A stretch of DNA of 64,000 nucleotides from the IMG/VR virus record IMGVR_UViG_3300028384_000673, positions 45,352 to 109,351 of that record; one strand, 5' to 3'. Origin of the DNA: a virus. Both the position numbers and the translations under genes were made by a program. A model generated the notes under the pieces. It made no database searches, had not been told where the DNA came from, and saw nothing but the letters and a program-made list of their open reading frames with translations. Shown here in pieces: positions 1 to 64,000 of the stretch. The first letter of the stretch is position 1; the number at the start of each line of letters is the position of its first letter.

Positions 1-2
1 GT

Positions 3-602
3 AAGCATAAGCGTTCATGGGTAAAGAATGTATGTGCAGTTGGTCTTTCTAACTGTTTCGTTGAACCTTTGGAGGCAACTGGTTTACTTGTCACACATGA
101 ACAGATTCTGAGATTGTGTAATAACTTGGCAGGGCGTGATGGATATGTTCCTCGTGTTGAAGTTGACATGCTAAACTTAGTATGTGACTTAGAGATTGAT
201 GGGTTCAAGAACTTCATTGCTGCCCATTATGCCTTCTCTCAACATGATACTGCATATTGGCGTCATGTTGCTAACGAGATTGAATATGATTTTGTAAGAG
301 GTGCATTAGATAATCTCTTTATGAGATATGCATCTGAGAAACATGTAATTTATGAATTTGCTGGTGATCCAGCACATAATGATGGTCTGCGTTATATTGC
401 AGCAGGCATGGGATTCAATCCACTAAATAAACATACGTTACATTTGAAACGATTGCAGAATAGTCTTGATCCAAGGGAAGATGAAGAGAACCTCATCATT
501 GCCGAAGAAAGATTTGACGCATGGAACAAAGAGATGTATGATTGGTGCAAGACACTACCGTCTTCGTACCAATATCAGAAAGAAACTATCTACAAGGAGT
601 GA
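3..602 (+). CDS. prnA: Flavin-dependent tryptophan halogenase-like protein (PrnA/RebH family), C-terminal part; gene begins before the window
   Basis: The frame is open from nt 3 and reads KHKRSWVKNVCAVGLSNCFVEPLEATG. This matches the family motif W-x-x-N-x-x-A-x-G-L-S-x-x-F-x-E-P-L-E-(S/A)-T-G and is followed by HYAFSQHDTAYWR. Stop at 602. Confidence 0.85.
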   Translation, partial: KHKRSWVKNVCAVGLSNCFVEPLEATGLLVTHEQILRLCNNLAGRDGYVPRVEVDMLNLVCDLEIDGFKNFIAAHYAFSQHDTAYWRHVANEIEYDFVRGALDNLFMRYASEKHVIYEFAGDPAHNDGLRYIAAGMGFNPLNKHTLHLKRLQNSLDPREDEENLIIAEERFDAWNKEMYDWCKTLPSSYQYQKETIYKE

Positions 603-604
603 TT

Positions 605-1078
605 ATGTCTGATCAAACCGTGTCTGAGGAGGTCCTTGATAACCTTCCCGAACAACCCCCTGAGTTGATTGAAGCAGTTGAATCTGCAAAGGAAGCAATC
701 AAGTCCTTCGACGATCTGTGGAAGAATCTTGCATATCAACATCGTGAAAAGTATGCAGAGTATTCTTCTCTTCAAGAATCTCTCAGTTCTATGAACTTTG
801 ATCGTGCAGAGACTCGTGTTGACTTCACCAGAGTGAATGATCTCCGAGATGAGATTGTCAAACTGGAAGGTGGTCTAGAAACTCTCAATCTGTATCGTGT
901 ATTTGTTCTCGAACAGGATCCAGAACCTTGGGTTCAATCTGAGATTGAAGAGAAGAAAAAGAAGATCAAAGTTAAAACTAATTCCCCTCATAGTAAGAAA
1001 GGTATCGACTACACCAAGTATACTGATTGGGAAGCAGACCAAGCAAAGACTGATGCTAAACTGAATAAAACTGTCTGA
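605..1078 (+). CDS. Hypothetical acidic/coiled-coil protein (157 aa)
   Basis: ATG 605 lies 2 nt after the halogenase stop (the ORF-track start at 542 overlaps it). The stop overlaps the next ATG (TGATG). Confidence 0.7.
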   Translation: MSDQTVSEEVLDNLPEQPPELIEAVESAKEAIKSFDDLWKNLAYQHREKYAEYSSLQESLSSMNFDRAETRVDFTRVNDLRDEIVKLEGGLETLNLYRVFVLEQDPEPWVQSEIEEKKKKIKVKTNSPHSKKGIDYTKYTDWEADQAKTDAKLNKTV

Positions 1079-1749
1079 TGAATCTTGACTATATCTTTCC
1101 CACCCCTGTTTGGTGGGTTGATCTTCCTGAGATTGATCTCAAAAAGATGGAAGAAATTGTCATCAGCGTTGCAGAAAACAATGAGAGTCAATACCGTAGT
1201 AATCGTGGGGGACTGAACTATCAGTCCCCTGATTATATGGGTGAGCAGATTCTTGCTAACGAAGAACTTGATGGTGATGAATTTCAGAAACTTCTAAGAG
1301 TCATCAAAGAGAAGGCAGAACAATCATTCGGAACATATGGGGCAGAGATGTCACATATTGAGTATGCAAATGCATGGATGAACATCAACGGACGTGGTGG
1401 ATATAATGAAGTCCACGTACATCCTGGTGCTGTAATGTCTGGTGTTTTCTATGTTAAAGTACCAGATGGTGAGTGTGGTAAGTTAGTCTTCTATAAAGAT
1501 CATACTGAGGGATATTTGATACATTCCCTTGGTATTGCTGAGGATATGTCTACATCATCTACACCTCATACAGATACTACATTTGAATATCCTCCTTCAC
1601 CTGGTAGACTATTCTTATTCCCTGCTTGGGTTCCTCACGCTGTGCGAGATAATCAAACAGATGATGAGAGAATCAGTATCTCATTCAACTTTGTACCAAT
1701 GAGAAATAGGGAGAACCTTTATAAAACTATCAAGAAAAATGCAGCATGA
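1078..1749 (+). CDS. 2OG-Fe(II) oxygenase, TIGR02466-like phage family
   Basis: NAWMNIN..GGYNEVHVHP..VMSGVFYV, LFLFPAWVPHAV and RISISFN: HxH...H ligands plus RxS. Confidence 0.85.
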   Translation: MNLDYIFPTPVWWVDLPEIDLKKMEEIVISVAENNESQYRSNRGGLNYQSPDYMGEQILANEELDGDEFQKLLRVIKEKAEQSFGTYGAEMSHIEYANAWMNINGRGGYNEVHVHPGAVMSGVFYVKVPDGECGKLVFYKDHTEGYLIHSLGIAEDMSTSSTPHTDTTFEYPPSPGRLFLFPAWVPHAVRDNQTDDERISISFNFVPMRNRENLYKTIKKNAA

Positions 1750-2395
1750 TCTATTCTCAACACCTGTAATCAAGGGACATGTAGAACCTACACAAGAACA
1801 ATATAATGCCTGTATTGCTCTCCTTGATGGGTGTTGGGATAAGTGTAACTCTGGATCTTGGACATTAGAGAGTGGTAAATCAACAGGTGAATTGCCTGGT
1901 GGTTCTATTCTTTATGACCATGAAGAGTTTGATTGGTTGACACATCCAATCATGATTACTGTCAAAGAATACTGGAACTGGACACTACGTTATAGACGAG
2001 ACTGGCACCTTTATATTGATAGTATGTGGTGTAACAAGCATGAGACTGGTGACACTACTGGTGAGCATTGTCATATTGGTGGTGGTCGTAGTAAGTCACA
2101 TGTCAGTGTGGTATATTATTTGAAGAAAGATATTGCAGGTGGTCATCTTCTGTTCAAGAATCCATTAGAACAGATACATCGCATGACACCACTTAATGAT
2201 CCTTATGATACATGGGGTGGTGATGGTAGGTATACACCTTATGACTATCATGTGATGGAAGCAGAGACTTTCGATTACCTAATCTTTCCATCTTGGTTGA
2301 TGCATAAGACACAACCTGCTGTGGGTGACCGTCTTGCTATCAGTATAAATGTAGCAGGATTTCCACATGATATTACTGACGGCGACTTTACATGA
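1739..2395 (+). CDS. 2OG-Fe(II) oxygenase, TIGR02466-like
   Basis: SMWCN..TGEHCH..HVSVVYYL, LIFPSWLMHKT and RLAISIN. Confidence 0.82.
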   Translation: MQHDLFSTPVIKGHVEPTQEQYNACIALLDGCWDKCNSGSWTLESGKSTGELPGGSILYDHEEFDWLTHPIMITVKEYWNWTLRYRRDWHLYIDSMWCNKHETGDTTGEHCHIGGGRSKSHVSVVYYLKKDIAGGHLLFKNPLEQIHRMTPLNDPYDTWGGDGRYTPYDYHVMEAETFDYLIFPSWLMHKTQPAVGDRLAISINVAGFPHDITDGDFT

Positions 2396-3483
2396 ACAGA
2401 TTGCACTTACCATTCTTAAATCCTAATGAGTTCATGTGTGGTGATAAACCACGGGTGTGGCGTAATTGTTTGGAAGATCCCACACAATATGTCAACTGGG
2501 ATACAGTTACTCATTGTTTCAATAATCCATGGTATTATAGAACTCAGATCCTTAATATGGAGGGTCGTCGTTTACTACTACCTGAGAAGTTTGAAGTATG
2601 GTATGAGAAAGGTGTACCACATAAAGAAGAACTATTTGCTGCTATCAATGAAGGACACACGTTCATTATTGAACAGTATGGTCATTACAATGCAGCAGTA
2701 GATAACCTGCTCGATAACATCGAAGCAGTCTACGATTGTAACTGTGACGCTCACATCTTCGGTGCTGCTAAACCTGGTAGCAAGTCATTTGGTGCTCATT
2801 GGGATCTACCACCAAACTTTATTTGTCAGATTGAAGGTGAAACTCACTGGAATGTATACGAAGAAAGATGTAGTAGTCTGATCAAAATGACAGATGAACC
2901 TTATCTACCTGATAAAGCAGGTCAAGTTCTCACTGTTGCATTGGATGTTACATTAGAACCAGGTGATGTAATGTATATTCCTTCTAGAACTTATCACAAA
3001 CCATATCCAGGTGGTAAGCGATTGTCTATGTCTATCCCTTGCATGTATCCCCTTGATGTACCCAGCGACCGCAGACAATATGTTATTGAGTTCGACGACT
3101 ATCAACCTGTTTCACAATACTATGATCTATTTGAATCTGCGTTGAGGTTAATTGCTGATGCTGCTGGTCAAGATTTTTCTGATGTTTATCGGGTCCGTCT
3201 TGGTTGCCTACTACCTGACAAACTAGAACATCACTGTCCACATGTAGATTTTCAGGAGGATCACATCACTGCATTATATTATGTGAATGGTAGTGATGGT
3301 GATACTATCTTCTTTACTGATGAGATGAGTATATTTCAGCGTCAATGTCAGTTGAGAGTGTCACCTGAGCGTGGCAAGATGGTTGTATTTAAGGGTGATG
3401 TATTACATGCATCATCATCGCCCACGAAAGGATATAGGATTGCACTTAATGTTAATTTCAAACCCAGAGTTTCTCAATCCTGA
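2392..3483 (+). CDS. Fusion of a JmjC/cupin-like domain (aa ~1-232) and a 2OG-Fe(II) oxygenase domain (aa ~233-363)
   Basis: N-terminal domain: FGAHWD..NFICQIEG..LEPGDVMYIPSRTYH..RLSMS. C-terminal domain: PHVD..ALYYVNGSDGDT..HASSSP..RIALNVN. Confidence 0.8.
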   Translation: MNRLHLPFLNPNEFMCGDKPRVWRNCLEDPTQYVNWDTVTHCFNNPWYYRTQILNMEGRRLLLPEKFEVWYEKGVPHKEELFAAINEGHTFIIEQYGHYNAAVDNLLDNIEAVYDCNCDAHIFGAAKPGSKSFGAHWDLPPNFICQIEGETHWNVYEERCSSLIKMTDEPYLPDKAGQVLTVALDVTLEPGDVMYIPSRTYHKPYPGGKRLSMSIPCMYPLDVPSDRRQYVIEFDDYQPVSQYYDLFESALRLIADAAGQDFSDVYRVRLGCLLPDKLEHHCPHVDFQEDHITALYYVNGSDGDTIFFTDEMSIFQRQCQLRVSPERGKMVVFKGDVLHASSSPTKGYRIALNVNFKPRVSQS

Positions 3484-4156
3484 GGTATATCAGGCAGACG
3501 ATCGTCCACGAGTGTGGCGTAATGCTGTTGAACCATTTGTTACATGGAAGGACGCCGAAGATGCCCTGAATGCTCCATGGAATCACGTTATCACAGTGAT
3601 TGATGATGATGGTAGACGTATGGATCTAGAACAGGTGGAAGAACCATGGTTTTATATGGGTGTACCAAAGAAGCAAGAACTCTTTGAACTTGCTAATATG
3701 GGTTATACTATTAACATATGTAAATATGGTCATGGTAAACCACAAGTTGATGAACTACTGTCAAAGATTGAAGAGACCTTTGATGGATGCGCTGACTGTC
3801 ATATTTTTATTACTAATGGCGCTGACAATTCGCACCCAAGTTTCAAACCACACTGGGACAAACCAGTCAACTTCATCATACAAATGGATGGAGAAACGAG
3901 GTGGCAAGTATATAACGAACGAGCATCACATCTTATTGAAGGAGAAGATCCTCCCTACACACCAAGTGAGGATGAGTTGACAATAGCAATAGACACTTTA
4001 CTTACGCCTGGGGATGTGCTATACTTCCCTTCTAGGGCATACCACAATACCCTGCACACCAAAGGACCGAGACTTTCATTATCTCTTCCGATTTGGACCC
4101 CTAAAAGGTGTTGCTGTTCTGACAGGAAACGCTACAATCTATTGGTCCACCGTTAA
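3449..4156 (+). CDS. JmjC/cupin-like 2OG oxygenase, paralog of the N-terminal domain of 2392..3483
   Basis: FLNP..PRVWRN start, FKPHWD..NFIIQMDG..LTPGDVLYFPSRAYH..RLSLS. ATG 3449 preferred over 3371. Confidence 0.82.
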   Translation: MLISNPEFLNPEVYQADDRPRVWRNAVEPFVTWKDAEDALNAPWNHVITVIDDDGRRMDLEQVEEPWFYMGVPKKQELFELANMGYTINICKYGHGKPQVDELLSKIEETFDGCADCHIFITNGADNSHPSFKPHWDKPVNFIIQMDGETRWQVYNERASHLIEGEDPPYTPSEDELTIAIDTLLTPGDVLYFPSRAYHNTLHTKGPRLSLSLPIWTPKRCCCSDRKRYNLLVHR

Positions 4157-4177
4157 ATAGTAGTGGTCTCTGCCGCC

Positions 4178-4354
4178 ATGACAATGTTCCTCAAAAGCGC
4201 ATCACTTACCAAAGAACAGAAAGTCCTTCTTCGTCATGCATTATTTTCACTTCAAAAGGATTACTACCGTCAATATGGTGAACTTCCTATTCAAAAGAGG
4301 AAACTAATTGATGATATTGCGTCCACTCTCCATCTCAGGGATGAATATAATTGA
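4178..4354 (+). CDS. Small hypothetical protein
   Basis: Fills the gap between two oxygenase genes with overlapping stop/start; ATG at 4178 or 4184. Confidence 0.6.
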   Translation: MTMFLKSASLTKEQKVLLRHALFSLQKDYYRQYGELPIQKRKLIDDIASTLHLRDEYN

Positions 4355-4838
4355 TAACTTCCTAGATAAGGATTATCATCAACAACTGCTCAGTATACTT
4401 AATGGGTGGGAGTTTCCTTGGTATTATCAAGACACTCTCACTCATGGCAGTCATGCTGTTCAAGCACATGGATTTAATCACTGGTTGACACATGAGGATA
4501 GTCCAGTATTTGGTGACTTAGTTGCATCGATGCAGCAAGTAATCAATGCATCTGAGTGTTTTCGTGTGCGAGCAGATATGACACTATACAACCCTGAGGG
4601 ATACAGACATGAGTTTCATGTTGATAGCGAAGATGCACATATGGTGTGCATCTACTATTGTAATGACTCAGATGGAGATACTATTATTCTTGGCGATCCT
4701 ACCGACAGTCGCTTTCAACGAGTACAACCAAAAGCAAATAGGTTGTTGATATTCAATGGTCAACACATGCACACTGGTCATTCACCCTCACGTCACAAGA
4801 ATAGGATCTTAATTAATGCTAACTTCTCTACCTACTGA
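4341..4838 (+). CDS. 2OG-Fe(II) oxygenase (HxD...H type)
   Basis: MNIIDNFL start, HEFHVD, CIYYCNDSDGDT, HTGHSP and RILINAN. Confidence 0.82.
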   Translation: MNIIDNFLDKDYHQQLLSILNGWEFPWYYQDTLTHGSHAVQAHGFNHWLTHEDSPVFGDLVASMQQVINASECFRVRADMTLYNPEGYRHEFHVDSEDAHMVCIYYCNDSDGDTIILGDPTDSRFQRVQPKANRLLIFNGQHMHTGHSPSRHKNRILINANFSTY

Positions 4839-5427
4839 GGTCATACCACTATTTTCGTCACCAATATATGTGACAGTTGATGATGCTATGCCCAACATTA
4901 TTCCTCAGGTTGAGGAAATGGTGTATCAGAACTTTGCTGGATATAATCTTGGGGCACAAACTACCGAGATGAATGTGTTAGACACTGTGCCAGACTTCAA
5001 GGCATGGTTACAACAACATGTAGATGAATACATGTATGGTGTTCAGTGTATTGATAGACAATCACACACTGGGGAGTTTACATGTTCTTGGGTTAATATG
5101 CATCAGCACATGGAACGTGCTCACGATCATTCACATCGTAACAGTTTGTATAGTGGTGTAGTGTATCTTCAAACACATCCAAATTGTGGTGATATAATGT
5201 TCATGAACCAACACCATCGTCACCTTGATCCTAGACGTGCAGAGGTTAATGTTTACTCTGCTAAATCATGGAGAATCACACCACAAACAGGCATGGTTCT
5301 AATCTTCCCTAGTGAACTTGTTCACTGTGTAGAACCAAACATGGACCACAATCGTAGGTATTCACTAGCATTTAATGTGATGGTGAAGGGTGATTATGGC
5401 AACCCTACATCTTATTTGAGTTTATGA
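4816..5427 (+). CDS. 2OG-Fe(II) oxygenase, TIGR02466-like
   Basis: PLFSSPIY, SWVN..HDHSHRNSLYSGVVYL, LIFPSELVHCV and RYSLAFN. Confidence 0.85.
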   Translation: MLTSLPTEVIPLFSSPIYVTVDDAMPNIIPQVEEMVYQNFAGYNLGAQTTEMNVLDTVPDFKAWLQQHVDEYMYGVQCIDRQSHTGEFTCSWVNMHQHMERAHDHSHRNSLYSGVVYLQTHPNCGDIMFMNQHHRHLDPRRAEVNVYSAKSWRITPQTGMVLIFPSELVHCVEPNMDHNRRYSLAFNVMVKGDYGNPTSYLSL

Positions 5428-5756
5428 GCACTCCCCTCTTTATCTCCGAGTCAGTACCATTGGAAATTAGGAACATTCTAAAAGCAGTACAACCTGGGTG
5501 TCCTGCTAGGTATAAAACATTTGAAGGAACTATTGAGTTTGTATCTGATGAATACATTACTCTCTGTGTGTCTAGTAAACCAAATGAAGATCCATATGCT
5601 AAAACTACACACAATAAGTGTTGTTTATTGGTATATGAGCATCAATGGGATGAACTAGAATTAGATCCTAAGTATTTCCAACACAAGAGAAATTATAGAG
5701 GCAAGACTAACGATCACCCAGGTAACGAAATGCTCCCCGACATGACAGAACGATGA
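5424..5756 (+). CDS. Hypothetical protein (110 aa)
   Basis: ATGA overlap with the upstream stop; continuous ORF in the operon orientation. Confidence 0.7.
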   Translation: MSTPLFISESVPLEIRNILKAVQPGCPARYKTFEGTIEFVSDEYITLCVSSKPNEDPYAKTTHNKCCLLVYEHQWDELELDPKYFQHKRNYRGKTNDHPGNEMLPDMTER

Positions 5757-5832
5757 TTACAGTCAATGAACTGGTACAAGGGGCGCACAGCGTCCCTTTT
5801 TGCTGTATAATTAAGGAAGTTCAGACCACAGC
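5757..5832 (+). promoter_or_regulatory. Early-type promoter element E1 (imperfect palindrome, GCACA box, TATAAT)
   Basis: TTACAG-tcaatgaa-CTGGTAC at 5757-5777, gcgcacag at about 5783, and TATAAT at 5806-5811, 21 nt before the helicase ATG. Confidence 0.6.
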
Positions 5833-7074
5833 ATGACCATCACCCTTCGCCCCCATCAGCAGCGTTCCCTGACTGCTATGCAGAGCGCCCGTAAGGGTCA
5901 GGTCATCGTGCCTACTGGCGGTGGCAAGACCATCATCATGATTCAGCACGCTATGGAACTGCTTGCAGAATCTGCTCGCACCATTGTTGTTGTTGCACCT
6001 CGCATCCTGCTTGCTAACCAACTCTGTGAAGAGTTCATGCAGTTTGTTGATACTAAGAATGTGCATGTTTGTCATGCTCATAGTGGTGAGACTGTGCATT
6101 TCAGCAGCACCAAACCTGCAATGATTGAACTGTTCGCTAACACTGCACGAGCAGCAGGTGAGTCTTGCATTATCTTCACTACCTACCACAGTCTGCCCAA
6201 GGTTGTTGATGCTGGCATTGACATCGATTGTGCATACTTTGACGAGGCACATAACAGCGTTGCTAAGCAGTTCTTCATCGGCACTGCTGCTACATCTTAT
6301 GTGGCAGATCGTACCTATTTCTTTACTGCTACTCCTCGCATCTCTCGTCGTCATGATCGTAGCATGAACAACACTGAGGTTTATGGTAGTGTTATCTGCA
6401 ATGTTCCTGCTCCTGAGTTGATCGAGCAGGGTCACATTCTGCGTCCTACTATTGTTCCTTTCGAGACTGAGAATACTCGTAACAAGGTCAATGCTCACGA
6501 TGTTGATGCTGACACTGTGCGTGATATTGTTGACAATCTCGATGAACAGTCTGCTAGCAAGATCCTTGTCGCTGTGCCATCTTCTCGTGTGCTCGGTAAC
6601 ATGATCTCCAAGACTACTCTCCTGCATGATCTCAAAGAGCGTGGTTATTCTGTCATGCACGTTACCTCTAAGTTCGGTGCAATCATCGACGGTCAGAAAG
6701 TATCTCGTGAGACTTTCTTCAACACTCTCACTCAATGGGGCATGGAGAAAGGTCGTAAGTTTATTGTCTTCCACTACTCTATTCTGAGCGAAGGTATCAA
6801 CGTCCCTGGTTTGACTCATTGTATCCTTCTGCGTAATCTTAACGTGGTTGAGATGGCACAGACCATCGGTCGTGTGATTCGTCTAGATAAGGATGACGCT
6901 GCACGTTTGCAGTCTGGTGATCTCAAACCCCAGCAGTGGGGTTTCTACAACAAACCGACTGGTTTCGTTACTGTTCCTGTCCACAAGACTTATGGTGCTC
7001 ATGTTATCAAGCGTCTGCAAAATGTCGTTGAGTGCATCTTTGTCAAGGGCATCCCTCCTCTCTCCCTGGTTTGA
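5833..7074 (+). CDS. Superfamily 2 DEAD/DEAH-box helicase (ResIII/UvsW-like)
   Basis: Q-motif LRPHQ, Walker A PTGGGKT, DEAH, TAT, SEGINVP and QTIGRVIR. Confidence 0.9.
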   Translation: MTITLRPHQQRSLTAMQSARKGQVIVPTGGGKTIIMIQHAMELLAESARTIVVVAPRILLANQLCEEFMQFVDTKNVHVCHAHSGETVHFSSTKPAMIELFANTARAAGESCIIFTTYHSLPKVVDAGIDIDCAYFDEAHNSVAKQFFIGTAATSYVADRTYFFTATPRISRRHDRSMNNTEVYGSVICNVPAPELIEQGHILRPTIVPFETENTRNKVNAHDVDADTVRDIVDNLDEQSASKILVAVPSSRVLGNMISKTTLLHDLKERGYSVMHVTSKFGAIIDGQKVSRETFFNTLTQWGMEKGRKFIVFHYSILSEGINVPGLTHCILLRNLNVVEMAQTIGRVIRLDKDDAARLQSGDLKPQQWGFYNKPTGFVTVPVHKTYGAHVIKRLQNVVECIFVKGIPPLSLV

Positions 7075-7076
7075 TT

Positions 7077-7670
7077 ATGGGTCAAGTTTGTACTTTATTT
7101 CCTAAGTTCTACTATCATGGTGAGGTAGAGTCTCACGCATATCTCAAACAGTTATTCCTAACTGAATTGTGTGAGGCACGACTATCACAACCATCTGAGT
7201 GGAACTGTACTCTGCAATCATCTTTTGAAAGTAACACCAATGAGACAGACTTCTCATGGGATGTGTTTAAGAGGGCGATTGAACCCAATTTAATTGAGAT
7301 GCATGAGCAACTGGGTGGAAACCCCCAAGCATCGATTAAAATGCTGGAAAGTTGGATAAATGTATACATGAAGGGTGATTCGCAAGAAGTGCATACACAT
7401 TGTGGTGGAAGTAATCCCACATTTAGTTGTGCTTACTTCATGCAATATGATCCTGATGTAGATGCTAAGTTCATCTTCTATGATCCGTCACAAGAGAAGC
7501 ATTTGGGTGAGTTTAGTGGATACTACAACTGTCTCAATACTTGGTTTCCTGATGTGAAAGAAGGTGATATAATTATTTTCCCATCATACATACAACATCA
7601 GGTAGATGTGCAACGTGAACAGAGTGAGCGCATCACTATTAGTGCAAACTTTAAGGTAATGAGAGAATGA
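7077..7670 (+). CDS. 2OG-Fe(II) oxygenase, TIGR02466-like
   Basis: LFPKFYY, ESWINVY..QEVHTH..FSCAYF, IIIFPSYIQHQV and RITISAN. ATG 7077 lies 2 nt after the helicase stop. Confidence 0.85.
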   Translation: MGQVCTLFPKFYYHGEVESHAYLKQLFLTELCEARLSQPSEWNCTLQSSFESNTNETDFSWDVFKRAIEPNLIEMHEQLGGNPQASIKMLESWINVYMKGDSQEVHTHCGGSNPTFSCAYFMQYDPDVDAKFIFYDPSQEKHLGEFSGYYNCLNTWFPDVKEGDIIIFPSYIQHQVDVQREQSERITISANFKVMRE

Positions 7671-8200
7671 GTCATCCCTACGGTACAGAAGTAAGAGTTA
7701 TTGATAACTACTTTCCTGATTGGTTAGTAGATAGTTTTGGAACATGGTTGGTAGAGTATTGTCCATTGTTCTACAACAATACACCTTACGGTGACTACAA
7801 CAAGGCACGATTCTTCGGTAACACTGTTATTAGAAACAATGAATTCACTGACACTACGCCGTGGCATTACTTTTATGCTTACCTCAATGAGTGCATTATG
7901 CATGATATTTGTAAAGATTTGCCTTTGTCTCATATTCACCGTGTACTTGTTAATGCTCAATGTCCTGGTCAAACTTCACAGACTCATACTGACCATGACA
8001 TCGAGGCAACATCTATCATTTACCATGCTTATGGGAAGTCTGGTGCTACAACATTTAAGACTGGCGAGAAAGTTCAATTTAAGAAAGGTAGATTGGTATT
8101 ATTTGACTCGTTTTTAGAGCATGATGGTGAACCACCTAACGAAGATATTCGTATCTCATTAGGTATCATTGCACCACACAAGGGTGTCCACTTGTCCTAG
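7667..8200 (+). CDS. 2OG-Fe(II) oxygenase (prolyl-hydroxylase-like, HxD...H)
   Basis: VIDNYF, HTDHD, GRLVLFDSFLEHDG and RISL. Confidence 0.8.
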   Translation: MSHPYGTEVRVIDNYFPDWLVDSFGTWLVEYCPLFYNNTPYGDYNKARFFGNTVIRNNEFTDTTPWHYFYAYLNECIMHDICKDLPLSHIHRVLVNAQCPGQTSQTHTDHDIEATSIIYHAYGKSGATTFKTGEKVQFKKGRLVLFDSFLEHDGEPPNEDIRISLGIIAPHKGVHLS

Positions 8201-8263
8201 TGGCACACTAAATAGGCACAGGGTCCAATCTCGTGTATTCTATAAGAGTCAAAGGAACACACC
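8184..8263 (+). promoter_or_regulatory. Early-type promoter element E2
   Basis: GTGTCCAC-ttgtccta-GTGGCACAC, then TAGGCA-N17-TATTCT (8236-8241), followed by ataagagtcaaag. Confidence 0.7.
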
Positions 8264-8470
8264 ATGCTCTTCAAAGGTCCAAACGGTCGCACTTGCTCCA
8301 CTCTCAGCGGTCCTGAAATCCTCGCACTGTCTAACACTGATGACTTCATTGAAAACACCAAAATTGTTGCTGAAAAGACTGGTTCGCTGGACCTCTGGCG
8401 TGAAATGTTCGGTGATGATGATGGGAGAGGACAAGACTCTGCCTTTATGGATGACAACTTCGGAGGGTAA
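8264..8470 (+). CDS. Small hypothetical protein (68 aa), first gene after E2
   Basis: The ATG directly follows the promoter element. Confidence 0.65.
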   Translation: MLFKGPNGRTCSTLSGPEILALSNTDDFIENTKIVAEKTGSLDLWREMFGDDDGRGQDSAFMDDNFGG

Positions 8471-8482
8471 TTTCGACGACTA

Positions 8483-8638
8483 ATGCATAACATTCAACCA
8501 TCAAAGTATACTTACGAGGAACTAATAGAGCAGTCTCGTGCTATTCTTAGAAAGCGAGATGATGTTCCTTCGACTAGATCTTTCCTTTGGTCATCTTCTG
8601 ATGGTAAGTGGATCCCTAACCCTGAATTAAATCAATGA
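8483..8638 (+). CDS. Small hypothetical protein (51 aa, MHNIQPSKYTYEEL...)
   Basis: Read manually, as it is below the track cutoff. The stop overlaps the next ATG (ATGA 8635-8638). Confidence 0.55.
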   Translation: MHNIQPSKYTYEELIEQSRAILRKRDDVPSTRSFLWSSSDGKWIPNPELNQ

Positions 8639-8835
8639 CTGGTCTGCCACAATTCTTCAAACAAACATGTGATAAACCATACAATCGACATAGATACAAA
8701 ATATTCTGTGCCGACAATAGTGTAAAGGTTGTTGATGACTACATGCAAGTCATGGAGGCATGGTGGAACTATCCACAGTATTGTATTACTGTTGATGTTA
8801 TCGATCAAAAGACAAAAGGAGGAGGATTCGCATGA
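8635..8835 (+). CDS. Small hypothetical protein (66 aa)
   Basis: Coupled start/stop overlaps on both sides. Confidence 0.65.
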   Translation: MTGLPQFFKQTCDKPYNRHRYKIFCADNSVKVVDDYMQVMEAWWNYPQYCITVDVIDQKTKGGGFA

Positions 8836-9029
8836 GTATTGATGTTCGTACAAATGAGTGTTACCACATCGAAAAAGCGAAGCGTCATGTTCTAGAATTG
8901 AAGAGCATGGTATCACAGTTAAAGCATCAATCTTATGTTGATGGATTGATTGATTCCCTATATAATGAACTTGAATACCAACATGATGTGCTCCGATCCC
9001 CACACTTGTCCCAGTTGGATTCAGAGTAA
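8832..9029 (+). CDS. Small hypothetical protein (65 aa)
   Basis: ATGA overlap with the upstream gene. Confidence 0.6.
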   Translation: MSIDVRTNECYHIEKAKRHVLELKSMVSQLKHQSYVDGLIDSLYNELEYQHDVLRSPHLSQLDSE

Positions 9030-9061
9030 CATTGACATCCTGAACCTCGTCGATTTATCCA

Positions 9062-9634
9062 ATGTTTGTTACACAAACCCCACCCCCGATAGTTTGTCTG
9101 GACTGCACACCAAAAGAACAAAAGGTGTTGAAGTTCCTCCAAACACGGGGGATTTCTGATAAGAATGCTCTTGCTGTTGTGCTTGGCAACATCAAGCAGG
9201 AGAGTAATTTTCAACACAATGTATGTGAAGGTGGTGCAATCGTACCATACGATCAATGTCTTCGTGGTGGATATGGTCTCATTCAATGGACCTCACAGAA
9301 CAGATATGACGGTCTTGCTTACTTTGCTCGTAAATATGCGGGAGATGTCAATACATTTGAGACGCAACTTCGCTACATGGTTAATGAACCTCAGTGGACT
9401 AAATTTGAACTCGCATTGAAAGGTAGAGGACAAACTGTTCAGTATTATATGAATGAAGCATACTACTGGTTAGGGTGGGGAATCCACGGCAATCGTACCA
9501 AGTATGCATATGACTACACCAAGAAACTTACCTATGACGTTGAACCTGTTCCCAGTAAAGTATCACCACGCAAGAGTACACAATCACCAGCAGGTATTCG
9601 GTTCCCTTTTGGATTCCGCTCGGCATTTGCTTAG
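9062..9634 (+). CDS. Phage tail-type lysozyme-like protein (putative cell-wall hydrolase)
   Basis: LAVVLGNIKQESNF (catalytic-Glu context), GGYGLIQWT and TQLRYMVNE are typical of the Phage_lysozyme2-like family. Confidence 0.7.
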   Translation: MFVTQTPPPIVCLDCTPKEQKVLKFLQTRGISDKNALAVVLGNIKQESNFQHNVCEGGAIVPYDQCLRGGYGLIQWTSQNRYDGLAYFARKYAGDVNTFETQLRYMVNEPQWTKFELALKGRGQTVQYYMNEAYYWLGWGIHGNRTKYAYDYTKKLTYDVEPVPSKVSPRKSTQSPAGIRFPFGFRSAFA

Positions 9635-10115
9635 CAATGCTGAGGGTAAGTGGAATTGTTCGGTAGAAACTACACACTTCGACGAGAAAGATGTAGTTGA
9701 TCCAGTTGAACTGGGTGAGATACTTGGTCCATATTTGTATCAGTATTTTCCAAGAGATTGTGACATTGATATTGTTAATAGTTGGTTGAATCTCTACAAC
9801 TCTGGTCATGCTCAGGAACCACATCATCATGTGAACTTTCCTGATATGGTGAACTTTTCAGGAGTTGTATTCATTCAGTACGATAAAGAGAAGGATGGAA
9901 GGTTCTACTTTGAGAATATGAATCTGGATCACACTGTTCTCGGTTACACTCACATTTTCAAGCAGTCACCAGTATTAGAACCAGATATTAGTGAGGGAGA
10001 TATTATCATCTTCCCATCATTTGTACGACATGGTGTTAGATTGCAGAAACATGATACTAATCGTCTCACGCTAAGTTTCAACCTAAGTGTTATGCCACAT
10101 GACCTGAGTTTCTAA
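9534..10115 (+). CDS. 2OG-Fe(II) oxygenase, TIGR02466-like
   Basis: MTLNLFPVKY start like its paralogs, NSWLNLY..QEPHHH..FSGVVF, IIIFPSFVRHGV and RLTLSFN. Confidence 0.82.
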   Translation: MTLNLFPVKYHHARVHNHQQVFGSLLDSARHLLSNAEGKWNCSVETTHFDEKDVVDPVELGEILGPYLYQYFPRDCDIDIVNSWLNLYNSGHAQEPHHHVNFPDMVNFSGVVFIQYDKEKDGRFYFENMNLDHTVLGYTHIFKQSPVLEPDISEGDIIIFPSFVRHGVRLQKHDTNRLTLSFNLSVMPHDLSF

Positions 10116-10121
10116 CATCGA

Positions 10122-10201
10122 TGTGCCACAAGTATTAGTGGCACAGTAAATGAGCACAGCATCCCAAATCGTGTATTGTATACACATTGAGACACAAACC
10201 G
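10122..10201 (+). promoter_or_regulatory. Early-type promoter element E3
   Basis: Perfect inverted repeat TGTGCCAC-aagtatta-GTGGCACA (10122-10145), then TGAGCA-N17-TATTGT (10174-10179). Confidence 0.72.
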
Positions 10202-10795
10202 ATGTCCTTCCTCTCCGAGTTTCTGACTACTTCCTTCCAGAATGTTCGCTCTAAGAAGCGTACTGATCGACTGCACAAAGCACTGCTGAATGAGATCCTG
10301 AACGCTAATCCTGACCTCGCAGAGTATACTTGGAAGTTTGAATACAAACTGAAAAAAGATGCTTTTGGTGGCACGTTTGATATTGACATCGCAGGATTTG
10401 ATGCTGATGGTGATATTCGTGTTGCTATTCTTGCCAAGGCAATCAACAGCAACGTGAACAAAAATATCAAGAACTACGCAAATACTACCATCGGAGAAGC
10501 AGCACGACTGTATTATGCTCCTGATTGTAACAGCATCGAAAAGATTCTCTTCGTAAGTGTTCTCCCACGTCTTGCGCCACGATTCAACATTCTGGGAAGA
10601 GTTAAGGGTTTTGATGATGTTCTGAGTGCTAAGAGTCGCACAAAGATCGATGATGTTCTGCAACGTCAATATCATGGCGCTGTTGATACCATTGATCTGT
10701 TCTTTGATATTGATAACGTGAAGGAGCAAAAGAGCAAAAAAGACTATCAACAAATCGGTGTGAGCAATCTTACTCCCTGCCCTATGATCTGGTGA
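10202..10795 (+). CDS. Hypothetical protein, possibly a PD-(D/E)xK restriction-endonuclease-like fold
   Basis: FEYKL..GGTFDIDIAGFD..VAILAKAINSN..KNYANTTIGE resembles an E...D...xxK nuclease core. ATG 10202 follows E3. Confidence 0.45.
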   Translation: MSFLSEFLTTSFQNVRSKKRTDRLHKALLNEILNANPDLAEYTWKFEYKLKKDAFGGTFDIDIAGFDADGDIRVAILAKAINSNVNKNIKNYANTTIGEAARLYYAPDCNSIEKILFVSVLPRLAPRFNILGRVKGFDDVLSAKSRTKIDDVLQRQYHGAVDTIDLFFDIDNVKEQKSKKDYQQIGVSNLTPCPMIW

Positions 10796-10872
10796 CAGTT
10801 GGCAAGGTGTCCACTATTCACGCACAGGGCACCTAAAACCTGTATATTAAAAGAGTCAAAGGGATTCACACC
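10792..10872 (+). promoter_or_regulatory. Early-type promoter element E4
   Basis: GTGACAG-ttggcaag-GTGTCCAC (10792-10814), cgcacag, TATATT at 10843-10848, then aaaagagtcaaag. Confidence 0.68.
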
Positions 10873-11139
10873 ATGCAACTCACAAACTCCGCCACCATTG
10901 TTGACTTCTTCCCTGAGGCATTTGTTGCCGAGTCATGTAACATCAAGGGCATGAAAGTTGTCATCAAACGTTTCACCAAGCGTGTTACTTTCCGTGCTAA
11001 TGGTGCAAAATCATACAGCACTATTGTTGCAACTGATGCCAAGAATGAGTGGGCACAGCGTATTGCTAAGGGTGCTGAGGTTACTGACTTCAACACCAAC
11101 AAAATGCCTTCTTCTGAGTATATGCCACTGTACTGCTGA
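10873..11139 (+). CDS. Small hypothetical protein (88 aa)
   Basis: First gene after E4; codon usage resembles the helicase gene. Confidence 0.7.
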   Translation: MQLTNSATIVDFFPEAFVAESCNIKGMKVVIKRFTKRVTFRANGAKSYSTIVATDAKNEWAQRIAKGAEVTDFNTNKMPSSEYMPLYC

Positions 11140-11163
11140 TTCGTTCTCTTAATTAACATCAAC

Positions 11164-11337
11164 ATGCTCAATCCTTACGTCGAAAACTTAGTTGCAATGG
11201 GTTACGATCGTGCTGACTGTGAGACAGTTGCAGTCGCAGGAGTTGATAAGACTTTCCCACTGAACATCCATGGGAGAGTATATCAAACTCAGGAAGAGTA
11301 CGATGAAGCACTTTACGATTTTATCAACGGACAATAA
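11164..11337 (+). CDS. Small hypothetical protein (57 aa, MLNPYVENLVAMG...)
   Basis: Read manually; fills the gap and has an A/C-rich leader. Confidence 0.55.
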   Translation: MLNPYVENLVAMGYDRADCETVAVAGVDKTFPLNIHGRVYQTQEEYDEALYDFINGQ

Positions 11338-11373
11338 ACACAACTATCGACATTTCACTCCTTGACTAACACC

Positions 11374-11562
11374 ATGACTGACAAAATCATTGACCGTGAT
11401 GCACTCCAAGACAGCATGATTCAGCAAATGCTGGATGACATGGACATCAAAACTATGATGGCGATGTTGTATGATATGATGGATGAGAGTTATGATAAGT
11501 ATTCGGTTGATGAATTGATTGCAGAAGTAGAAGAATACTACCCACATTTGTTAGAGGAATAA
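11374..11562 (+). CDS. Small acidic hypothetical protein
   Basis: MTDKIIDRDALQ start; the stop overlaps the next ATG (TAATG). Confidence 0.65.
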   Translation: MTDKIIDRDALQDSMIQQMLDDMDIKTMMAMLYDMMDESYDKYSVDELIAEVEEYYPHLLEE

Positions 11563-11876
11563 TGTCACTTATCAAACAGCATTTACATCAACAACAACGC
11601 AACATGGATCAACTGATTATCACCAAGGCAGAACGTCGAATAGATGCTGTTGGATATATTGAGGACATTTGGGTAACAAATAGCGACCACGATAGTGATC
11701 CCGTGTTTATTATTGACAGTTGCGGAACAGGACATCAATACTCCGTATTGTCACGCAAAGGTGATAACTATTGCATTACATATACGGCACAGACTGTATG
11801 TGAGTGCAAGGAATTTATCGAACAATGGATAAACAATGAGATCACACAAGAGATCTTAAATCTTTCTCCTGTGTGA
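11562..11876 (+). CDS. Hypothetical protein (104 aa)
   Basis: Coupled start; the stop TGA lies inside the E5 palindrome. Confidence 0.6.
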   Translation: MSLIKQHLHQQQRNMDQLIITKAERRIDAVGYIEDIWVTNSDHDSDPVFIIDSCGTGHQYSVLSRKGDNYCITYTAQTVCECKEFIEQWINNEITQEILNLSPV

Positions 11877-11954
11877 CAGTTAAACTACCTGCACACGGTG
11901 ATGGCACAACTCCCAAAATCGTGTATTCTATAAGAGTCAAAGCAACGCACCACA
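11871..11954 (+). promoter_or_regulatory. Early-type promoter element E5
   Basis: GTGTGACAG-ttaaactac-CTGCACAC (11871-11896), then ATGGCA-N17-TATTCT (11924-11929). It shares 24 identical nt with E2 (tcgtgtattctataagagtcaaag). Confidence 0.72.
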
Positions 11955-12161
11955 ATGGTCTCACTTCTCCAAGATTCTAAGTTCATCGATGCCATTCAAT
12001 CGATGCAATCGTTCGCCTTTGAGATGAATCCTGACATTGATATGTGTTACGATTATGTGTGTGAAATGGCAGGCATTTCCACCTTCGTTGCTGATGGTCC
12101 TGCATGGGATTTGTTCTATGATATGTGGGAACTTGTGAAGGAAGAAAATGGACTTAATTGA
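11955..12161 (+). CDS. Small acidic hypothetical protein (68 aa)
   Basis: First gene after E5. Confidence 0.65.
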   Translation: MVSLLQDSKFIDAIQSMQSFAFEMNPDIDMCYDYVCEMAGISTFVADGPAWDLFYDMWELVKEENGLN

Positions 12162-12203
12162 TACTAAACACTACCCACTTTTCGCTGAATTAACTAAACT
12201 AAC

Positions 12204-12350
12204 ATGTCTGGAATCAAAGCAATCGATCAATTCAACAACATCTACGAAAGTGCAAACAACGGAGACACAATCATGCTCCGAGAGTATACCTACTGGGAAG
12301 CAGATCAATACTTGATCGACGAAGATTCTCTCACTGAGGTAGAAGAATGA
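12204..12350 (+). CDS. Small hypothetical protein (48 aa)
   Basis: Read manually (MSGIKAIDQFNN...); ATGA overlap with the next gene. Confidence 0.5.
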   Translation: MSGIKAIDQFNNIYESANNGDTIMLREYTYWEADQYLIDEDSLTEVEE

Positions 12351-12511
12351 GAATCATACTTTTATTCTTCACTGTTATCGTTGGTAGCATTATTGGTGTT
12401 AATGGTATCAACGCCATCTCAGATCTTCAAGATCAAAGGCAACAACGTTTCTGCAAACAAGTCTCATCGATATATTCATCTTACGATGAAATGTGTAAAG
12501 ACTTTCGCTAA
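12347..12511 (+). CDS. Small membrane-anchored protein (54 aa)
   Basis: Read manually; hydrophobic N-terminus MRIILLFFTVIVGSIIGVNGI followed by a polar tail with two Cys. Confidence 0.55.
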   Translation: MRIILLFFTVIVGSIIGVNGINAISDLQDQRQQRFCKQVSSIYSSYDEMCKDFR

Positions 12512-12518
12512 TCATTCA

Positions 12519-12719
12519 ATGAAATTCCAAGTCACTTCACTAACACTCAATTTTGAAGATGATGATTTTGAGTGTCCTCCCACCATACAATCTGAGATCT
12601 ATGAGGACATCATCGGATCATTCTGGGATGCTGCTGATAAAGAAGATTTAATTGAAGAGATTACCACAGTCGCAGGATTTACGGTGAAAGATATTGATTA
12701 TCGCCACATTCTCATTTAA
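12519..12719 (+). CDS. Small acidic hypothetical protein (66 aa)
   Basis: ATG 12519 (MKFQVTSL) preferred over 12381, which overlaps the previous ORF. Confidence 0.6.
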   Translation: MKFQVTSLTLNFEDDDFECPPTIQSEIYEDIIGSFWDAADKEDLIEEITTVAGFTVKDIDYRHILI

Positions 12720-12731
12720 GTAAAGAGAAAT

Positions 12732-12839
12732 TGTGCCAGTGAACTAAGTGGCACACAACTGGTAGACCTGCACCCCATATGGTCTATTATATGTTCATCG
12801 GGGGAGGAAACGACCCCAACCAACACTAACTCCACTCTC
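12732..12839 (+). promoter_or_regulatory. Early-type promoter element E6 with a 5'-leader hairpin
   Basis: TGTGCCA-gtgaactaag-TGGCACA (12732-12755), TAGACC-N16-TATTAT (12785-12790), and GGGG-aggaaacga-CCCC (12801-12817). Confidence 0.65.
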
Positions 12840-13187
12840 ATGCGTAAGATCGAATCCCAAATGTGTGCCGCTGTTCAGAAGAACATCGACTGGCAGTCTG
12901 GCAACACTAGTGTTCACTTTGATCCTGAAACTGGTGTCTCTGTTGTGCGTCTTCATGGCAACAAGATCGCTGAGGTTTCTGATAACGACATGACCATTTT
13001 TGATGGTGGTTGGCAGACTACCACCACAAAATCACGCCTTAATGCACTTTGCACTGAATTCTGCATTGCTGGTGAAGGTGTTTTCCAGAAAGACTTCACC
13101 TGGTTTGTGCGTAAGTTTGTCGGCAAGATCAACGGACAATCTAAGTTTGTCACCGAATCTTTCGACAACGGTTACATCTTCGCCTGA
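12840..13187 (+). CDS. Hypothetical protein (115 aa), cyanomyophage-type
   Basis: First gene after E6; clean ORF. Confidence 0.75.
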   Translation: MRKIESQMCAAVQKNIDWQSGNTSVHFDPETGVSVVRLHGNKIAEVSDNDMTIFDGGWQTTTTKSRLNALCTEFCIAGEGVFQKDFTWFVRKFVGKINGQSKFVTESFDNGYIFA

Positions 13188-13196
13188 TTATTACCA

Positions 13197-13358
13197 ATGC
13201 TTAAAGTAAACATCCAAAAGGTGATTCGTGAAACTGTTGGTAACACCCAACTCACGAAAGAACAAAAACATCAAGTCTTCGAGTATGTGTGTCATGGTTT
13301 AATGAAAGAAGGACGAATCTCCTCTATTCAGTATGAACGCTGGACTAACGCATTTTAA
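13197..13358 (+). CDS. Small hypothetical protein (53 aa)
   Basis: Read manually (MLKVNIQKVIRE...RWTNAF). Confidence 0.55.
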   Translation: MLKVNIQKVIRETVGNTQLTKEQKHQVFEYVCHGLMKEGRISSIQYERWTNAF

Positions 13359-13372
13359 TCAAACAAACTCAA

Positions 13373-13507
13373 ATGAAATTCGTCCTCCTCGTTGTTATTG
13401 GCATCCTAATCTACAATTCTAACGACTCACGATTCTTCATCTCCGATCAACTTAATAATGCAGCAGAAATCATCAGACCACAACCACAATTAAAACTCTC
13501 TTATTGA
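13373..13507 (+). CDS. Small membrane/secreted peptide (44 aa)
   Basis: Read manually; hydrophobic N-terminus MKFVLLVVIGILIY. Confidence 0.5.
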   Translation: MKFVLLVVIGILIYNSNDSRFFISDQLNNAAEIIRPQPQLKLSY

Positions 13508-13575
13508 TGCCTGTAAGCGTCTACAACGCCCTTAAACATCGAAGACCTACATAGTACACCATCCAAACCATTATT

Positions 13576-14199
13576 ATGGAAGAAACTATCAATCTATCAG
13601 ACAATCTCCCTCAACCAGATTTTGAAACTTACGGTCTTTTCATGACCCCAGTTACAAAACTCTCCCTGAAAGATCACGTTGATTCTATTCTTAAATGGAT
13701 GAGAAATGAAGACTTCGTAGATATTGGCGAACGTAATGCATTATGTCATAATGTTCAACAAGTAGGCGAAACTAATAAGATCCTCGAAGATCTTCCCGCC
13801 CTTAAAGCATCATTACTCGAAGCAGCAAGAAAACATAATGAATCAGGTTTGTGCTATGCCTCTAATTTCCAAATCTCAGATTGTTATATCGAACTAGCAC
13901 ATAAAGGCGCAATCTATGCTCCTCATGAACATTCAAACTGTCTATTCTCTGGCACCCTATTCGTAAACTACAATCCACAATCACACTCCTATCTTAAATT
14001 CAAACGTAATGTAGTTTCTAACATGTATCCCGTTATGATGCTCCCTTATGAACAAATGACTGCATTCAATCTACAAGAAGCAACTATTCCTTACTCTAAT
14101 GGTGATGTAGTCATCTATCCTTCAAACCTTACCCATGGTTATGAATCAAACCCATCAGATGAACGTATTACACTAACATTTAATGTTATTCCCGTGTAA
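13576..14199 (+). CDS. 2OG-Fe(II) oxygenase, TIGR02466-like
   Basis: GLFMTPV, YAPHEHSNCLFSGTLF, VIYPSNLTHGY and RITLTFN. Confidence 0.82.
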   Translation: MEETINLSDNLPQPDFETYGLFMTPVTKLSLKDHVDSILKWMRNEDFVDIGERNALCHNVQQVGETNKILEDLPALKASLLEAARKHNESGLCYASNFQISDCYIELAHKGAIYAPHEHSNCLFSGTLFVNYNPQSHSYLKFKRNVVSNMYPVMMLPYEQMTAFNLQEATIPYSNGDVVIYPSNLTHGYESNPSDERITLTFNVIPV

Positions 14200-14236
14200 T
14201 ACTTAATCACTCACAATCCTACACGCCAACACATCT

Positions 14237-14313
14237 TTTTCCACAATCATGCCTCTTAGTTATCCACAACTCTATAAGAGTTTTCCACAATTAAGAGGCA
14301 TTTCTGTGGATAA
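14237..14313. other. Cluster of four DnaA-box-like 9-mers (candidate replication origin)
   Basis: TTTTCCACA 14237, TTATCCACA 14260, TTTTCCACA 14281 and TGTGGATAA 14305 (inverted). All fit TTWTNCACA and are followed by an AT-rich stretch. Confidence 0.55.
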
Positions 14314-14380
14314 TTAAAATACCTCAATAAACATACCTTTGTGTAAGATAAGGGTGTTTGAAAGAGTGATAAATACCCTG

Positions 14381-14430
14381 ATTTGTAGTCTATTTGGGTC
14401 TATTTGTTGCTATTTGGGTCTATTTGTTGT
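14381..14430. repeat. Tandem 10-bp units containing an exact 20-bp duplication
   Basis: atttgtagtc/tatttgggtc/tatttgttgc/tatttgggtc/tatttgttgt; CTATTTGGGTCTATTTGTTG occurs at 14390 and 14410. Confidence 0.85.
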
Positions 14431-14474
14431 TGCCTTGGAGTGTAACCTATCATCGCCTAGTTGTCAACACATAG

Positions 14475-14531
14475 GAGACACTCAGAAACTGTCACAAACC
14501 CCTTGACATTACTTGCACTTTCATACATAAT
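14475..14531 (+). promoter_or_regulatory. Sigma70-like promoter with an upstream palindrome (E7)
   Basis: GAGACA-ctcagaaac-TGTCAC (14475-14495), then TTGACA (14503-14508)-N17-CATAAT (14526-14531). Confidence 0.7.
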
Positions 14532-14571
14532 TACATTGTTCAACTCAGTCACTTTCAACTGACAATCTTCC

Positions 14572-14751
14572 ATGGGTCGCACATACAAACGCAACGATCT
14601 GCATAACAGCAGACGCCCTAAGTCCATCCGAGAAAAGAGACAGTTTTCTGATCGTAAATCATCAGACAAATATGATGATTTTTCCACAGATTATTCCACA
14701 AGTAAGTACACACAAAAGAACCAACGATTTGACTCCCAAGATTATGAATGA
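14572..14751 (+). CDS. Small basic hypothetical protein (59 aa, MGRTYKRNDLHNSRRPKSIREKR...)
   Basis: Read manually; first ORF downstream of E7. Confidence 0.6.
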   Translation: MGRTYKRNDLHNSRRPKSIREKRQFSDRKSSDKYDDFSTDYSTSKYTQKNQRFDSQDYE

Positions 14752-14875
14752 AGCGATGATGGATGACTGGATTGATGACATGCTCAACGATGAATCATTC
14801 GATGATATTGTTGACTTCGATGCACTTATTGTTGAAAGTCTAGATGAACAACCAGAGGGAGATTATAGTGCATAA
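14744..14875 (+). CDS. Small acidic hypothetical protein
   Basis: Start uncertain (14744, 14756 or 14759); DDWIDDMLNDESFDD. Confidence 0.45.
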   Translation: MNEAMMDDWIDDMLNDESFDDIVDFDALIVESLDEQPEGDYSA

Positions 14876-15038
14876 ACTAATAGAACTTGAAACAACTCCC
14901 CCAGTAAGTGTTAAGATCTGGGAAGACCGTAAAGGACACTTTTGGCGCTATGCTTATGGCACTTGTCCTAAGAATGGTCCATTCCCTAACTATCAACAAG
15001 CACTCGCTGATTGTGTCTCCTATTCTACACAACTATGA
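14868..15038 (+). CDS. Small hypothetical protein (GTG start, HKLIELETTPPVSVKIW...)
   Basis: GTG 14868 overlaps the previous stop; stop at 15038. Confidence 0.55.
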   Translation: MHKLIELETTPPVSVKIWEDRKGHFWRYAYGTCPKNGPFPNYQQALADCVSYSTQL

Positions 15039-15229
15039 ACATCCCAGTTAAGTATGAAAATCTATTAGATCTTTATGATGCTGGTAGTCTCCCACCTGAT
15101 GAACAGATAGAGTTAGCACAATTCCTAATTGACACTGATCTGTATCAACAACTCACACAATATACACAGTGGTGTGATTACCTAATCATGGAAGGTTTGT
15201 GCTATGATGTAGTCATCGGGGACAGTTAA
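15035..15229 (+). CDS. Small hypothetical protein (64 aa)
   Basis: ATGA overlap; MNIPVKYENLLDLYD. Confidence 0.6.
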   Translation: MNIPVKYENLLDLYDAGSLPPDEQIELAQFLIDTDLYQQLTQYTQWCDYLIMEGLCYDVVIGDS

Positions 15230-15237
15230 TCTGTCCC
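15219..15237 (+). terminator. Hairpin at the end of the small-gene cluster, possible terminator
   Basis: GGGACAG-ttaat-CTGTCCC followed by tctattt (weak U-tract). Confidence 0.4.
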
Positions 15238-15456
15238 TCTATTTGACAGTTATTTGTTGCCCTTGTTTGTTATTAGCGGTAGCGGGTATATTAAAAAGTA
15301 CCTTCTCTCTAACCTACAACAGTATCCCAGGGCGGTCGATATATTATTCATGAATTCGATTCCCCCAGTATCAAAAAATTTCCCAGGTAGTAAGATCACT
15401 CTCAGGGTCGAACTACAATATATCTGGATATGTCTGAGAGAAACCATTAAGATAGT

Positions 15457-16137
15457 ATGTCAACATTAATCTGTAATTTGCCGTCTGAGACAGTCTGGGT
15501 ACGTAAGGAGTATCTAACAGACTTTCAGAGTGGGTTTGGAGAGTTTGTGGAGGGCGTTTGGGTAACGGCGAAGTCGATGCCTGGACGTGCTTTTTATTTT
15601 GAGACATACTTGCCAGAGTATGCAGCAATGTATGACAAGTTACCTATCAGTGCATTTGTTAGTAAACCAGAGACTCCAACACCTGATTTAGATCTAAAAA
15701 ACTTACAGTTTTGGAACTGTATGGATTATGGTGTAACTGCTGTGTATAAGCAGTTTATTGGTTCAATGGATATCGAAGTATATACGAGAGACTTTGGACG
15801 CCTTACAGGGGCGTACGTGAGCACTCTGGACAATTATCACGACGACATTGATAGGATAGATTACAGCACTGCTGAGACACCAGCGGAGCATAAGAGTCAT
15901 AACATCATTAAACTTGACAATGGGCAGTATGCATTGTATCCTAATAATAGGATGAGAGTTTATGATAACTCTTTAACACCTACTGAACCAAAGATGCCAT
16001 TCTTCAAAGTCAGTACGAATGTATATGATGTAGAGAGGGGACACATGACACGTTATGGGGACACTGATGACTACCACTATGGAATCCAGACCGACGATAG
16101 AGGAGATGAGGGGGATATGGTCTCAGTGGGTGGATAG
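15457..16137 (+). CDS. Conserved hypothetical protein of marine T4-like phages (226 aa)
   Basis: NLP...WVRKEYL...FETYLPEYAAMYDKLPISAF and YPNNRMR; function unknown. Confidence 0.75.
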   Translation: MSTLICNLPSETVWVRKEYLTDFQSGFGEFVEGVWVTAKSMPGRAFYFETYLPEYAAMYDKLPISAFVSKPETPTPDLDLKNLQFWNCMDYGVTAVYKQFIGSMDIEVYTRDFGRLTGAYVSTLDNYHDDIDRIDYSTAETPAEHKSHNIIKLDNGQYALYPNNRMRVYDNSLTPTEPKMPFFKVSTNVYDVERGHMTRYGDTDDYHYGIQTDDRGDEGDMVSVGG

Positions 16138-16600
16138 ACCGTGGTATCGTGAAAAGATGAAGGTGGGTGATTGTTATGGAATTTGTATGGAGTTCTATGA
16201 TAAGGTTTTTGGTATAGAACTAAGAGACTATCCAAAGATTCATCGGAAGGCATTATTTGATCCAGAGTTTATTGAGGATCAAGCAGAGCGATTAGAGGAT
16301 GGAGTGATTCATGTCTATGCAGGTGATTGTAATAGTGATCCACCACCTTTATCGGACTTACAGTATGGTGACATGTTGGTCATGAGACTGCACTTAGAGC
16401 GTCTAGAAGGGGGTTATTCCACCCGTCGTGGTAGATTGTGTAACCACAGCGGTATATACCTAGGACATGGGTATATGTTGCATCATGCATGGTTAGATCC
16501 ATCGGAGATTGTGGACCTTACACAGTCTGTCTGGTTATACCGTTCAGTGGAACTTGTGTTACGATCACCACACACCGCAAATATTGTACCTCCTATATAA
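16106..16600 (+). CDS. NlpC/P60-family cysteine peptidase
   Basis: GDCYG (Cys), then HSGIYLGHGYMLH (His...His). Confidence 0.75.
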   Translation: MRGIWSQWVDRPWYREKMKVGDCYGICMEFYDKVFGIELRDYPKIHRKALFDPEFIEDQAERLEDGVIHVYAGDCNSDPPPLSDLQYGDMLVMRLHLERLEGGYSTRRGRLCNHSGIYLGHGYMLHHAWLDPSEIVDLTQSVWLYRSVELVLRSPHTANIVPPI

Positions 16601-16623
16601 GGTGATGGTCGATACAGACGATT

Positions 16624-16788
16624 ATGAGTAAAAGATTTACGGTGCCTGTTGAGGAAGATGACTTCGGTGATCTTATTATTACGTTGCCTGCTGAGGTTGT
16701 GAATGATCTTGGGTGGTATGAGGGGATGGATTTGGAGTGGAGTGAGGAGATTGATGGTTCGGTTGTGTTGAAGAAGTGTGAGGGTTGA
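16624..16788 (+). CDS. AbrB/MazE (SpoVT-AbrB)-like small DNA-binding protein (54 aa)
   Basis: Read manually: MSKRFTVPVEEDDFGDLIITLPAEVVNDLGWYEGMDLEW; ITLP....LG...G..L.W is a swapped-hairpin pattern. Confidence 0.6.
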   Translation: MSKRFTVPVEEDDFGDLIITLPAEVVNDLGWYEGMDLEWSEEIDGSVVLKKCEG

Positions 16789-16820
16789 AAAAACCCCGAA
16801 AAAACCCGTCGTGAAACTTT

Positions 16821-17060
16821 ATGGAATTTGAAGAGGTTTACAAAGAACACATGGAGATGATTAGTAAGGCGATTGAAAACCTTGCTAGTCGTATCTCTGT
16901 TGTTGAAGGTGCATTAGGTAAGATGCCTCCACCAGGGGCAGAAATGATTAAATACAAACCAGAAGGGTACGAAGACTATTTGAATATTCGTGAACTGTTT
17001 GATGATTTGTATATGCGGATAAATATGATCGAAGACCGCATCAAAGTCCTAGAACCCTAA
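16821..17060 (+). CDS. Hypothetical protein (79 aa)
   Basis: Clean ORF; the stop overlaps the next ATG. Confidence 0.7.
   Translation: MEFEEVYKEHMEMISKAIENLASRISVVEGALGKMPPPGAEMIKYKPEGYEDYLNIRELFDDLYMRINMIEDRIKVLEP
17018..17025 (+). promoter_or_regulatory. T4-type late promoter
   Basis: GATAAATA (variant of TATAAATA), 35 nt before ATG 17060. Confidence 0.55.
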
Positions 17061-20000
17061 TGGCAATTTATATTCGTGAAACGGGTCGTGGATTCCCTAA
17101 TGTAGATTCTGGTGGCGAGTACCAGAAAGTATGGCAACGACCCGAATATGGTAAGTATAAGTCTCACAAACACCATAGTGGTCCTGGGACAAACTATACT
17201 ATTACATTTAATGATGAGGGTCCTGGCACCTCTATTTTTGGTGAGGATAAGGTTTACTACATTGGTGACCAGGAAGTCCAGTGCGTTGGTGAATGTGATA
17301 CGGAGCGTGTAGGTATCCATCGCTTCTATCGTCCTGGAATGGATCACAAATATTCTACATATGAAAATCTCAGGGATGATGATGTTCCTGGTGAAAAAGA
17401 AAAGAGTAAAGTAAAGAAAGGATATATCAAAGAACCTCGTAGTGGTGTTCCTGTTTTCTACTTGGCACGTTCGGAGAAAAGTGGTAGAACACAACCTTTA
17501 TATGCTCACTACGAAAATGACAGAAATGATAGTCTGTTATCTACTTCTGATTTTGTAGGTAATGGTTATGTACGAACAGGTCTTCTTGGATATGTGTATA
17601 CATCCGCAGCAAATGCAGCAGCAGATGCTTCTATCAATGAAACTGCGGTTCCTTTGTATCATTATTTCAGAAGTACCAGTACAGAAAAGCGTGATAACTT
17701 CTATACAATCGATCCTGCGGCAGAAGTAAACCTAAATGGTGGACCTATTGCACCAAAAGATCCTCATGACCGTGAATATGAGTACCAAGGTATCATAGGA
17801 TATGTTTGGGCAGATGACTTTGGATCAGGAAATGTCAAGCAAATCCGTGAACAAGGTCTACTCGGTCCTGTTGGATATGGATCTCCTGTTGATTATGCAA
17901 CAAGATCTGGTTGGTATGACTGGGATTTTGATGGTAGTGGCATTTACACTCATGAAAATTATGAGTATCAGTATGATGCTGATGCTGGACCATTAGAACC
18001 AACGCCTATTGAGCGTTCTGGAAGAAATTATCGCTATTATGGAGCACCATCCGTACATAAGCATCCTGATTTTGGTTGGGGTAATCCAACTTTATGCCCT
18101 AATCTGAATACAGATGCGTATTTTGAATGGTTATACGGTAAGAATGGTGCTGTTAAAGCAGCAGTTCCTCGCTTCTTAGAGTTTCATTCCGCTTTTGACT
18201 CTCAGTTTGTATATTATATCTACGATACTTCCTATCCATGGAAGGGTCCTATCTTCTCAATTCAGTATGCATTGAGTGATAGACACTGTTGTCCTAATCA
18301 ATCCGTTACGGTTGATGAAGATGAGACATGTGTATGTAATGAAAGTCTACTTAACAAGACTTATCACTCTCATTTTTACGAAATCCGTGAAGATAGTTGG
18401 AGAACCACTCGAACTAGACTTGACATTACACAGGGTGGCGGCGCAGTAGGCGTTGAAGACTCATTCAGACCAGTAGATACTGACACCAAACGTATCTTTT
18501 TCCGCTATTTGAGCAGAGAAGGTACTCCATATCAAGAAGGTGACACTATTAATGGGTGGGAAATTAGTGAAGTTGCCTATTTTGGTAACAAACTTCGTTG
18601 TGGTTACATGGAATTGACTGGTGATGGTGATAAATTTAGCGCAGGACAGCAGTTCACTACTCCCGTAGACCCCGATAATGAAACTATTCTGCCTTCTAGA
18701 ACGGCAGAAGTCCTTGCTGGGTACGGAATTAGAGACCGAGCAGGGTATTTTGGTGTCTATGAGTTCCCAAAACGCATCTCTTATTATAAAGTTGAGATTG
18801 ATAGGACCGCATTAGTCAATAAACAGTCTCTTGACCTGGCAGAAATTGAGTGTACTGTTGATAAAAACGGCAGAATCTCTGATGTAAAGATTATCAATGG
18901 CGGAAAAGGGTATATCAATCCTAGAATTGTCATTGAAGAACCCGCACAGTTGACCGAAGGTGGTGCGAATGATCATGCCAGAGAGCAACTTAGACAACTG
19001 GGTGAGTGGGAAGGTGCGCCTTTGCGCTCCCCTACCAATAAATTGGACAATCCTGATGGTAGAAAGTACAACTTTACTCAGAAAAAGTTGCAAAGGAACA
19101 TTGCTGGTCAGAATAAGAAGTTTGAAAAAGTATTTGACAAGCGTGAAAACGTAGTACCTTATTCAGAAGTGTCCGATATTCAGATTGATAAGGCGGATAG
19201 AGTTGAAGGTGAAGACGGTGGAGTTAAAAGATCCAGTAGCACTGGCAAAAAAGTGTATGTTGAACGTGAAAGAGTTCGCACAATGAGTGCTGAACACCGT
19301 CGTAAGGGTAAATTTAAGCAAGCAGTTGTTGAAATTGTATCTCTAAACAAGGAAGGTGGCATTGAAGAGATTCTAATTAAGAACCGAGGTCAAGGTTATG
19401 ACCCAGATCCCAATAGAAGACCCAAGGTTTGGGTTGTTCAAGTGGAAGAAGAGCAGTATAAGTTCCGTGGTCCTAACACGAAGAAGATGCGAAAGAAGTG
19501 GAAAAAAGTTGTTGACCCTAATGTCAAGACTGATATTACGGAAACTGCTATCGATGGTATCAAAGGTGAGACTAGAAGAAGGTCTGGTGCCAAAGAAGGT
19601 GAGATTTCTATCATGGATGATGGTGTCATCGGATCATTTAAGTCCATGATGCAAGGTTTCACTCAATCTTATCCCACTGGATACATTAGATTCTCGGGAA
19701 CTGACGAAGTTGAGAAGACATCTCTTTGTTCTAATCTCCCTCCTGCCTGTATTGGGGTCGAAATTCCGTCTATTGTAAGTAAAGCACTGTTCAAACCTGA
19801 GACTGTTGAGGGTTTGATATCCGCATCTGGTGCATTTAAGAGTGTTATGGAGAATCAATATCCCGATATGGTCAGGGCTGCTGAGCAAACTGACCAAGCT
19901 GCTGACAATTTGTCTAGTTTGTATGGTTGGAATGGCAATCAACAGTGCATTTCACTGCCCCAACCTAAGTTTTATAACGTAACTCGCCTTGCAGACCTCC

Positions 20001-21244
20001 CATGTCCCTTTACTGATGCCGAAGATGGTCGTGATTATGGGTGGGTTATCTACAAATATTGCGGATCTGACTCAGATAACGCACATTTTAACGTAAGTTT
20101 GTCTGTTGAGGGCGAAACCAAGGGTTCTCAGGGCGCAGATTTCATGGAATTCCTGCAAAAACTGCCTAGACCCAATTTGACACCGCCTAGACCCGTCATG
20201 AATGGTGGTGATAAGCGTAAAATGTGGAAATGTAGTCGTCAAAACATCAAAGGAAGGTGTTATTGGGATCCATCTGGCGGAAATGACGTGGTTTTTGTCC
20301 CTGTTGGTCTAGATGAAAACACATTTGACTGGTCTAGTTCCGATTTTGATGAAGCAGAGCAGTTATCACTGTGGATGGGTGATAATTTTGATCGTACAAC
20401 CAAAGAAGTTGGATATACAATCCCTGGAACACCAGGAACACCAGGAAGCGGAGTTGAGGGAGACCCTGATTATGTACCTCCAACCCCTGGCACCCCTGAT
20501 GCTGATTATGATGTTCAAACATTCAATATTATTAAGACAACACCCCTAACGGGAGGTGTTCCTACCCATGAATGTTGGGATACTTATTTAAGACACTCAG
20601 GCAACTCGAATGGTGTGCTTGATGTGTATAGTGCATATTATGTACAAGGGTCTGGTAGTAACCAAACCCAAGGCAAAACTGCGGGAACAGGGTTCTGGGG
20701 TAACACAAGACTCTATGATGGAGAATCTTGTCCTTTTAGTCCTTGCACATACACTGTTTATAGCAATTATGGTTCTAGTGGATTTACAGGAAGTGCTATT
20801 GCACTAGAATATGTCAATGATGTATCCATTGCTATTGATCCAAGATTAATATCACAACGTGGTATGAAAATGGGTCCATATACTGGTACGTTAAATATTA
20901 AGAACTGGGCAACTGGTGCCACTATTGCATTTGGACAGGCAGTTCAGAATATGGGCAACCCTTTTTATAATGAATGTAGTGGTGGTGCGTTCGGTAATCT
21001 CGTCGAAGCAGTACAACCAAATCCACCTATCACCAGAAGAAAAGTTCACACGAGCAGTTATGACCCAGGTGATATAGAACTTGTGAAAAAGCAACAAAGA
21101 TTTAAGAATCTTAAAGATCTTGAATTTGAAGGTTCTGACACAGGATGGGAAGAATACTACGATGATGACTTTGATTTTGATGCTGATGTATCAAACACCG
21201 CAATTTCGGACTTTTCTACTAACACTGATCGTCTCTTCGACTAA
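17060..21244 (+). CDS. Large virion structural protein (1394 aa) with N-terminal DUF5648-like repeats
   Basis: Repeats of the PLY.Y......D.FYT......Y...G..GYV type (about 17310-17812), an NGGKGY spacer and a PGT repeat at 20423-20500; located upstream of the PAAR-like gene and gp25. Confidence 0.75.
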   Translation: MAIYIRETGRGFPNVDSGGEYQKVWQRPEYGKYKSHKHHSGPGTNYTITFNDEGPGTSIFGEDKVYYIGDQEVQCVGECDTERVGIHRFYRPGMDHKYSTYENLRDDDVPGEKEKSKVKKGYIKEPRSGVPVFYLARSEKSGRTQPLYAHYENDRNDSLLSTSDFVGNGYVRTGLLGYVYTSAANAAADASINETAVPLYHYFRSTSTEKRDNFYTIDPAAEVNLNGGPIAPKDPHDREYEYQGIIGYVWADDFGSGNVKQIREQGLLGPVGYGSPVDYATRSGWYDWDFDGSGIYTHENYEYQYDADAGPLEPTPIERSGRNYRYYGAPSVHKHPDFGWGNPTLCPNLNTDAYFEWLYGKNGAVKAAVPRFLEFHSAFDSQFVYYIYDTSYPWKGPIFSIQYALSDRHCCPNQSVTVDEDETCVCNESLLNKTYHSHFYEIREDSWRTTRTRLDITQGGGAVGVEDSFRPVDTDTKRIFFRYLSREGTPYQEGDTINGWEISEVAYFGNKLRCGYMELTGDGDKFSAGQQFTTPVDPDNETILPSRTAEVLAGYGIRDRAGYFGVYEFPKRISYYKVEIDRTALVNKQSLDLAEIECTVDKNGRISDVKIINGGKGYINPRIVIEEPAQLTEGGANDHAREQLRQLGEWEGAPLRSPTNKLDNPDGRKYNFTQKKLQRNIAGQNKKFEKVFDKRENVVPYSEVSDIQIDKADRVEGEDGGVKRSSSTGKKVYVERERVRTMSAEHRRKGKFKQAVVEIVSLNKEGGIEEILIKNRGQGYDPDPNRRPKVWVVQVEEEQYKFRGPNTKKMRKKWKKVVDPNVKTDITETAIDGIKGETRRRSGAKEGEISIMDDGVIGSFKSMMQGFTQSYPTGYIRFSGTDEVEKTSLCSNLPPACIGVEIPSIVSKALFKPETVEGLISASGAFKSVMENQYPDMVRAAEQTDQAADNLSSLYGWNGNQQCISLPQPKFYNVTRLADLPCPFTDAEDGRDYGWVIYKYCGSDSDNAHFNVSLSVEGETKGSQGADFMEFLQKLPRPNLTPPRPVMNGGDKRKMWKCSRQNIKGRCYWDPSGGNDVVFVPVGLDENTFDWSSSDFDEAEQLSLWMGDNFDRTTKEVGYTIPGTPGTPGSGVEGDPDYVPPTPGTPDADYDVQTFNIIKTTPLTGGVPTHECWDTYLRHSGNSNGVLDVYSAYYVQGSGSNQTQGKTAGTGFWGNTRLYDGESCPFSPCTYTVYSNYGSSGFTGSAIALEYVNDVSIAIDPRLISQRGMKMGPYTGTLNIKNWATGATIAFGQAVQNMGNPFYNECSGGAFGNLVEAVQPNPPITRRKVHTSSYDPGDIELVKKQQRFKNLKDLEFEGSDTGWEEYYDDDFDFDADVSNTAISDFSTNTDRLFD

Positions 21245-21777
21245 TGGCATACGGACTTTTACTACCAGTAGCACCAATCACGGGTCTTCCATGCTCAGGA
21301 CATGGTATTTGTATTCCTAGTACGGTTCACTCTGTACAAGCATGTGGAACTCCACCAGTTCCATATCCTATTATTATTAAAGAGTGGACCTGTTGGTGGC
21401 CACCTACGCCATTAGTACCTCTTGGGGCACTTAACCCTATGAAGGCAATGGTTCTGACGAATGGATTGCCAACGATGTCATTTGGCGATCAATTTACACC
21501 ACACATTTCACCATGTACTAACATTGTGATCTATATGTGCCCCTGCGGTAAGTCACTGTGTCCTGTTCCTACGGCAATTCCTTGTAGTGCTCTTACAGCA
21601 GAGGATATGGGTGGGGTAGGACACATGAGATTCTTATTTGCAACTAGTTTGACTGTCTATGTTACCAAGTTGCCTATTGGACGTGTTCTAGACCCTCTGG
21701 GGATAGGTACAACGGCATTCTCGTACCCATGTAACTCGGTGGTTGCATATGGATCACCAAATGTGCTATCATCATAA
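21244..21777 (+). CDS. PAAR-like spike-tip protein (T4 gp5.4-like)
   Basis: CSGHG, GDQFTPH, GH..FLFATSLTVYVTKLPIGRVLDPL and C.SVVAYGSPNVL. Confidence 0.65.
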   Translation: MAYGLLLPVAPITGLPCSGHGICIPSTVHSVQACGTPPVPYPIIIKEWTCWWPPTPLVPLGALNPMKAMVLTNGLPTMSFGDQFTPHISPCTNIVIYMCPCGKSLCPVPTAIPCSALTAEDMGGVGHMRFLFATSLTVYVTKLPIGRVLDPLGIGTTAFSYPCNSVVAYGSPNVLSS

Positions 21778-21795
21778 AGTCGTTTCACCGATATT

Positions 21796-21942
21796 ATGGC
21801 AACCCGAGCAAAAACTGGACTGAATAGCAGTCATATCGAATCTCGCCCCAAGAAAACTCGTCAGGGACGAGGACAGCATACAAAATATGCACCAACATCA
21901 CGTAACAAAGCAAAGAAGCGTTATCGTGGACAAGGCAGTTAA
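21796..21942 (+). CDS. Small highly basic protein (48 aa)
   Basis: Read manually: RPKKTRQGRGQHTKYAPTSRNKAKKRYRGQG, a motif I recall as conserved in marine T4-like phages. Confidence 0.65.
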   Translation: MATRAKTGLNSSHIESRPKKTRQGRGQHTKYAPTSRNKAKKRYRGQGS

Positions 21943-22117
21943 AACTACACCCGAACTCGTCAAACAAGCGAACGAGGGACTCTTTCATTCCACTATGAAT
22001 TTGCCAAATGCAGCAAAGCATTGTGGTATGACAGAGCGTGAAATGAAAATGACGTTCAGGGAGTATCTCAAATACAATGTTCCTGTTGACGTGCTAAATA
22101 ATCCAGACAACGATTAA
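21926..22117 (+). CDS. Small hypothetical protein, possible HTH
   Basis: GTG 21926 or ATG 21887; NLPNAAKHCGMTEREMK. Confidence 0.6.
   Translation: MDKAVKTTPELVKQANEGLFHSTMNLPNAAKHCGMTEREMKMTFREYLKYNVPVDVLNNPDND
22094..22100 (+). promoter_or_regulatory. Late promoter variant upstream of gp25
   Basis: CTAAATA, 27 nt before ATG 22127. Confidence 0.5.
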
Positions 22118-22126
22118 ATCGTTTAC

Positions 22127-22540
22127 ATGTCATCGTACAGATTCCGTTCAGAAAAGTTCTTTTCAAGGGGATTCAAGGATTTGGCAGTGTCTTTTGACGC
22201 TAATCCGAATACCGAGGATTTCGCTACGGTAAGTAACGAGAATGCTATTAAGCAGTCTGTTCGGAATCTTATGATGACTGCATTTGGTGAAAGACCTTTT
22301 CAGCAGGATATTGGATCCAGAGTTCGAGGTCTATTGTTTGAACCATTTGATATCTTCTCTGCCGAAGATATTAGAGACGAAATTACTAATACCATTGAAA
22401 GACTTGAACCTCGTGTTGAGGTACGAGCAGTTGATGTGAATATCTCTGAGGACGAATACTCCTTGGATGTTGCTATTGAATATGCAATCGTGGGACAACC
22501 TCAGACCCAAGTTGTTGAATTCCTCTTAGAGAGAACGTAA
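22127..22540 (+). CDS. gp25: Baseplate wedge subunit gp25
   Basis: FKDL..SF, NENAIKQSVRNL..T..GERPF...GS...LLFEP and EPRV. Confidence 0.92.
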   Translation: MSSYRFRSEKFFSRGFKDLAVSFDANPNTEDFATVSNENAIKQSVRNLMMTAFGERPFQQDIGSRVRGLLFEPFDIFSAEDIRDEITNTIERLEPRVEVRAVDVNISEDEYSLDVAIEYAIVGQPQTQVVEFLLERT

Positions 22541-22541
22541 C

Positions 22542-24752
22542 ATGCCAGCTACACCCTCAGAATTAACGTCACTAGACTTTTTTGAGATTAAGGAATCGAT
22601 CCGTTCCTACCTCAGGACTCGCCCTGAGTTTACGGATTATGATTTTGAGGGTTCGACTGCCTCATACTTAATCGATATTCTCGCTTACAACACTTATTAC
22701 ACTGCATTCAATGCCAATATGGCAATGAATGAGGCATTCTTGGAAAGTGCGACTGTTAGAGACAACATCGTTCGCATTGCCAAACAGATTAACTATACGC
22801 CTCGTTCGATAAAGGCGTCGAAAGCGTGTGTCAGAATTTCTGCTAGGGCGCAGGCATTGCCTGGTGGTCAGTCATATCCTGATTCTATTACCATTAGTAA
22901 GGGTGATGTTTTTGTCACTCAGATCAATCAGCAGTCATATACTTATTCTATTCCAAAGGATGTCAAGGCGTCCGTTGATCAAAACACAGGACTTGCGGTA
23001 TTCAGTAAGTTGGTGATTTATCAGGGTAATTTGATGACCTTCAATTACACTGTTGATGATACTAAGAAGCAAGAGTATATTATTCCCACGGATAGTGTAG
23101 ATACTGAACTTCTTACTGTTTCAGTGAAACCTAATGAACAGTCTTCTGAGACTGATGAATATTCTTTGTCCAGAAATGTTACTGCTCTGGACTCAACTTC
23201 TCGTGTTTATTTCTTAGAAGAAACCGAAGATCTTAGATATAAAGTTATTTTCGGTGACGGTATTCTAGGTCGTAAACTGATTGATAATGAATTTATCGTT
23301 CTTGAATATGTTGCAACTGACGGACCCGCAGCAAACGGTGCAACTAAGTTTTCCTTTGTTGGTAGAGCGATAGATTCATCTGGTCGTGCTGTATTGCCCA
23401 CAGCAATGTCTCTGGCAACCATTGACAGCAGTCAAGCAGGCGAAGATAAGGAATCTGCCCTGAGTGTTAAATTCCGTGCTCCTAGGGCATTCTCCACGCA
23501 AAACAGAGCGGTTACCGAGAATGACTATGCACACATTGTAAAAGATCTCTACCCTCAGGCAGCAGCAGTTACTGCTTACGGCGGTGAGAAATTATCACCT
23601 CCCGAATATGGTAAGGTATTCATCGCAGTTCGTTCTAAGTCTGGTGTAAACCTCAACACTACGACTAAGAAGCGTATTCAGAATCAACTTCTTGATTACT
23701 CTATGGCATCGATCCAACCTATTGTGGTTGATCCTCGTGTCTATTATCTGTCACCTAAGGTGTATCCGTCGTTTAACGGAAACGCTACTCCTAGATCTGC
23801 TAATGAACTTGGATCTGAGATCCTAAAATCTATTGACCAGTTTAACAATCAAAACCGTGATAATCGATTTGGTGGTCGCCTAGAAATGTCAAAGTTCAAC
23901 TCTATGGTTGACTCTTCTGACAATGCTATTGCAGGTACTACATCCCAAATGACTCTGGGTCAAAATCTTGACGAATTCACATTTGGCAATATCTTCACAC
24001 AGTGTCTCGACTTTAATAATCCAATCGTCAATCCTAGTGACTATGGTGGCGCAGGTGGTGGTAATGGTGGCGGGGGCGGCGGCAACGGTGGCGGCAACGG
24101 CGGCGGTGACGATGGCGCAGGCGGCGGTGATGGCGGCGATGGTGATGGTGGTGGTAATGGTGGTAGTGGAGATTGTGATCCTAAGTTCTCCTCTGTCAAA
24201 TCAGGATCTTTCTATGCAACTGGTTACACTGAACAAGTAGCAGATCAAATTGCTTCTGGTGAAGCAGCAGGATCTCTTAATACAACTGCTGGTGGTGCTT
24301 CTGATTTGGAAGATGCTATTACTAGTTCCGCCGCAACCGTCACATCTACCCTTGTCCCTGTAAACATTAGAGACGATGGTCTTGGAAATCTCATGATGGT
24401 TACAAACCGAAATGAGAAAGAAGTAATCCTCAATAATTCAATCGGCACAGTCGATTATGACTCAGGTAGGGTTTGCGTTGGACCCCTAAATATCGCAGAT
24501 ACTCCTGACAGTACAACTCGTGTGCCAGTGGTAGTTTTGCCCGATGGAAATGGTATTACCATTCCGCCTGGTGTTGATCCTACTATCTTCAATCCTGAGG
24601 TTTATCCCATCGATTTCATTACGAATCCGTCAAACATTCCTAACTTCGATCCTGGCAATTTTGCTGGATGGAACTATGGCGGTAGTGGGATAAATACGAT
24701 TGAATACCCGATTGATGCTTTCGAGTATCCAGAAATCGACTCCTGTTTCTAA
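22542..24752 (+). CDS. gp6: Baseplate wedge subunit gp6
   Basis: LDFFEIKESI..YL, FTDYDFEGS..S.LIDILAYNTYY, SAT.RDN and QNRAVT..DY. Confidence 0.92.
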   Translation: MPATPSELTSLDFFEIKESIRSYLRTRPEFTDYDFEGSTASYLIDILAYNTYYTAFNANMAMNEAFLESATVRDNIVRIAKQINYTPRSIKASKACVRISARAQALPGGQSYPDSITISKGDVFVTQINQQSYTYSIPKDVKASVDQNTGLAVFSKLVIYQGNLMTFNYTVDDTKKQEYIIPTDSVDTELLTVSVKPNEQSSETDEYSLSRNVTALDSTSRVYFLEETEDLRYKVIFGDGILGRKLIDNEFIVLEYVATDGPAANGATKFSFVGRAIDSSGRAVLPTAMSLATIDSSQAGEDKESALSVKFRAPRAFSTQNRAVTENDYAHIVKDLYPQAAAVTAYGGEKLSPPEYGKVFIAVRSKSGVNLNTTTKKRIQNQLLDYSMASIQPIVVDPRVYYLSPKVYPSFNGNATPRSANELGSEILKSIDQFNNQNRDNRFGGRLEMSKFNSMVDSSDNAIAGTTSQMTLGQNLDEFTFGNIFTQCLDFNNPIVNPSDYGGAGGGNGGGGGGNGGGNGGGDDGAGGGDGGDGDGGGNGGSGDCDPKFSSVKSGSFYATGYTEQVADQIASGEAAGSLNTTAGGASDLEDAITSSAATVTSTLVPVNIRDDGLGNLMMVTNRNEKEVILNNSIGTVDYDSGRVCVGPLNIADTPDSTTRVPVVVLPDGNGITIPPGVDPTIFNPEVYPIDFITNPSNIPNFDPGNFAGWNYGGSGINTIEYPIDAFEYPEIDSCF
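24045..24170 (+). repeat. Gly-rich low-complexity tract in gp6 (42 codons)
   Basis: GGAGGGNGGGGGGNGGGNGGGDDGAGGGDGGDGDGGGNGGSG, encoded mostly by GGC/GGT codons and locally GC-rich. Confidence 0.9.
24689..24696 (+). promoter_or_regulatory. T4-type late promoter
   Basis: GATAAATA inside the 3' end of gp6, upstream of ATG 24758. Confidence 0.55.
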
Positions 24753-24757
24753 GATAA

Positions 24758-27700
24758 ATGTTCGCAGACAGAATTAACATCTCGGATAGAGTTGAAAATC
24801 AACTTCCCGAGTTCATTAGGGAAGAAGATCAACAACTTGTCAATTTTCTCTTTGAGTATTATTCCTCACAGGAGAAAACTGGACGCCCATTTAATGTTCT
24901 GAATAATCTGCTTACTTATTTGGATCTAGATGCGTATGATCCAAAAGTTCTTAATTCTGAGACTACTCTGATTAAAGATGTTGATCCTAGTATCGATCAT
25001 ATTGAAGTAGAACAGATTGATGGTTTCTTGCCGAACAATGGTTCGGTGATGATTGATAACGAAGTCATCTATTACAGTGAAACTGTACGTGGTCCTGATG
25101 CTATTTTGACTCCTGGCATCAGTCTGCAAGAATTTAACAAGAAGAGACAGGCACTAGAATCTCCTTGGGTTGAATTTGACGGTACTCGTACTACTTTTGA
25201 CCTCAAATTCCTCGGAACTCCCGTATCTCCCGTATCAGCAGATCACCTTGCTGTAACTATTTACGGAGATCTGCTAATTCCTGATACGGATTATACGATT
25301 AGTGGTTCTGAAATCACATTTACTACCGCACCTCGTGCTAGGACTGGTAATGATCAGGTAGAACTGACGCAGATCCTGTATTACATCGGTTTTGCTGACG
25401 CTACTGTTAAAGAACTGACCCTTCCTGCTATTTCTGAACTTGCAGGACAGGATTCGATGACTGTTCAATATGATAATCTTCCGTATGCACCTATTGCTGA
25501 GATCGGTCTGATTATTAACCGTAACGGAGTGCTGCAACGTCCGTTTGATGACTATGTTCTGACGGATAATAACAGTAAAATTAAGTTCTTTGTTAATATA
25601 ACTCCTCAGGACACTTTCCACATTCGTTCTATTGAGTATGTGTCTCCATCTGTGGGATCTGGCGCAGAGGCAGTCACCAGAGTTGGTATAAATGGCGAAA
25701 TTGAAGCAATCACTATCAAGAATGGTGGTTCTGGGTACAAACTTAACTTTGCACCCAAAGTATCAATTTTCTCTTCTACTGGTATCGGCACTGGTGCTGC
25801 TGCAAGGTCCCTTGTTAATGGTATTAAGGACGTAAGACTCATTAACGGTGGTCAAGGTTACTCTGCAAACAACCCTCCTGTTGTTAGAATTACCGAACCT
25901 AGTGATTTGATCAATGGTTCTCGTGCCGCTGCTAAAATTACAGTTGACGACACTACTGGTCAGGTTTCTGGAATTGAAATCACCAATTCTGGTTCTGGAT
26001 ATGACTTCATTCCTGCTATTACGTTTGTAAATCCCAGCGGTGGTGAAGTTTCTGGTTGTCAGATTGACTCTGAGGGTCGTCTTGTCGTTAATTCTATTAC
26101 TGTAACTAAGGGTGGTCTTGGTTATAGCAATCCTCCTCAAATCTATGTTGATCCTGCACCCGAAGATGGTATTAATGCAGAAGTAACTGCAAGTGTTGCT
26201 CCTGATGGAACTCTGTCGGGTGTTACGATTACTAATAGAGGTCGTGGATATACTACTGCACCCAAAGTTCGTGTTATCCAACCTGTTGGTGCTCAGGTTC
26301 TTGATGTTAATGTTGCTAACGGTAGTGTTACTAACATCAACCTGTTGACTGGTGGTAAAGGTTACACTGATGCACCGTCTATCTACATTGTGGATGACCG
26401 TAAGGACTCTGCTGGCGAATTTATCGGTGGTACTGGTGCAACTGCTGTTGCAACTATTTTTAATGGTGCAATTACCGATATTAACATCACCAATTTCGGT
26501 GAAGGGTATTCTACTACTGAACCACCTAAGGTTTACATCGCAGAACCGCTTTCTGCACAAGCATCTTGTGATGTTGGTTTCGGTGAGGTCACTGGTTGTG
26601 TGATTAGATCTTCTGGTGAAGACTATGAGGCATCGGCACTACGTGGATGTGCTCGTGGTGTCTCGGATGTAGTCCAATTTGACAATTATGGTAACCAAGT
26701 CTATGCCAAAGAAGAACAACTGAGACAAAGTGACCATAATCGGGGCACTATTGTTCATAACTTGGATTCGACGATCATTAGACAGGTTTTTGACAAGTTC
26801 CGTCGTCAATATATGCCTACGATCGATATTGACTATTCACAGGTCAATCCGATTCAAGTTATTAAGACTATTAAAGATTTCTACATCTCTAAGGGTACGA
26901 AAACTGCTACTCAGTATCTGTTTAAGATTCTGTTTGGTGAAGAAGTTGATGTTTTCTATCCCAGAGACGAACTGATCACTCCTTCTGCTGCATCCTGGGT
27001 TGTTGACACTATTCTTCGTGCAGAATTGATTTCTGGTGATCCTGCTAATCTTCCAAATGCAGAATTGCGTCAATTTGCAGATAGCGTTGATCAAAATATC
27101 AAAGACGCTTCGGTTCTGATCGAAAATGTCATCTCGATTATTGAAGGTACTGATACTATCTACGAATTGACAATTTCGGAGGAAACTCTGAGTGGTGTAT
27201 TCAAAATTCCTTATAAAACTGTTCTTGTTGAACCTCTTGACACTGTTGAGAACATTATTACTGTTGACTCAACTATTGGATGGCCTGAAAAGAATGGTAC
27301 TATCATTATTGATGACCAAGAAGTCATTCAGTACAAAGATAAGTCTCTGAACCAGTTTATCGAGTGTACTCGTTCCAAAAATGGCGTTGTAGAAGATTGG
27401 GATCCTGGCACTGATATCTTTTCTGATATTTTCGTTTATGTAAACAGGGGTCAAGATAATGAAGTTAAACTGCGTGTTCTCGGTATTGCAGAAGCAGGCA
27501 CTACCGTTCTTGAAGACAGTGGTTCATATTACTTGCCAGGTGATAAGCTTAATGTGGCTTCTTTGGGTAGCAGTGACGATGATGAGCGTTTACAATCATG
27601 GTTGTACAACGTTAAGAAACTCATCAAGGTCACATCGATTACTCCTGGGGGATCCAATAACCAGACTGCGACAGTTACATGTTCCAATCCCCATGGTTTG

Positions 27701-30700
27701 CTCGTAGAAGACAAAGTTACTATCTACGGTGCCAACCCAGCTGTATTTAACGGAACTTATGAGGTAACTTCTCGACTTAATGATTTTACCTTCACTTACG
27801 CAATTCCTGTTCCTACTCAGATTGTTCCTGAGGGTAATATTCTTCTGTCGGTTGACTTGAACAGAGGTAAGTCTCAGGTTAATTCTATTAACGACGTTAT
27901 CTCTCTGTTTACGTCAAATATTCAGAACTCTTTCTTTAATAATGATTACGTTTACGTTGCTGCTTCTGGTCTTCCCAACTATAAGGTTGGTCCTTTCGAG
28001 GGTTCTGCTCTAATTCCTGGTAACCAGCGTAAACTGCTCAGATTCCCCAGAGTAGTCAATACTGTCTCAACTAGAACTACGGTCAAACCTAATAACCCGA
28101 TTGGATCCTGGGTTAATGGTGTTGCTGCTTGGGGTTATAAGTCTAAGGACTATGTGACTTTTGGTCCTTTGACTGCAATCGCTATTACCAACAATGGTAT
28201 CGATTATGATGCTGGAAGTAAACCTGCACTGCAAATTTCTGGTGGAGGAGGAACTGGCGCATCAGCATCTGTTACTGTTAACGGATCACTGTTCTCTATT
28301 GATGTCACCAACGAAGGCAGTGGTTATAAGACCCAACCTTTGATCTCTATTGTTGGTGGTGGTGGATCTGGCGCAACCGCACAAGCAGTTGTCACCAACG
28401 GAAGAGTGACTCGTATTCTGGTTGAAAACGCAGGTACTGGATATACTTCTCAACCCACTATTTCTATTACTGGTGGTGATGGTATTGGAGCAACTGCAAC
28501 TGCACAAGTTCGTGGCCCTATCTCTGCGGTCACCTTAACTTCTAAGGGTTCTGGGTATACTTCTACTCCTGAGATCAAACTGAATTCTGGTGAAGGTGCT
28601 CTGGCACAACCTATTGTAATTAACGGTCGTATTGTTTCGATCGCTATCATTAACTCTGGTGAAAACTATACCACTGCACCTACTGTCTACATCAATGGTG
28701 ATGGTTTCGGTGCTCAGGCACAAGCAGTTATTGGAACTCTGGGTGAAGATAAAGGTAAGGTTGTTTCTATCCAAATTACTAATAAAGGTGTTGGATATAC
28801 CCAAGGTAATACCACTATTCGTTTGGAAGCAGTTGGTCAACTTGCTACCTTTGAAGCAAGCGTATTCCAATGGAATAAGAACTTAGAATATGACCTGAAC
28901 AGCAAGTATGACGTTGCTCGTGGTTATGTGTTTACTGGTTTCAATAATCAGTACGGTGGTGAGTATGGTCACATCTCTGACCCCAAAGAACTGCGTTATG
29001 TAGTTGGAGACAACGTTGTTCTCGATCCACAAACTCAAAGATTCCGTGAGATCGGTCAGAACGAAGCACACTCTCCGATTTTGGGTTGGGCATTTGATGG
29101 TAACCCGATTTACGGTCCTTATGGTTATATTGACCCGACTGATCAGAACAGTGGTCTTAGAAGAATGCGTTCTTCTTACAAACTGAAAGATGAGGTTGTA
29201 TATGACATCGATACTAACCCCACTCCCGCTAGAACAGATGGTCCTGCACTTTCGACCTATCCTGCTGGCACTTTCGTCAATGATTATGAATATTCTTTCC
29301 AGAGGGGCGACCTAGATCTATATAACGGTCGTTTCTGTAAGACTCCTGATTATCCCGATGGAACTTACGCATATTTCATCACTATCGATGAATCTGAGAC
29401 GGGTCTGCCTGTATTCCCTTATATCTTGGGTCCTGAGTACAACTCTGTTGTTGATATCTGGAATCTGAGTCAATCTGCTATTCAAGAGAACATTCCTGCC
29501 GACGTTTCTCGTTTCAGAGATCCATATGTGAATGTTGACATCGATATTGACCGTCAACCTAACCAACGCTCTGATGAATTCGTTACTGAGCGAGAAGGTG
29601 ACGTTCTTGTCTTTGAAATCGAAGATACTGATAATGATGGTATCATCAGTCCTTCTGAAATCGCAACTCTCAATGCAATCACCGAAGAAGCGGCATTGCA
29701 GATCTATGATTACTTCCCGAGAGTTTCTGCCGAGTCCAGAGTGGATATTGAGGTCGAAACTACTACTAAATTTGAATCTGCACAGATTGATGGATTTGTG
29801 ATCGAGAATCCTGGTGTTTCTTATCAGGTTAACGACACTCTCTTCTTTGATAACACCGATACTGATGGTTTTGGTGCATCTGCCCAAGTTGAGTCAGTTA
29901 CTGGTCGTCCAATCAGTGCTTATCGTAAGGAAATCATCAATGACCAACCTTATGGCAAAATTACCACTGAAAGTGATCATGAACTGATTGCACAAGACGA
30001 AATTATCGTTACTTCCAAAGTTATTACTGATAATACCAATAAGCGTTTCTACATGTCCGTTGTGACAGGTATTGAGAGTATTACCGTCGATCAGATTGGT
30101 GTTGGTTATAGTGAGGCACTTCCTCCATCTTATGAGATCATTTCTACTCAGGGTCAGGATGTTGAGTTGGATATTAAACTCGATGTCACTACTGGTAAGA
30201 TTGATAAGGTAGAGATCATTAATTCTGGTTTTAATTACTCAACTGATAATGTTCCTCAAATTAGAGTATCTCACCCCCAACAATTTAAGAAGACTTATTA
30301 TTGGGTTAATCAATATGTAGATAGTGGTGTAAATGGTGGCACATTTGAAATTTTTGATATTGCAACTACAAAGGATCGTAGTACTTACGTTTGTGGTGAA
30401 CTTACTCAATCTAATGGCGATACTGCCGCTTTCTTGGCAAAATTCTCAGACTTGGGTAGTCTAGTTTGGGATAGAACTCTTCTGCCTTCTTCTAGCAGAA
30501 AGGTGGCGAGATTCCGTCGTATGTATATTGATGAGACCTCCGAAACCAATCATCTGATTTATGTGGTAGGCGAAAGTGAATCTCAAACTGAATCTGGATA
30601 TAATCCCGATATCTTGGTCGCCAAATATGAATCTGGTCTCAATAATGCTAATAATCCCGAAGGTATCGTAAGATTCCAAAAAGAGATTGCTGGTGTCTCT

Positions 30701-33700
30701 GGTAGTACTCGTCGTGATTATGCTGGTGATATTTACCTGGATGATGAGCAAAGAGTATATCTCTGTGGTTGGACTGATACCAACTCTCCCGATCCTGATG
30801 ATATTTGGGTTATTCAACTTAATAACCAAGGTGATCTGATCGAGAAGCGTAAGTTTGCTTCTGACACCGAAGGTGAACAGATGCACCAACTGTATTACAT
30901 TGGTGATAACAAAGTTATCTTTGCTGGTATTGATCTCGATAACAATGATCTCATGTTTGGTGAGATGTCATATGATGGTGCAAATATTGAATTGAATTAC
31001 GTTAAGAGACTTGCTATTAGTGGTGGTCAGGTACAACGACCTCAGTTTGTTCTCGATTCTTATAATGATCTGTTCTTTGTATGTGATATGTGGAATGGCA
31101 CCAAACACTATGGTGTTGCATTCTTCAAGATTGCAATGTCACAGATCAGATTGACTGCTGCAACCCCTGAATATGAGTTTTCTAAGATTCTCGCTCCTAG
31201 CGTAACATTTGAATCTATTCAACACGCTGGTATCACTCTCGATGAGTTTGATAATGTCAATGTCATCACTCATATCCAGTATGAGGATAACAATCAGCAG
31301 GCAGTTATTAACTACTTTAAGTATGACGGCACTTCCCTTTACAAGTCTAATGTGATTCGTGGTGAGTGGAATACTACTGATAGTGATACTGACTATGGTC
31401 TTGGATTCACTGCATTCCAGCATGGTGTAGATAACTCTGGTGACGTTATTCTTCCTATCAACGTACAGAAATCTGTACAGTCTGCTGTATATCGTTTCAA
31501 CGATGGTGATGACTTGTCATTCGATGCAACTAAGCAAAAGAAGGCATACACTACTACTGGAACTGCTACTAGAAGCACTGCTCAGAAGAAGTTTGGTGCA
31601 TCTTCCCTCGAACTTGCTTCCAACAGTAGTTTGAATTGGCAAGACTTTAATAATGATGAGTGGTCTGTTGTCTTCTGGGCAAGATTGACTGCTGCTCACG
31701 CTTCTACCAATCCTCAAATGGAAATGGTTACTGCTGTTGATGATTCTGGCAGTAAAGTACGATTCATCATCAATGGTGATTCTACTGATGGTAATGACGG
31801 TAAGTGTACTCTTATCATTGATGATGGTAATGGCGGTGGAACCACTGTCCATTCTGTTGGTTCTACTTATTTCTCCACCATGGAGAACGAAGGTTGGCAC
31901 CATATTGCTGTGGTCAAGGAAGAACCCACTCTTGGTTCTTATGTATATTCTGCATTCTTCGATGGAGTACAGGTTTGTACTGCAACTAGAACCGAAGATA
32001 TTGCAATGGACGATCTGACTATTGCTAACAATGTTGGTGCTCCTGCTGCTAATAAGTCATTCAGAGGATTTATTGATGATCTTGTAATTGAAGGTAGAGC
32101 AGTTTATACTGGTGCTTCCCTGACCGTTCCTACTGAGCGTTATAGAATTACTACTAAGAACTCTGGTATGGATCTGGTTAAGTTTGACCGATTGCATAGT
32201 AAGCGTGATGACTATCAGATCGAGACCCAAGGTGTGGTATTCAATGAGAATACTAATCTCAATATCAACACACTGAATAACCCAGTCATTACTGTTTGGA
32301 ATGAAGGTTCTTCTGGTTTGCAGATTCTTGACTACTCCGATGTAGTATCAACTTTGTCTCCTGGAACTTACACTTTCCAAGAGACTGTCACCACCTTTAC
32401 TTCTAAGACCTCTACTATTCCTTCTCCACTTGGTAAGAGACTTCTCATCAGTCCTAACGTGGTGGCAAAGTATTACGTTAGAGATGCTTCTTATTCTAAG
32501 ATTGATAATGTCAAGCAGTTCACCTTTAACCAAAATATCAAGTTCACCAAAGGAACGACTATTGAACAATTTAACGCCCAGGGTGTAACTCAGGCATATG
32601 GCACTATTGTTGAAACTCCTACTGGAACGGTTGATAATCCTGGTTTGGGTAACACTTATAAGATCGGTAAGATCTTTGGTACTTTTAATAATGATGATAG
32701 ATTCAGAAACTCAACTGGTGAAGAGAACACTATTGACGGTCAAGTGTTTGCGGTCAAGCGTTCGCAAGATGAGTGGGTAACAAACAAAGCATATTCTGTG
32801 GGCGATCAGGTTTATAGTGACGGTAAGATATATGCTGCTACTAATAACGCTACTTCTGGTTCAACTGCTCCTGAGCATAGTATCGGCATTGTAACTGATG
32901 GTGCTGTTCTCTGGAACTACATTAGTGCCTCTGGAACGCTGCAAGTTTCGCTCGCTAATTTCCCGTGGCCGAAACCTGTGGAAAACGAATGGGAAACCAA
33001 TCGTTCATATGCTATCAACGACTTTGTATACTTTGGTCGTTATAAGTATCAAGCAACCACTGCTGGTCTTTCTGGTTCTACTAGTCCGACGCACACGAGT
33101 GGTATTGTTAGTGATGGAAATGTCAGTTGGCAGTACATTAGTACATATGATCCACTCTCTGATTACGCACGTTTCCGTCCGTATAGAGAAGAAGATTATA
33201 CTGTTCAGATCATGGAGGTCTACTCCGATTCTGACTTCATCGTTGGTGACGTAGTTTCTCTTGGCGGATCGATTACTGCTGCACCTAATTCGGATAATCC
33301 TAAGATTGCTGATCTTACTGGTTTGAGCAGTGTTAAAGAAATTAAACTCACTGTTAATCTTGATAAGGACATTCTTAGAACTGCTGAGGGTAGATCTGAT
33401 CTCATCTATGCAACTGCTGTCACTCCTCACAACTTTGAGGATGGTGATATCCTGTTCGTTGAAGGATTCTCAACTAACGAGTTTAACGGTTCATTCTTCG
33501 TTAAAGAAGTCTTCTCTTCCAGAGATTTCATCTATACACTTAGAGCAACTGCTTCTCAGGATCCACAATTCGCTCAGGGTGCTATTTCTCGGGTGAAGAT
33601 CTCTTCTAAGCACCCAACTCTACAACTGGTTAGAAATCACTCTTATATCTTTGATATGAGCGATGCTTCTAACTTCGGTTATTACTTATCTTTCTCTGAG

Positions 33701-36700
33701 GATAATCAGTACAAGTTGGAATACTCTTTCAACGTGATTGAACGTGAAGGTACTCCTGGACTCTCTTCTGCTACTGAAATTCCCATCGTCAAGTTTACTA
33801 TTGGTGGAGAAGTTACCAATATTACATATTATTATGATCCGTCTAGAACTGGTGCTACATCTCCTGTGGGAACCAATTCATTCATTGACGTTATCAAGAC
33901 TCCTTTTGATGGTAAGTTTACAATTAGTGAAGTTCTCAGCGATACTGAGTTTAGATTCCCACTGCTACACGAGCCCGAGTTCACTAATGCTGAGATTACT
34001 GAGGATGATAATGATATACCAAGATCGTCTTATTCTACAACTTCACTGAAAGCGATCGGTCCTATCAATACCATTAAACTGATTTCTCCTGGTGGATTCT
34101 ATAAGAAACTACCTGTTATCTCCGATATTGCTTCTGATCGTAAAATTGAAAAAGTTAGAATCACTAATGGTGGTACTGAGTACCAACCTGGTGTCTATAC
34201 TCAGGTGCCTATCTTGGGTGATGGTGAAGGCGGTTTGGTGCAAATCACTGTTGAAAACGATGAAGAGATTGGATCTGGTACTATCACCGATGTTCAACTG
34301 ACCGATCCTGGTAAAGGTTATACTACTGCCTCTATCGACGTTGATGGCATCGAAGGTATTCTTGGTTCAACTCTCTCTGGTTCTGGTGCAGAACTTGAAG
34401 TTGTGATTCCTTCCGAGGGTAGTGGTGCTGCTGTATTCCTCACTGGTAGACAGATCGGTAAGATCAAAACCTTGAAGAACAATGAGTTTGGTTATGGTTA
34501 TTCTCATGACTACACTCTGCGTCCTGAGATTGCATTCCCAATTAACCTGCAACTCTTCAATACCTCTATTCTTTCTCAGATCAAGATCACCAATCCTGGT
34601 TCTGGTTATACTTCTGCTCCTTCTGTCATCATCTCTGGTGGCGGTGGATCTGGTGCTGAGGCAGAAGCAGTTGTTAAGAACAACAGACTGTCTGAGGTTC
34701 TGATCAAAAACCCTGGTGCTGGTTACTCTTCACAACCATCAGTTACTCTGAAATCTGAGTTCACCTATGTTGTAAACCTTGACTTGAACTACTTGCAGTT
34801 CAACTTCCCTCATGGTATTACCACTGGTGCTGAGGTTCAGTTCCGTGCTGATGCTATTGGTTCTACGGTTGGTGTTTTGCCGAAACCCAGTAGCGTTGGT
34901 TTGACCGCTCTGTCTTCTTCTCAGACCTATTATGCTATTGCTGGAAATGCAAATGGTCTGGAAACTGACCAACTTCGTTTCGCACTTACTAGGGTTGACG
35001 CAGAATCTGGTAACTTTATTACCTTCTTGACCCAGGGTGATGGTCGTCAGGTGCTTCTTACCGAAGTGTTTGGTGGTCAAGCAGAAGCAGTGGTTGAGAC
35101 TTCTCGTTTCCTGGAAGGCGAAGAAGTTTTCCAAGGTGAAAGTTATGAATTAGCAAGTGCCTTCGGTGTTGTTTCTGAAAACGATGGATGGCAGATTGAA
35201 CCCAAGATCCTAAAAGTTACTAATCCCAATGGTGACTTTGTTGTGGGTGGTAAGGTGCAGGGTGTTATCTCTCGTGCATCTGGTTTGATTGATAATATCA
35301 ATATTGCTAAGGGTGTGCTCAACATTGATGCTATTACCAAGACTCCTGGTAGATTTATCGATGACGTGGGTAAACCTTCCGAGATCGTTCAAAAGATTCA
35401 AGACTCTTTCTTCTATCAGAACTTCTCGTATGTGGTTAAGTCCAAGATTCCCATCAACAGATGGAAGACTCAGATCTTGGAGAATAACCATCCTGTTGGT
35501 TTCAGCATGTTCGGTCAACTCGAACTGACTGGTGGTAAGGACGTTTCTGGTCGTAAAGTTGACGCTGGTTTCACCAAACAGGTGAACATCAATGAGTATA
35601 CGAACGTTAACCAGATCACCTCCTTTGGTGCTGCTCAACCGATCTACTCAACCTTCAATAACTCCGAAGTTCTCTTCCGTAAGAAGAGACTGACTAACTC
35701 TGAGGAAATTCTAACTTCGATTGTTAAGAAGATTGATGATATTTCTATTCTATTCAATGGTGAACGTAAATCGTTCCCAATGACAGTAGAAGGTGAGAAT
35801 CAAATTGTTAAAGCAAATCAACTGCTGGTCACCCTCAATGGTATAATTCAATCACCTGGTAGTTCTTATCAAGTTGTTGGTAACAATATTATCTTCGCTG
35901 AACCTCCAAAACCCGACTCTAAGATTACTTATAGAAATGTCGAATTTGACATTCTGCCCATTACTCGCCTGAATCTGAATACCATTGGTGGTATCTTCCC
36001 CGAACTAGGTGATACTGTCAACGGTTTTGAATCTGAGGCAAGAGCAAAGGTTGTAGCAACTGGTGCTACTAGCATCGATATTGTTGAGATCACTGGTGGT
36101 CCTTTCCAACTGAATGAGCGTATCGATGTTAGTAGAACTGGATTCAGCGCACTGATTGGTTCTATCGATAACAGTATTACAAAACTGTATCTTGAAAATG
36201 TTGGTGGCACTTTCACTCAGACAGCACTTGGTGGTGTCAGAATCACTGGTCAAACAACTGGTGCTACTGCAACTATCTTCACTGTCAATCCTACTGATGT
36301 AACTGTTGATGTCATTGATATGGCAAATGGTTATTTTGAAAGAGGTGAGGAAATCACATTCTTTGGTCTCCAATATGGTGCTGAAATTCTGAATGTTGAT
36401 AGTGTTAACTATAAGACTATCTTTGAGTTTGGTGAGACTATCTCTAACTTGGATGGTGATAAGGCAATCATTGAAGAGACTAACCAGGATCTGGATGGCA
36501 ACATTTCTGATAAGTTGGTTCTGTCGAAGACTTCTGGTACTGCTGAATATGAAACTGGTGCATATAACGTGCTCCTAAATGATGTTATCTACTCTGCATC
36601 CTCTAATATTGCTGCTAAGATCACTGCAATTTCTCCTTATAGAGATCCTATTGTCAGCATCAACTTGGTTCGTCCTACTAGTGCTGGCGGTGGTTCTTGG

Positions 36701-39700
36701 AGCACCCTGACTGAGGGAACTAAATTCCAAAACCAGACTGGTCTTGCTACGGGTGAAGTCGTCAGAGTGGATATGGATGCATCTCCACCAGTTCTGTACT
36801 ACCTGAAATCCAGTGAGGCAGACATTGCAGAGGATGATGTAATCCAAGAGTATACTTCTGATCCTGTAAATCCTGAGCAAAGAATTCTTGGCACCAAAAC
36901 TGAAACCGTTGCTGGTGAAATTAGATTGGGTGATATTGTTGATACTCTGACTATCAATAAAGGTTCTTCTTTCTTCGGTATAATCTTTGAACGTCTGATT
37001 TCGTTGACTAATGCCAACGTGATTGTTGATGATATTTCTAAGACTACCATTACTCCTACTGAACTTTCCGACGCTGATCAACGTATCAATGCGGACTTCC
37101 TGGATTTTGAACAGGTTCGTTCTACTGAGATTGAGTATGAAAATCTGACTGGCGGTACTATCGCTGCTGATGATGTTCTGCGCTCTATCACGTTTGAGTA
37201 TGGCAACACTGTTACCAACTCTAAGAACAGATGGAAAGATGCTGGTCGTATGATCGGTCTGAACCGTGATGAGATTGTTGATTTTGCTAACGCAGAAATC
37301 GCCGTCGAGCATCCTGGTTTCTACTATCCTGGTGATAACACCACTGATCAGTGGTCCAGATATGCTGATGCTTATCGTCTGATTCAGAAGAACAGAGAGT
37401 ATATCATCGCCAAGGCATATGTCCTGATGACTGCTGAGTATCCTGCTCTTTCTGTTCCTTCGGAAGATAAGTGCAAGCGTGACATTGGTTACTTCATCGA
37501 TGCTCTTTCCTTTGATACTTATTCTGGTGGCACTGTTTATACTCGTAAACTGGCACAGAAGTATTTCTCCACTGATGGAACTCAATTCCTCTATGTAAAT
37601 AACGAAGCAGAAGCGACTGAGTTTGCTTTTGAGAAAGCAACTGAACTCATGCGTCAGGCACTCAGAAATGATCTGGATGGTTCTGAGGTTGTTGGTGGTG
37701 TTACTTACATCTTCTATAACGAGAGAACTACTGGTGGATCTGGTGGTACTGGTATCACTGCTGATCCTTCGCCTGGTAATCCTTATGGCACTGCTGGTTC
37801 CAATGAGCAGAACTATGGAACCAATAACTGCTCTGACGTACAATCTGCGCTGCAAACTCTGTTTGATAACATCTCAGTTATCCTGCTTGCTGGTTCTCTC
37901 GCAGACCTACTTGATGAAGTTACTCCAACTCAATACAGCGCCAATGAAATCAAGTGTCGTCGTGACATCGGTCTGCTGCTTGACGCAATTCAGGCAGATA
38001 TTACTGATGATGGCAACTACAAGACTGTTGAATTTGTCCGCTCCTACTTCGATGCCTCTGGTTCTCCGATCACCAACGGTCTCGTAGGTGAAACTGCTGA
38101 GTCCCTCACTGCATTCAGAAAAGCAGGTGAACTCTGCCGTATGGCAATTAACAACCTACTGTATTCTCAGGTCAATACTAGAACAGCAGAAGCAGGTTAC
38201 ATGCTGAAAGATCCAACTACGTACGCTGGTCCTTACCTGGGTGCAACTGGATCTACTCTGCAAGAGTTTGACGTGTCTAATGCCGTTTACACGCCTGGTA
38301 CTGGCGTGATGGTTCTGACTATCGGTACTCACTCACTGACTACCTCAGATTCTCTGACTATCCGTCCTTACTCTTTGAGATTTACTTGTGCAAGTGATAG
38401 TAATGCATCGTTCCACGATTATCCTCGTACTGGTGATCCTGCATTCAATACTGCTCTGAGTATTACTGCAACTACTGCAACCACAGTTACTGTGAATGTT
38501 GGTGATGCTGGAACTGCATCTGGTCAGGCACACACCTTTATCAGCGCACTGGATAATGCAGTGTTTGTTGGTGGCGGTACTGAGGCAGCATACTATGATC
38601 CAAATTATGCTAGCGGTAGAAACGAAAGCATTCAGCATTGTGCTGATGTTCAGGCAGGAATTCATACCTTGGTTGAAATTGCTGCTACTGCAATCGGTGC
38701 TGGTAACCTCAACAACGTCAATGCTCTTTCCACCATCACCGATGGTACTTATAATGAGAATGAGAACATTCGTGCATTGAAGATTGCATACAAAGATCGT
38801 GCAGGATCTGGATTCTTCATTCCTGGCGATACTCTCAGAGGTTATTCTTCGGGTGCCTCTATGACAGTCAAAGGTGTTAACTCTGGTTTGAAGTGGGTCT
38901 TCACCAACTCAATTACTGGTACTTTCACTGATAGAGAATGGATTACCAACTCTAAACTGACTGCTAATGGCACGATTGGTTTGACCAAGTTAGAGAAGAA
39001 GACAGGTACTCAGTCTCTACACTTCCAAACTCACACTGGTCTGACCCACGCTCTGTCTGATGTTAACAATTTCGGTACTGCCGACTTTACCATTGAGATG
39101 TGGATTCGTCCTTCTACTAACCCTCAGACTGGAATCAAGTATCTGTATGACAGCAGAACTCAGATTGCAACTCTGACTGGTTCTCCTGTTCTGTACTTAG
39201 AAAACAATTCGATTAAGTTCTGGTTGAATGGTACTGATCAGATTTCGGGCGCACATAACATGACAGTTGACACTTGGCATCACGTTGCTGTGTCTAGAAC
39301 TACTGGTATCACTAAGGTTTGGGTTGATGGCGCTCAGGTTGGTGGTGATTATTCTGATAGCAACAACTATCTGGAACGTCCGTTCAGAATCGCAGCGGGT
39401 TGGGATGGTACTAATACCTTCCAAGGTCATATAGACAACCTTTTGATTCATAAAGAATCCTTGTATTCTGCTACGTTTACTCCTGGATCTACTTATCCGA
39501 CGAACACTGCAAATGTGTCTTTCGGTATGAGCATGGAGACTCCAATTATCGTCAGTACCGAAGAGTCTTACGCTAAGTTCACTGGTCAGACCAACTCTGC
39601 TGCCACTGCTAAGAAGGTCAACTATGATGATCGTGAAATCACGATTGAAGATATTGATCTTGCACGTGATGAGCATCGTAAGTGTGCTGACATGCTGGAA

Positions 39701-42700
39701 CTGAACCTCGATTGGATTTCAGAAACTGCTGTTGGTCTTATGGCAGCGAAGTATCCCGACTTCGTAATTCCTGGCGACACTGACACCAGTGAGCAGGGTA
39801 CTAACAAGTGTATTCGTGATACCAAAGAGTACATCCTGAAAGCAATCATCGCTGACATTCGTTACGGTGGTAACTACAACAGCGTGATCTCTGGTAGAGG
39901 ATATCTCACCAAGTCTGGTGGTCTGAACTACGTCGGTAATGAACTGCTGCAATCTGTATATGCTTGGGATGAACTTGCTAATGTGATGAACTTCGTGATC
40001 ACCACTACTAGCACGGATCTTGAAAAGTATCCCGCTACCGATGGTACTAAGTATAGCGACATTCTGCGTATTCCAAACAACTTTACTGCTCCTGCATCTC
40101 AATCAATTCAGGACGAGATCAATGGTCTGTCCAATACGATTATTGATATCCTCTGCCCAACTGGCGATAGATTCCGTGATGGCGGCGATGCTATCTGGAA
40201 AAACCGTGATTACATTGCTGAGGAAGTTGTTGGTTATCTGCAAGATAAGTATCGTGCAACCATCACTGGACCTCTGGGAGAAGAGCGTGAATTTGACTTC
40301 TTGGTTATGCCTGGTTATGGCGAACCCTATTGTGTGCGAGATATCAAGAAGCACATCTTGCCTGCTGTAATCACTGACTTGCTGACTGGCGGTAACTCTT
40401 CTGTTCAGTACGTCATTGATCAATATCTCAATACTGACGATCAAGTTCTTCACGTTGAAGATGAACTTAGTGCAATGTTGGACGCATTTGAGTTTACTAA
40501 GAAACTCTGCCATCATGCGATCAACCAAACTCTGCTGACTAATGGAACCACTGCTTCTGGTCTTGGTATTCCTGCAAATCTTCAAGACGAATACTATGTT
40601 GCCGTCTGGACTGACGAGGAAGCATACAGAGACACCACTGTCACTATTGACCCAGAGGCACCTAATCAGGCTCGCACTGGTCCTAACCATGATCGCCTCA
40701 TGGATGCTGCTGACATGCTGGAACGTAACAAGTATGTGATTGCATGGGAAGCAGTTCACACCATGAACGATATGTCTAAGCATATCGACTTTACGGTCCC
40801 TGGCGGTCGTAAGAACTGCACCGATGATGTGGTCGATCTCATCGAATCCATGGTACATGACCTTCGCATGGGTGGCAATTCCAAGACTTGGGACGCTGCT
40901 GAACTTTATCTAAATGATGAGGATGATACTCTCCTCCACATCGAAGGTGAAGAAGATCAGTCGGTTTGGGTGTTGAAGTGGGCAATGGATATTGCGATCC
41001 TGACCATGCGTAATGGTTTCGGACGTGAGAATCTCTACATCTATCAGGAAGAGAGTGGTATTGATGGTAGCGTTGGTGGCGGTGGTGCTGAATCCTTTGA
41101 TGAGGTTGAAACCAGCAGTTACGAACAAAATGCTGTACGTGACCGCTTCATTGATGCTGCTAATATCATCGAAAGAAACATCCGTTTCATCGCTGAGGAA
41201 GCATTCCATTTGGGTCAAGTGCAGTATCCTTCGCTGGTTATTCCTGGTGGATCTGGCAACTGGGTTCACGATATTACCGACATCTTGGATGCCCTGCAAT
41301 GGAACCTCCGTCATGGTGGTAACAACAAGGTCTTCCATACTGCTGAACTCTATGTGAGTAATAGTGCTCTATCGCACATCTCCTCGCAGGTTGCCGAATC
41401 TACCTGGATCTTTGACAAAGCGATCGAACTTGCTGTTGATGTGATGCAAAATGATACCATCACTGTTGCTGGATCTCATGGATACACTCAGAAGTTCTAC
41501 GCTGATCTGGACTTCGCCCCCTACAACACCAATGATTACTCTATCACTGTTGATGGCGCACCTGACGCAACTCACGGCACTTGTGCTGATGTGAGATCTG
41601 CAATGATGACTTTGATGGATGTTGTGACTGATACGCTTGCAACTCCCGCTAGCATCACTGACGGTACTATCACTAAGAGTCTGCCGAACATCTGGCCTGT
41701 AAAGTATTCCCCCGACATGGTTCATCGTGACCTGTCTGTCACTTACGACACCAGTGCAACTGGTGGTTGGAATACCACTTGCGAGCAGGTTGCTTCTAGC
41801 ATCGAAACTCTCTTCGATCTGGTTATCGACACCATCGAGAAAGCACGTTCTGCAACTCCTTCACCTAATTATTTGACCACTGTTACTAGAACTGGTCCTT
41901 CTACGGGCAACACCAACTACCAGTTGTATACTTGCTACAACGTTGTTGATGCCTCACACACTCTGTTCGATCTGATGATTGAAACTCTGGGTGGTGGATC
42001 ATTCTCCGATCGTACTGCTGCTCGTTATCTCACCTTTAACAAACACGCTATTGTTGATAAGGCATTCACTGAGACTCAGAGTCAGTATCCTGGCACTGCT
42101 GTTACCGAAGACTTTGGTCACAGCATCATGAAGGCAATGATCTATGATCTCAACACTGGTGGTAACGGTGGAATGATGAAACTGGCGAACACTTGGTTCG
42201 ACGGTGAAGGTCAATTTATCGCCTTTGATGGTATTGTCCGTCAGCATCTGTTGTTCTACATGCTGAGACTCTCCGAAGCATCGAAGAGAATCATGTATGA
42301 TCAGAATAATACTGCCGAATGGGGAGTTGATAACAGACATTTCCGTTATCTTGATGACACCCGTATGGATGCCATTGAGTATAGATTCGAGTACGAGCAA
42401 GAGTCCACTGAGTTCCGTCTGGATGCTTCCTGGAACGTTGCTAACTTTGCACTGACTAGATCTCAGACGCCTGCTAACAATAAGGTTACCTGGATTAATA
42501 GCACTGACGCAACTAACCTACAAAACCTTTATGACGAGGGTACTGATTGGAACACTGATCCTGATCTGGTTCTCAACACGCCTAGCGTCGAAGTTGGATT
42601 TGAAAGAAGAGAGAATCGAGTTAAGATTACTCGCCCGAACTTCTATTCTCGTGGAGACGTTCTCACTTACGTGCCCGCATCTAGCGATATTGAAAGTGCA

Positions 42701-45331
42701 TTCTCTGGTCAATCTTGGTTCTATGTGCTAAATGCAACTCCAACTTACTTCGAGATTGCACGAGAAATTCGTCACGACGCACGTTACAGTGACTTTGATG
42801 TTGACACTACAACTACTGGTCAACAGCAGTTTAAGGTTGATGTTCGTTCGGGAATTGTTCGTGAGACAACCACATATGGTGAGCGTGATATCGATACACC
42901 AATTAGTGGTGGATTTAATCTCGCAGATGTAATTGTTGGTAGTAACTCAGATTGTAGTGGTGATGTTATCAGAACTACTAACAATGAAGCAGAAGTTATT
43001 AAACTTTACAAAAAGTTCAACCTTGAAACTGCATCTGCACGATTCACAAATGGTGAACGTGTCAACGTCAGCGGTAATCCCTCTAACTATGGTTTCGTTG
43101 TTCAGACTTCTGTCCTTACGGGCGACAACACTGATGAGGGTTGGGTTTATCTAGAAAATATCACGGGCACTATCTCCGATGGTGATGACCTCGTGGGCGT
43201 AGACAGCAACTCGACTGCAACTGTTGATGGTGTTTCATATGATCGTATGCTGATCAATGTCAGTAGAGGTGCATTTGCTCAGGATCAAATGATCTTCAAT
43301 AAGGGCAATGGTGCTGAGGCAGACATCAAACTTTATGAAAACTCTGCTGGTGCTCTCGTGGGTAACACGGGTGGTCGTATCACGATCGACATTGAGACTT
43401 TACAAGATAACTTTGTGGATGGTGACATTATCTATGGTTCTACTACTGACACTATTATTGATATCGCAGATATCAGAGTTGTGGGTCTGGATCAACTAGA
43501 ACTCAATCAGTACGTGCATGGAACCCGTACCGTTCAAATGCAAATTGCTTCGGTCACTCGTGACCAAGGATTTGAAGGTGACTTCAATCCTGGCGATCTG
43601 GTTTACTTGCTACAAGGCACCATCCCCAAAGAACCTGGTTGGACTGCTGTGGTTTCGGAATATAACTTCGATTCGGAGAATTCCATTCATAATATTTGGT
43701 TGTCTAACTTCCACCCCTATGGTCAGGCAGCAGACGGCACTACAACTATTGATCCAAACCTCGCACAGGGTAGTGCAATCGGTAAGTTTGAAAACCTCAA
43801 CAACTTCCCGATTATCCTTGCTAACATCAGCACCGTCTCGGTAACTAACTACACTTCTTACGGTAGAGTCGCAGGTAAGACTATCAGTGGCAACACTGGT
43901 CGCCTGTGGTTGGCAGATGTCGTGGGCAACTTCCCGAACGGTATGTCGATTATTTCTGACTACGGTTGGAAGGCAGGTGTTACTAAGTCTAAGGATCTCA
44001 TCGGACGTTGTGATCGCTTCTTCCGTGGATTCGATGGAACTGCAACTTCCTTCAAACTCACTGTTAACAACGGCGAAGCATACTTCCCCGATCCCGCTGG
44101 ACACATGCTCGTGTTCGTCAATGGTGTACTGCAACCACCTGGTGGTACTGCTGCTTACACAGCGTTCTCTGACCAGATTCAGTTCACTGAACCTCCGACC
44201 ATTGGTTCTGAATTCATTGGTTACTACGTGGGTAAACTGAGACAACTTGATGATATTTCGTTCGAGTTTGACTCTCTACGTGCATCCTTCAACCTGAAAT
44301 ATGACGGCGGTTTCTATTCTCTGACTCTAACGGATGGTGTTTCTTCTAACACTATCTTGCCTGAGAATAACATCATCGTCTCCCTTAATGGTGTGATTCA
44401 GGAACCTGGCGTTGGTTATACCTTGGTTGGTTCTAGAATCATCTTCGCTGAGATTCCTCGTGCAGGGTCTACATTCGTTGCCTTCTCCTACATCGGTTCT
44501 GACGCTGACGTGATCGCAGCAACTATCGTGCCTCCGATTGAAGCAGGTGATATTCTGCAAATTGAAGGTGAGGCAGACGAACGTGAAGTCGCTCTGATCG
44601 AATCCTCGAACTCTCTGATCACTTTCGAGTACACAGGAACTGTCAAGGGTCGTGGCGCTCAGGCGATTGCGTCTATCAAGTCTGGTGAACTCACCAAGGC
44701 AATCATTACCGCACCTGGTGATGGTTACACTACTCGCCCGAACGTGGATGTTATTTCTTCCTCTGGTTTTGACGGACGTGTACGTGCTCTGATGGGTATT
44801 TCTAGTATCGTTGTGAAGAACAGAGGTATTGGATACGAGCAACCTGTGGTTGACGTTGAAACTACTGTTCCTGATGATTATGTTGCTCCTACTGGCGGCG
44901 CAATCAATGGCGGTTTTGATACCTACGCAGGCGAGGGTACTGATGCTCAGGGTAATCCTATCGTAATCATCCCTGGTTACATCCAGATCACTTCACAACC
45001 TGTGAACGTGACTGTGAACCAAGGTCAGACTGCATCCTTCACTGTCCTTGCTGATTTTATCATCAGTGCGACTAACGAGGAAGGAACAACTGCACTGAAC
45101 TATCAGTGGCAGCGCAAGCAGTATGGCGAAACCAACTGGCAGAACGTAACTGGTTCTACATCTGCAACTTACAACTCTAATGCTGCTGAACAGGCAGACG
45201 ATGGTGATGAGTTCAGAGTAGCAATCACTGCCGCAGGCGCTGAACCTGCTTATTCTAACTCCGTGATTCTTTCGGTTCAGACTGGTGCTACGGTTCTGAC
45301 TGGATTTAGTCCCACTCAGATCTTCCAATAA
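24758..45331 (+). CDS. gp7: Giant (6857 aa) baseplate wedge initiator gp7-like multidomain virion protein
   Basis: Lies between gp6 and gp8. Contains IKDFYISKGT..YLFKILFGE, GSGY spacer repeats, a YHYH-like segment (~29060-29420), a propeller-like repeat region (~30300-31450), two LamG domains (~31600-32110 and ~39010-39485), two CBM5/12-like modules (32771-33139), phycobiliprotein-like repeats (37229-42300) and a C-terminal Ig-like domain. Confidence 0.8.
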   Translation: MFADRINISDRVENQLPEFIREEDQQLVNFLFEYYSSQEKTGRPFNVLNNLLTYLDLDAYDPKVLNSETTLIKDVDPSIDHIEVEQIDGFLPNNGSVMIDNEVIYYSETVRGPDAILTPGISLQEFNKKRQALESPWVEFDGTRTTFDLKFLGTPVSPVSADHLAVTIYGDLLIPDTDYTISGSEITFTTAPRARTGNDQVELTQILYYIGFADATVKELTLPAISELAGQDSMTVQYDNLPYAPIAEIGLIINRNGVLQRPFDDYVLTDNNSKIKFFVNITPQDTFHIRSIEYVSPSVGSGAEAVTRVGINGEIEAITIKNGGSGYKLNFAPKVSIFSSTGIGTGAAARSLVNGIKDVRLINGGQGYSANNPPVVRITEPSDLINGSRAAAKITVDDTTGQVSGIEITNSGSGYDFIPAITFVNPSGGEVSGCQIDSEGRLVVNSITVTKGGLGYSNPPQIYVDPAPEDGINAEVTASVAPDGTLSGVTITNRGRGYTTAPKVRVIQPVGAQVLDVNVANGSVTNINLLTGGKGYTDAPSIYIVDDRKDSAGEFIGGTGATAVATIFNGAITDINITNFGEGYSTTEPPKVYIAEPLSAQASCDVGFGEVTGCVIRSSGEDYEASALRGCARGVSDVVQFDNYGNQVYAKEEQLRQSDHNRGTIVHNLDSTIIRQVFDKFRRQYMPTIDIDYSQVNPIQVIKTIKDFYISKGTKTATQYLFKILFGEEVDVFYPRDELITPSAASWVVDTILRAELISGDPANLPNAELRQFADSVDQNIKDASVLIENVISIIEGTDTIYELTISEETLSGVFKIPYKTVLVEPLDTVENIITVDSTIGWPEKNGTIIIDDQEVIQYKDKSLNQFIECTRSKNGVVEDWDPGTDIFSDIFVYVNRGQDNEVKLRVLGIAEAGTTVLEDSGSYYLPGDKLNVASLGSSDDDERLQSWLYNVKKLIKVTSITPGGSNNQTATVTCSNPHGLLVEDKVTIYGANPAVFNGTYEVTSRLNDFTFTYAIPVPTQIVPEGNILLSVDLNRGKSQVNSINDVISLFTSNIQNSFFNNDYVYVAASGLPNYKVGPFEGSALIPGNQRKLLRFPRVVNTVSTRTTVKPNNPIGSWVNGVAAWGYKSKDYVTFGPLTAIAITNNGIDYDAGSKPALQISGGGGTGASASVTVNGSLFSIDVTNEGSGYKTQPLISIVGGGGSGATAQAVVTNGRVTRILVENAGTGYTSQPTISITGGDGIGATATAQVRGPISAVTLTSKGSGYTSTPEIKLNSGEGALAQPIVINGRIVSIAIINSGENYTTAPTVYINGDGFGAQAQAVIGTLGEDKGKVVSIQITNKGVGYTQGNTTIRLEAVGQLATFEASVFQWNKNLEYDLNSKYDVARGYVFTGFNNQYGGEYGHISDPKELRYVVGDNVVLDPQTQRFREIGQNEAHSPILGWAFDGNPIYGPYGYIDPTDQNSGLRRMRSSYKLKDEVVYDIDTNPTPARTDGPALSTYPAGTFVNDYEYSFQRGDLDLYNGRFCKTPDYPDGTYAYFITIDESETGLPVFPYILGPEYNSVVDIWNLSQSAIQENIPADVSRFRDPYVNVDIDIDRQPNQRSDEFVTEREGDVLVFEIEDTDNDGIISPSEIATLNAITEEAALQIYDYFPRVSAESRVDIEVETTTKFESAQIDGFVIENPGVSYQVNDTLFFDNTDTDGFGASAQVESVTGRPISAYRKEIINDQPYGKITTESDHELIAQDEIIVTSKVITDNTNKRFYMSVVTGIESITVDQIGVGYSEALPPSYEIISTQGQDVELDIKLDVTTGKIDKVEIINSGFNYSTDNVPQIRVSHPQQFKKTYYWVNQYVDSGVNGGTFEIFDIATTKDRSTYVCGELTQSNGDTAAFLAKFSDLGSLVWDRTLLPSSSRKVARFRRMYIDETSETNHLIYVVGESESQTESGYNPDILVAKYESGLNNANNPEGIVRFQKEIAGVSGSTRRDYAGDIYLDDEQRVYLCGWTDTNSPDPDDIWVIQLNNQGDLIEKRKFASDTEGEQMHQLYYIGDNKVIFAGIDLDNNDLMFGEMSYDGANIELNYVKRLAISGGQVQRPQFVLDSYNDLFFVCDMWNGTKHYGVAFFKIAMSQIRLTAATPEYEFSKILAPSVTFESIQHAGITLDEFDNVNVITHIQYEDNNQQAVINYFKYDGTSLYKSNVIRGEWNTTDSDTDYGLGFTAFQHGVDNSGDVILPINVQKSVQSAVYRFNDGDDLSFDATKQKKAYTTTGTATRSTAQKKFGASSLELASNSSLNWQDFNNDEWSVVFWARLTAAHASTNPQMEMVTAVDDSGSKVRFIINGDSTDGNDGKCTLIIDDGNGGGTTVHSVGSTYFSTMENEGWHHIAVVKEEPTLGSYVYSAFFDGVQVCTATRTEDIAMDDLTIANNVGAPAANKSFRGFIDDLVIEGRAVYTGASLTVPTERYRITTKNSGMDLVKFDRLHSKRDDYQIETQGVVFNENTNLNINTLNNPVITVWNEGSSGLQILDYSDVVSTLSPGTYTFQETVTTFTSKTSTIPSPLGKRLLISPNVVAKYYVRDASYSKIDNVKQFTFNQNIKFTKGTTIEQFNAQGVTQAYGTIVETPTGTVDNPGLGNTYKIGKIFGTFNNDDRFRNSTGEENTIDGQVFAVKRSQDEWVTNKAYSVGDQVYSDGKIYAATNNATSGSTAPEHSIGIVTDGAVLWNYISASGTLQVSLANFPWPKPVENEWETNRSYAINDFVYFGRYKYQATTAGLSGSTSPTHTSGIVSDGNVSWQYISTYDPLSDYARFRPYREEDYTVQIMEVYSDSDFIVGDVVSLGGSITAAPNSDNPKIADLTGLSSVKEIKLTVNLDKDILRTAEGRSDLIYATAVTPHNFEDGDILFVEGFSTNEFNGSFFVKEVFSSRDFIYTLRATASQDPQFAQGAISRVKISSKHPTLQLVRNHSYIFDMSDASNFGYYLSFSEDNQYKLEYSFNVIEREGTPGLSSATEIPIVKFTIGGEVTNITYYYDPSRTGATSPVGTNSFIDVIKTPFDGKFTISEVLSDTEFRFPLLHEPEFTNAEITEDDNDIPRSSYSTTSLKAIGPINTIKLISPGGFYKKLPVISDIASDRKIEKVRITNGGTEYQPGVYTQVPILGDGEGGLVQITVENDEEIGSGTITDVQLTDPGKGYTTASIDVDGIEGILGSTLSGSGAELEVVIPSEGSGAAVFLTGRQIGKIKTLKNNEFGYGYSHDYTLRPEIAFPINLQLFNTSILSQIKITNPGSGYTSAPSVIISGGGGSGAEAEAVVKNNRLSEVLIKNPGAGYSSQPSVTLKSEFTYVVNLDLNYLQFNFPHGITTGAEVQFRADAIGSTVGVLPKPSSVGLTALSSSQTYYAIAGNANGLETDQLRFALTRVDAESGNFITFLTQGDGRQVLLTEVFGGQAEAVVETSRFLEGEEVFQGESYELASAFGVVSENDGWQIEPKILKVTNPNGDFVVGGKVQGVISRASGLIDNINIAKGVLNIDAITKTPGRFIDDVGKPSEIVQKIQDSFFYQNFSYVVKSKIPINRWKTQILENNHPVGFSMFGQLELTGGKDVSGRKVDAGFTKQVNINEYTNVNQITSFGAAQPIYSTFNNSEVLFRKKRLTNSEEILTSIVKKIDDISILFNGERKSFPMTVEGENQIVKANQLLVTLNGIIQSPGSSYQVVGNNIIFAEPPKPDSKITYRNVEFDILPITRLNLNTIGGIFPELGDTVNGFESEARAKVVATGATSIDIVEITGGPFQLNERIDVSRTGFSALIGSIDNSITKLYLENVGGTFTQTALGGVRITGQTTGATATIFTVNPTDVTVDVIDMANGYFERGEEITFFGLQYGAEILNVDSVNYKTIFEFGETISNLDGDKAIIEETNQDLDGNISDKLVLSKTSGTAEYETGAYNVLLNDVIYSASSNIAAKITAISPYRDPIVSINLVRPTSAGGGSWSTLTEGTKFQNQTGLATGEVVRVDMDASPPVLYYLKSSEADIAEDDVIQEYTSDPVNPEQRILGTKTETVAGEIRLGDIVDTLTINKGSSFFGIIFERLISLTNANVIVDDISKTTITPTELSDADQRINADFLDFEQVRSTEIEYENLTGGTIAADDVLRSITFEYGNTVTNSKNRWKDAGRMIGLNRDEIVDFANAEIAVEHPGFYYPGDNTTDQWSRYADAYRLIQKNREYIIAKAYVLMTAEYPALSVPSEDKCKRDIGYFIDALSFDTYSGGTVYTRKLAQKYFSTDGTQFLYVNNEAEATEFAFEKATELMRQALRNDLDGSEVVGGVTYIFYNERTTGGSGGTGITADPSPGNPYGTAGSNEQNYGTNNCSDVQSALQTLFDNISVILLAGSLADLLDEVTPTQYSANEIKCRRDIGLLLDAIQADITDDGNYKTVEFVRSYFDASGSPITNGLVGETAESLTAFRKAGELCRMAINNLLYSQVNTRTAEAGYMLKDPTTYAGPYLGATGSTLQEFDVSNAVYTPGTGVMVLTIGTHSLTTSDSLTIRPYSLRFTCASDSNASFHDYPRTGDPAFNTALSITATTATTVTVNVGDAGTASGQAHTFISALDNAVFVGGGTEAAYYDPNYASGRNESIQHCADVQAGIHTLVEIAATAIGAGNLNNVNALSTITDGTYNENENIRALKIAYKDRAGSGFFIPGDTLRGYSSGASMTVKGVNSGLKWVFTNSITGTFTDREWITNSKLTANGTIGLTKLEKKTGTQSLHFQTHTGLTHALSDVNNFGTADFTIEMWIRPSTNPQTGIKYLYDSRTQIATLTGSPVLYLENNSIKFWLNGTDQISGAHNMTVDTWHHVAVSRTTGITKVWVDGAQVGGDYSDSNNYLERPFRIAAGWDGTNTFQGHIDNLLIHKESLYSATFTPGSTYPTNTANVSFGMSMETPIIVSTEESYAKFTGQTNSAATAKKVNYDDREITIEDIDLARDEHRKCADMLELNLDWISETAVGLMAAKYPDFVIPGDTDTSEQGTNKCIRDTKEYILKAIIADIRYGGNYNSVISGRGYLTKSGGLNYVGNELLQSVYAWDELANVMNFVITTTSTDLEKYPATDGTKYSDILRIPNNFTAPASQSIQDEINGLSNTIIDILCPTGDRFRDGGDAIWKNRDYIAEEVVGYLQDKYRATITGPLGEEREFDFLVMPGYGEPYCVRDIKKHILPAVITDLLTGGNSSVQYVIDQYLNTDDQVLHVEDELSAMLDAFEFTKKLCHHAINQTLLTNGTTASGLGIPANLQDEYYVAVWTDEEAYRDTTVTIDPEAPNQARTGPNHDRLMDAADMLERNKYVIAWEAVHTMNDMSKHIDFTVPGGRKNCTDDVVDLIESMVHDLRMGGNSKTWDAAELYLNDEDDTLLHIEGEEDQSVWVLKWAMDIAILTMRNGFGRENLYIYQEESGIDGSVGGGGAESFDEVETSSYEQNAVRDRFIDAANIIERNIRFIAEEAFHLGQVQYPSLVIPGGSGNWVHDITDILDALQWNLRHGGNNKVFHTAELYVSNSALSHISSQVAESTWIFDKAIELAVDVMQNDTITVAGSHGYTQKFYADLDFAPYNTNDYSITVDGAPDATHGTCADVRSAMMTLMDVVTDTLATPASITDGTITKSLPNIWPVKYSPDMVHRDLSVTYDTSATGGWNTTCEQVASSIETLFDLVIDTIEKARSATPSPNYLTTVTRTGPSTGNTNYQLYTCYNVVDASHTLFDLMIETLGGGSFSDRTAARYLTFNKHAIVDKAFTETQSQYPGTAVTEDFGHSIMKAMIYDLNTGGNGGMMKLANTWFDGEGQFIAFDGIVRQHLLFYMLRLSEASKRIMYDQNNTAEWGVDNRHFRYLDDTRMDAIEYRFEYEQESTEFRLDASWNVANFALTRSQTPANNKVTWINSTDATNLQNLYDEGTDWNTDPDLVLNTPSVEVGFERRENRVKITRPNFYSRGDVLTYVPASSDIESAFSGQSWFYVLNATPTYFEIAREIRHDARYSDFDVDTTTTGQQQFKVDVRSGIVRETTTYGERDIDTPISGGFNLADVIVGSNSDCSGDVIRTTNNEAEVIKLYKKFNLETASARFTNGERVNVSGNPSNYGFVVQTSVLTGDNTDEGWVYLENITGTISDGDDLVGVDSNSTATVDGVSYDRMLINVSRGAFAQDQMIFNKGNGAEADIKLYENSAGALVGNTGGRITIDIETLQDNFVDGDIIYGSTTDTIIDIADIRVVGLDQLELNQYVHGTRTVQMQIASVTRDQGFEGDFNPGDLVYLLQGTIPKEPGWTAVVSEYNFDSENSIHNIWLSNFHPYGQAADGTTTIDPNLAQGSAIGKFENLNNFPIILANISTVSVTNYTSYGRVAGKTISGNTGRLWLADVVGNFPNGMSIISDYGWKAGVTKSKDLIGRCDRFFRGFDGTATSFKLTVNNGEAYFPDPAGHMLVFVNGVLQPPGGTAAYTAFSDQIQFTEPPTIGSEFIGYYVGKLRQLDDISFEFDSLRASFNLKYDGGFYSLTLTDGVSSNTILPENNIIVSLNGVIQEPGVGYTLVGSRIIFAEIPRAGSTFVAFSYIGSDADVIAATIVPPIEAGDILQIEGEADEREVALIESSNSLITFEYTGTVKGRGAQAIASIKSGELTKAIITAPGDGYTTRPNVDVISSSGFDGRVRALMGISSIVVKNRGIGYEQPVVDVETTVPDDYVAPTGGAINGGFDTYAGEGTDAQGNPIVIIPGYIQITSQPVNVTVNQGQTASFTVLADFIISATNEEGTTALNYQWQRKQYGETNWQNVTGSTSATYNSNAAEQADDGDEFRVAITAAGAEPAYSNSVILSVQTGATVLTGFSPTQIFQ

Positions 45332-45334
45332 ATA
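45327..45334 (+). promoter_or_regulatory. T4-type late promoter
   Basis: AATAAATA overlapping the gp7-like stop codon. Confidence 0.6.
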
Positions 45335-45353
45335 GTAAAAAAGTCCGAATCAA

Positions 45354-46955
45354 ATGAGCGGAACTGCTACTTATAATCAGGCAACACGTATCATTGACGT
45401 GGCAGCGAATGGTCTTCCCACTCCTGTCACCAGTGGTACGTTTCCTAATGCCGACAATACCAATCAGGTAACCGAGCAAGATTTTGATCATGACTTTTAT
45501 TATAGAGGTGGTACATTTGGTACTACCAGAACATTTGATGACAATACATTCTCCCAGGCTGGATTCTTAATTCAGATTCCTTTGTCTGTTGCAGATAACA
45601 CTTTACTTGGGTCTTCTATCCAAGTTGGTGATCGTATTCTTTTTGTATTTGACTCTGGAACTGCTAACGAAAGAAAACAAGTATTCATTTATAAAGGAAC
45701 TGAGCAGACTGCAACTGCTGGTGAGTTCTGGCGTGCAACTGATCAATACCTAGAATTAGTTGTTGATTATTCACGAGAACATAGTGGAACATATGATTAT
45801 TTTGATCAAAGAAATGCTAGAAACGCTACACCACTAGGTGCAGTTGGTATTGCTGCTAACGGTGTAGTCTTCTTTAATCCTTCTGCTGGATCTGGCGGCA
45901 ACCCTCCTACCAGTTTTACTTGGTTGGCACCGTTTGCTGATGCTCACGATCCTGTTGATTTTGGTGAAGATAACTGTGGTGGATATCCAGAGATTACTGG
46001 ACAGTATCATTACCATACCAGTGACTTTTTGGGTTGTTGGACAAATGATGCTGTTATGGCAACTTATAATGATTACTTTGGTTCCTCTCAGTTCAATGGA
46101 GACAATCTAAGGCATCCAGACGGGCACTCAAAGGTGTTGGGGATTGCTTTTGATGGTTTCCCCATCTACGGACCTTATTTGTATAGTGACCCTTGGAGTA
46201 ATGCCAGTAATATAGGTCGTGCAACTTCTTCATACAGAATCAAATCTGAGGAGACTGCCAATAGACCAGACTACGGAACTACTGCTCAGAATCCTCCTGC
46301 TGGATCTTTGATGCAGGACTGGGAATATAGTGAATCACTTGGGAATATGGATTCCCATAACGGTAGGTTCTGTGTTACACCAGAATATCCTGATGGCACT
46401 TATGCATACTTTCTCACCACGACCGTAGATAGTGAGCAGAATCTAGTTCCTGCTTTCCCATATATTATTGGGTTAACTGCCAGAGAAACGTTCGATCAAC
46501 CTGCTAATAATGGTGCCAGAGCACCACAGACTGATAGTGGTGATGGTGGTGGTGGTAATGTTGCACCTGCAACTATTCAGATCACTGCACAACCACAGAA
46601 TGCTTCTGTCAACTCTGGAAACAGTGTCACCTTCTCGGTTACTTCTACCATTATTCCAGAAGACGGGGCTAAGTCTTATCAGTGGTATAGATCCACTGAC
46701 GGTGGTTTCTCGTTTGCAGTTCTTACTGGTGCAACCAGCGCCAGTTACACCTTTACCGCTCTAAGTTACATGACGGGATATAAGTTCCGTTGTGAAATTA
46801 GAGGACCTATTGGTGATACTGCTGCAACAAACTCTCCTCTGGAAACTGAGATTGCAACCCTCACCGTAACTGGATTCTCTGGTGGAACCGCAGAGAATTT
46901 CGACTCCACCAATGTGAAACTTGACAGCACAACTGTCCGTTTTGATGCAACATAA
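45354..46955 (+). CDS. YHYH-domain virion protein with a C-terminal Ig-like domain (533 aa)
   Basis: LGAVGIAANGV, GQYHYH, HSKVLGIAFDGFPIYGPY, NGRFCVTPEYPDGTYAYF, then QPQNASV..YQWYRS. Confidence 0.8.
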   Translation: MSGTATYNQATRIIDVAANGLPTPVTSGTFPNADNTNQVTEQDFDHDFYYRGGTFGTTRTFDDNTFSQAGFLIQIPLSVADNTLLGSSIQVGDRILFVFDSGTANERKQVFIYKGTEQTATAGEFWRATDQYLELVVDYSREHSGTYDYFDQRNARNATPLGAVGIAANGVVFFNPSAGSGGNPPTSFTWLAPFADAHDPVDFGEDNCGGYPEITGQYHYHTSDFLGCWTNDAVMATYNDYFGSSQFNGDNLRHPDGHSKVLGIAFDGFPIYGPYLYSDPWSNASNIGRATSSYRIKSEETANRPDYGTTAQNPPAGSLMQDWEYSESLGNMDSHNGRFCVTPEYPDGTYAYFLTTTVDSEQNLVPAFPYIIGLTARETFDQPANNGARAPQTDSGDGGGGNVAPATIQITAQPQNASVNSGNSVTFSVTSTIIPEDGAKSYQWYRSTDGGFSFAVLTGATSASYTFTALSYMTGYKFRCEIRGPIGDTAATNSPLETEIATLTVTGFSGGTAENFDSTNVKLDSTTVRFDAT

Positions 46956-46958
46956 ATA
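46951..46958 (+). promoter_or_regulatory. T4-type late promoter
   Basis: CATAAATA, 22 nt before ATG 46981. Confidence 0.6.
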
Positions 46959-46980
46959 ACACTGTACAAACTGTAAGAAC

Positions 46981-48462
46981 ATGGCAAAACAAGGTATTGG
47001 TATTGGTTCTTCGGCGAATGACGGCACTGGCGATACTCTTCGTGATGGTGCTATCAAAGTCAACGCCAACTTTGACGAACTGTACGACAAGCTTGGCGAC
47101 CAAACTAATATCCTGTTTGATGTTGCTTCTGCTACTGAGGGACAGGTTCTCAAATGGAGTGCTTCACCCTCTGGTGCGTTCAGAGCAGGTAACTTCGATC
47201 TGCTTACTGGCAACTTAGACACCAACGGTAACGACATCGTATCTGATGGTACTGATGATATCGTCATCCATCAAACTGGTACTGGTGATATCAAATTGTG
47301 GGGTGGTGGATCTGGTTCTGCATACACCTATATTGATGGTGATGATGGATACCTCAAATGGTATGCACCATATGCTGAACTCGTAGATCTTCCCGATGCA
47401 AGCAATCATCATGGTATGTTTGCTCATGTCCATGGCACTGGAAAAGGATATGTTGCTCACAATGCTCAGTGGATCCCTCTGGTAGATGAAACCCAAAGCA
47501 TTTCTGTTCTTTCTGATGTAGACACCACAGTAAATGGTGGACCTTCTGATGGTCAGGTTCTGAAATGGGTTGCTGCTAATAGCAAATGGGAACCTGCCAA
47601 CGATGAGCAAGGAACTGGTGGTGAAGGTGGCACCACACAGAATCTTTTCGAGACTGTTAATGCCGATACTGGTACTACTACTGCTTCTGCTGCTAATGAT
47701 ACCCTCATTATTGCAGGCGGCACTAACATCTCCACTACTCTTAGTGGTGATACTCTTACTATTGATATGACAGGCACCTTGGGTGACCTGAACCAGAATG
47801 TATTCACTACCCTCGGTGCTGACAATGGCACTACTACTGCAACTACGACTACTGACAGTCTGACATTCACTGGTGGAACTGGTATTACTACCAACCTGAA
47901 TGCTGGTGCTATTACTATCACTAACGATTCACCAAACGTAGTTCAAAATGTCCTCCAAAGTCTTGCAGGAGACACTGGTTCGTATACTGCTAACGCCGCT
48001 GATTCTTCTGTCACGATTGCTGGTGGCACTGGGATCACTACTGCGGTATCTGGGTCAACGCTTACTATTACTAACACTGTCGCTTTACCCAGTATCAACG
48101 AAGGACAGTCCCTCATTCGGGGAGCATCTGCATATGAAGGAGTAGCATCTCCTACTCTGAGTTATGACTTCACTGCTGCTGACAGCAGTAACTACACAGT
48201 TAATGGTCCTGGTATTAGTAGTGCAACAGATCCTACAATCTATGTGTATCGTGGATTCACATACAGATTCAACAATGAAACTGGCGCATCCCACCCACTA
48301 GAAATTAGAGTTTCTAATGGTGGTGCTCAGATTAGTGGAACCTCAGGTTCTATCACTGGTGTCCAGTATTGGACAGTCCCACAGAGTCTTGCTGCTGGCA
48401 CAACATATGTGTATCAGTGCAACATTCACTCGTCTATGGTCGGCAATATCGTAGTGGTCTAA
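46981..48462 (+). CDS. Baseplate/fibre-connector protein with a gp9/gp10-like N-terminus and a C-terminal cupredoxin-like domain
   Basis: MAKQGIGIGSSANDGTGDTLRDGAIKVNANFDELY at the start, Thr/Gly-rich repeats, then HPLEIR...YQCNIHSSMVGNIVV at the end. Confidence 0.78.
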   Translation: MAKQGIGIGSSANDGTGDTLRDGAIKVNANFDELYDKLGDQTNILFDVASATEGQVLKWSASPSGAFRAGNFDLLTGNLDTNGNDIVSDGTDDIVIHQTGTGDIKLWGGGSGSAYTYIDGDDGYLKWYAPYAELVDLPDASNHHGMFAHVHGTGKGYVAHNAQWIPLVDETQSISVLSDVDTTVNGGPSDGQVLKWVAANSKWEPANDEQGTGGEGGTTQNLFETVNADTGTTTASAANDTLIIAGGTNISTTLSGDTLTIDMTGTLGDLNQNVFTTLGADNGTTTATTTTDSLTFTGGTGITTNLNAGAITITNDSPNVVQNVLQSLAGDTGSYTANAADSSVTIAGGTGITTAVSGSTLTITNTVALPSINEGQSLIRGASAYEGVASPTLSYDFTAADSSNYTVNGPGISSATDPTIYVYRGFTYRFNNETGASHPLEIRVSNGGAQISGTSGSITGVQYWTVPQSLAAGTTYVYQCNIHSSMVGNIVVV

Positions 48463-50348
48463 TGCCAAGAACAGTTCCTGGAAGTGGTGCAGCAATTCGT
48501 CCCGTATTCAATAGTGTATACGGTGTAAAGGACGTAATCGTAACAAATGGTGGTAGTGGTTATAGTGCTGCTGATCCACCAAGATTGACTATTGGTAATT
48601 GTGGCACTCCTATCCGAGATGCTGTTTTGAGAGCAAACATTGCAGACAATGGAGAGATTTTGTCTGTTGATGTTATTGATCCTGGTGAGGGTTATAACCC
48701 ATTACGTATTGTTATTGAATCAGATGAAAGTAATATTACTGATGCCAAAGCAAACATTATTCTTTGGGAACAAGATCAAGTAGATACTGGCGGTAATATT
48801 ATTGCTCCTGCTGGATCTGTTAACTATATTCAGGTTACTCAACCTGGTGATGGTTACTTTACTGCCACTGCACGATTAGAAGGTGGTGGTGGATCTGGTG
48901 CTGAACTTGTTCCAACCACAGGACAAGTTACTGGTCTTTCTGTTGAGAATAACGGTAGAAATTATACAAAAGAAGACGTTACTCTGGTTATTTCAGGTGG
49001 CGGTGGACAAAACGCTACTGGTGTTTGTGAAGTAAATCAGTTTGGTAGTATTGAGAATATCAATATCAGCAATGCTGGTGAATTCTTTGAGACTCCCCCT
49101 TTGATTCAAATCATTGGTGGTGGTGGATCTGGTGCTCAGGCAGAAGCGACTATTCGTTTAGGTAGAATTGAAGAAATCAATATCCTTAATAAAGGTGGTG
49201 GATATACATCACCCCCTCAGGTAATCTTCACAAGAGATACCAATTTGATTCGAGCACAGAGAAATAGAACTTCTCTTGTTTCTGATTTATATAATCTAAC
49301 TGCTCTTGCTAGGGATTCAACGGCAACCGACACTACTGTGTATGTAGAAACAACAGCAGCGTTTCCTGGTTCTGGTAAGTTTCAAATCGGTAGAGAGATT
49401 GTCAGGTACACTGGTAAAACTCCTATCTCTTTCACTGGTTGTGATAGAGGTATTAACTTCCGTTACGACCAGAGAGTGATTCTTGATTCTCTTGCCAATG
49501 ATCCTGGTACTGGTGAGTCTAGATATAACTTCACGGTATCTGATCGTATTAGAAGAGTTCAAGAAGATTCTTCTAATAAAGTTGCTATTGTTTATGACTG
49601 GCGACCAATAACAAGAGAATTGTTCTTGATTTTCCAAGTTGATGAACTTGCATTCATCGATGGTGGTAGATCTAATGAGAGCACCGCTGTTATTCAATTT
49701 ATTGCTGGTACATCAGCATCATCTGGAACTGGTGAATCTCCACACGTCTTGGTTGCAGATGAAGATTCTAGTATCGTAACTTTTGAATATCCTCTCAGCA
49801 CTCTTGAAGGATTCCGTTTTGAAGATAATGATGAACTAGATGGTGCAGGTGACGGTATTATCGACCTGGTAAATACTGATACCGAATTTGCAAATGAAAT
49901 TAATTTGGATGGTGGTATTGCATCATCTACTTATGGTATTGAAGAGACTATTGGTGGTCAGAACACCACCTTGTTCCAACAGGGTGATGAAATTTATGAT
50001 TCCAGTCTTGTTCCTTTGACTGCATCAATTAATACTGCTGGCGCTCTCGATGATGGTGTTGAGCATGTTGCAACTAGTACGATAAAACTAGATAATCATG
50101 CTGGTGGCAATTTCTCCATCGATGAGACCGTTACTGGAAGTGATAGTGGCGTTACTGCAACGGTTGCTGAAATTCAAAGTGCAGCAGATACATTTGGATA
50201 CAAATACTTGAAGGTGAAGAACATCACCAACAACGGCACTAATTACAAATTTACAACAGCAGATACCATCACTGGTGGAACGTCTGGTGCTAATGGAGAG
50301 TTTGTTTCGCAAGAATATACTAATCTTGTCAGAACCGAACCTGAATAA
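48462..50348 (+). CDS. Virion structural protein (628 aa) with GSGY/GGGGSGA repeats
   Basis: ATG 48462 overlaps the upstream stop (TAATG); the repeats resemble those in the gp7-like protein. Confidence 0.75.
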   Translation: MPRTVPGSGAAIRPVFNSVYGVKDVIVTNGGSGYSAADPPRLTIGNCGTPIRDAVLRANIADNGEILSVDVIDPGEGYNPLRIVIESDESNITDAKANIILWEQDQVDTGGNIIAPAGSVNYIQVTQPGDGYFTATARLEGGGGSGAELVPTTGQVTGLSVENNGRNYTKEDVTLVISGGGGQNATGVCEVNQFGSIENINISNAGEFFETPPLIQIIGGGGSGAQAEATIRLGRIEEINILNKGGGYTSPPQVIFTRDTNLIRAQRNRTSLVSDLYNLTALARDSTATDTTVYVETTAAFPGSGKFQIGREIVRYTGKTPISFTGCDRGINFRYDQRVILDSLANDPGTGESRYNFTVSDRIRRVQEDSSNKVAIVYDWRPITRELFLIFQVDELAFIDGGRSNESTAVIQFIAGTSASSGTGESPHVLVADEDSSIVTFEYPLSTLEGFRFEDNDELDGAGDGIIDLVNTDTEFANEINLDGGIASSTYGIEETIGGQNTTLFQQGDEIYDSSLVPLTASINTAGALDDGVEHVATSTIKLDNHAGGNFSIDETVTGSDSGVTATVAEIQSAADTFGYKYLKVKNITNNGTNYKFTTADTITGGTSGANGEFVSQEYTNLVRTEPE

Positions 50349-50352
50349 TCAA

Positions 50353-50360
50353 CATAAATA
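50353..50360 (+). promoter_or_regulatory. T4-type late promoter
   Basis: CATAAATA, 22 nt before the gp8 ATG. Confidence 0.62.
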
Positions 50361-50382
50361 AAAAGAAGGTAATTTCTAAAAG

Positions 50383-51918
50383 ATGGCACTTCTCACCGAC
50401 CAATTTAGGATTTTTACTGCGAAGCGATTTATTAAGTCGTTGGAGGGTGCCAACCCTACGCAGTCTGACCTGGATGCAGGAACCAGTAGAGATCGACTGT
50501 ATGTGTTTATCGGTCGTCCCCAAGAATGGGACAACGAGAACGCTGCACCGACCCCCGTGGACTCTTCTCAGGAGTTCAGTGATACCTTTGCTGACATGAT
50601 CTCTCTGAAACGTGTTCTTGCAAATGACACGGTTCAGGTAATTCGTCGTATTGACTGGACTCCCCCAGAGCAAACCACTGGTGGTTTGGGTTATGTCTAT
50701 GACATGTATCGTCATGACTATTCTTCTACTAAGACTGCATCTTCTGGTGCTACGAAACTTTACGACGCAGACTTCTACGTTGTAAACTCTCAGTATCAGG
50801 TTTATAAGTGCATCTATAACGGTACTAGTCCTAGTGATCCCAACGGTAAACCTTCGACCGTTGAACCTACTGGTACTTCTACTTCTATTATTACTACTTC
50901 TGATGGTTATCGTTGGAAGTATCTGTATACGATCCCTGTGGGTCAGGTGTTGAAGTTCTTCTCGAACGATTATATGCCTGTGCTCAGTGATGTTGCAGTG
51001 ACTGGTGATGCTGTCGGTGGTGAGATCGACACTGTGGTTATTCAGTCTTCTGGTACTGGTTATAACAACGGCACATATGAAAACGTACCCATCAAGGGTG
51101 ACGGTGTTGGTGGTCGTGTTTCACTAGTGGTTGATGGTGGTAAAGTTGTTTCCGCTACTGTAACTTCTGGTGGTTCTGGTTACAACTTCGGTAAGGTAGT
51201 TATTGATGAAGTCAACGGTATTGGTGCTGGTACAGGTACTGGTGCTGCCATTGACGTTATCATTCCTCCCGACACTGGTCATGGTTCTGACCCACAGAAA
51301 GAACTTGGTGGTTACCGTGTGATGATCAATACGAAGTTCACCTACGACGAAGGTTCAGGTGACTTCCCAACTGATAATGATTATCGTCGTATTGGTCTGG
51401 TGATCAACCCCAATCAGTATGGCACGACAGAACTGACATCTGCTATTACACTGTCTGCCACAAAAGCAGTTATCTTCTCCCCCACGTTTACTGGTCAGTT
51501 CCAAACTGATGAGATTATCACTCAGTCTAGAACTGTGGGTGGTCAGCAAGTAACCGCTCGTGGTCGTGTAATCTCTTGGAACTCGACAACCAAAGTCCTG
51601 AAATTCTATCAAAATAGAATTGATGGTGTGTTCCCTGAGATTACTGGTAACCTCACAGAATTTGAAGGTGGTAACCCAGTTACTGGTTCTACCTCAGGTA
51701 CTTCTGCCGACCCTGACATCAACTTCCCTGTTGTGTCTGGTGTTTCTACTCGTGTTATCAACAACACTGAGTATGACCTCGGTATGTCGTTTACTAATGG
51801 TTATGCAAAACCAGAGATCCAACCGAACTCTGGCGAGATCATCTATATAGATAACAGAGGCGCGATTTCTCGTGCTGGTGACCAAATTGAAGACATCAAG
51901 ATCGTAATCGAGTTCTAA
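50383..51918 (+). CDS. gp8: Baseplate wedge subunit gp8
   Basis: LYVFIGRPQEW, YDMYRHDYS, FYVVNSQYQVYKCIYN, DGYRWKYLYTI, NDYRRIGLV and GEIIYIDNR. Confidence 0.9.
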   Translation: MALLTDQFRIFTAKRFIKSLEGANPTQSDLDAGTSRDRLYVFIGRPQEWDNENAAPTPVDSSQEFSDTFADMISLKRVLANDTVQVIRRIDWTPPEQTTGGLGYVYDMYRHDYSSTKTASSGATKLYDADFYVVNSQYQVYKCIYNGTSPSDPNGKPSTVEPTGTSTSIITTSDGYRWKYLYTIPVGQVLKFFSNDYMPVLSDVAVTGDAVGGEIDTVVIQSSGTGYNNGTYENVPIKGDGVGGRVSLVVDGGKVVSATVTSGGSGYNFGKVVIDEVNGIGAGTGTGAAIDVIIPPDTGHGSDPQKELGGYRVMINTKFTYDEGSGDFPTDNDYRRIGLVINPNQYGTTELTSAITLSATKAVIFSPTFTGQFQTDEIITQSRTVGGQQVTARGRVISWNSTTKVLKFYQNRIDGVFPEITGNLTEFEGGNPVTGSTSGTSADPDINFPVVSGVSTRVINNTEYDLGMSFTNGYAKPEIQPNSGEIIYIDNRGAISRAGDQIEDIKIVIEF

Positions 51919-51921
51919 GAG

Positions 51922-54900
51922 ATGCCCCAGAATACCAATCTAAACATTGCTCCTTATTTCGACGATTTCGATAAGGACAAGAATTTCTACCGAGTTCTCT
52001 TCCGTCCTGGATATCCTATTCAGGCAAGAGAACTTACGACCATGCAGTCGATCTTGCAGAATCAGATCGAAGCAATGGGACAGCACCTCTTCAAAGAGGG
52101 TGCGATGGTCATCCCTGGTCAGGTCGGTTACGATCTTAACGTTGACTGTATTCTTATTCAGCAGTCTTTCTTGGGTGTTGACGTTGAGACATATCGTACT
52201 CAACTGACTGGTAAGATTGTTGAAGGTCTCACCACAGGTATTAAGGCAAAGGTTCTTTATTCGATCCCTGCTACTACTAGTAGTCGTGGTTATGTCACGT
52301 TCTATATCAAATATGTAGAGTCTGGTGACACTACTTCTGATGTAACGACTAAGAAATTCCAAAACAACGAACAGTTGATTGCCGAAGATGAGATCACGTT
52401 CGGCAATAGTTTGATTGAGATTGGTTCACCTTTTGCTCAACTTCTCCCAGTAAACTCTACTGAGATTGGTTCTACTGCTTATATCAGCGAAGGTGTCTAC
52501 TTTATCCGTGGTCACTTTGTTGATATCCAGTCTGCATATATTATCCTTGAACAGTACGACAACAACCCAAGTTACAGAGTTGGATTTGAAGTTAGCGAAT
52601 CAATTATCACACCAGAGGATGATCCGTCACTTACGGACAATGCCATTGGTTCGTCCAACTACTCTGCTCCTGGTGCTCACCGATTCAGAATCAAGACACA
52701 ACTTGTTAAGAAGCCAATCGATGACGACACTGACAAAAACTTCATCGAACTGCTTCGCATCAGGAACTCGACTGTTGAGAACTTTGTTGACCGTACGGAA
52801 TATAACGAGATCGAAAAGTCGATTGCTCGTAGAACGTTTGAGACACATGGCGACTATGTTGTCGATACCTTCGATGTTCGTGCAAGAGAGCACCTGAACG
52901 ATCAATTTAATAACGGTGTATATCTACCTGGTGATACTTCACCTGCTGGACAAGTTGCTTCTGAGAACTATTGCGCTCTTGAAGTTGGTCCTGGTAAGGC
53001 ATATGTAAAAGGTTATAGAACTTCTCTGCTTGCATCGACTTATGTCGATTCACCCAAACCACGTACATTCGTTGGACGTAACAACCAGATTATTCCTATT
53101 GACCTCTCTCAAAATGTCGAAGTATATGACATCTGGGGTTGGCCAAGAATCTCTGGTGAGGGTGTTACTCATTGTTATCAGGTAGTTGACCTGAGAGACA
53201 ACTGGTTGGGAACTGGTGCTTCTAATACTGCTCAGGGTAACCTGATTGGTAAGGCAAGAGTTGTACAACTAGAAAAGGACGGGAGTAAGTATAATTTGTT
53301 CCTGTTTGATATGCAGATGTTTACTGCTATCAACTTTGCATCTTCCCAAAGTCTCATTGATGGTGAAGTTATCGTTGGTCGTTCTTCTGGTGCCAGAGGT
53401 TATGTCCATTCTGCAACTGCCGATTATGCCATGCTGCACCAGGTATCTGGTCGGTTCCAAGTTGGTGAAGTCATTGAGCGTGACGGTCGTGTTCTTGATA
53501 CTTGTAGTGCAGTCTATACTTATGAACAGTCTGATGTTCGCCAGGTTGTTGGTTACGACACCCCAACTGGTAGCACTGTAATCTTTACTGCATCTCTTGC
53601 CCTTAACGAGTCTGTTGCACTCTCAGGTAAGACTATTACTGTCGATAAAGCGAATGACATTACTGGTTTCGGTACTGCTTTTGCTGCTGATCTTCGCCCA
53701 GGTGATGTTATCTCCCCTGTTGCAACTGACAACAAAGGTTCTACTTCACTTCGTGTAACCAGAATCGATGCAACTAATATCGGTTACACTACTAGCAATA
53801 GAAAGACTTCTGGCACTACCGCTGTATTTGACTTCGGTTTACAAGAAGCAAAACTGGATAGTAGTTTGGAAAAGAATGGTGCTTCCATTTCTAACTCAGA
53901 GTTCCCTGCTACTCAGTTTGCTCGTCTCCGTCCAGTATTCAATCAGAAGAACACCAGAGATGGTGAACTGGTTATTGATATGCCTAAGAAGGCAATCAAG
54001 TCTATTTCTGATGAATCCTTCGTTTCCATGAGAACGTTTGCTAATAAGCAACTGTCTTCTGGTGACGTTTCTTTCACTCTGCCTGAAAATGAACAGTTCA
54101 CCACTCTTGATGGTGAGAACTATATCCTGACTATTGAGACTGGTTCTAATACCAATACTGGTTATGGTTGGAATCCTGGTACTGTTCTAGATATCGAAGC
54201 AGAATCTGAAAAACAAACTCCTACAATTACTGTTACTTTCGGTGCAAACCGTCAGTCCCTTCAAGTCACGGGTATAAATGGTGGCAGCGGCGGCACTGCT
54301 AATATCTCACGAGTCACTCTTACTGCTGCTGTTTCTGTGAACACAGTATCTAAGAAGATTAAGACTGCCGCCAAAATGCGTACGATGAAAGTGATTCGTA
54401 CCAGAAATCAGAATGACGTTCTGAACTATGGTCTGTCTTATGGTAACCTCTATGGTACTCGTATTGAGGACGAAGAGATTTCTTTTGCTCTGAACGACGT
54501 GTATAAACTGCACGCTGTGTATGAGTCTGAGGATGAAAACGATGCCCAAGTTCCTTATCTGACTCTGACTGAAAACGTATTCTTTGACAACGGTTCTGTT
54601 ATTGTCGGTAGAACTTCCAATGCCAGAGGACGTGTTGTATCTTTCAACTCAAATAACAATAGACTGTTTATTGTCCCACTGTCTGCTGAGTTCTTCCAGA
54701 CTGGTGAAACTATCGACGGTTTTGACGATGACTTGAACAAACTGGTTGGTGTCATTGAAGATGGTGATGGTTCTATCGAGAAAGGTTCTAGGGATATTAC
54801 TGGTAACTTTACTCTCGATGCAAACATTACACCTTACTATTATGGTGTATCCAAGGTACTCCGTAAACCTGGTACTTCGGAACCCAAACGTAAGTTGGCG

Positions 54901-57900
54901 ATTGTGTTCGATTACTTTATCCATGAAGCGTCTGGTGACTATTTCTCTAACCAATCTTACACTGGTATTGGATTCTCTGAGATTCCTAAGTATCGTACCG
55001 AGCGCAACACTCAGTTTCTGACTGACGGTGTTGACTTCCGTCCTGGTGTTGGTGAACTTGCATCTGGTTCTGGTACTGTTGAGCAACCTTACTTTACTAA
55101 TTGTAAGTCTCTTGACTTTGATTCTCGTGTCTTTACTTCTACTGGTGGTGCTGGTGGTTCTACTATCTTCAACATCCCCAAGGTAGAAGAAGAGTTCCGT
55201 TGTGACTATGAATACTATCTGCCACGTCAGGACAAACTGTTCATGACGCATGATGGTGATCTGAAACTGTCTATGGGTGTTCCTAATGAAGATCCCCCAG
55301 AAGCAGACAACATCGACAACGCTATGTTGCTCGCTAAGATTCAATATGAACCTTACGTTTACGATGTAGAAGAAGATATTCTGATCACCCTGCACCAGCA
55401 GCGTCGTTACACGATGGAAGACATCGGTAATATGGATCGCCGCTTGCAGTCCCTGGAATACTACACCTCTCTGTCACTGCTTGAAGCAGATGCTAGAAAC
55501 GTTAGAGCATACGATGGTGATGGTTTCGACAGATTGAAGAATGGATTCTTAGTGGATGACTTCACCGACCACTCAACATCAGCAGTCGATGATGATGACT
55601 ATAAGTGCTCTCTCGACTTTACTGAGGGTGTGCTGCGTCCTTCTCACTTCACTGAGAACATTTCTTTGGAATTTAACGCTACGGATTCCAGCAATGTTAT
55701 TGACCATAATACTCGTTCTCTGCGTCGTGGTAAGTCTGGTGCAAACATCCTGACTCTTCCATATGAAGAGGAAGCAATTATTAAACAACCATACGCTTCT
55801 CGTATGGAGAACGTTAACCCGTTCAACGTATTTACCTTCATTGGTCGTATCGACCTTCTTCCTGCATCCGATGACTGGACCGACACCCGTCGTGTTCCTG
55901 CTCGTGTGACTAGTATTGAAGGTAACTTCCAAGCAACTCGTCGTAGATTTAGAACTAACAGAAGAGGTTTTGCTCCTGTTCAGTGGCGTGCTTGGAGAAC
56001 TGCTTGGACTGGTACTAGAAGAACTAACGGTCGTGCTTGGAGAGAAACTTCATTCAGTCGTGGTGTACCGAGACGTGTGTTGGCATCGACCACAACTGTT
56101 ACTACTCGTCGTCAGGTTAGATCTGGTACTCGTATTAGAGTGGTTCCAAGAGTGGATAGACGCTCCTTGGGAGATAGCGTGATTGATAGCACGTTTATCC
56201 CATGGATCCGTTCCAGAAACGTCGCCTTCGACGTGGAACGTATCAAGCCGAAGACCAGAATGTATGCATTCTTCGACGGTGATAATGTGATGCAGTACAT
56301 CACCCCCAAACTGATTGAACTGGTTAAGAATTCCTCTGAGGATCCCAAGACCAATGAGACACCTTTTGTTATTGGTGAAACTGTAATCGGTCTGAACTCT
56401 GGTTGTCGTCTGAAAGTTGTTGCACCTAACGACGAACTGACCACCAATCCATATGATGCTCAGAACGCTGCTTTGCCTGACTCTTATGCATCGCAGACTT
56501 CTATCCTGAATGTTGATGTCCAAGAAATGGCACGCCAGACTCGTGGTGGTGCTTATGGTAACATCGCTGTTGGTGAAGTTCTGTTGGGTCGCACTTCTGG
56601 TGCTCGTGCAGTTGTTAAGGATCGCCGTTTGATTTCCGACCTGCTGGGTATTGTGAAGGCAACTTTCTGGATCCCCAACCCCAGAAGAAACTCCAACCCA
56701 CGTTGGGCAACTGGTACTCGTGTTCTGAGATTGACCTCTTCTGAGGAAGATAGCAGACTGCCAGGTGCAGTTGACTCTGCTGCTGAGGCAGAATACAGCG
56801 CAAGAGGTACTCTGAATACTGTTCAAGAAAACATCCTTGCTGTTCGTAACGCTCGTATCGTTCGTGATACTGTTAGAGACAGACGAACTGTTCGTTCTGT
56901 TCGTACTAATACCAGACAGGTTGGTTGGTGGGACCCTCTCGCTCAGTCCTTCCTGCTTGAAGCACAAGGCGGTTCCTTTGTAACTGGTGTTGATATTTTC
57001 TTCGCCACTAAGGACCAAAAGATCCCCATCTCGATGCAGATCCGTCCGATGGAGAATGGTTATCCTACTAAGGACATCCTTCCTTTCTCCGACTGTACTT
57101 TGGTTCCTAGCCAGGTTGAAATCTCTGAGAACGCATCGATTGCGACGAGATTTGAATTCCCTGCACCTGTGTATATTCCTGAGTCCGAAGAACATTGCTT
57201 CGTGCTGTTCTCCGACTCCAATGAATATAAGGTCTGGATTTCTCGTATGGGTGATATTGATATCACTGGTACAAGAACGATCTCCGAACAACCCTACGCT
57301 GGTGTGCTCTTCAAATCACAGAACGCATCTACGTGGACTGCTGACCAGTATGAAGACTTGAAGTTCAATCTGTATAGAGCGAAGTTCAATACTAGTGTGA
57401 CTGGTAGTGCTGTGTTCAACAATGCTGAACTTGGACCTGGTAATGATGGTCTTGCCTCTTTGGTTAATAACCCTCTCACTACTATTCAACCAAAGCAAGA
57501 ACTAACTCTTGCGACTGGTCAAACTTATGCGTTCACTGTTGGTGCTCGTATTATTCAGACTCCTTCCAATGCTCAGGCAACGGTTCTGGAATTTGATTCA
57601 ACTGCTAACCCTCAGAAATTAACTATTACAGATATCACTGGTGTTTTCACTCAGGGTATTGTTGACAATAGTAACAATATTACTAACGGTTTGAAGTCTT
57701 CTCAGTCTACTGTGACTTTGGTTATGTCTGCTGTAAACAACGGTAGTTTTGAAGTTGGAGATGTGATCACTGGTTCTTCTTCTGGTGCAACTGCAACTAT
57801 TACTGCATACGATAGTGCTACAACTACTATCACTGCCAACTATGTTGACAAGCAGTTTAGTGTTGCTAACGACACCCTTTCCGAACCAGGTGGTGTGTCT

Positions 57901-59361
57901 GGTACTATTTCTTCTGCTGCTTACTCTGGGGACTCTTATGTTGGATATCCTGCATCTCAACCTACCGTAAGAACGATTGATAAAAAGATCTCTGTATACC
58001 ATCCTAATCATGGTATGCACAACCGTTCTAATAATGTTGAAATTAAGAACGTTGAGTCGGAAGTTCCCGATACTACTCTTACAACTAACCTGTCTACCTC
58101 TGCAACTACGATTTCGGTTGCTAATGCTGGTTCCTTCCATAAGATAATCAACGGTAGACCTGTGAGTACCACTAACCCTGGTTATATTATGATCGTGGGA
58201 GAAGAAGAAAAAGCAACTGGTCTCAGACCTCCGACTCCTCCTGGTGGTGATGACGATGCTACTGAGGCATGGCGTTGTGTGATGCACGTTATTGAGAGAA
58301 AAGAGATCATCGCTTATTCTGCTATCTCTGATAATGGTAAGGAAATTACTGTTGCTCCTTCTGGACGTGGTATTGTATCCAATGTTATGAATACTGGTTC
58401 CGCCCAAGTTTGGGCTGCTGAAACTACCGTTAAGTGCTATAATCTTGATGGTATTCCTTTGACTGAGATTAACAAAGTTCACACTGCTATTGGAGATCCA
58501 ACCTTAGATTCCTATACGCTACAAACTCAATCAGTTGCTAGCGTTGGTATTGTGACTGGTGGTCCAAATGTTTCTGCTTCACAGAACGTTCCATTTGAAC
58601 TAATTACACCAACTATTCAGATTCTCCAATTTAAGGAGACTGATATTTCTCCTTCACTGAATACCACATCTGGCACTTCTGTCGGTGATGGTGGACAGAT
58701 CGTTGATCAAGCATCGTTTGTTAATAACGGTACTTACGACGAAATTCAGTTAAATGAAGAGAACTACTACGATAACCCCAGAATTATCTGCTCTCAGATT
58801 AATGAAGCAAATAAACTGGAAGGTTCTAAATCGTTGACTCTCAGAATCAACATGAAGACCGAGAAAGAGAATCTCACTCCCGTGATTGATCTTGATCGTG
58901 TTTCTGTCATTACTACCTCTAACCGAGTGAACAAGTGGCCAGGTGGTCAGCAAGTATTGGGTCTCCAATCCGAGATTGATACTAGTGCTGATGTTTCTCT
59001 CTTGCCGAAGGGTGATCAAAATGAAGCAGTATATCTGACGAAGGTTGCAAAACTTGCTAACACTTCTAGGTCTATTCGCCTCATGATCGCCATGCAGAGA
59101 TATGGTGATTCCAGCATCGACGTTTACTATCGTACTCAGAAACCTGGTTCCGATAAGGCAATGGAAGAAGTTGGATTCATTAAGGTCCCTGTACCTGAGG
59201 TTGGATCTGATAATATTGGTGAGGAAGAATGGGAAGACTTTGAATACACGGTTGAAGGTCAGGAGTTCCAAGCATTCCAGATCAAGATCGTAATGAAGTC
59301 TAAGAACCAAGCAAAAGTTCCTCTCATCAAAGACCTCCGTGCCATTGCATTTGCTTCATGA
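51922..59361 (+). CDS. Large virion structural protein (2479 aa; DUF4815/VrlC-like)
   Basis: NLNIAPYFDDFDKDKNFYRVLFRPGYPIQARELTTMQSILQNQI start, DPLAQSF, YAGVLFKSQNASTWT and PLIKDLRAIA end. Confidence 0.85.
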   Translation: MPQNTNLNIAPYFDDFDKDKNFYRVLFRPGYPIQARELTTMQSILQNQIEAMGQHLFKEGAMVIPGQVGYDLNVDCILIQQSFLGVDVETYRTQLTGKIVEGLTTGIKAKVLYSIPATTSSRGYVTFYIKYVESGDTTSDVTTKKFQNNEQLIAEDEITFGNSLIEIGSPFAQLLPVNSTEIGSTAYISEGVYFIRGHFVDIQSAYIILEQYDNNPSYRVGFEVSESIITPEDDPSLTDNAIGSSNYSAPGAHRFRIKTQLVKKPIDDDTDKNFIELLRIRNSTVENFVDRTEYNEIEKSIARRTFETHGDYVVDTFDVRAREHLNDQFNNGVYLPGDTSPAGQVASENYCALEVGPGKAYVKGYRTSLLASTYVDSPKPRTFVGRNNQIIPIDLSQNVEVYDIWGWPRISGEGVTHCYQVVDLRDNWLGTGASNTAQGNLIGKARVVQLEKDGSKYNLFLFDMQMFTAINFASSQSLIDGEVIVGRSSGARGYVHSATADYAMLHQVSGRFQVGEVIERDGRVLDTCSAVYTYEQSDVRQVVGYDTPTGSTVIFTASLALNESVALSGKTITVDKANDITGFGTAFAADLRPGDVISPVATDNKGSTSLRVTRIDATNIGYTTSNRKTSGTTAVFDFGLQEAKLDSSLEKNGASISNSEFPATQFARLRPVFNQKNTRDGELVIDMPKKAIKSISDESFVSMRTFANKQLSSGDVSFTLPENEQFTTLDGENYILTIETGSNTNTGYGWNPGTVLDIEAESEKQTPTITVTFGANRQSLQVTGINGGSGGTANISRVTLTAAVSVNTVSKKIKTAAKMRTMKVIRTRNQNDVLNYGLSYGNLYGTRIEDEEISFALNDVYKLHAVYESEDENDAQVPYLTLTENVFFDNGSVIVGRTSNARGRVVSFNSNNNRLFIVPLSAEFFQTGETIDGFDDDLNKLVGVIEDGDGSIEKGSRDITGNFTLDANITPYYYGVSKVLRKPGTSEPKRKLAIVFDYFIHEASGDYFSNQSYTGIGFSEIPKYRTERNTQFLTDGVDFRPGVGELASGSGTVEQPYFTNCKSLDFDSRVFTSTGGAGGSTIFNIPKVEEEFRCDYEYYLPRQDKLFMTHDGDLKLSMGVPNEDPPEADNIDNAMLLAKIQYEPYVYDVEEDILITLHQQRRYTMEDIGNMDRRLQSLEYYTSLSLLEADARNVRAYDGDGFDRLKNGFLVDDFTDHSTSAVDDDDYKCSLDFTEGVLRPSHFTENISLEFNATDSSNVIDHNTRSLRRGKSGANILTLPYEEEAIIKQPYASRMENVNPFNVFTFIGRIDLLPASDDWTDTRRVPARVTSIEGNFQATRRRFRTNRRGFAPVQWRAWRTAWTGTRRTNGRAWRETSFSRGVPRRVLASTTTVTTRRQVRSGTRIRVVPRVDRRSLGDSVIDSTFIPWIRSRNVAFDVERIKPKTRMYAFFDGDNVMQYITPKLIELVKNSSEDPKTNETPFVIGETVIGLNSGCRLKVVAPNDELTTNPYDAQNAALPDSYASQTSILNVDVQEMARQTRGGAYGNIAVGEVLLGRTSGARAVVKDRRLISDLLGIVKATFWIPNPRRNSNPRWATGTRVLRLTSSEEDSRLPGAVDSAAEAEYSARGTLNTVQENILAVRNARIVRDTVRDRRTVRSVRTNTRQVGWWDPLAQSFLLEAQGGSFVTGVDIFFATKDQKIPISMQIRPMENGYPTKDILPFSDCTLVPSQVEISENASIATRFEFPAPVYIPESEEHCFVLFSDSNEYKVWISRMGDIDITGTRTISEQPYAGVLFKSQNASTWTADQYEDLKFNLYRAKFNTSVTGSAVFNNAELGPGNDGLASLVNNPLTTIQPKQELTLATGQTYAFTVGARIIQTPSNAQATVLEFDSTANPQKLTITDITGVFTQGIVDNSNNITNGLKSSQSTVTLVMSAVNNGSFEVGDVITGSSSGATATITAYDSATTTITANYVDKQFSVANDTLSEPGGVSGTISSAAYSGDSYVGYPASQPTVRTIDKKISVYHPNHGMHNRSNNVEIKNVESEVPDTTLTTNLSTSATTISVANAGSFHKIINGRPVSTTNPGYIMIVGEEEKATGLRPPTPPGGDDDATEAWRCVMHVIERKEIIAYSAISDNGKEITVAPSGRGIVSNVMNTGSAQVWAAETTVKCYNLDGIPLTEINKVHTAIGDPTLDSYTLQTQSVASVGIVTGGPNVSASQNVPFELITPTIQILQFKETDISPSLNTTSGTSVGDGGQIVDQASFVNNGTYDEIQLNEENYYDNPRIICSQINEANKLEGSKSLTLRINMKTEKENLTPVIDLDRVSVITTSNRVNKWPGGQQVLGLQSEIDTSADVSLLPKGDQNEAVYLTKVAKLANTSRSIRLMIAMQRYGDSSIDVYYRTQKPGSDKAMEEVGFIKVPVPEVGSDNIGEEEWEDFEYTVEGQEFQAFQIKIVMKSKNQAKVPLIKDLRAIAFAS

Positions 59362-59615
59362 CATTTGATGGAAAGAAATTCATCCCCGTTGAAGGGGACG
59401 AAAACAAAGGTTATTATCGAGATACCGATTCAAATGCTATCGTGTATCGTGATGATGATGAATACGATAAATATATGCAGTCGTACAACGAACGGCAGCG
59501 AAAGAAGCAGGAGTTTGTCTCTTTACAAGACGAGGTATCTGGACTAAAATCAGAGATCTCAGAAGTAAAGAACCTGCTGAGTGCTCTAACTGACTTTATT
59601 AAGGAGAAAAAATGA
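59358..59615 (+). CDS. Small coiled-coil hypothetical protein (85 aa)
   Basis: ATGA overlap; YYRDTDSNAIV followed by a coiled coil. Confidence 0.7.
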   Translation: MTFDGKKFIPVEGDENKGYYRDTDSNAIVYRDDDEYDKYMQSYNERQRKKQEFVSLQDEVSGLKSEISEVKNLLSALTDFIKEKK

Positions 59616-59833
59616 CCGCTGATGTGACTGAACAGCAATCCCCGAGTGAATTGCTGGATGGATTCAAGACTCGTTATCAAAATTTGCTCAATGAGAATAA
59701 AGAACTCGCAGCAAAGATCAAAGAAAACGAAACTACCGCACTGAAACTCTTGGGAGCAATCGAGACTCTCGATTATCTGTATCCTCATACACCCGAAGGT
59801 CAAGCAGAAGCGGAAGAACAAACCGAAGAATGA
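59612..59833 (+). CDS. Small coiled-coil hypothetical protein (73 aa)
   Basis: ATGA overlap; LKLLGAIETL. Confidence 0.7.
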   Translation: MTADVTEQQSPSELLDGFKTRYQNLLNENKELAAKIKENETTALKLLGAIETLDYLYPHTPEGQAEAEEQTEE

Positions 59834-59836
59834 TAC

Positions 59837-59865
59837 AAGAGGACCTTCGGGTCCTCTTTTGTTTT
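59837..59865 (+). terminator. Rho-independent terminator with a cUUCGg tetraloop
   Basis: AAGAGGACC-TTCG-GGTCCTCTT followed by TTGTTTT. Confidence 0.88.
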
Positions 59866-59868
59866 ATC

Positions 59869-59876
59869 TATAAATA
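59869..59876 (+). promoter_or_regulatory. Perfect T4 late promoter
   Basis: TATAAATA immediately after the terminator, upstream of the fibre ATG. Confidence 0.8.
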
Positions 59877-59914
59877 GACAAAGAGACATCTGACCCTGCT
59901 AGCGTTCATAAGCA

Positions 59915-62900
59915 ATGGCAAATAGAATCCAATTAAGACGTGACGGCGCTCAGCAGTGGGCAAACGTCAACCCCATCCTCGCCCAAGGCGAACTTGGTAT
60001 TGAACTCGATACCTCTCGTCTGAAAATGGGTGATGGTGTTACGCCGTGGAACTCACTTAAATACGAGCGACCACTCGAAACTGAGTCGAACACCGCTGAC
60101 ACTCTGGTAAAGAGAGATGCTGACGGTAACTTTGAAGCGGGTGCCATTACTGCTTCGCTTATTGGTAATGCTGCAACAGCAACTCGTCTTGCCAACGCTC
60201 GTAGTTTCACCCTGACGGGTGACATGAGTGGTACTGCTAGTTTTGATGGTTCTGCCAACATCAACATCACGGCAGAACTGAACTATCAACCAGGTCTTCC
60301 ACACTATGATGCTGAGGATCTGACTGCAACTGGTGTATATACGCAGTTGACTATTGACTCTCGTGGTCGTGTTGTTACTGGTGGTAACCCAACAACTCTG
60401 GCAGGGTATGGGATTACTGACGCTCAGGAGATCAACACAACTCTGACCAATATTGCTTCTCTGAGCACTACTGGCATCATCGTTCGTTCTGGTGCTGCCA
60501 CTGTTATTACTAGAAATATTACTGGACAACCTGGTCAGTTGGTTGTAAGTAATGGCGATGCTGTTAGTGCCAACCCTCTGATCGGTCTTGCTGATACCCC
60601 TGTTGTGGTTGGATCTTACAACCCGACTGGTTCTGTATCTCTGGATCAACCAGAAACTTCTGTTGCTGAATCTGGTTCTATTCACCAGACTGTTAACACC
60701 ACTGAGTTTACTGTTGACAGATATGGTCGTTTGACTTATGCCCAGACTGCACCTATCTCTACTGCAAGAGAGGGTACTCTGGCACCCCTTTATAATAATG
60801 CTACTGCATACGTTCGGTATGACAAAGTTAAAGGTACGAATGATCGCCTGTATGAGGCTATCCTTGATATTAACGCTGGCGGCGGTGAACCGACACACAC
60901 AGAGCGTGGTGTTGATAACCTGCAACTGCAAAACAATCGTATTGGTTTCGCTGACGGTAATACCGTTGAGAATTTTGAACTTGATCAAGAGCTTACTGCA
61001 ACCACTGGATACAGAGGATTCAATTATCTTAACTACGTTAAAGTTAATGATGAGAGTGGTAATCTTCTGTTTGGCGCTAATAATACAGGGGACAGTGGCG
61101 CTGGTGAGATTGATGTCAACGTCCGTTCCTATTTTTCTGATCCTGATATTACTCTTGATGGAACAGTTACTCAGACACTGGATAAAACTGGGATTGGCAA
61201 CTTAATCTTCCAAACAACTCAGAATGATGCAAACCCCAGATACCTTAGACTCCGTGCCACAAATGCTGGTGCTGGATCAAGTAACATTACTATTGAGGCA
61301 GAAGATTTAGTCCAAATTGATGCCTCCGATGTAAACGGTAAAGTTAAAGTAGAAGGAGTAAGATTCCAAGATAATTACATCGGTACAGGTAATCTGACGT
61401 TGAATCTTGACCCTGGCGATGACCGTGCTGCAACTGGCACCGTTCGTGTCTGGGGTGACCTGCAAGTTGATGGTACAACTACTACCGTTAACAGTGTCAC
61501 GACGACTATCCAAGATCCCATCATCACACTTGGTGGTGAAGATACGTTAACAGTAGATGATAATAAGGATCGTGGTATCGAGTTCAGATACTATGATAGT
61601 CAAGAGAGATTTGGTTTCTTTGGTTGGGATGAAGATTACGCAAACAGCAACATATGGTCTGGCACTGGCGGGTATCGCTTCCTGTACAATGCCACCAACA
61701 CGAATGAAGTTTATGCTGGCACTGACGCTCCTCTCATTGCTGGTAACCTCAGGCTCACGACAAACACAGGATCCACATCTACCACAACTGGCACCCTGGT
61801 AGTCACTGGTGGTGTCGGTATCTCCGAGAACGTCTACATCGGTGGTACTGTTGACATCGCTAATGACTTCGATATCAACTCTGGTGAGTTCACTGTTACT
61901 GCTGCTAACGGTAACATCTATACACAAGGCGACCTGCAAGTTGACAGCAATGTCACCTTGGGTAATGCATCATCTGACACTGTACTGGTCAACTCTGACA
62001 CCACGTTTGAAGACGACGTAAGAGTTGTTGGACCTAACACTGTCTTCTCCATCACTGACGGCACTACTGAGAAGTTTGTCATTGATACTGACAACGGTAA
62101 CATCCATTCGGATGGCACACTTGACGTTGATAGTGGCGTAACATTCAACAGCACGTTGGATGTTGATGGTGCTACAACACTGAACAACACTCTTGATGTT
62201 GATCTGGATGCTACTTTCCACGATGACATTACTCTTGATACCACTGGTAAGTTCTTCAAGATTACTAATGGTGCCGTCGATAAGTTCGTCGTAACCTCCT
62301 CAAATGGTAACACTGATATTCGTGGAACCCTTGATGTAGGCAACGCTGTCCATTTTGAATCTACGCTGCAAGTTGATGGAAACATTACTCTTGGCAATTC
62401 TTCTGGTGATGTCCTTACTATCAATTCGGACACTACTTTCACCGACGATATCACTGTCAACGCAACTGTTGACTTTGACTCTACTCTCAATGTTGATGGT
62501 GCCGTTGATTTCAATAGCACTCTGGTTGTCGATGGTCAGACAACTATCTATGATTCTCTGATTATTGAGAGCGACAATAAAGTCTTTAATATCAACAACG
62601 GTTCTTCTGTAACTCAATTCTCCGTTGACTTTGATAACGGTGCTACAACAATCGGTCGTGTTGGTCAGGGTGGTGTTACTGATGGCAGTCTGACAGTCCA
62701 CGGTGATGTCATTTTCAACCGTGATGTTACCTTTAACAGCGATGCTCTGACATTTGGTGTTAACAACGCTGATGTGTTGACTGTCAACGCAGTCTCCACT
62801 TTTACCGACAGTGTAACAATCAATCAGAATCTGACGGTTGATGGTAACACAGTCGTGGAAGGTAACCTTACCGTCAATGGTTCGACCACTACTATTAATT

Positions 62901-64000
62901 CAACTACTCAGACTCTTGACGATCCTGTCTTCACTCTGGGTGGTGACACTGCACCTATTCAGGCAGATGCCAAAGACCGTGGTATTGAGTTCCGCTATTA
63001 TAGTGGTTCTGCAAAACTTGGTTTCTTTGGTTGGGATAACTCTGCTGGTAGATTCGCAGTATATCATAACGCAACAAATAACGCTGAGGCATTTAACGGT
63101 ACTCGTTCTGGTATTGATGCAGGTAACATTAAACTGTTTGATACCACCAACAGCACAGCAATCTCTAATGGTACTCTGGTAGTTGGCGGTGGCGCTGGTA
63201 TTGGTTATGATCTGAGAGTTGGACAAGATCTTTTCCTGACTCGTAATGCTGACATTGATGGTTCTGTTGATATTGCTAGCACTCTTGACGTTGGCGATGA
63301 CTTCGCTGTATCCAATAAGTTCACAGTTGATTCCCAAACTGGTAACACTTTCGTTGCTGGTACATTTGCTGTTAACGGTAACAGCACTATCGGTAATGCT
63401 GCTACTGACGCTCACACAGTAACTGGTACTGTCCAGTTCAACCAGGCACTGACTGTTGCTGAGAGAGCAAACATTCGTAACCTGAAAATCGGCACAGACG
63501 CTGCTAACGAGATTAGCACCCTGTCTGGTAACCTCATCCTTGACTCCGCTGGCGGCACTGTCAATATCACAGATAATGCTGACGTAGATGGTAACCTCAA
63601 TGTTGATGGCAATACACAGATTGATGGCACGCTCACAGTCAATGGCAACACGACTATTGGTACTGCTTCGAGCGATGCACACGTCATTACAGGTACTGTC
63701 ACCACCAATCAACGCATTACCGCCAACGACGGAATCCACGTCAACGACCTCCGACTTGGCACTACGAACGGAACCAGAGGAGTCTTCGCAGACGGTGGAT
63801 CACTAGTTCTCGACTCTTCTACTAACAACGTAGTCATCAGTGCTAATGCGACTGTTTCTAATGACCTCACAGTTAATGGAAACACTACTATTGGTAATTC
63901 CTCAGTTGACACTCTGACTGTTACTGCAACTAGCACGTTTAGCAATTCTATCACTTCCCAGCAGATCACTGCTAGAAATCTGAAACTTGCAGTTGATGGG
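59915..64000 (+). CDS. Long tail fibre protein, 3'-truncated by the window (>1362 aa; absent from the ORF track)
   Basis: MANRIQLRRDGAQQWANVNPILAQGELGIELDT..KMGDG N-terminus (Mtd-like). The frame was spot-checked as consistent at 60002, 60842, 61442 and 63962. Contains many G-x-L-x-V-x-G beta repeats. Confidence 0.85.
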   Translation, partial: MANRIQLRRDGAQQWANVNPILAQGELGIELDTSRLKMGDGVTPWNSLKYERPLETESNTADTLVKRDADGNFEAGAITASLIGNAATATRLANARSFTLTGDMSGTASFDGSANINITAELNYQPGLPHYDAEDLTATGVYTQLTIDSRGRVVTGGNPTTLAGYGITDAQEINTTLTNIASLSTTGIIVRSGAATVITRNITGQPGQLVVSNGDAVSANPLIGLADTPVVVGSYNPTGSVSLDQPETSVAESGSIHQTVNTTEFTVDRYGRLTYAQTAPISTAREGTLAPLYNNATAYVRYDKVKGTNDRLYEAILDINAGGGEPTHTERGVDNLQLQNNRIGFADGNTVENFELDQELTATTGYRGFNYLNYVKVNDESGNLLFGANNTGDSGAGEIDVNVRSYFSDPDITLDGTVTQTLDKTGIGNLIFQTTQNDANPRYLRLRATNAGAGSSNITIEAEDLVQIDASDVNGKVKVEGVRFQDNYIGTGNLTLNLDPGDDRAATGTVRVWGDLQVDGTTTTVNSVTTTIQDPIITLGGEDTLTVDDNKDRGIEFRYYDSQERFGFFGWDEDYANSNIWSGTGGYRFLYNATNTNEVYAGTDAPLIAGNLRLTTNTGSTSTTTGTLVVTGGVGISENVYIGGTVDIANDFDINSGEFTVTAANGNIYTQGDLQVDSNVTLGNASSDTVLVNSDTTFEDDVRVVGPNTVFSITDGTTEKFVIDTDNGNIHSDGTLDVDSGVTFNSTLDVDGATTLNNTLDVDLDATFHDDITLDTTGKFFKITNGAVDKFVVTSSNGNTDIRGTLDVGNAVHFESTLQVDGNITLGNSSGDVLTINSDTTFTDDITVNATVDFDSTLNVDGAVDFNSTLVVDGQTTIYDSLIIESDNKVFNINNGSSVTQFSVDFDNGATTIGRVGQGGVTDGSLTVHGDVIFNRDVTFNSDALTFGVNNADVLTVNAVSTFTDSVTINQNLTVDGNTVVEGNLTVNGSTTTINSTTQTLDDPVFTLGGDTAPIQADAKDRGIEFRYYSGSAKLGFFGWDNSAGRFAVYHNATNNAEAFNGTRSGIDAGNIKLFDTTNSTAISNGTLVVGGGAGIGYDLRVGQDLFLTRNADIDGSVDIASTLDVGDDFAVSNKFTVDSQTGNTFVAGTFAVNGNSTIGNAATDAHTVTGTVQFNQALTVAERANIRNLKIGTDAANEISTLSGNLILDSAGGTVNITDNADVDGNLNVDGNTQIDGTLTVNGNTTIGTASSDAHVITGTVTTNQRITANDGIHVNDLRLGTTNGTRGVFADGGSLVLDSSTNNVVISANATVSNDLTVNGNTTIGNSSVDTLTVTATSTFSNSITSQQITARNLKLAVDG

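Follow-up and report, generated by a model that had tools for sequence, protein, structure and literature searches.

The giant baseplate gene and its repeats

To our knowledge, every phycobiliprotein described so far is an antenna protein inside the cell. What would domains that resemble them be doing in the baseplate of a virus, and might they carry pigment there? The question is raised by a giant open reading frame (P0001; 6857 aa; positions 24758-45331, + strand) in the window, i.e., the whole stretch of 64,000 nucleotides analyzed here. The ORF occupies the gp7 ("baseplate wedge initiator") position of a T4-like cyanomyovirus and matches virion and baseplate families of PHROG. A gp6-like gene (PHROG 219, baseplate wedge) lies upstream and baseplate wedge families lie downstream. 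In the orthologues the annotation is gp7 or baseplate wedge initiator; direct similarity to the gp7-type Pfam model PF23786 is weak (E value 0.003). The orthologue from S-SZBM1 is 62% identical over the repeat region, and this 6619-aa "baseplate wedge initiator" was represented by 71 peptides in the proteome of CsCl-purified virions (PMC9146016). The assignment to a virion baseplate protein made in the first-pass annotation is thus backed by gene context and, for presence in the virion, by the S-SZBM1 orthologue.

The first-pass annotation had also described a helical chain of about seven repeats. Analysis with MAFFT and HMMER defined seven full repeats (R1 to R7) of ~130-170 aa each, spanning aa 4195-5880, together with one half repeat. 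All of these features are on the + strand, and the motif strings quoted initially, including those of the Cys-less copies, were recovered at their positions. The half repeat (aa 4157-4194; 37226-37339) is an extra helix-B-like hairpin before R1 that covers HMM positions 4-41 only, and helices 6-35 are of low confidence in the structure model. R1 (aa 4195-4326; 37340-37735) contains K-C-K-R-D...GGT with Cys 4239 (nt 37472), and R2 (aa 4354-4489; 37817-38224) contains K-C-R-R-D with Cys 4400 (nt 37955). R2 is separated from R3 by a non-helical insert, inside which is a concanavalin-A-like lectin domain (Laminin_G_3, PF13385, 66.7 bits; aa 4766-4902; 39053-39463). The tandem copies R3 to R6 are spaced by about 20-25 residues. 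Among them, R3 (aa 4967-5133, including the C-terminal helix H; 39656-40156) has K-C-I-R-D with Cys 5018 (nt 39809), R4 (aa 5135-5284; 40160-40609) has Y-C-V-R-D with Cys 5192 (nt 40331), R5 (aa 5307-5436; 40676-41065) has N-C-T-D-D, with Asp in place of Arg, at Cys 5354 (nt 40817), and R6 (aa 5459-5598; 41132-41551) has W-V-H-D (~nt 41261) and thus no Cys. A helical spacer (aa 5601-5745; 41558-41992) follows, which includes three short Cys-capped helices (Cys 5609, 5675, and 5726) and for which a PDB sequence search returned no match. The last copy, R7 (aa 5746-5880; 41993-42397), is degenerate, with E-D-F-G at ~nt 42125, and retains D...GGN. The structure model of three repeats has a pTM of 0.60.

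Homology to phycobiliproteins

The C-terminal half of the giant ORF matches the phycobiliprotein family PF00502 with 36.2 bits (curated cut-off, 22.2 bits), and the single repeats R1 and R3 match with 22.4 and 18.9 bits, respectively, the matches spanning profile positions 31-97 of 155 only. When a profile of the repeat family was compared with the PDB, C-phycocyanin alpha was found with an E value of 5e-8, and the repeat Cys was aligned on Cys-84. The likeness to phycocyanin alpha noted in the first-pass annotation holds for the PDB sequence of 1jbo_A, which aligns with R1 (KCKRDIGYFIDALSFDTYSGGT) and has the same spacing to GGT. The models contain helices B, E, F, G, and H of the phycobiliprotein-type globin fold and lack the N-terminal X-Y hairpin, the structural alignments beginning at phycobiliprotein residue ~20-33. 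By sequence, the nearest proteins are alpha chains of C-phycocyanin and phycoerythrin (e.g., 1jbo_A, 2vjr_A, and 5aqd_A), while the nearest to R3 by fold are beta chains (e.g., 7ssf_F and 6hrn_B). Among the Foldseek matches listed, the top target-normalised TM-score (0.63; rmsd 3.4 Å) belongs to the BDFP structure 6hrk_A. A search of AlphaFold DB clusters gave one weak phycocyanin row only.

Chance resemblance, with C-x-R-D carried by a four-helix repeat of other ancestry, is scarcely credible as an explanation, and is effectively refuted by the PDB profile match and the structural comparison. On sequence and fold comparison, the repeats are almost certainly phycobiliprotein homologues. This part of the initial reading, namely globin-fold phycobiliprotein homologs, stands on the PF00502 match, the profile match to C-phycocyanin alpha and the fold; the interpretation as a whole, which extended to bound bilins, is partly supported.

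The repeats share with phycobiliprotein subunits the globin-type core from helix B to helix H, the K-C-x-R-D motif at Cys-84, and an equal spacing to the G-G-T/N turn that closes helix E. They differ in the missing X-Y hairpin, in a shorter F region, in the fusion of 7 to 35 copies into a single chain that also contains lectin-like and beta-rich inserts, and in their location, an extracellular virus particle rather than the phycobilisome. Assembly into (alpha-beta)3 phycobilisome discs is implausible for a fused extracellular chain. The bilin-binding domain of ApcE (4xxi_A), by comparison, occurs as a single copy followed by linker repeats and acts in energy transfer inside the phycobilisome. 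BDFP (6hrk_A) and smURFP (6fzn/6fzo), truncated fluorescent biliproteins derived from allophycocyanin, likewise have a globin core of about 135 residues with no X-Y hairpin; they are products of engineering, with biliverdin or phycocyanobilin as ligand, whereas the repeats of the giant ORF are natural. Both BDFP and smURFP bind bilin covalently without a lyase.

Conservation of the putative bilin attachment site

The motif C-x-[RD]-D occurs five times in the 6857-aa protein, in each case inside aa 4239-5354, while 0.23 occurrences are expected by composition and none of 2000 shuffles reached five. The residues corresponding to Cys-84, Arg-86, and Asp-87 are complete in R1 to R4; R5 has C-x-D-D, R6 has W-x-H-D, and in R7 the site is absent. 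The Cys of R1 to R5 is invariant in 24 orthologues. In R6 it was lost in this phage alone, C-V-H/Q-D being present in 22/22 orthologues, while R7 has neither Cys nor Arg in any orthologue. Cys, Arg, and Asp are conserved at 97, 93, and 99%, respectively, over 1246 copies that have a mean identity of 30% and come from about 150 giant proteins of metagenomes. Copies without Cys (two) or without Arg in the same giant ORF count against a bilin.

One alternative is that a captured phycobiliprotein gene owes its amplification solely to a compact helical fold that stacks well into rods and rings; Cys, Arg, and Asp would then be retained because folding or the packing between domains requires them, and no bilin would be involved. 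Such a pigment-free building block is possible, if on balance doubtful. It would agree with the tolerance of the degenerate R5 to R7 and with the finding that the proteins which house the repeats are structural and also contain lectin-like and beta-rich modules. However, extracellular proteins seldom keep a free Cys at 97% when the copies (1246 here) are only 30% identical, and the retained residues are the exact chromophore-contacting triad of phycobiliproteins. Moreover, an intradomain disulfide is excluded for R1 and R5, because no second Cys is present within those domains. The site might also be functional without covalent bilin, i.e., for another ligand or metal, for a non-covalent bilin, or for cross-links (disulfide or thioether) between subunits that would lock the baseplate periphery. 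We regard this as quite improbable, given the exact register with Cys-84/Arg-86/Asp-87 and the lack of positive evidence for any alternative ligand.

Distribution, bilin genes, and lyases

Among 50,697 phage records the repeat domain is restricted to cyanophages and, among cultured phages, to cyanomyoviruses. Its members are giant baseplate and fibre proteins with up to 35 repeats per protein. A search for stand-alone single-domain relatives (70-220 aa) recovered only pieces of giant proteins. No published description of phycobiliprotein repeats in virion proteins was found beyond faint automatic Pfam hits, which suggests that such repeats in baseplate and fibre proteins are undescribed so far.

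Heme oxygenase and bilin reductase genes were not found in this 111-kb genome fragment. The cyanophage genes cpeT, ho1, pebS, and pcyA do occur in the same phages as the repeats. Across 17 myoviruses, 14 with and three without repeats, ho1 and pebS did not co-vary with the repeats, and each is found without the other: P-SSM2 and S-SSM7 have ho1 and pebS and no repeats, while most repeat-bearing phages have neither gene. The bilin synthesis genes were therefore dropped as a link to the repeats.

Of the 14 repeat-bearing myoviruses, 12-13 carry cpeT, and the three without repeats all lack it. This co-occurrence seemed significant. In S-PM2, S-RSM4, and Syn1, moreover, cpeT lies next to a fibre gene rich in repeats. 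In the gp6 tree, however, the three phages lacking both repeats and cpeT form one clade (99/99), as do S-PM2, S-RSM4, and Syn1 (100/100), so that co-occurrence and synteny each amount to about one evolutionary event, and the count for the co-occurrence falls to no more than one. For R1 and this genome's own CpeT-like protein, the predicted complex scored 0.02, a value that speaks neither for nor against an interaction. The giant ORF contains five short Cys-capped helices, which were considered as a Cys-155-type site (G-H region) for CpeT, an idea that started from the beta-phycocyanin sequence. A Cys-less copy was modelled as helix H, the PDB sequence search lent the idea no support, and the Cys is rare family-wide (50/630 linkers). 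T-type lyases (CpcT/CpeT) act specifically on Cys-155, not on Cys-84 (PMC2327270), and the role of phage cpeT has been called "unresolved" and that of phage pcyA and pebS "a mystery" (Sullivan et al. 2010, PMC3037559).

An S-type lyase is encoded by 0/17 myoviruses. Cluster-C cyanophages and S-CBWM1 possess one and are devoid of repeats, and a link of this gene to the repeats was rejected. The specificity of T-type lyases for Cys-155, the lack of an S-type lyase in the 17 myoviruses, and bilin genes that do not track the repeats count against bound bilin. The missing Cys-84-type lyase and the missing co-variation also favor a pigment-free building block, as does the literature consulted, in which no report of colored or fluorescent cyanophage particles was found; this last point likewise counts against bound bilin.

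A possible pigmented virion

Taken together, the explanation that we consider best, with about an even chance of being correct, is that phycobiliprotein domains were captured and amplified and that the intact copies are chromophorylated. Most repeats keep the pigment-attachment residues, and hence the virus particle may carry pigment and perhaps sense light; judged from sequence, the case for repeats that carry bilin is evenly balanced. A host gene for an alpha-type phycocyanin or phycoerythrin would have been acquired and then multiplied. Intact copies would most likely be chromophorylated within the infected cell with phycoerythrobilin or phycocyanobilin, supplied by the host or by phage ho1, pebS, or pcyA where present. 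A thioether would link the bilin to the conserved Cys; the pyrrole nitrogens would be held by the Asp and a propionate by the Arg, the arrangement known from phycobiliproteins. The bilin might attach autocatalytically, as in ApcE, or with the help of either the CpeT-like protein of the phage or an S-type lyase of the host. The pigment would then be found on the baseplate periphery of the mature virion.

The most attractive use would be to sense light on the virion itself and so to gate adsorption. In some cyanomyoviruses (S-PM2, P-HM1/P-HM2; Liu et al.), adsorption takes place exclusively in the light and does not depend on photosynthesis by the host, and the correlation of this phenotype with the repeats rests on about two independent positive lineages. 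It is unlikely, in our estimate, that the repeats gate light-dependent adsorption. Similarly, we would give only a minor probability to the fuller reading, in which the cyanomyovirus particle is itself a biliprotein, with covalent bilin on baseplate and short-fibre domains. The CpeT-like protein of the phage, host lyases, or both would mature these domains, which would serve as a photoreceptor that permits adsorption only in light. If true, this reading would account for two things: adsorption by S-PM2 and P-HM1/P-HM2 that depends on light and not on photosynthesis, and the presence of cpeT in cyanophages, which has long lacked an explanation.

It is unexpected that a phycobiliprotein fold with a strongly constrained attachment site should be multiplied in virion baseplate and fibre proteins. 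The finding makes testable the reason for cpeT in cyanophages, as well as the light-only adsorption of some cyanomyoviruses independent of host photosynthesis. Should pigment prove to be bound, this would be the first virus particle to absorb, and possibly to sense, light, and the repeats would give protein engineers small biliprotein modules that lack the X-Y hairpin. Should it prove to be absent, an antenna protein of the host would still clearly have been turned into building material of the virion.

Repeats of the giant baseplate protein

The window encodes a T4-like baseplate module in the order PAAR-like protein, gp6-type wedge protein, a 6857-aa ORF (P0001; positions 24758-45331, + strand) and more wedge genes. 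Its closest isolates are the Synechococcus phages S-SZBM1 and S-WAM1, in which the P0001 orthologue carries the annotation 'baseplate wedge initiator'; CsCl-purified S-SZBM1 virions contain this orthologue (6619 aa, 71 peptides; PMC9146016). The N-terminal half of P0001 includes a YHYH domain (PF14240, 102 bits; window 28949-29392, aa 1398-1545), and a concanavalin-A-like lectin domain (PF13385) occupies the long insert between repeats R2 and R3. There is also a weak CBM_5_12 match at aa 2672-2700.

The first-pass annotation had described about seven phycobiliprotein-like repeats, and each peptide string it quoted was found at its coordinate; alignment and HMM search of P0001 gave seven repeats (R1-R7, aa 4195-5880) and a half repeat. 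P0001 contains five C-x-[RD]-D motifs, all within aa 4239-5354, against 0.23 expected from its composition, and 0 of 2000 shuffles reached five. In most IMG/VR orthologues (L004-L027), R6 is split: an insertion of about 100 residues separates helix B from helix E, and the HMM matches in two pieces (positions 3-41 and 28-137); R6 is unsplit in the window, L007, L008, L011 and L017. Two other large ORFs of the baseplate region, of 1394 aa (17060-21244; PHROG 22792, 'unknown function', and PHROG 719, baseplate wedge) and 2479 aa (51922-59361; PHROG 358, 'unknown function'), were both searched and lack the repeat.

A second short motif of P0001 is a Cys-started helix, C-(A/S)-D-V-x-S-A-x-x-T-L-(F/M)-D, at Cys 4358 (window 37829), 4628 (38639), 5609 (41582), 5675 (41780) and 5726 (41933). 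A Cys-less copy after R3 (about 40109) is modelled as phycobiliprotein helix H. The motif is reminiscent of the region around Cys-155 of beta-phycocyanin, on which T-type lyases act; no match came from searching PDB sequences with it, and its Cys is present in only 50 of 630 family linkers.

Homology to phycobiliproteins

The C-terminal half of P0001 matches PF00502 with 36.2 bits, while R1 and R3 alone score 22.4 and 18.9 bits, respectively (cut-off 22.2 bits). When a single repeat was compared with all PDB sequences, phycobiliproteins were the only matches, albeit weak (best E value 0.013). The seven-repeat profile matched phycobiliproteins with an E value of 3.4e-6, and a 68-sequence family profile matched C-phycocyanin alpha with an E value of 5e-8, aligning its residues 38-104, i.e., helix B, the loop and helix E. 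In this alignment the repeat Cys falls on Cys-84, and the spacing to the GGT turn is identical. The fold foreseen in the first-pass annotation was borne out by Foldseek: the best 50 matches of the R1 structure model (pLDDT 81) were all phycobiliproteins or engineered biliproteins. On the basis of these matches the domains, as modelled, are complete phycobiliprotein globin cores that lack only the X-Y hairpin. Taken with the PF00502 and family-profile results, they uphold the proposed homology to phycobiliproteins, which we regard as practically certain. No paper describing virion domains akin to phycobiliproteins turned up in literature searches, in agreement with the first-pass annotation, which knew of none.

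Distribution among phages

A tblastn search of R1 against 50,697 phage records matched 154, every one a cyanophage. With the family profile, the domain was found in 14 of 17 marine cyanomyoviruses: S-RSM4 (16 copies), S-PM2 (13), Syn1 (10), P-HM1 and P-HM2 (6 each), S-ShM2 (5), P-SSM4, P-SSM7 and P-RSM4 (4 each), and Syn9, Syn19, Syn33, S-SSM5 and S-SM1 (3 each). The same profile found no repeats in the cyanomyoviruses P-SSM2, S-SM2 and S-SSM7, the cyanopodoviruses P-SSP7 and Syn5, siphovirus P-SS2, T4, or Pelagibacter phage HTVC008M. There are at least three domain architectures: gp7-type wedge proteins (window, P-HM1), the 'short tail fiber' giant T4-GC734 (S-PM2, S-RSM4, Syn1) and, on metagenomic contigs, a gene located 3' of a gene with a faint Phage-Gp8 Pfam match and a DUF4815 giant. 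Repeat-bearing fragments (P0072 and P0169, NCBI) also occur on 2-5.5 kb contigs of a 'Candidatus Nanopelagicaceae bacterium' MAG. These contigs probably come from phages and ended up in the bin of an actinobacterium; otherwise, the range of the domain would reach beyond cyanophages.

Conservation of the attachment site

Across the 22-24 IMG/VR orthologues of this giant (50-75% identity), the Cys of each of R1-R5 is invariant, and R7 never carries one. The Cys of R6 is kept in every orthologue, while the window's own R6 has Trp instead. When 1.84 billion representative proteins were searched with the profile, 1285 matched at E values up to 1e-3 and 860 up to 1e-10, many of them giants with up to 35 copies each. 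The best 150 proteins contributed 1246 copies, with a mean identity of 30% between copies of different proteins; among these copies, Cys is conserved in 97%, Arg(+2) in 93% and Asp(+3) in 99%, and near-invariance extends to Asp at +14, Tyr at +30 and the GGN turn. Cys-84 is the sole bilin site common to all phycobiliproteins (PMC2327270). Together, this universality and the conservation of Cys, Arg and Asp are the strongest argument that the site still has some function. We regard a bilin carried by the repeats in the virion as the best single explanation of the Cys-x-Arg-Asp constraint, at about even odds. The main rival, a structural role of the repeats without any pigment, seems to us possible though rather doubtful.

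Bilin genes and lyases

In favour of a link to bilin metabolism, the window's genome has a 162-aa CpeT-like ORF, which lies beyond the window itself (G000:C1:27885-28373; L084:1483-1971; PF06206, 38.5 bits summed). It overlaps the end of a neighbouring 201-aa ORF which, by its position, may be a 2OG-Fe(II) oxygenase. Heme oxygenase and bilin reductase were not found on this IMG/VR record (111.5 kb, estimated completeness about 60%). In S-PM2, S-RSM4 and Syn1, cpeT follows a small hypothetical gene and precedes, in this order, tRNA genes, a gene for a 2OG-Fe(II) oxygenase or HNH endonuclease, the 'short tail fiber' giant (6-11 repeats) and a short tail fibre gene, which in Syn1 bears the label gp12. 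The distance from cpeT to the repeat-rich fibre gene, which lies downstream on the same strand, is 0.7-1.5 kb, and in S-PM2 and Syn1 cpeT is paired with the 2OG-oxygenase. One metagenomic contig carries a 22-repeat gene with heme oxygenase and CpeT genes 4.3 kb upstream.

Among the 17 myoviruses, 12 of those with repeats were found to carry cpeT, and none of the three without. The cpeT candidates of P-SSM7 are all sub-threshold; judging by how the columns of Table 3 are ordered in Sullivan et al. 2010 (PMC3037559), this phage is probably a thirteenth carrier with repeats. Both the co-occurrence and the cpeT-fibre gene order may reflect one event each, because the gp6 tree groups P-SSM2, S-SM2 and S-SSM7 in one clade (99/99) and S-PM2, Syn1 and S-RSM4 in another (100/100).

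Also against such a link, ho1 and pebS/pcyA in the same 17 genomes show no co-variation with the repeats, and S-type lyase is absent from all. S-type lyase is encoded by cluster-C cyanophages and S-CBWM1 (PMC10665884), in which the repeats are absent. The target of the T-type lyase is Cys-155, not Cys-84 (PMC2327270), and a complex prediction of the CpeT-like protein with R1 scored 0.02, which counts neither for nor against. Sullivan et al. 2010 called the function of the phage bilin synthesis genes a 'mystery' and that of the phage cpeT copy 'unresolved' (PMC3037559).

A possible link to light-dependent adsorption

According to Liu et al. 2019 (PMC6628666), no adsorption of P-HM1 or P-HM2 takes place in darkness, P-SSM2 adsorbs in the dark below its light level, dark adsorption occurs in P-SSP7, and the light-dependent adsorption of S-PM2 is independent of host photosynthesis. 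The numbers of repeat copies in these phages (P-HM1 and P-HM2, 6 each; P-SSM2 and P-SSP7, 0; S-PM2, 13) fit the phenotypes perfectly, with very few independent lineages behind the match. Light-gated adsorption would be an attractive, if unlikely, extension of the proposal that the repeats carry bilin.

Follow-up and report, generated by a model that had tools for sequence, protein, structure and literature searches.

Five domains of a giant T4-like phage baseplate protein keep the beta-153/155 bilin pocket of cyanobacterial phycobiliproteins, namely the attachment cysteine (Cys) and the aspartate (Asp) of helix A, as shown by homology, fold and co-variation. To judge from the sequences, covalent binding of bilin by these domains is probable. 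There is an even chance of the fuller reading, in which phage CpeT loads the second of two Cys sites and the virion is pigmented, the likeliest use then being light control of adsorption or tail triggering. All coordinates refer to the window, that is, the whole 64,000-nucleotide stretch of DNA analysed, unless another frame is given.

The baseplate protein and its nested domains

The open reading frame (ORF) at 24758..45331 on the plus strand encodes a gp7-type baseplate wedge initiator of 6857 aa that carries all of the domains discussed here. Its assignment to T4-like gp7 depends on its place amid homologues of gp6 and gp8, on orthology to gp7 of S-SZBM1 and of S-WAM1, and on virion location, given that the S-SZBM1 orthologue, a 62% match across the repeat region, is represented by 71 peptides in the proteome of purified virions (PMC9146016). 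The original prediction listed five copies of the motif C-x-x-V-x5-T-L-(F/M/V)-(D/E), at 37829, 38639, 41582, 41780 and 41933. All five are present as claimed, and they are the sole matches to the pattern within the ORF. The pattern had no matches in 2000 shuffles of the protein, but it was itself derived from the same five copies, so that conservation is a better test than shuffling: the five second-site Cys are invariant across 13 and 17 orthologous regions (51-74% identity). A search of 5.8 billion proteins returned only three fragments.

Iterated profiles resolve seven domains of ~150 aa each (D1 to D7, all on the plus strand), with each of the five Cys motifs forming the final helix of a domain that has the phycobiliprotein fold. 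Insertion of domains into one another accounts for the motif spacing. D1 opens with its first helices at 37214..37333 (R-x-x-D at 37229; globin matches across model residues 11..508), after which the complete D2 is inserted at 37346..37891, with R-x-x-D at 37358, C-x-R-D at 37472 and the second Cys at 37829. The middle helices of D1 follow at 37931..38182 (C-x-R-D at 37955), placed by motif, profile alignment and model, and its last helix lies at 38600..38707 (second Cys at 38639), placed by motif, profile alignment and structural match; between them is an optional beta-barrel insert (38255..38575), of which relatives have 0, 1 or 2 copies. A Laminin G/concanavalin A-like domain (39053..39463; PF13385, E 9e-18) separates the two repeat blocks. 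D3, at 39659..40156, keeps C-x-R-D at 39809 and has neither the second Cys nor the Asp of R-x-x-D.

The body of D4 (40157..40657; R-x-x-D at 40169, C-x-R-D at 40331; matches across model residues 1..616) contains both D5 and D6, and the body of D5 (40682..41032; R-x-x-D at 40694, C-x-D-D at 40817; matches across 161..561, Z 13.7 and 13.5) contains D6. The latter is complete (41132..41647; matches over ~324..500), with R-x-x-D at 41144, a Trp at 41261 where the first Cys would be, and the second Cys at 41582. Then come the last helix of D5 (41735..41848, second Cys at 41780) and that of D4 (41909..41992, second Cys at 41933), both placed by motif and structural match, and the degenerate D7 (41996..42307), which lacks Cys and Asp. 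Because D6 lies within D5 and D5 within D4, the three last helices occur in reverse order. The structural matches that span the stated model residues of D1, D4 and D5 support the nesting, the D4-D6 model being one of low confidence (pLDDT 49). S-CAM1 has the same bracket pattern, in which four first-helix segments are followed by four returns, and the pattern is found in other phages as well.

Fold and relationship to phycobiliproteins

The models point to a globin-like phycobiliprotein fold. When two AlphaFold models were searched against 48,161 structure chains, the top eight matches were phycobiliproteins in both cases. The best match, of D2 to phycoerythrin (beta) 5aqd_M (Z 15.2, rmsd 3.8, 149 residues aligned), extends through the helix after the first motif Cys (37829) to the end of the chain. 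A Foldseek search with the whole 516-residue model gave nothing at E <0.001, phycoerythrin standing at rank 40, and a search of the ESM Atlas gave no usable match. The Pfam Phycobilisome family (PF00502), which also matches D2, scores 40.7 bits when summed over the region (cut-off 22.2, E 3e-10), with single blocks at 15-21 bits, each below the cut-off. A profile built solely from phage repeats retrieves alpha and beta subunits of cyanobacteria (159 of 169 at E <0.01), and the top 60 matches of a pooled profile to the PDB are all phycobiliproteins or derivatives thereof (best E 5.9e-6). The attachment motif C-x-R-D is found in D1-D4 and C-x-D-D in D5, with neither in D6 or D7.

Phycocyanin and phycoerythrin beta subunits (CpcB/CpeB, PF00502) have in common with the phage domains the globin-like fold, C-x-R-D, a Cys in the beta-153/155 register and the helix-A Asp. 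They differ in their N-terminal X/Y helices, which are not seen in the phage alignments (profile matches start at about subunit residue 33-38), and in being free subunits that form alpha-beta trimers, whereas the phage domains lie fused within a virion protein, nested in one another and broken up by inserts. Identity in structural alignments to phycobiliproteins is 10-19%. The first half of the phage domain is closer in sequence to alpha subunits, which argues that it is not simply a captured cpcB. The BBAGs are also CXRD-type bilin-binding globins outside light-harvesting antennae, tied to haem oxygenase and bilin reductase genes; the source passages describe them as bacterial cluster-associated globins and mention neither a second site nor tandem nesting nor a place in the virion, the comparison being one of descriptions (PMC10151467). 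The literature searched, with most subscription journals outside its coverage, held no description of these phage domains and no paper naming a phage-encoded bilin acceptor.

The beta-153/155 site

The register that had been claimed for the second Cys holds, in that the Cys stands 11 residues before Phe-Asp in 73/73 cyanobacterial beta subunits fetched. The counter-ion of the beta-155 bilin is Asp39. In 71 of the 73 subunits helix A contains K-R-x-D, and the R-x-x-D of the phage domains matches beta Lys36/Asp39. Global profile alignment of the rejoined D1 and D5 to beta subunits places Asp39, Cys82 and Cys153 in register, with weak scores (E ~0.015). Local profile alignments of single domains to alpha and beta subunits were weak, and those of D4 and D6 failed.

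The two elements of the pocket co-vary. Within the gp7-type protein, R-x-x-D is found in 5/5 domains with the second Cys and in 0/2 without it (D3 and D7). Among the best 150 of 1300 library hits, which are related proteins and may reflect few events, the second Cys and R-x-x-D are correlated with rho 0.90. These 150 fall into a two-site class (45 proteins, with 218 first-site, 181 second-site and 136 R-x-x-D motifs) and a one-site class (105 proteins, with 1152, 4 and 3, respectively), and their first helices carry the Asp in 119/122 cases in two-site proteins versus 34/335 in one-site proteins. A shared pocket would predict the joint loss of Cys153 and Asp39, two residues distant in sequence. 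On the combined evidence of fold, register, alignment and co-variation, the motif corresponds in structure and sequence to the beta-153/155 site, with the Cys ahead of the last helix and Asp39 in helix A.

cpeT and the other bilin genes

T-type lyases are specific for Cys-155 (PMC2327270). The gene cpeT is found in 12/16 cyanomyophage genomes and, like pebS, pcyA and ho1, has been interpreted as an aid to the host's light harvesting or metabolism, the role having been called unresolved (PMC3037559). These auxiliary genes, and the phage hemO-pcyX-alaS cassette, are found in repeat-bearing genomes too. The original prediction offered the phage's own baseplate protein as the target of CpeT. The site counterpart, a cpeT gene in the same genome and the tally given below speak for that proposal, but the lyase action itself is evenly poised, being suggested by genomic correlation.

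A search of 60% of the genome for bilin genes, a check that had been proposed, yielded cpeT ~17 kb upstream of the window (G000:27885-28373) and neither a bilin reductase nor a haem oxygenase. The cpeT gene overlaps a 2OG oxygenase gene and ends 2 nt before gp5, a baseplate-hub gene; in 29/35 related loci 0-9 nt separate its end from the start of gp5. In S-PM2, S-WAM2, S-CAM1 and S-RIM44, cpeT lies 1-2 kb upstream of a repeat-bearing giant gene. Repeats and cpeT occur together in 17 of 27 complete cyanophage genomes, which were chosen by the analyst, and are both absent from 9; one genome (S-T4) has repeats without cpeT, and no genome has cpeT without repeats. Fisher's test gives p 1.2e-5, computed before a correction to ACG-2014f, in which broader profiles recovered a diverged cpeT while upholding the negatives. 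Three T4-like phages of heterotrophs have neither repeats nor cpeT, and a tblastn search of 50,697 phage records gave 369 hits, all with Synechococcus, Prochlorococcus or Cyanophage in their names save one 'Marine' virus. A complex prediction for D2 and the CpeT of the same genome scored 0.00 and was given no weight either way.

The correlation might arise in another way, if the domains bind bilin through host lyases or spontaneously, while phage CpeT serves host phycoerythrin or carries bilin and tracks the repeats through shared ancestry and linkage. This is unlikely, yet several observations are consistent with it. Only 2-3 well-supported independent contrasts are available on a gp23 tree, none of them discordant, and the result is not significant; S-T4 has a two-site domain without cpeT; the hosts have a CpeT of their own; and BBAGs self-chromophorylate without lyases (PMC10151467). 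Furthermore, a CpeT-family gene is present on four near-identical one-site contigs, and in the one examined (G006), whose CpeT scores E 2e-20, the repeats have no second Cys, which weakens a strict pairing of T-type lyase and Cys153. Loading by the host accounts less readily for the lack of any cpeT-only genome among the 27, for the location of cpeT among late tail genes, and for its presence in phages of Prochlorococcus, which is without intact phycobilisomes (PMC3037559).

The expected co-occurrence across cyanophages was seen for cpeT, never found without repeats in the 27 genomes, but not for ho1, pebS and pcyA, which do not track the repeats. A bilin reductase is present in 5/17 repeat-bearing and 3/9 repeat-free genomes (Fisher p=1), and with no correlation a pairing of the repeats with pebS/pcyA was rejected. 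A link to S-type lyases was likewise rejected, CpeS being confined to three phages without repeats. Of the repeat-bearing phages isolated on Prochlorococcus, 4/4 have a bilin reductase, which would fit bilin supply in a bilin-poor host.

One-site repeats and the loss of cysteines

One-site repeats, up to ~35 per protein, occur in uncultured phages. No psbA was found in 19 contigs with such repeats (0/19), and 4/19 have adjacent genes for haem oxygenase and a PcyA-like reductase. One one-site repeat gene adjoins a gene for 5-aminolevulinate synthase; a cassette of haem oxygenase, reductase and 5-aminolevulinate synthase has been described earlier (PMC11480375). In G010, a phage genome that is 93% complete, there are ~20 repeats and no bilin gene was found. 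Equal occurrence of the repeats in phages of non-phototrophs lacking bilin genes had been named as a refutation of the proposed CpeT target, and this was partly borne out, in that related one-site repeats occur in psbA-less phages, a search of G010 yielded no bilin gene, and one lineage pairs CpeT with repeats devoid of the second Cys. The one-site evidence as a whole supports a general link between repeats and bilin.

It is quite unlikely that the domains act as adhesins or as mimics of phycobiliproteins, making contact with a protein or surface of the host, with the pocket serving non-covalent tetrapyrrole binding or folding in an unpigmented virion. Such a role would suit the lectin-like domains that adjoin the phycobiliprotein-fold domains, the repeats of G010, and the retention of the fold without one or both Cys in D3, D7 and P-SSM4. 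The latter phage has lost every C-x-R-D Cys and kept one second-site Cys and cpeT; since most of its domains are without Cys, the fold can persist in the absence of covalent sites. Mimicry is harder to reconcile with first-site Cys conserved in 1448/1455 profile hits (a partly circular figure), with the joint loss of Cys153 and Asp39, and with one-site proteins in genomes that encode haem oxygenase and bilin reductase or, in one case, beside 5-aminolevulinate synthase. Structural disulfides between first and second Cys, which had been named as a possible refutation and might be expected of an extracellular protein with five Cys of each kind (C-x-(R/D)-D and second), are very improbable, because the two Cys are gained and lost independently (second only in D6, P-SSM4, L029 and L030; first only in D3; 1152 first-site versus 4 second-site motifs in the one-site proteins among the best 150 hits) and a wide distance separates the two attachment sites in the phycobiliprotein fold.

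Possible use by the virion

If the domains are covalently pigmented with the help of CpeT, bilin of the host (Synechococcus) would be attached to them late in infection and ahead of virion assembly. The second Cys would be loaded by phage CpeT, presumably co-transcribed with tail genes, and the C-x-R-D Cys by a host S-type lyase or, as in BBAGs, spontaneously (PMC10151467). The product would be a pigmented baseplate or virion, most likely used for light-dependent control of adsorption or of tail triggering, or alternatively for light screening. To our knowledge, this would be the first covalently pigmented phage particle. The role of cpeT would shift from an aid to host photosynthesis to a virion maturation enzyme, which bears on two open questions, the target of phage CpeT and the light-only adsorption of some cyanophages. 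Nested domains that bear lyase sites bear also on phycobiliprotein evolution, and might be multi-chromophore scaffolds. The analysis adds the second site and the Asp that partners it, describes how the domains are nested, divides the repeats into a two-site and a one-site class, and tallies cpeT together with the counter-examples.

Extension to T4-like cyanophages at large is speculative: their virions could be biliprotein particles that sense light, CpeT-loaded domains of baseplate and fibre making adsorption light-dependent, and the one-site version could explain why phages whose hosts are probably non-phototrophs carry genes for haem oxygenase, bilin reductase and ALA synthase. For the light-only adsorption of some cyanophages, host receptors or tail fibres of unknown identity that are sensitive to light have been proposed (PMC6628666). 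Adsorption of P-HM1 and P-HM2 fails in the dark, that of S-PM2 requires light but not photosynthesis, and P-SSM2 adsorbs in the dark, though light enhances its adsorption (PMC6628666). Light gating through the phycobiliprotein-fold domains is a tentative possibility drawn from a match across these four phages: the domains are present in P-HM1, P-HM2 and S-PM2, and absent from P-SSM2.

cpeT gene context

In the genome of the phage under study, a 2OG-Fe(II) oxygenase gene, cpeT and the baseplate-hub gene gp5 form a tightly coupled run (L112:9297-12962, corresponding to G000 27296-30961). A 2OG oxygenase gene also separates cpeT from the repeat-bearing gene in S-PM2, and genes of similar size occupy the corresponding interval in S-CAM1 and S-RIM44. 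The S-PM2 record places 16 annotated tRNA genes inside the 3779-aa repeat-bearing ORF p218 (L292:7929-19268, AJ630128), positions that are probably stale annotation coordinates.

Natural variants of the bilin sites

Because Trp replaces the first-site Cys of D6 (window 41261), a position that is Cys in 12/12 aligned relatives, this domain is a natural single-site test domain. P-SSM4 gp7 (L281) is a natural near-null variant of the repeats, all C-x-R-D Cys having been lost and the second-site Cys reduced to one; the phage retains cpeT and a bilin reductase.

The repeats of a 271-kb psbA-less phage lack the second Cys, although a CpeT-family gene is present (L448:1681-2364, minus strand), the product of which is hydrophobic at its N-terminus, resembling a signal peptide there. 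One-site repeats, 27-29 of them, also make up part of a 4799-aa protein (L366:712-16864), two genes away from which lies a 5-aminolevulinate synthase gene (TIGR01821, 566 bits). An S-type lyase gene is carried by S-CREM2 (L113:8773-9225) and by S-B68 and MC09, likewise Cluster C phages; neither repeats nor cpeT were found in these three.

A beta-barrel insert

Inserted into the repeats of many relatives, in varying copy number, is a small beta-barrel that carries the motif C-x(8-13)-Y-P-R (window 38255-38575). Its top fold match comes from a phage endosialidase, one domain of which aligns with Z 7.7.
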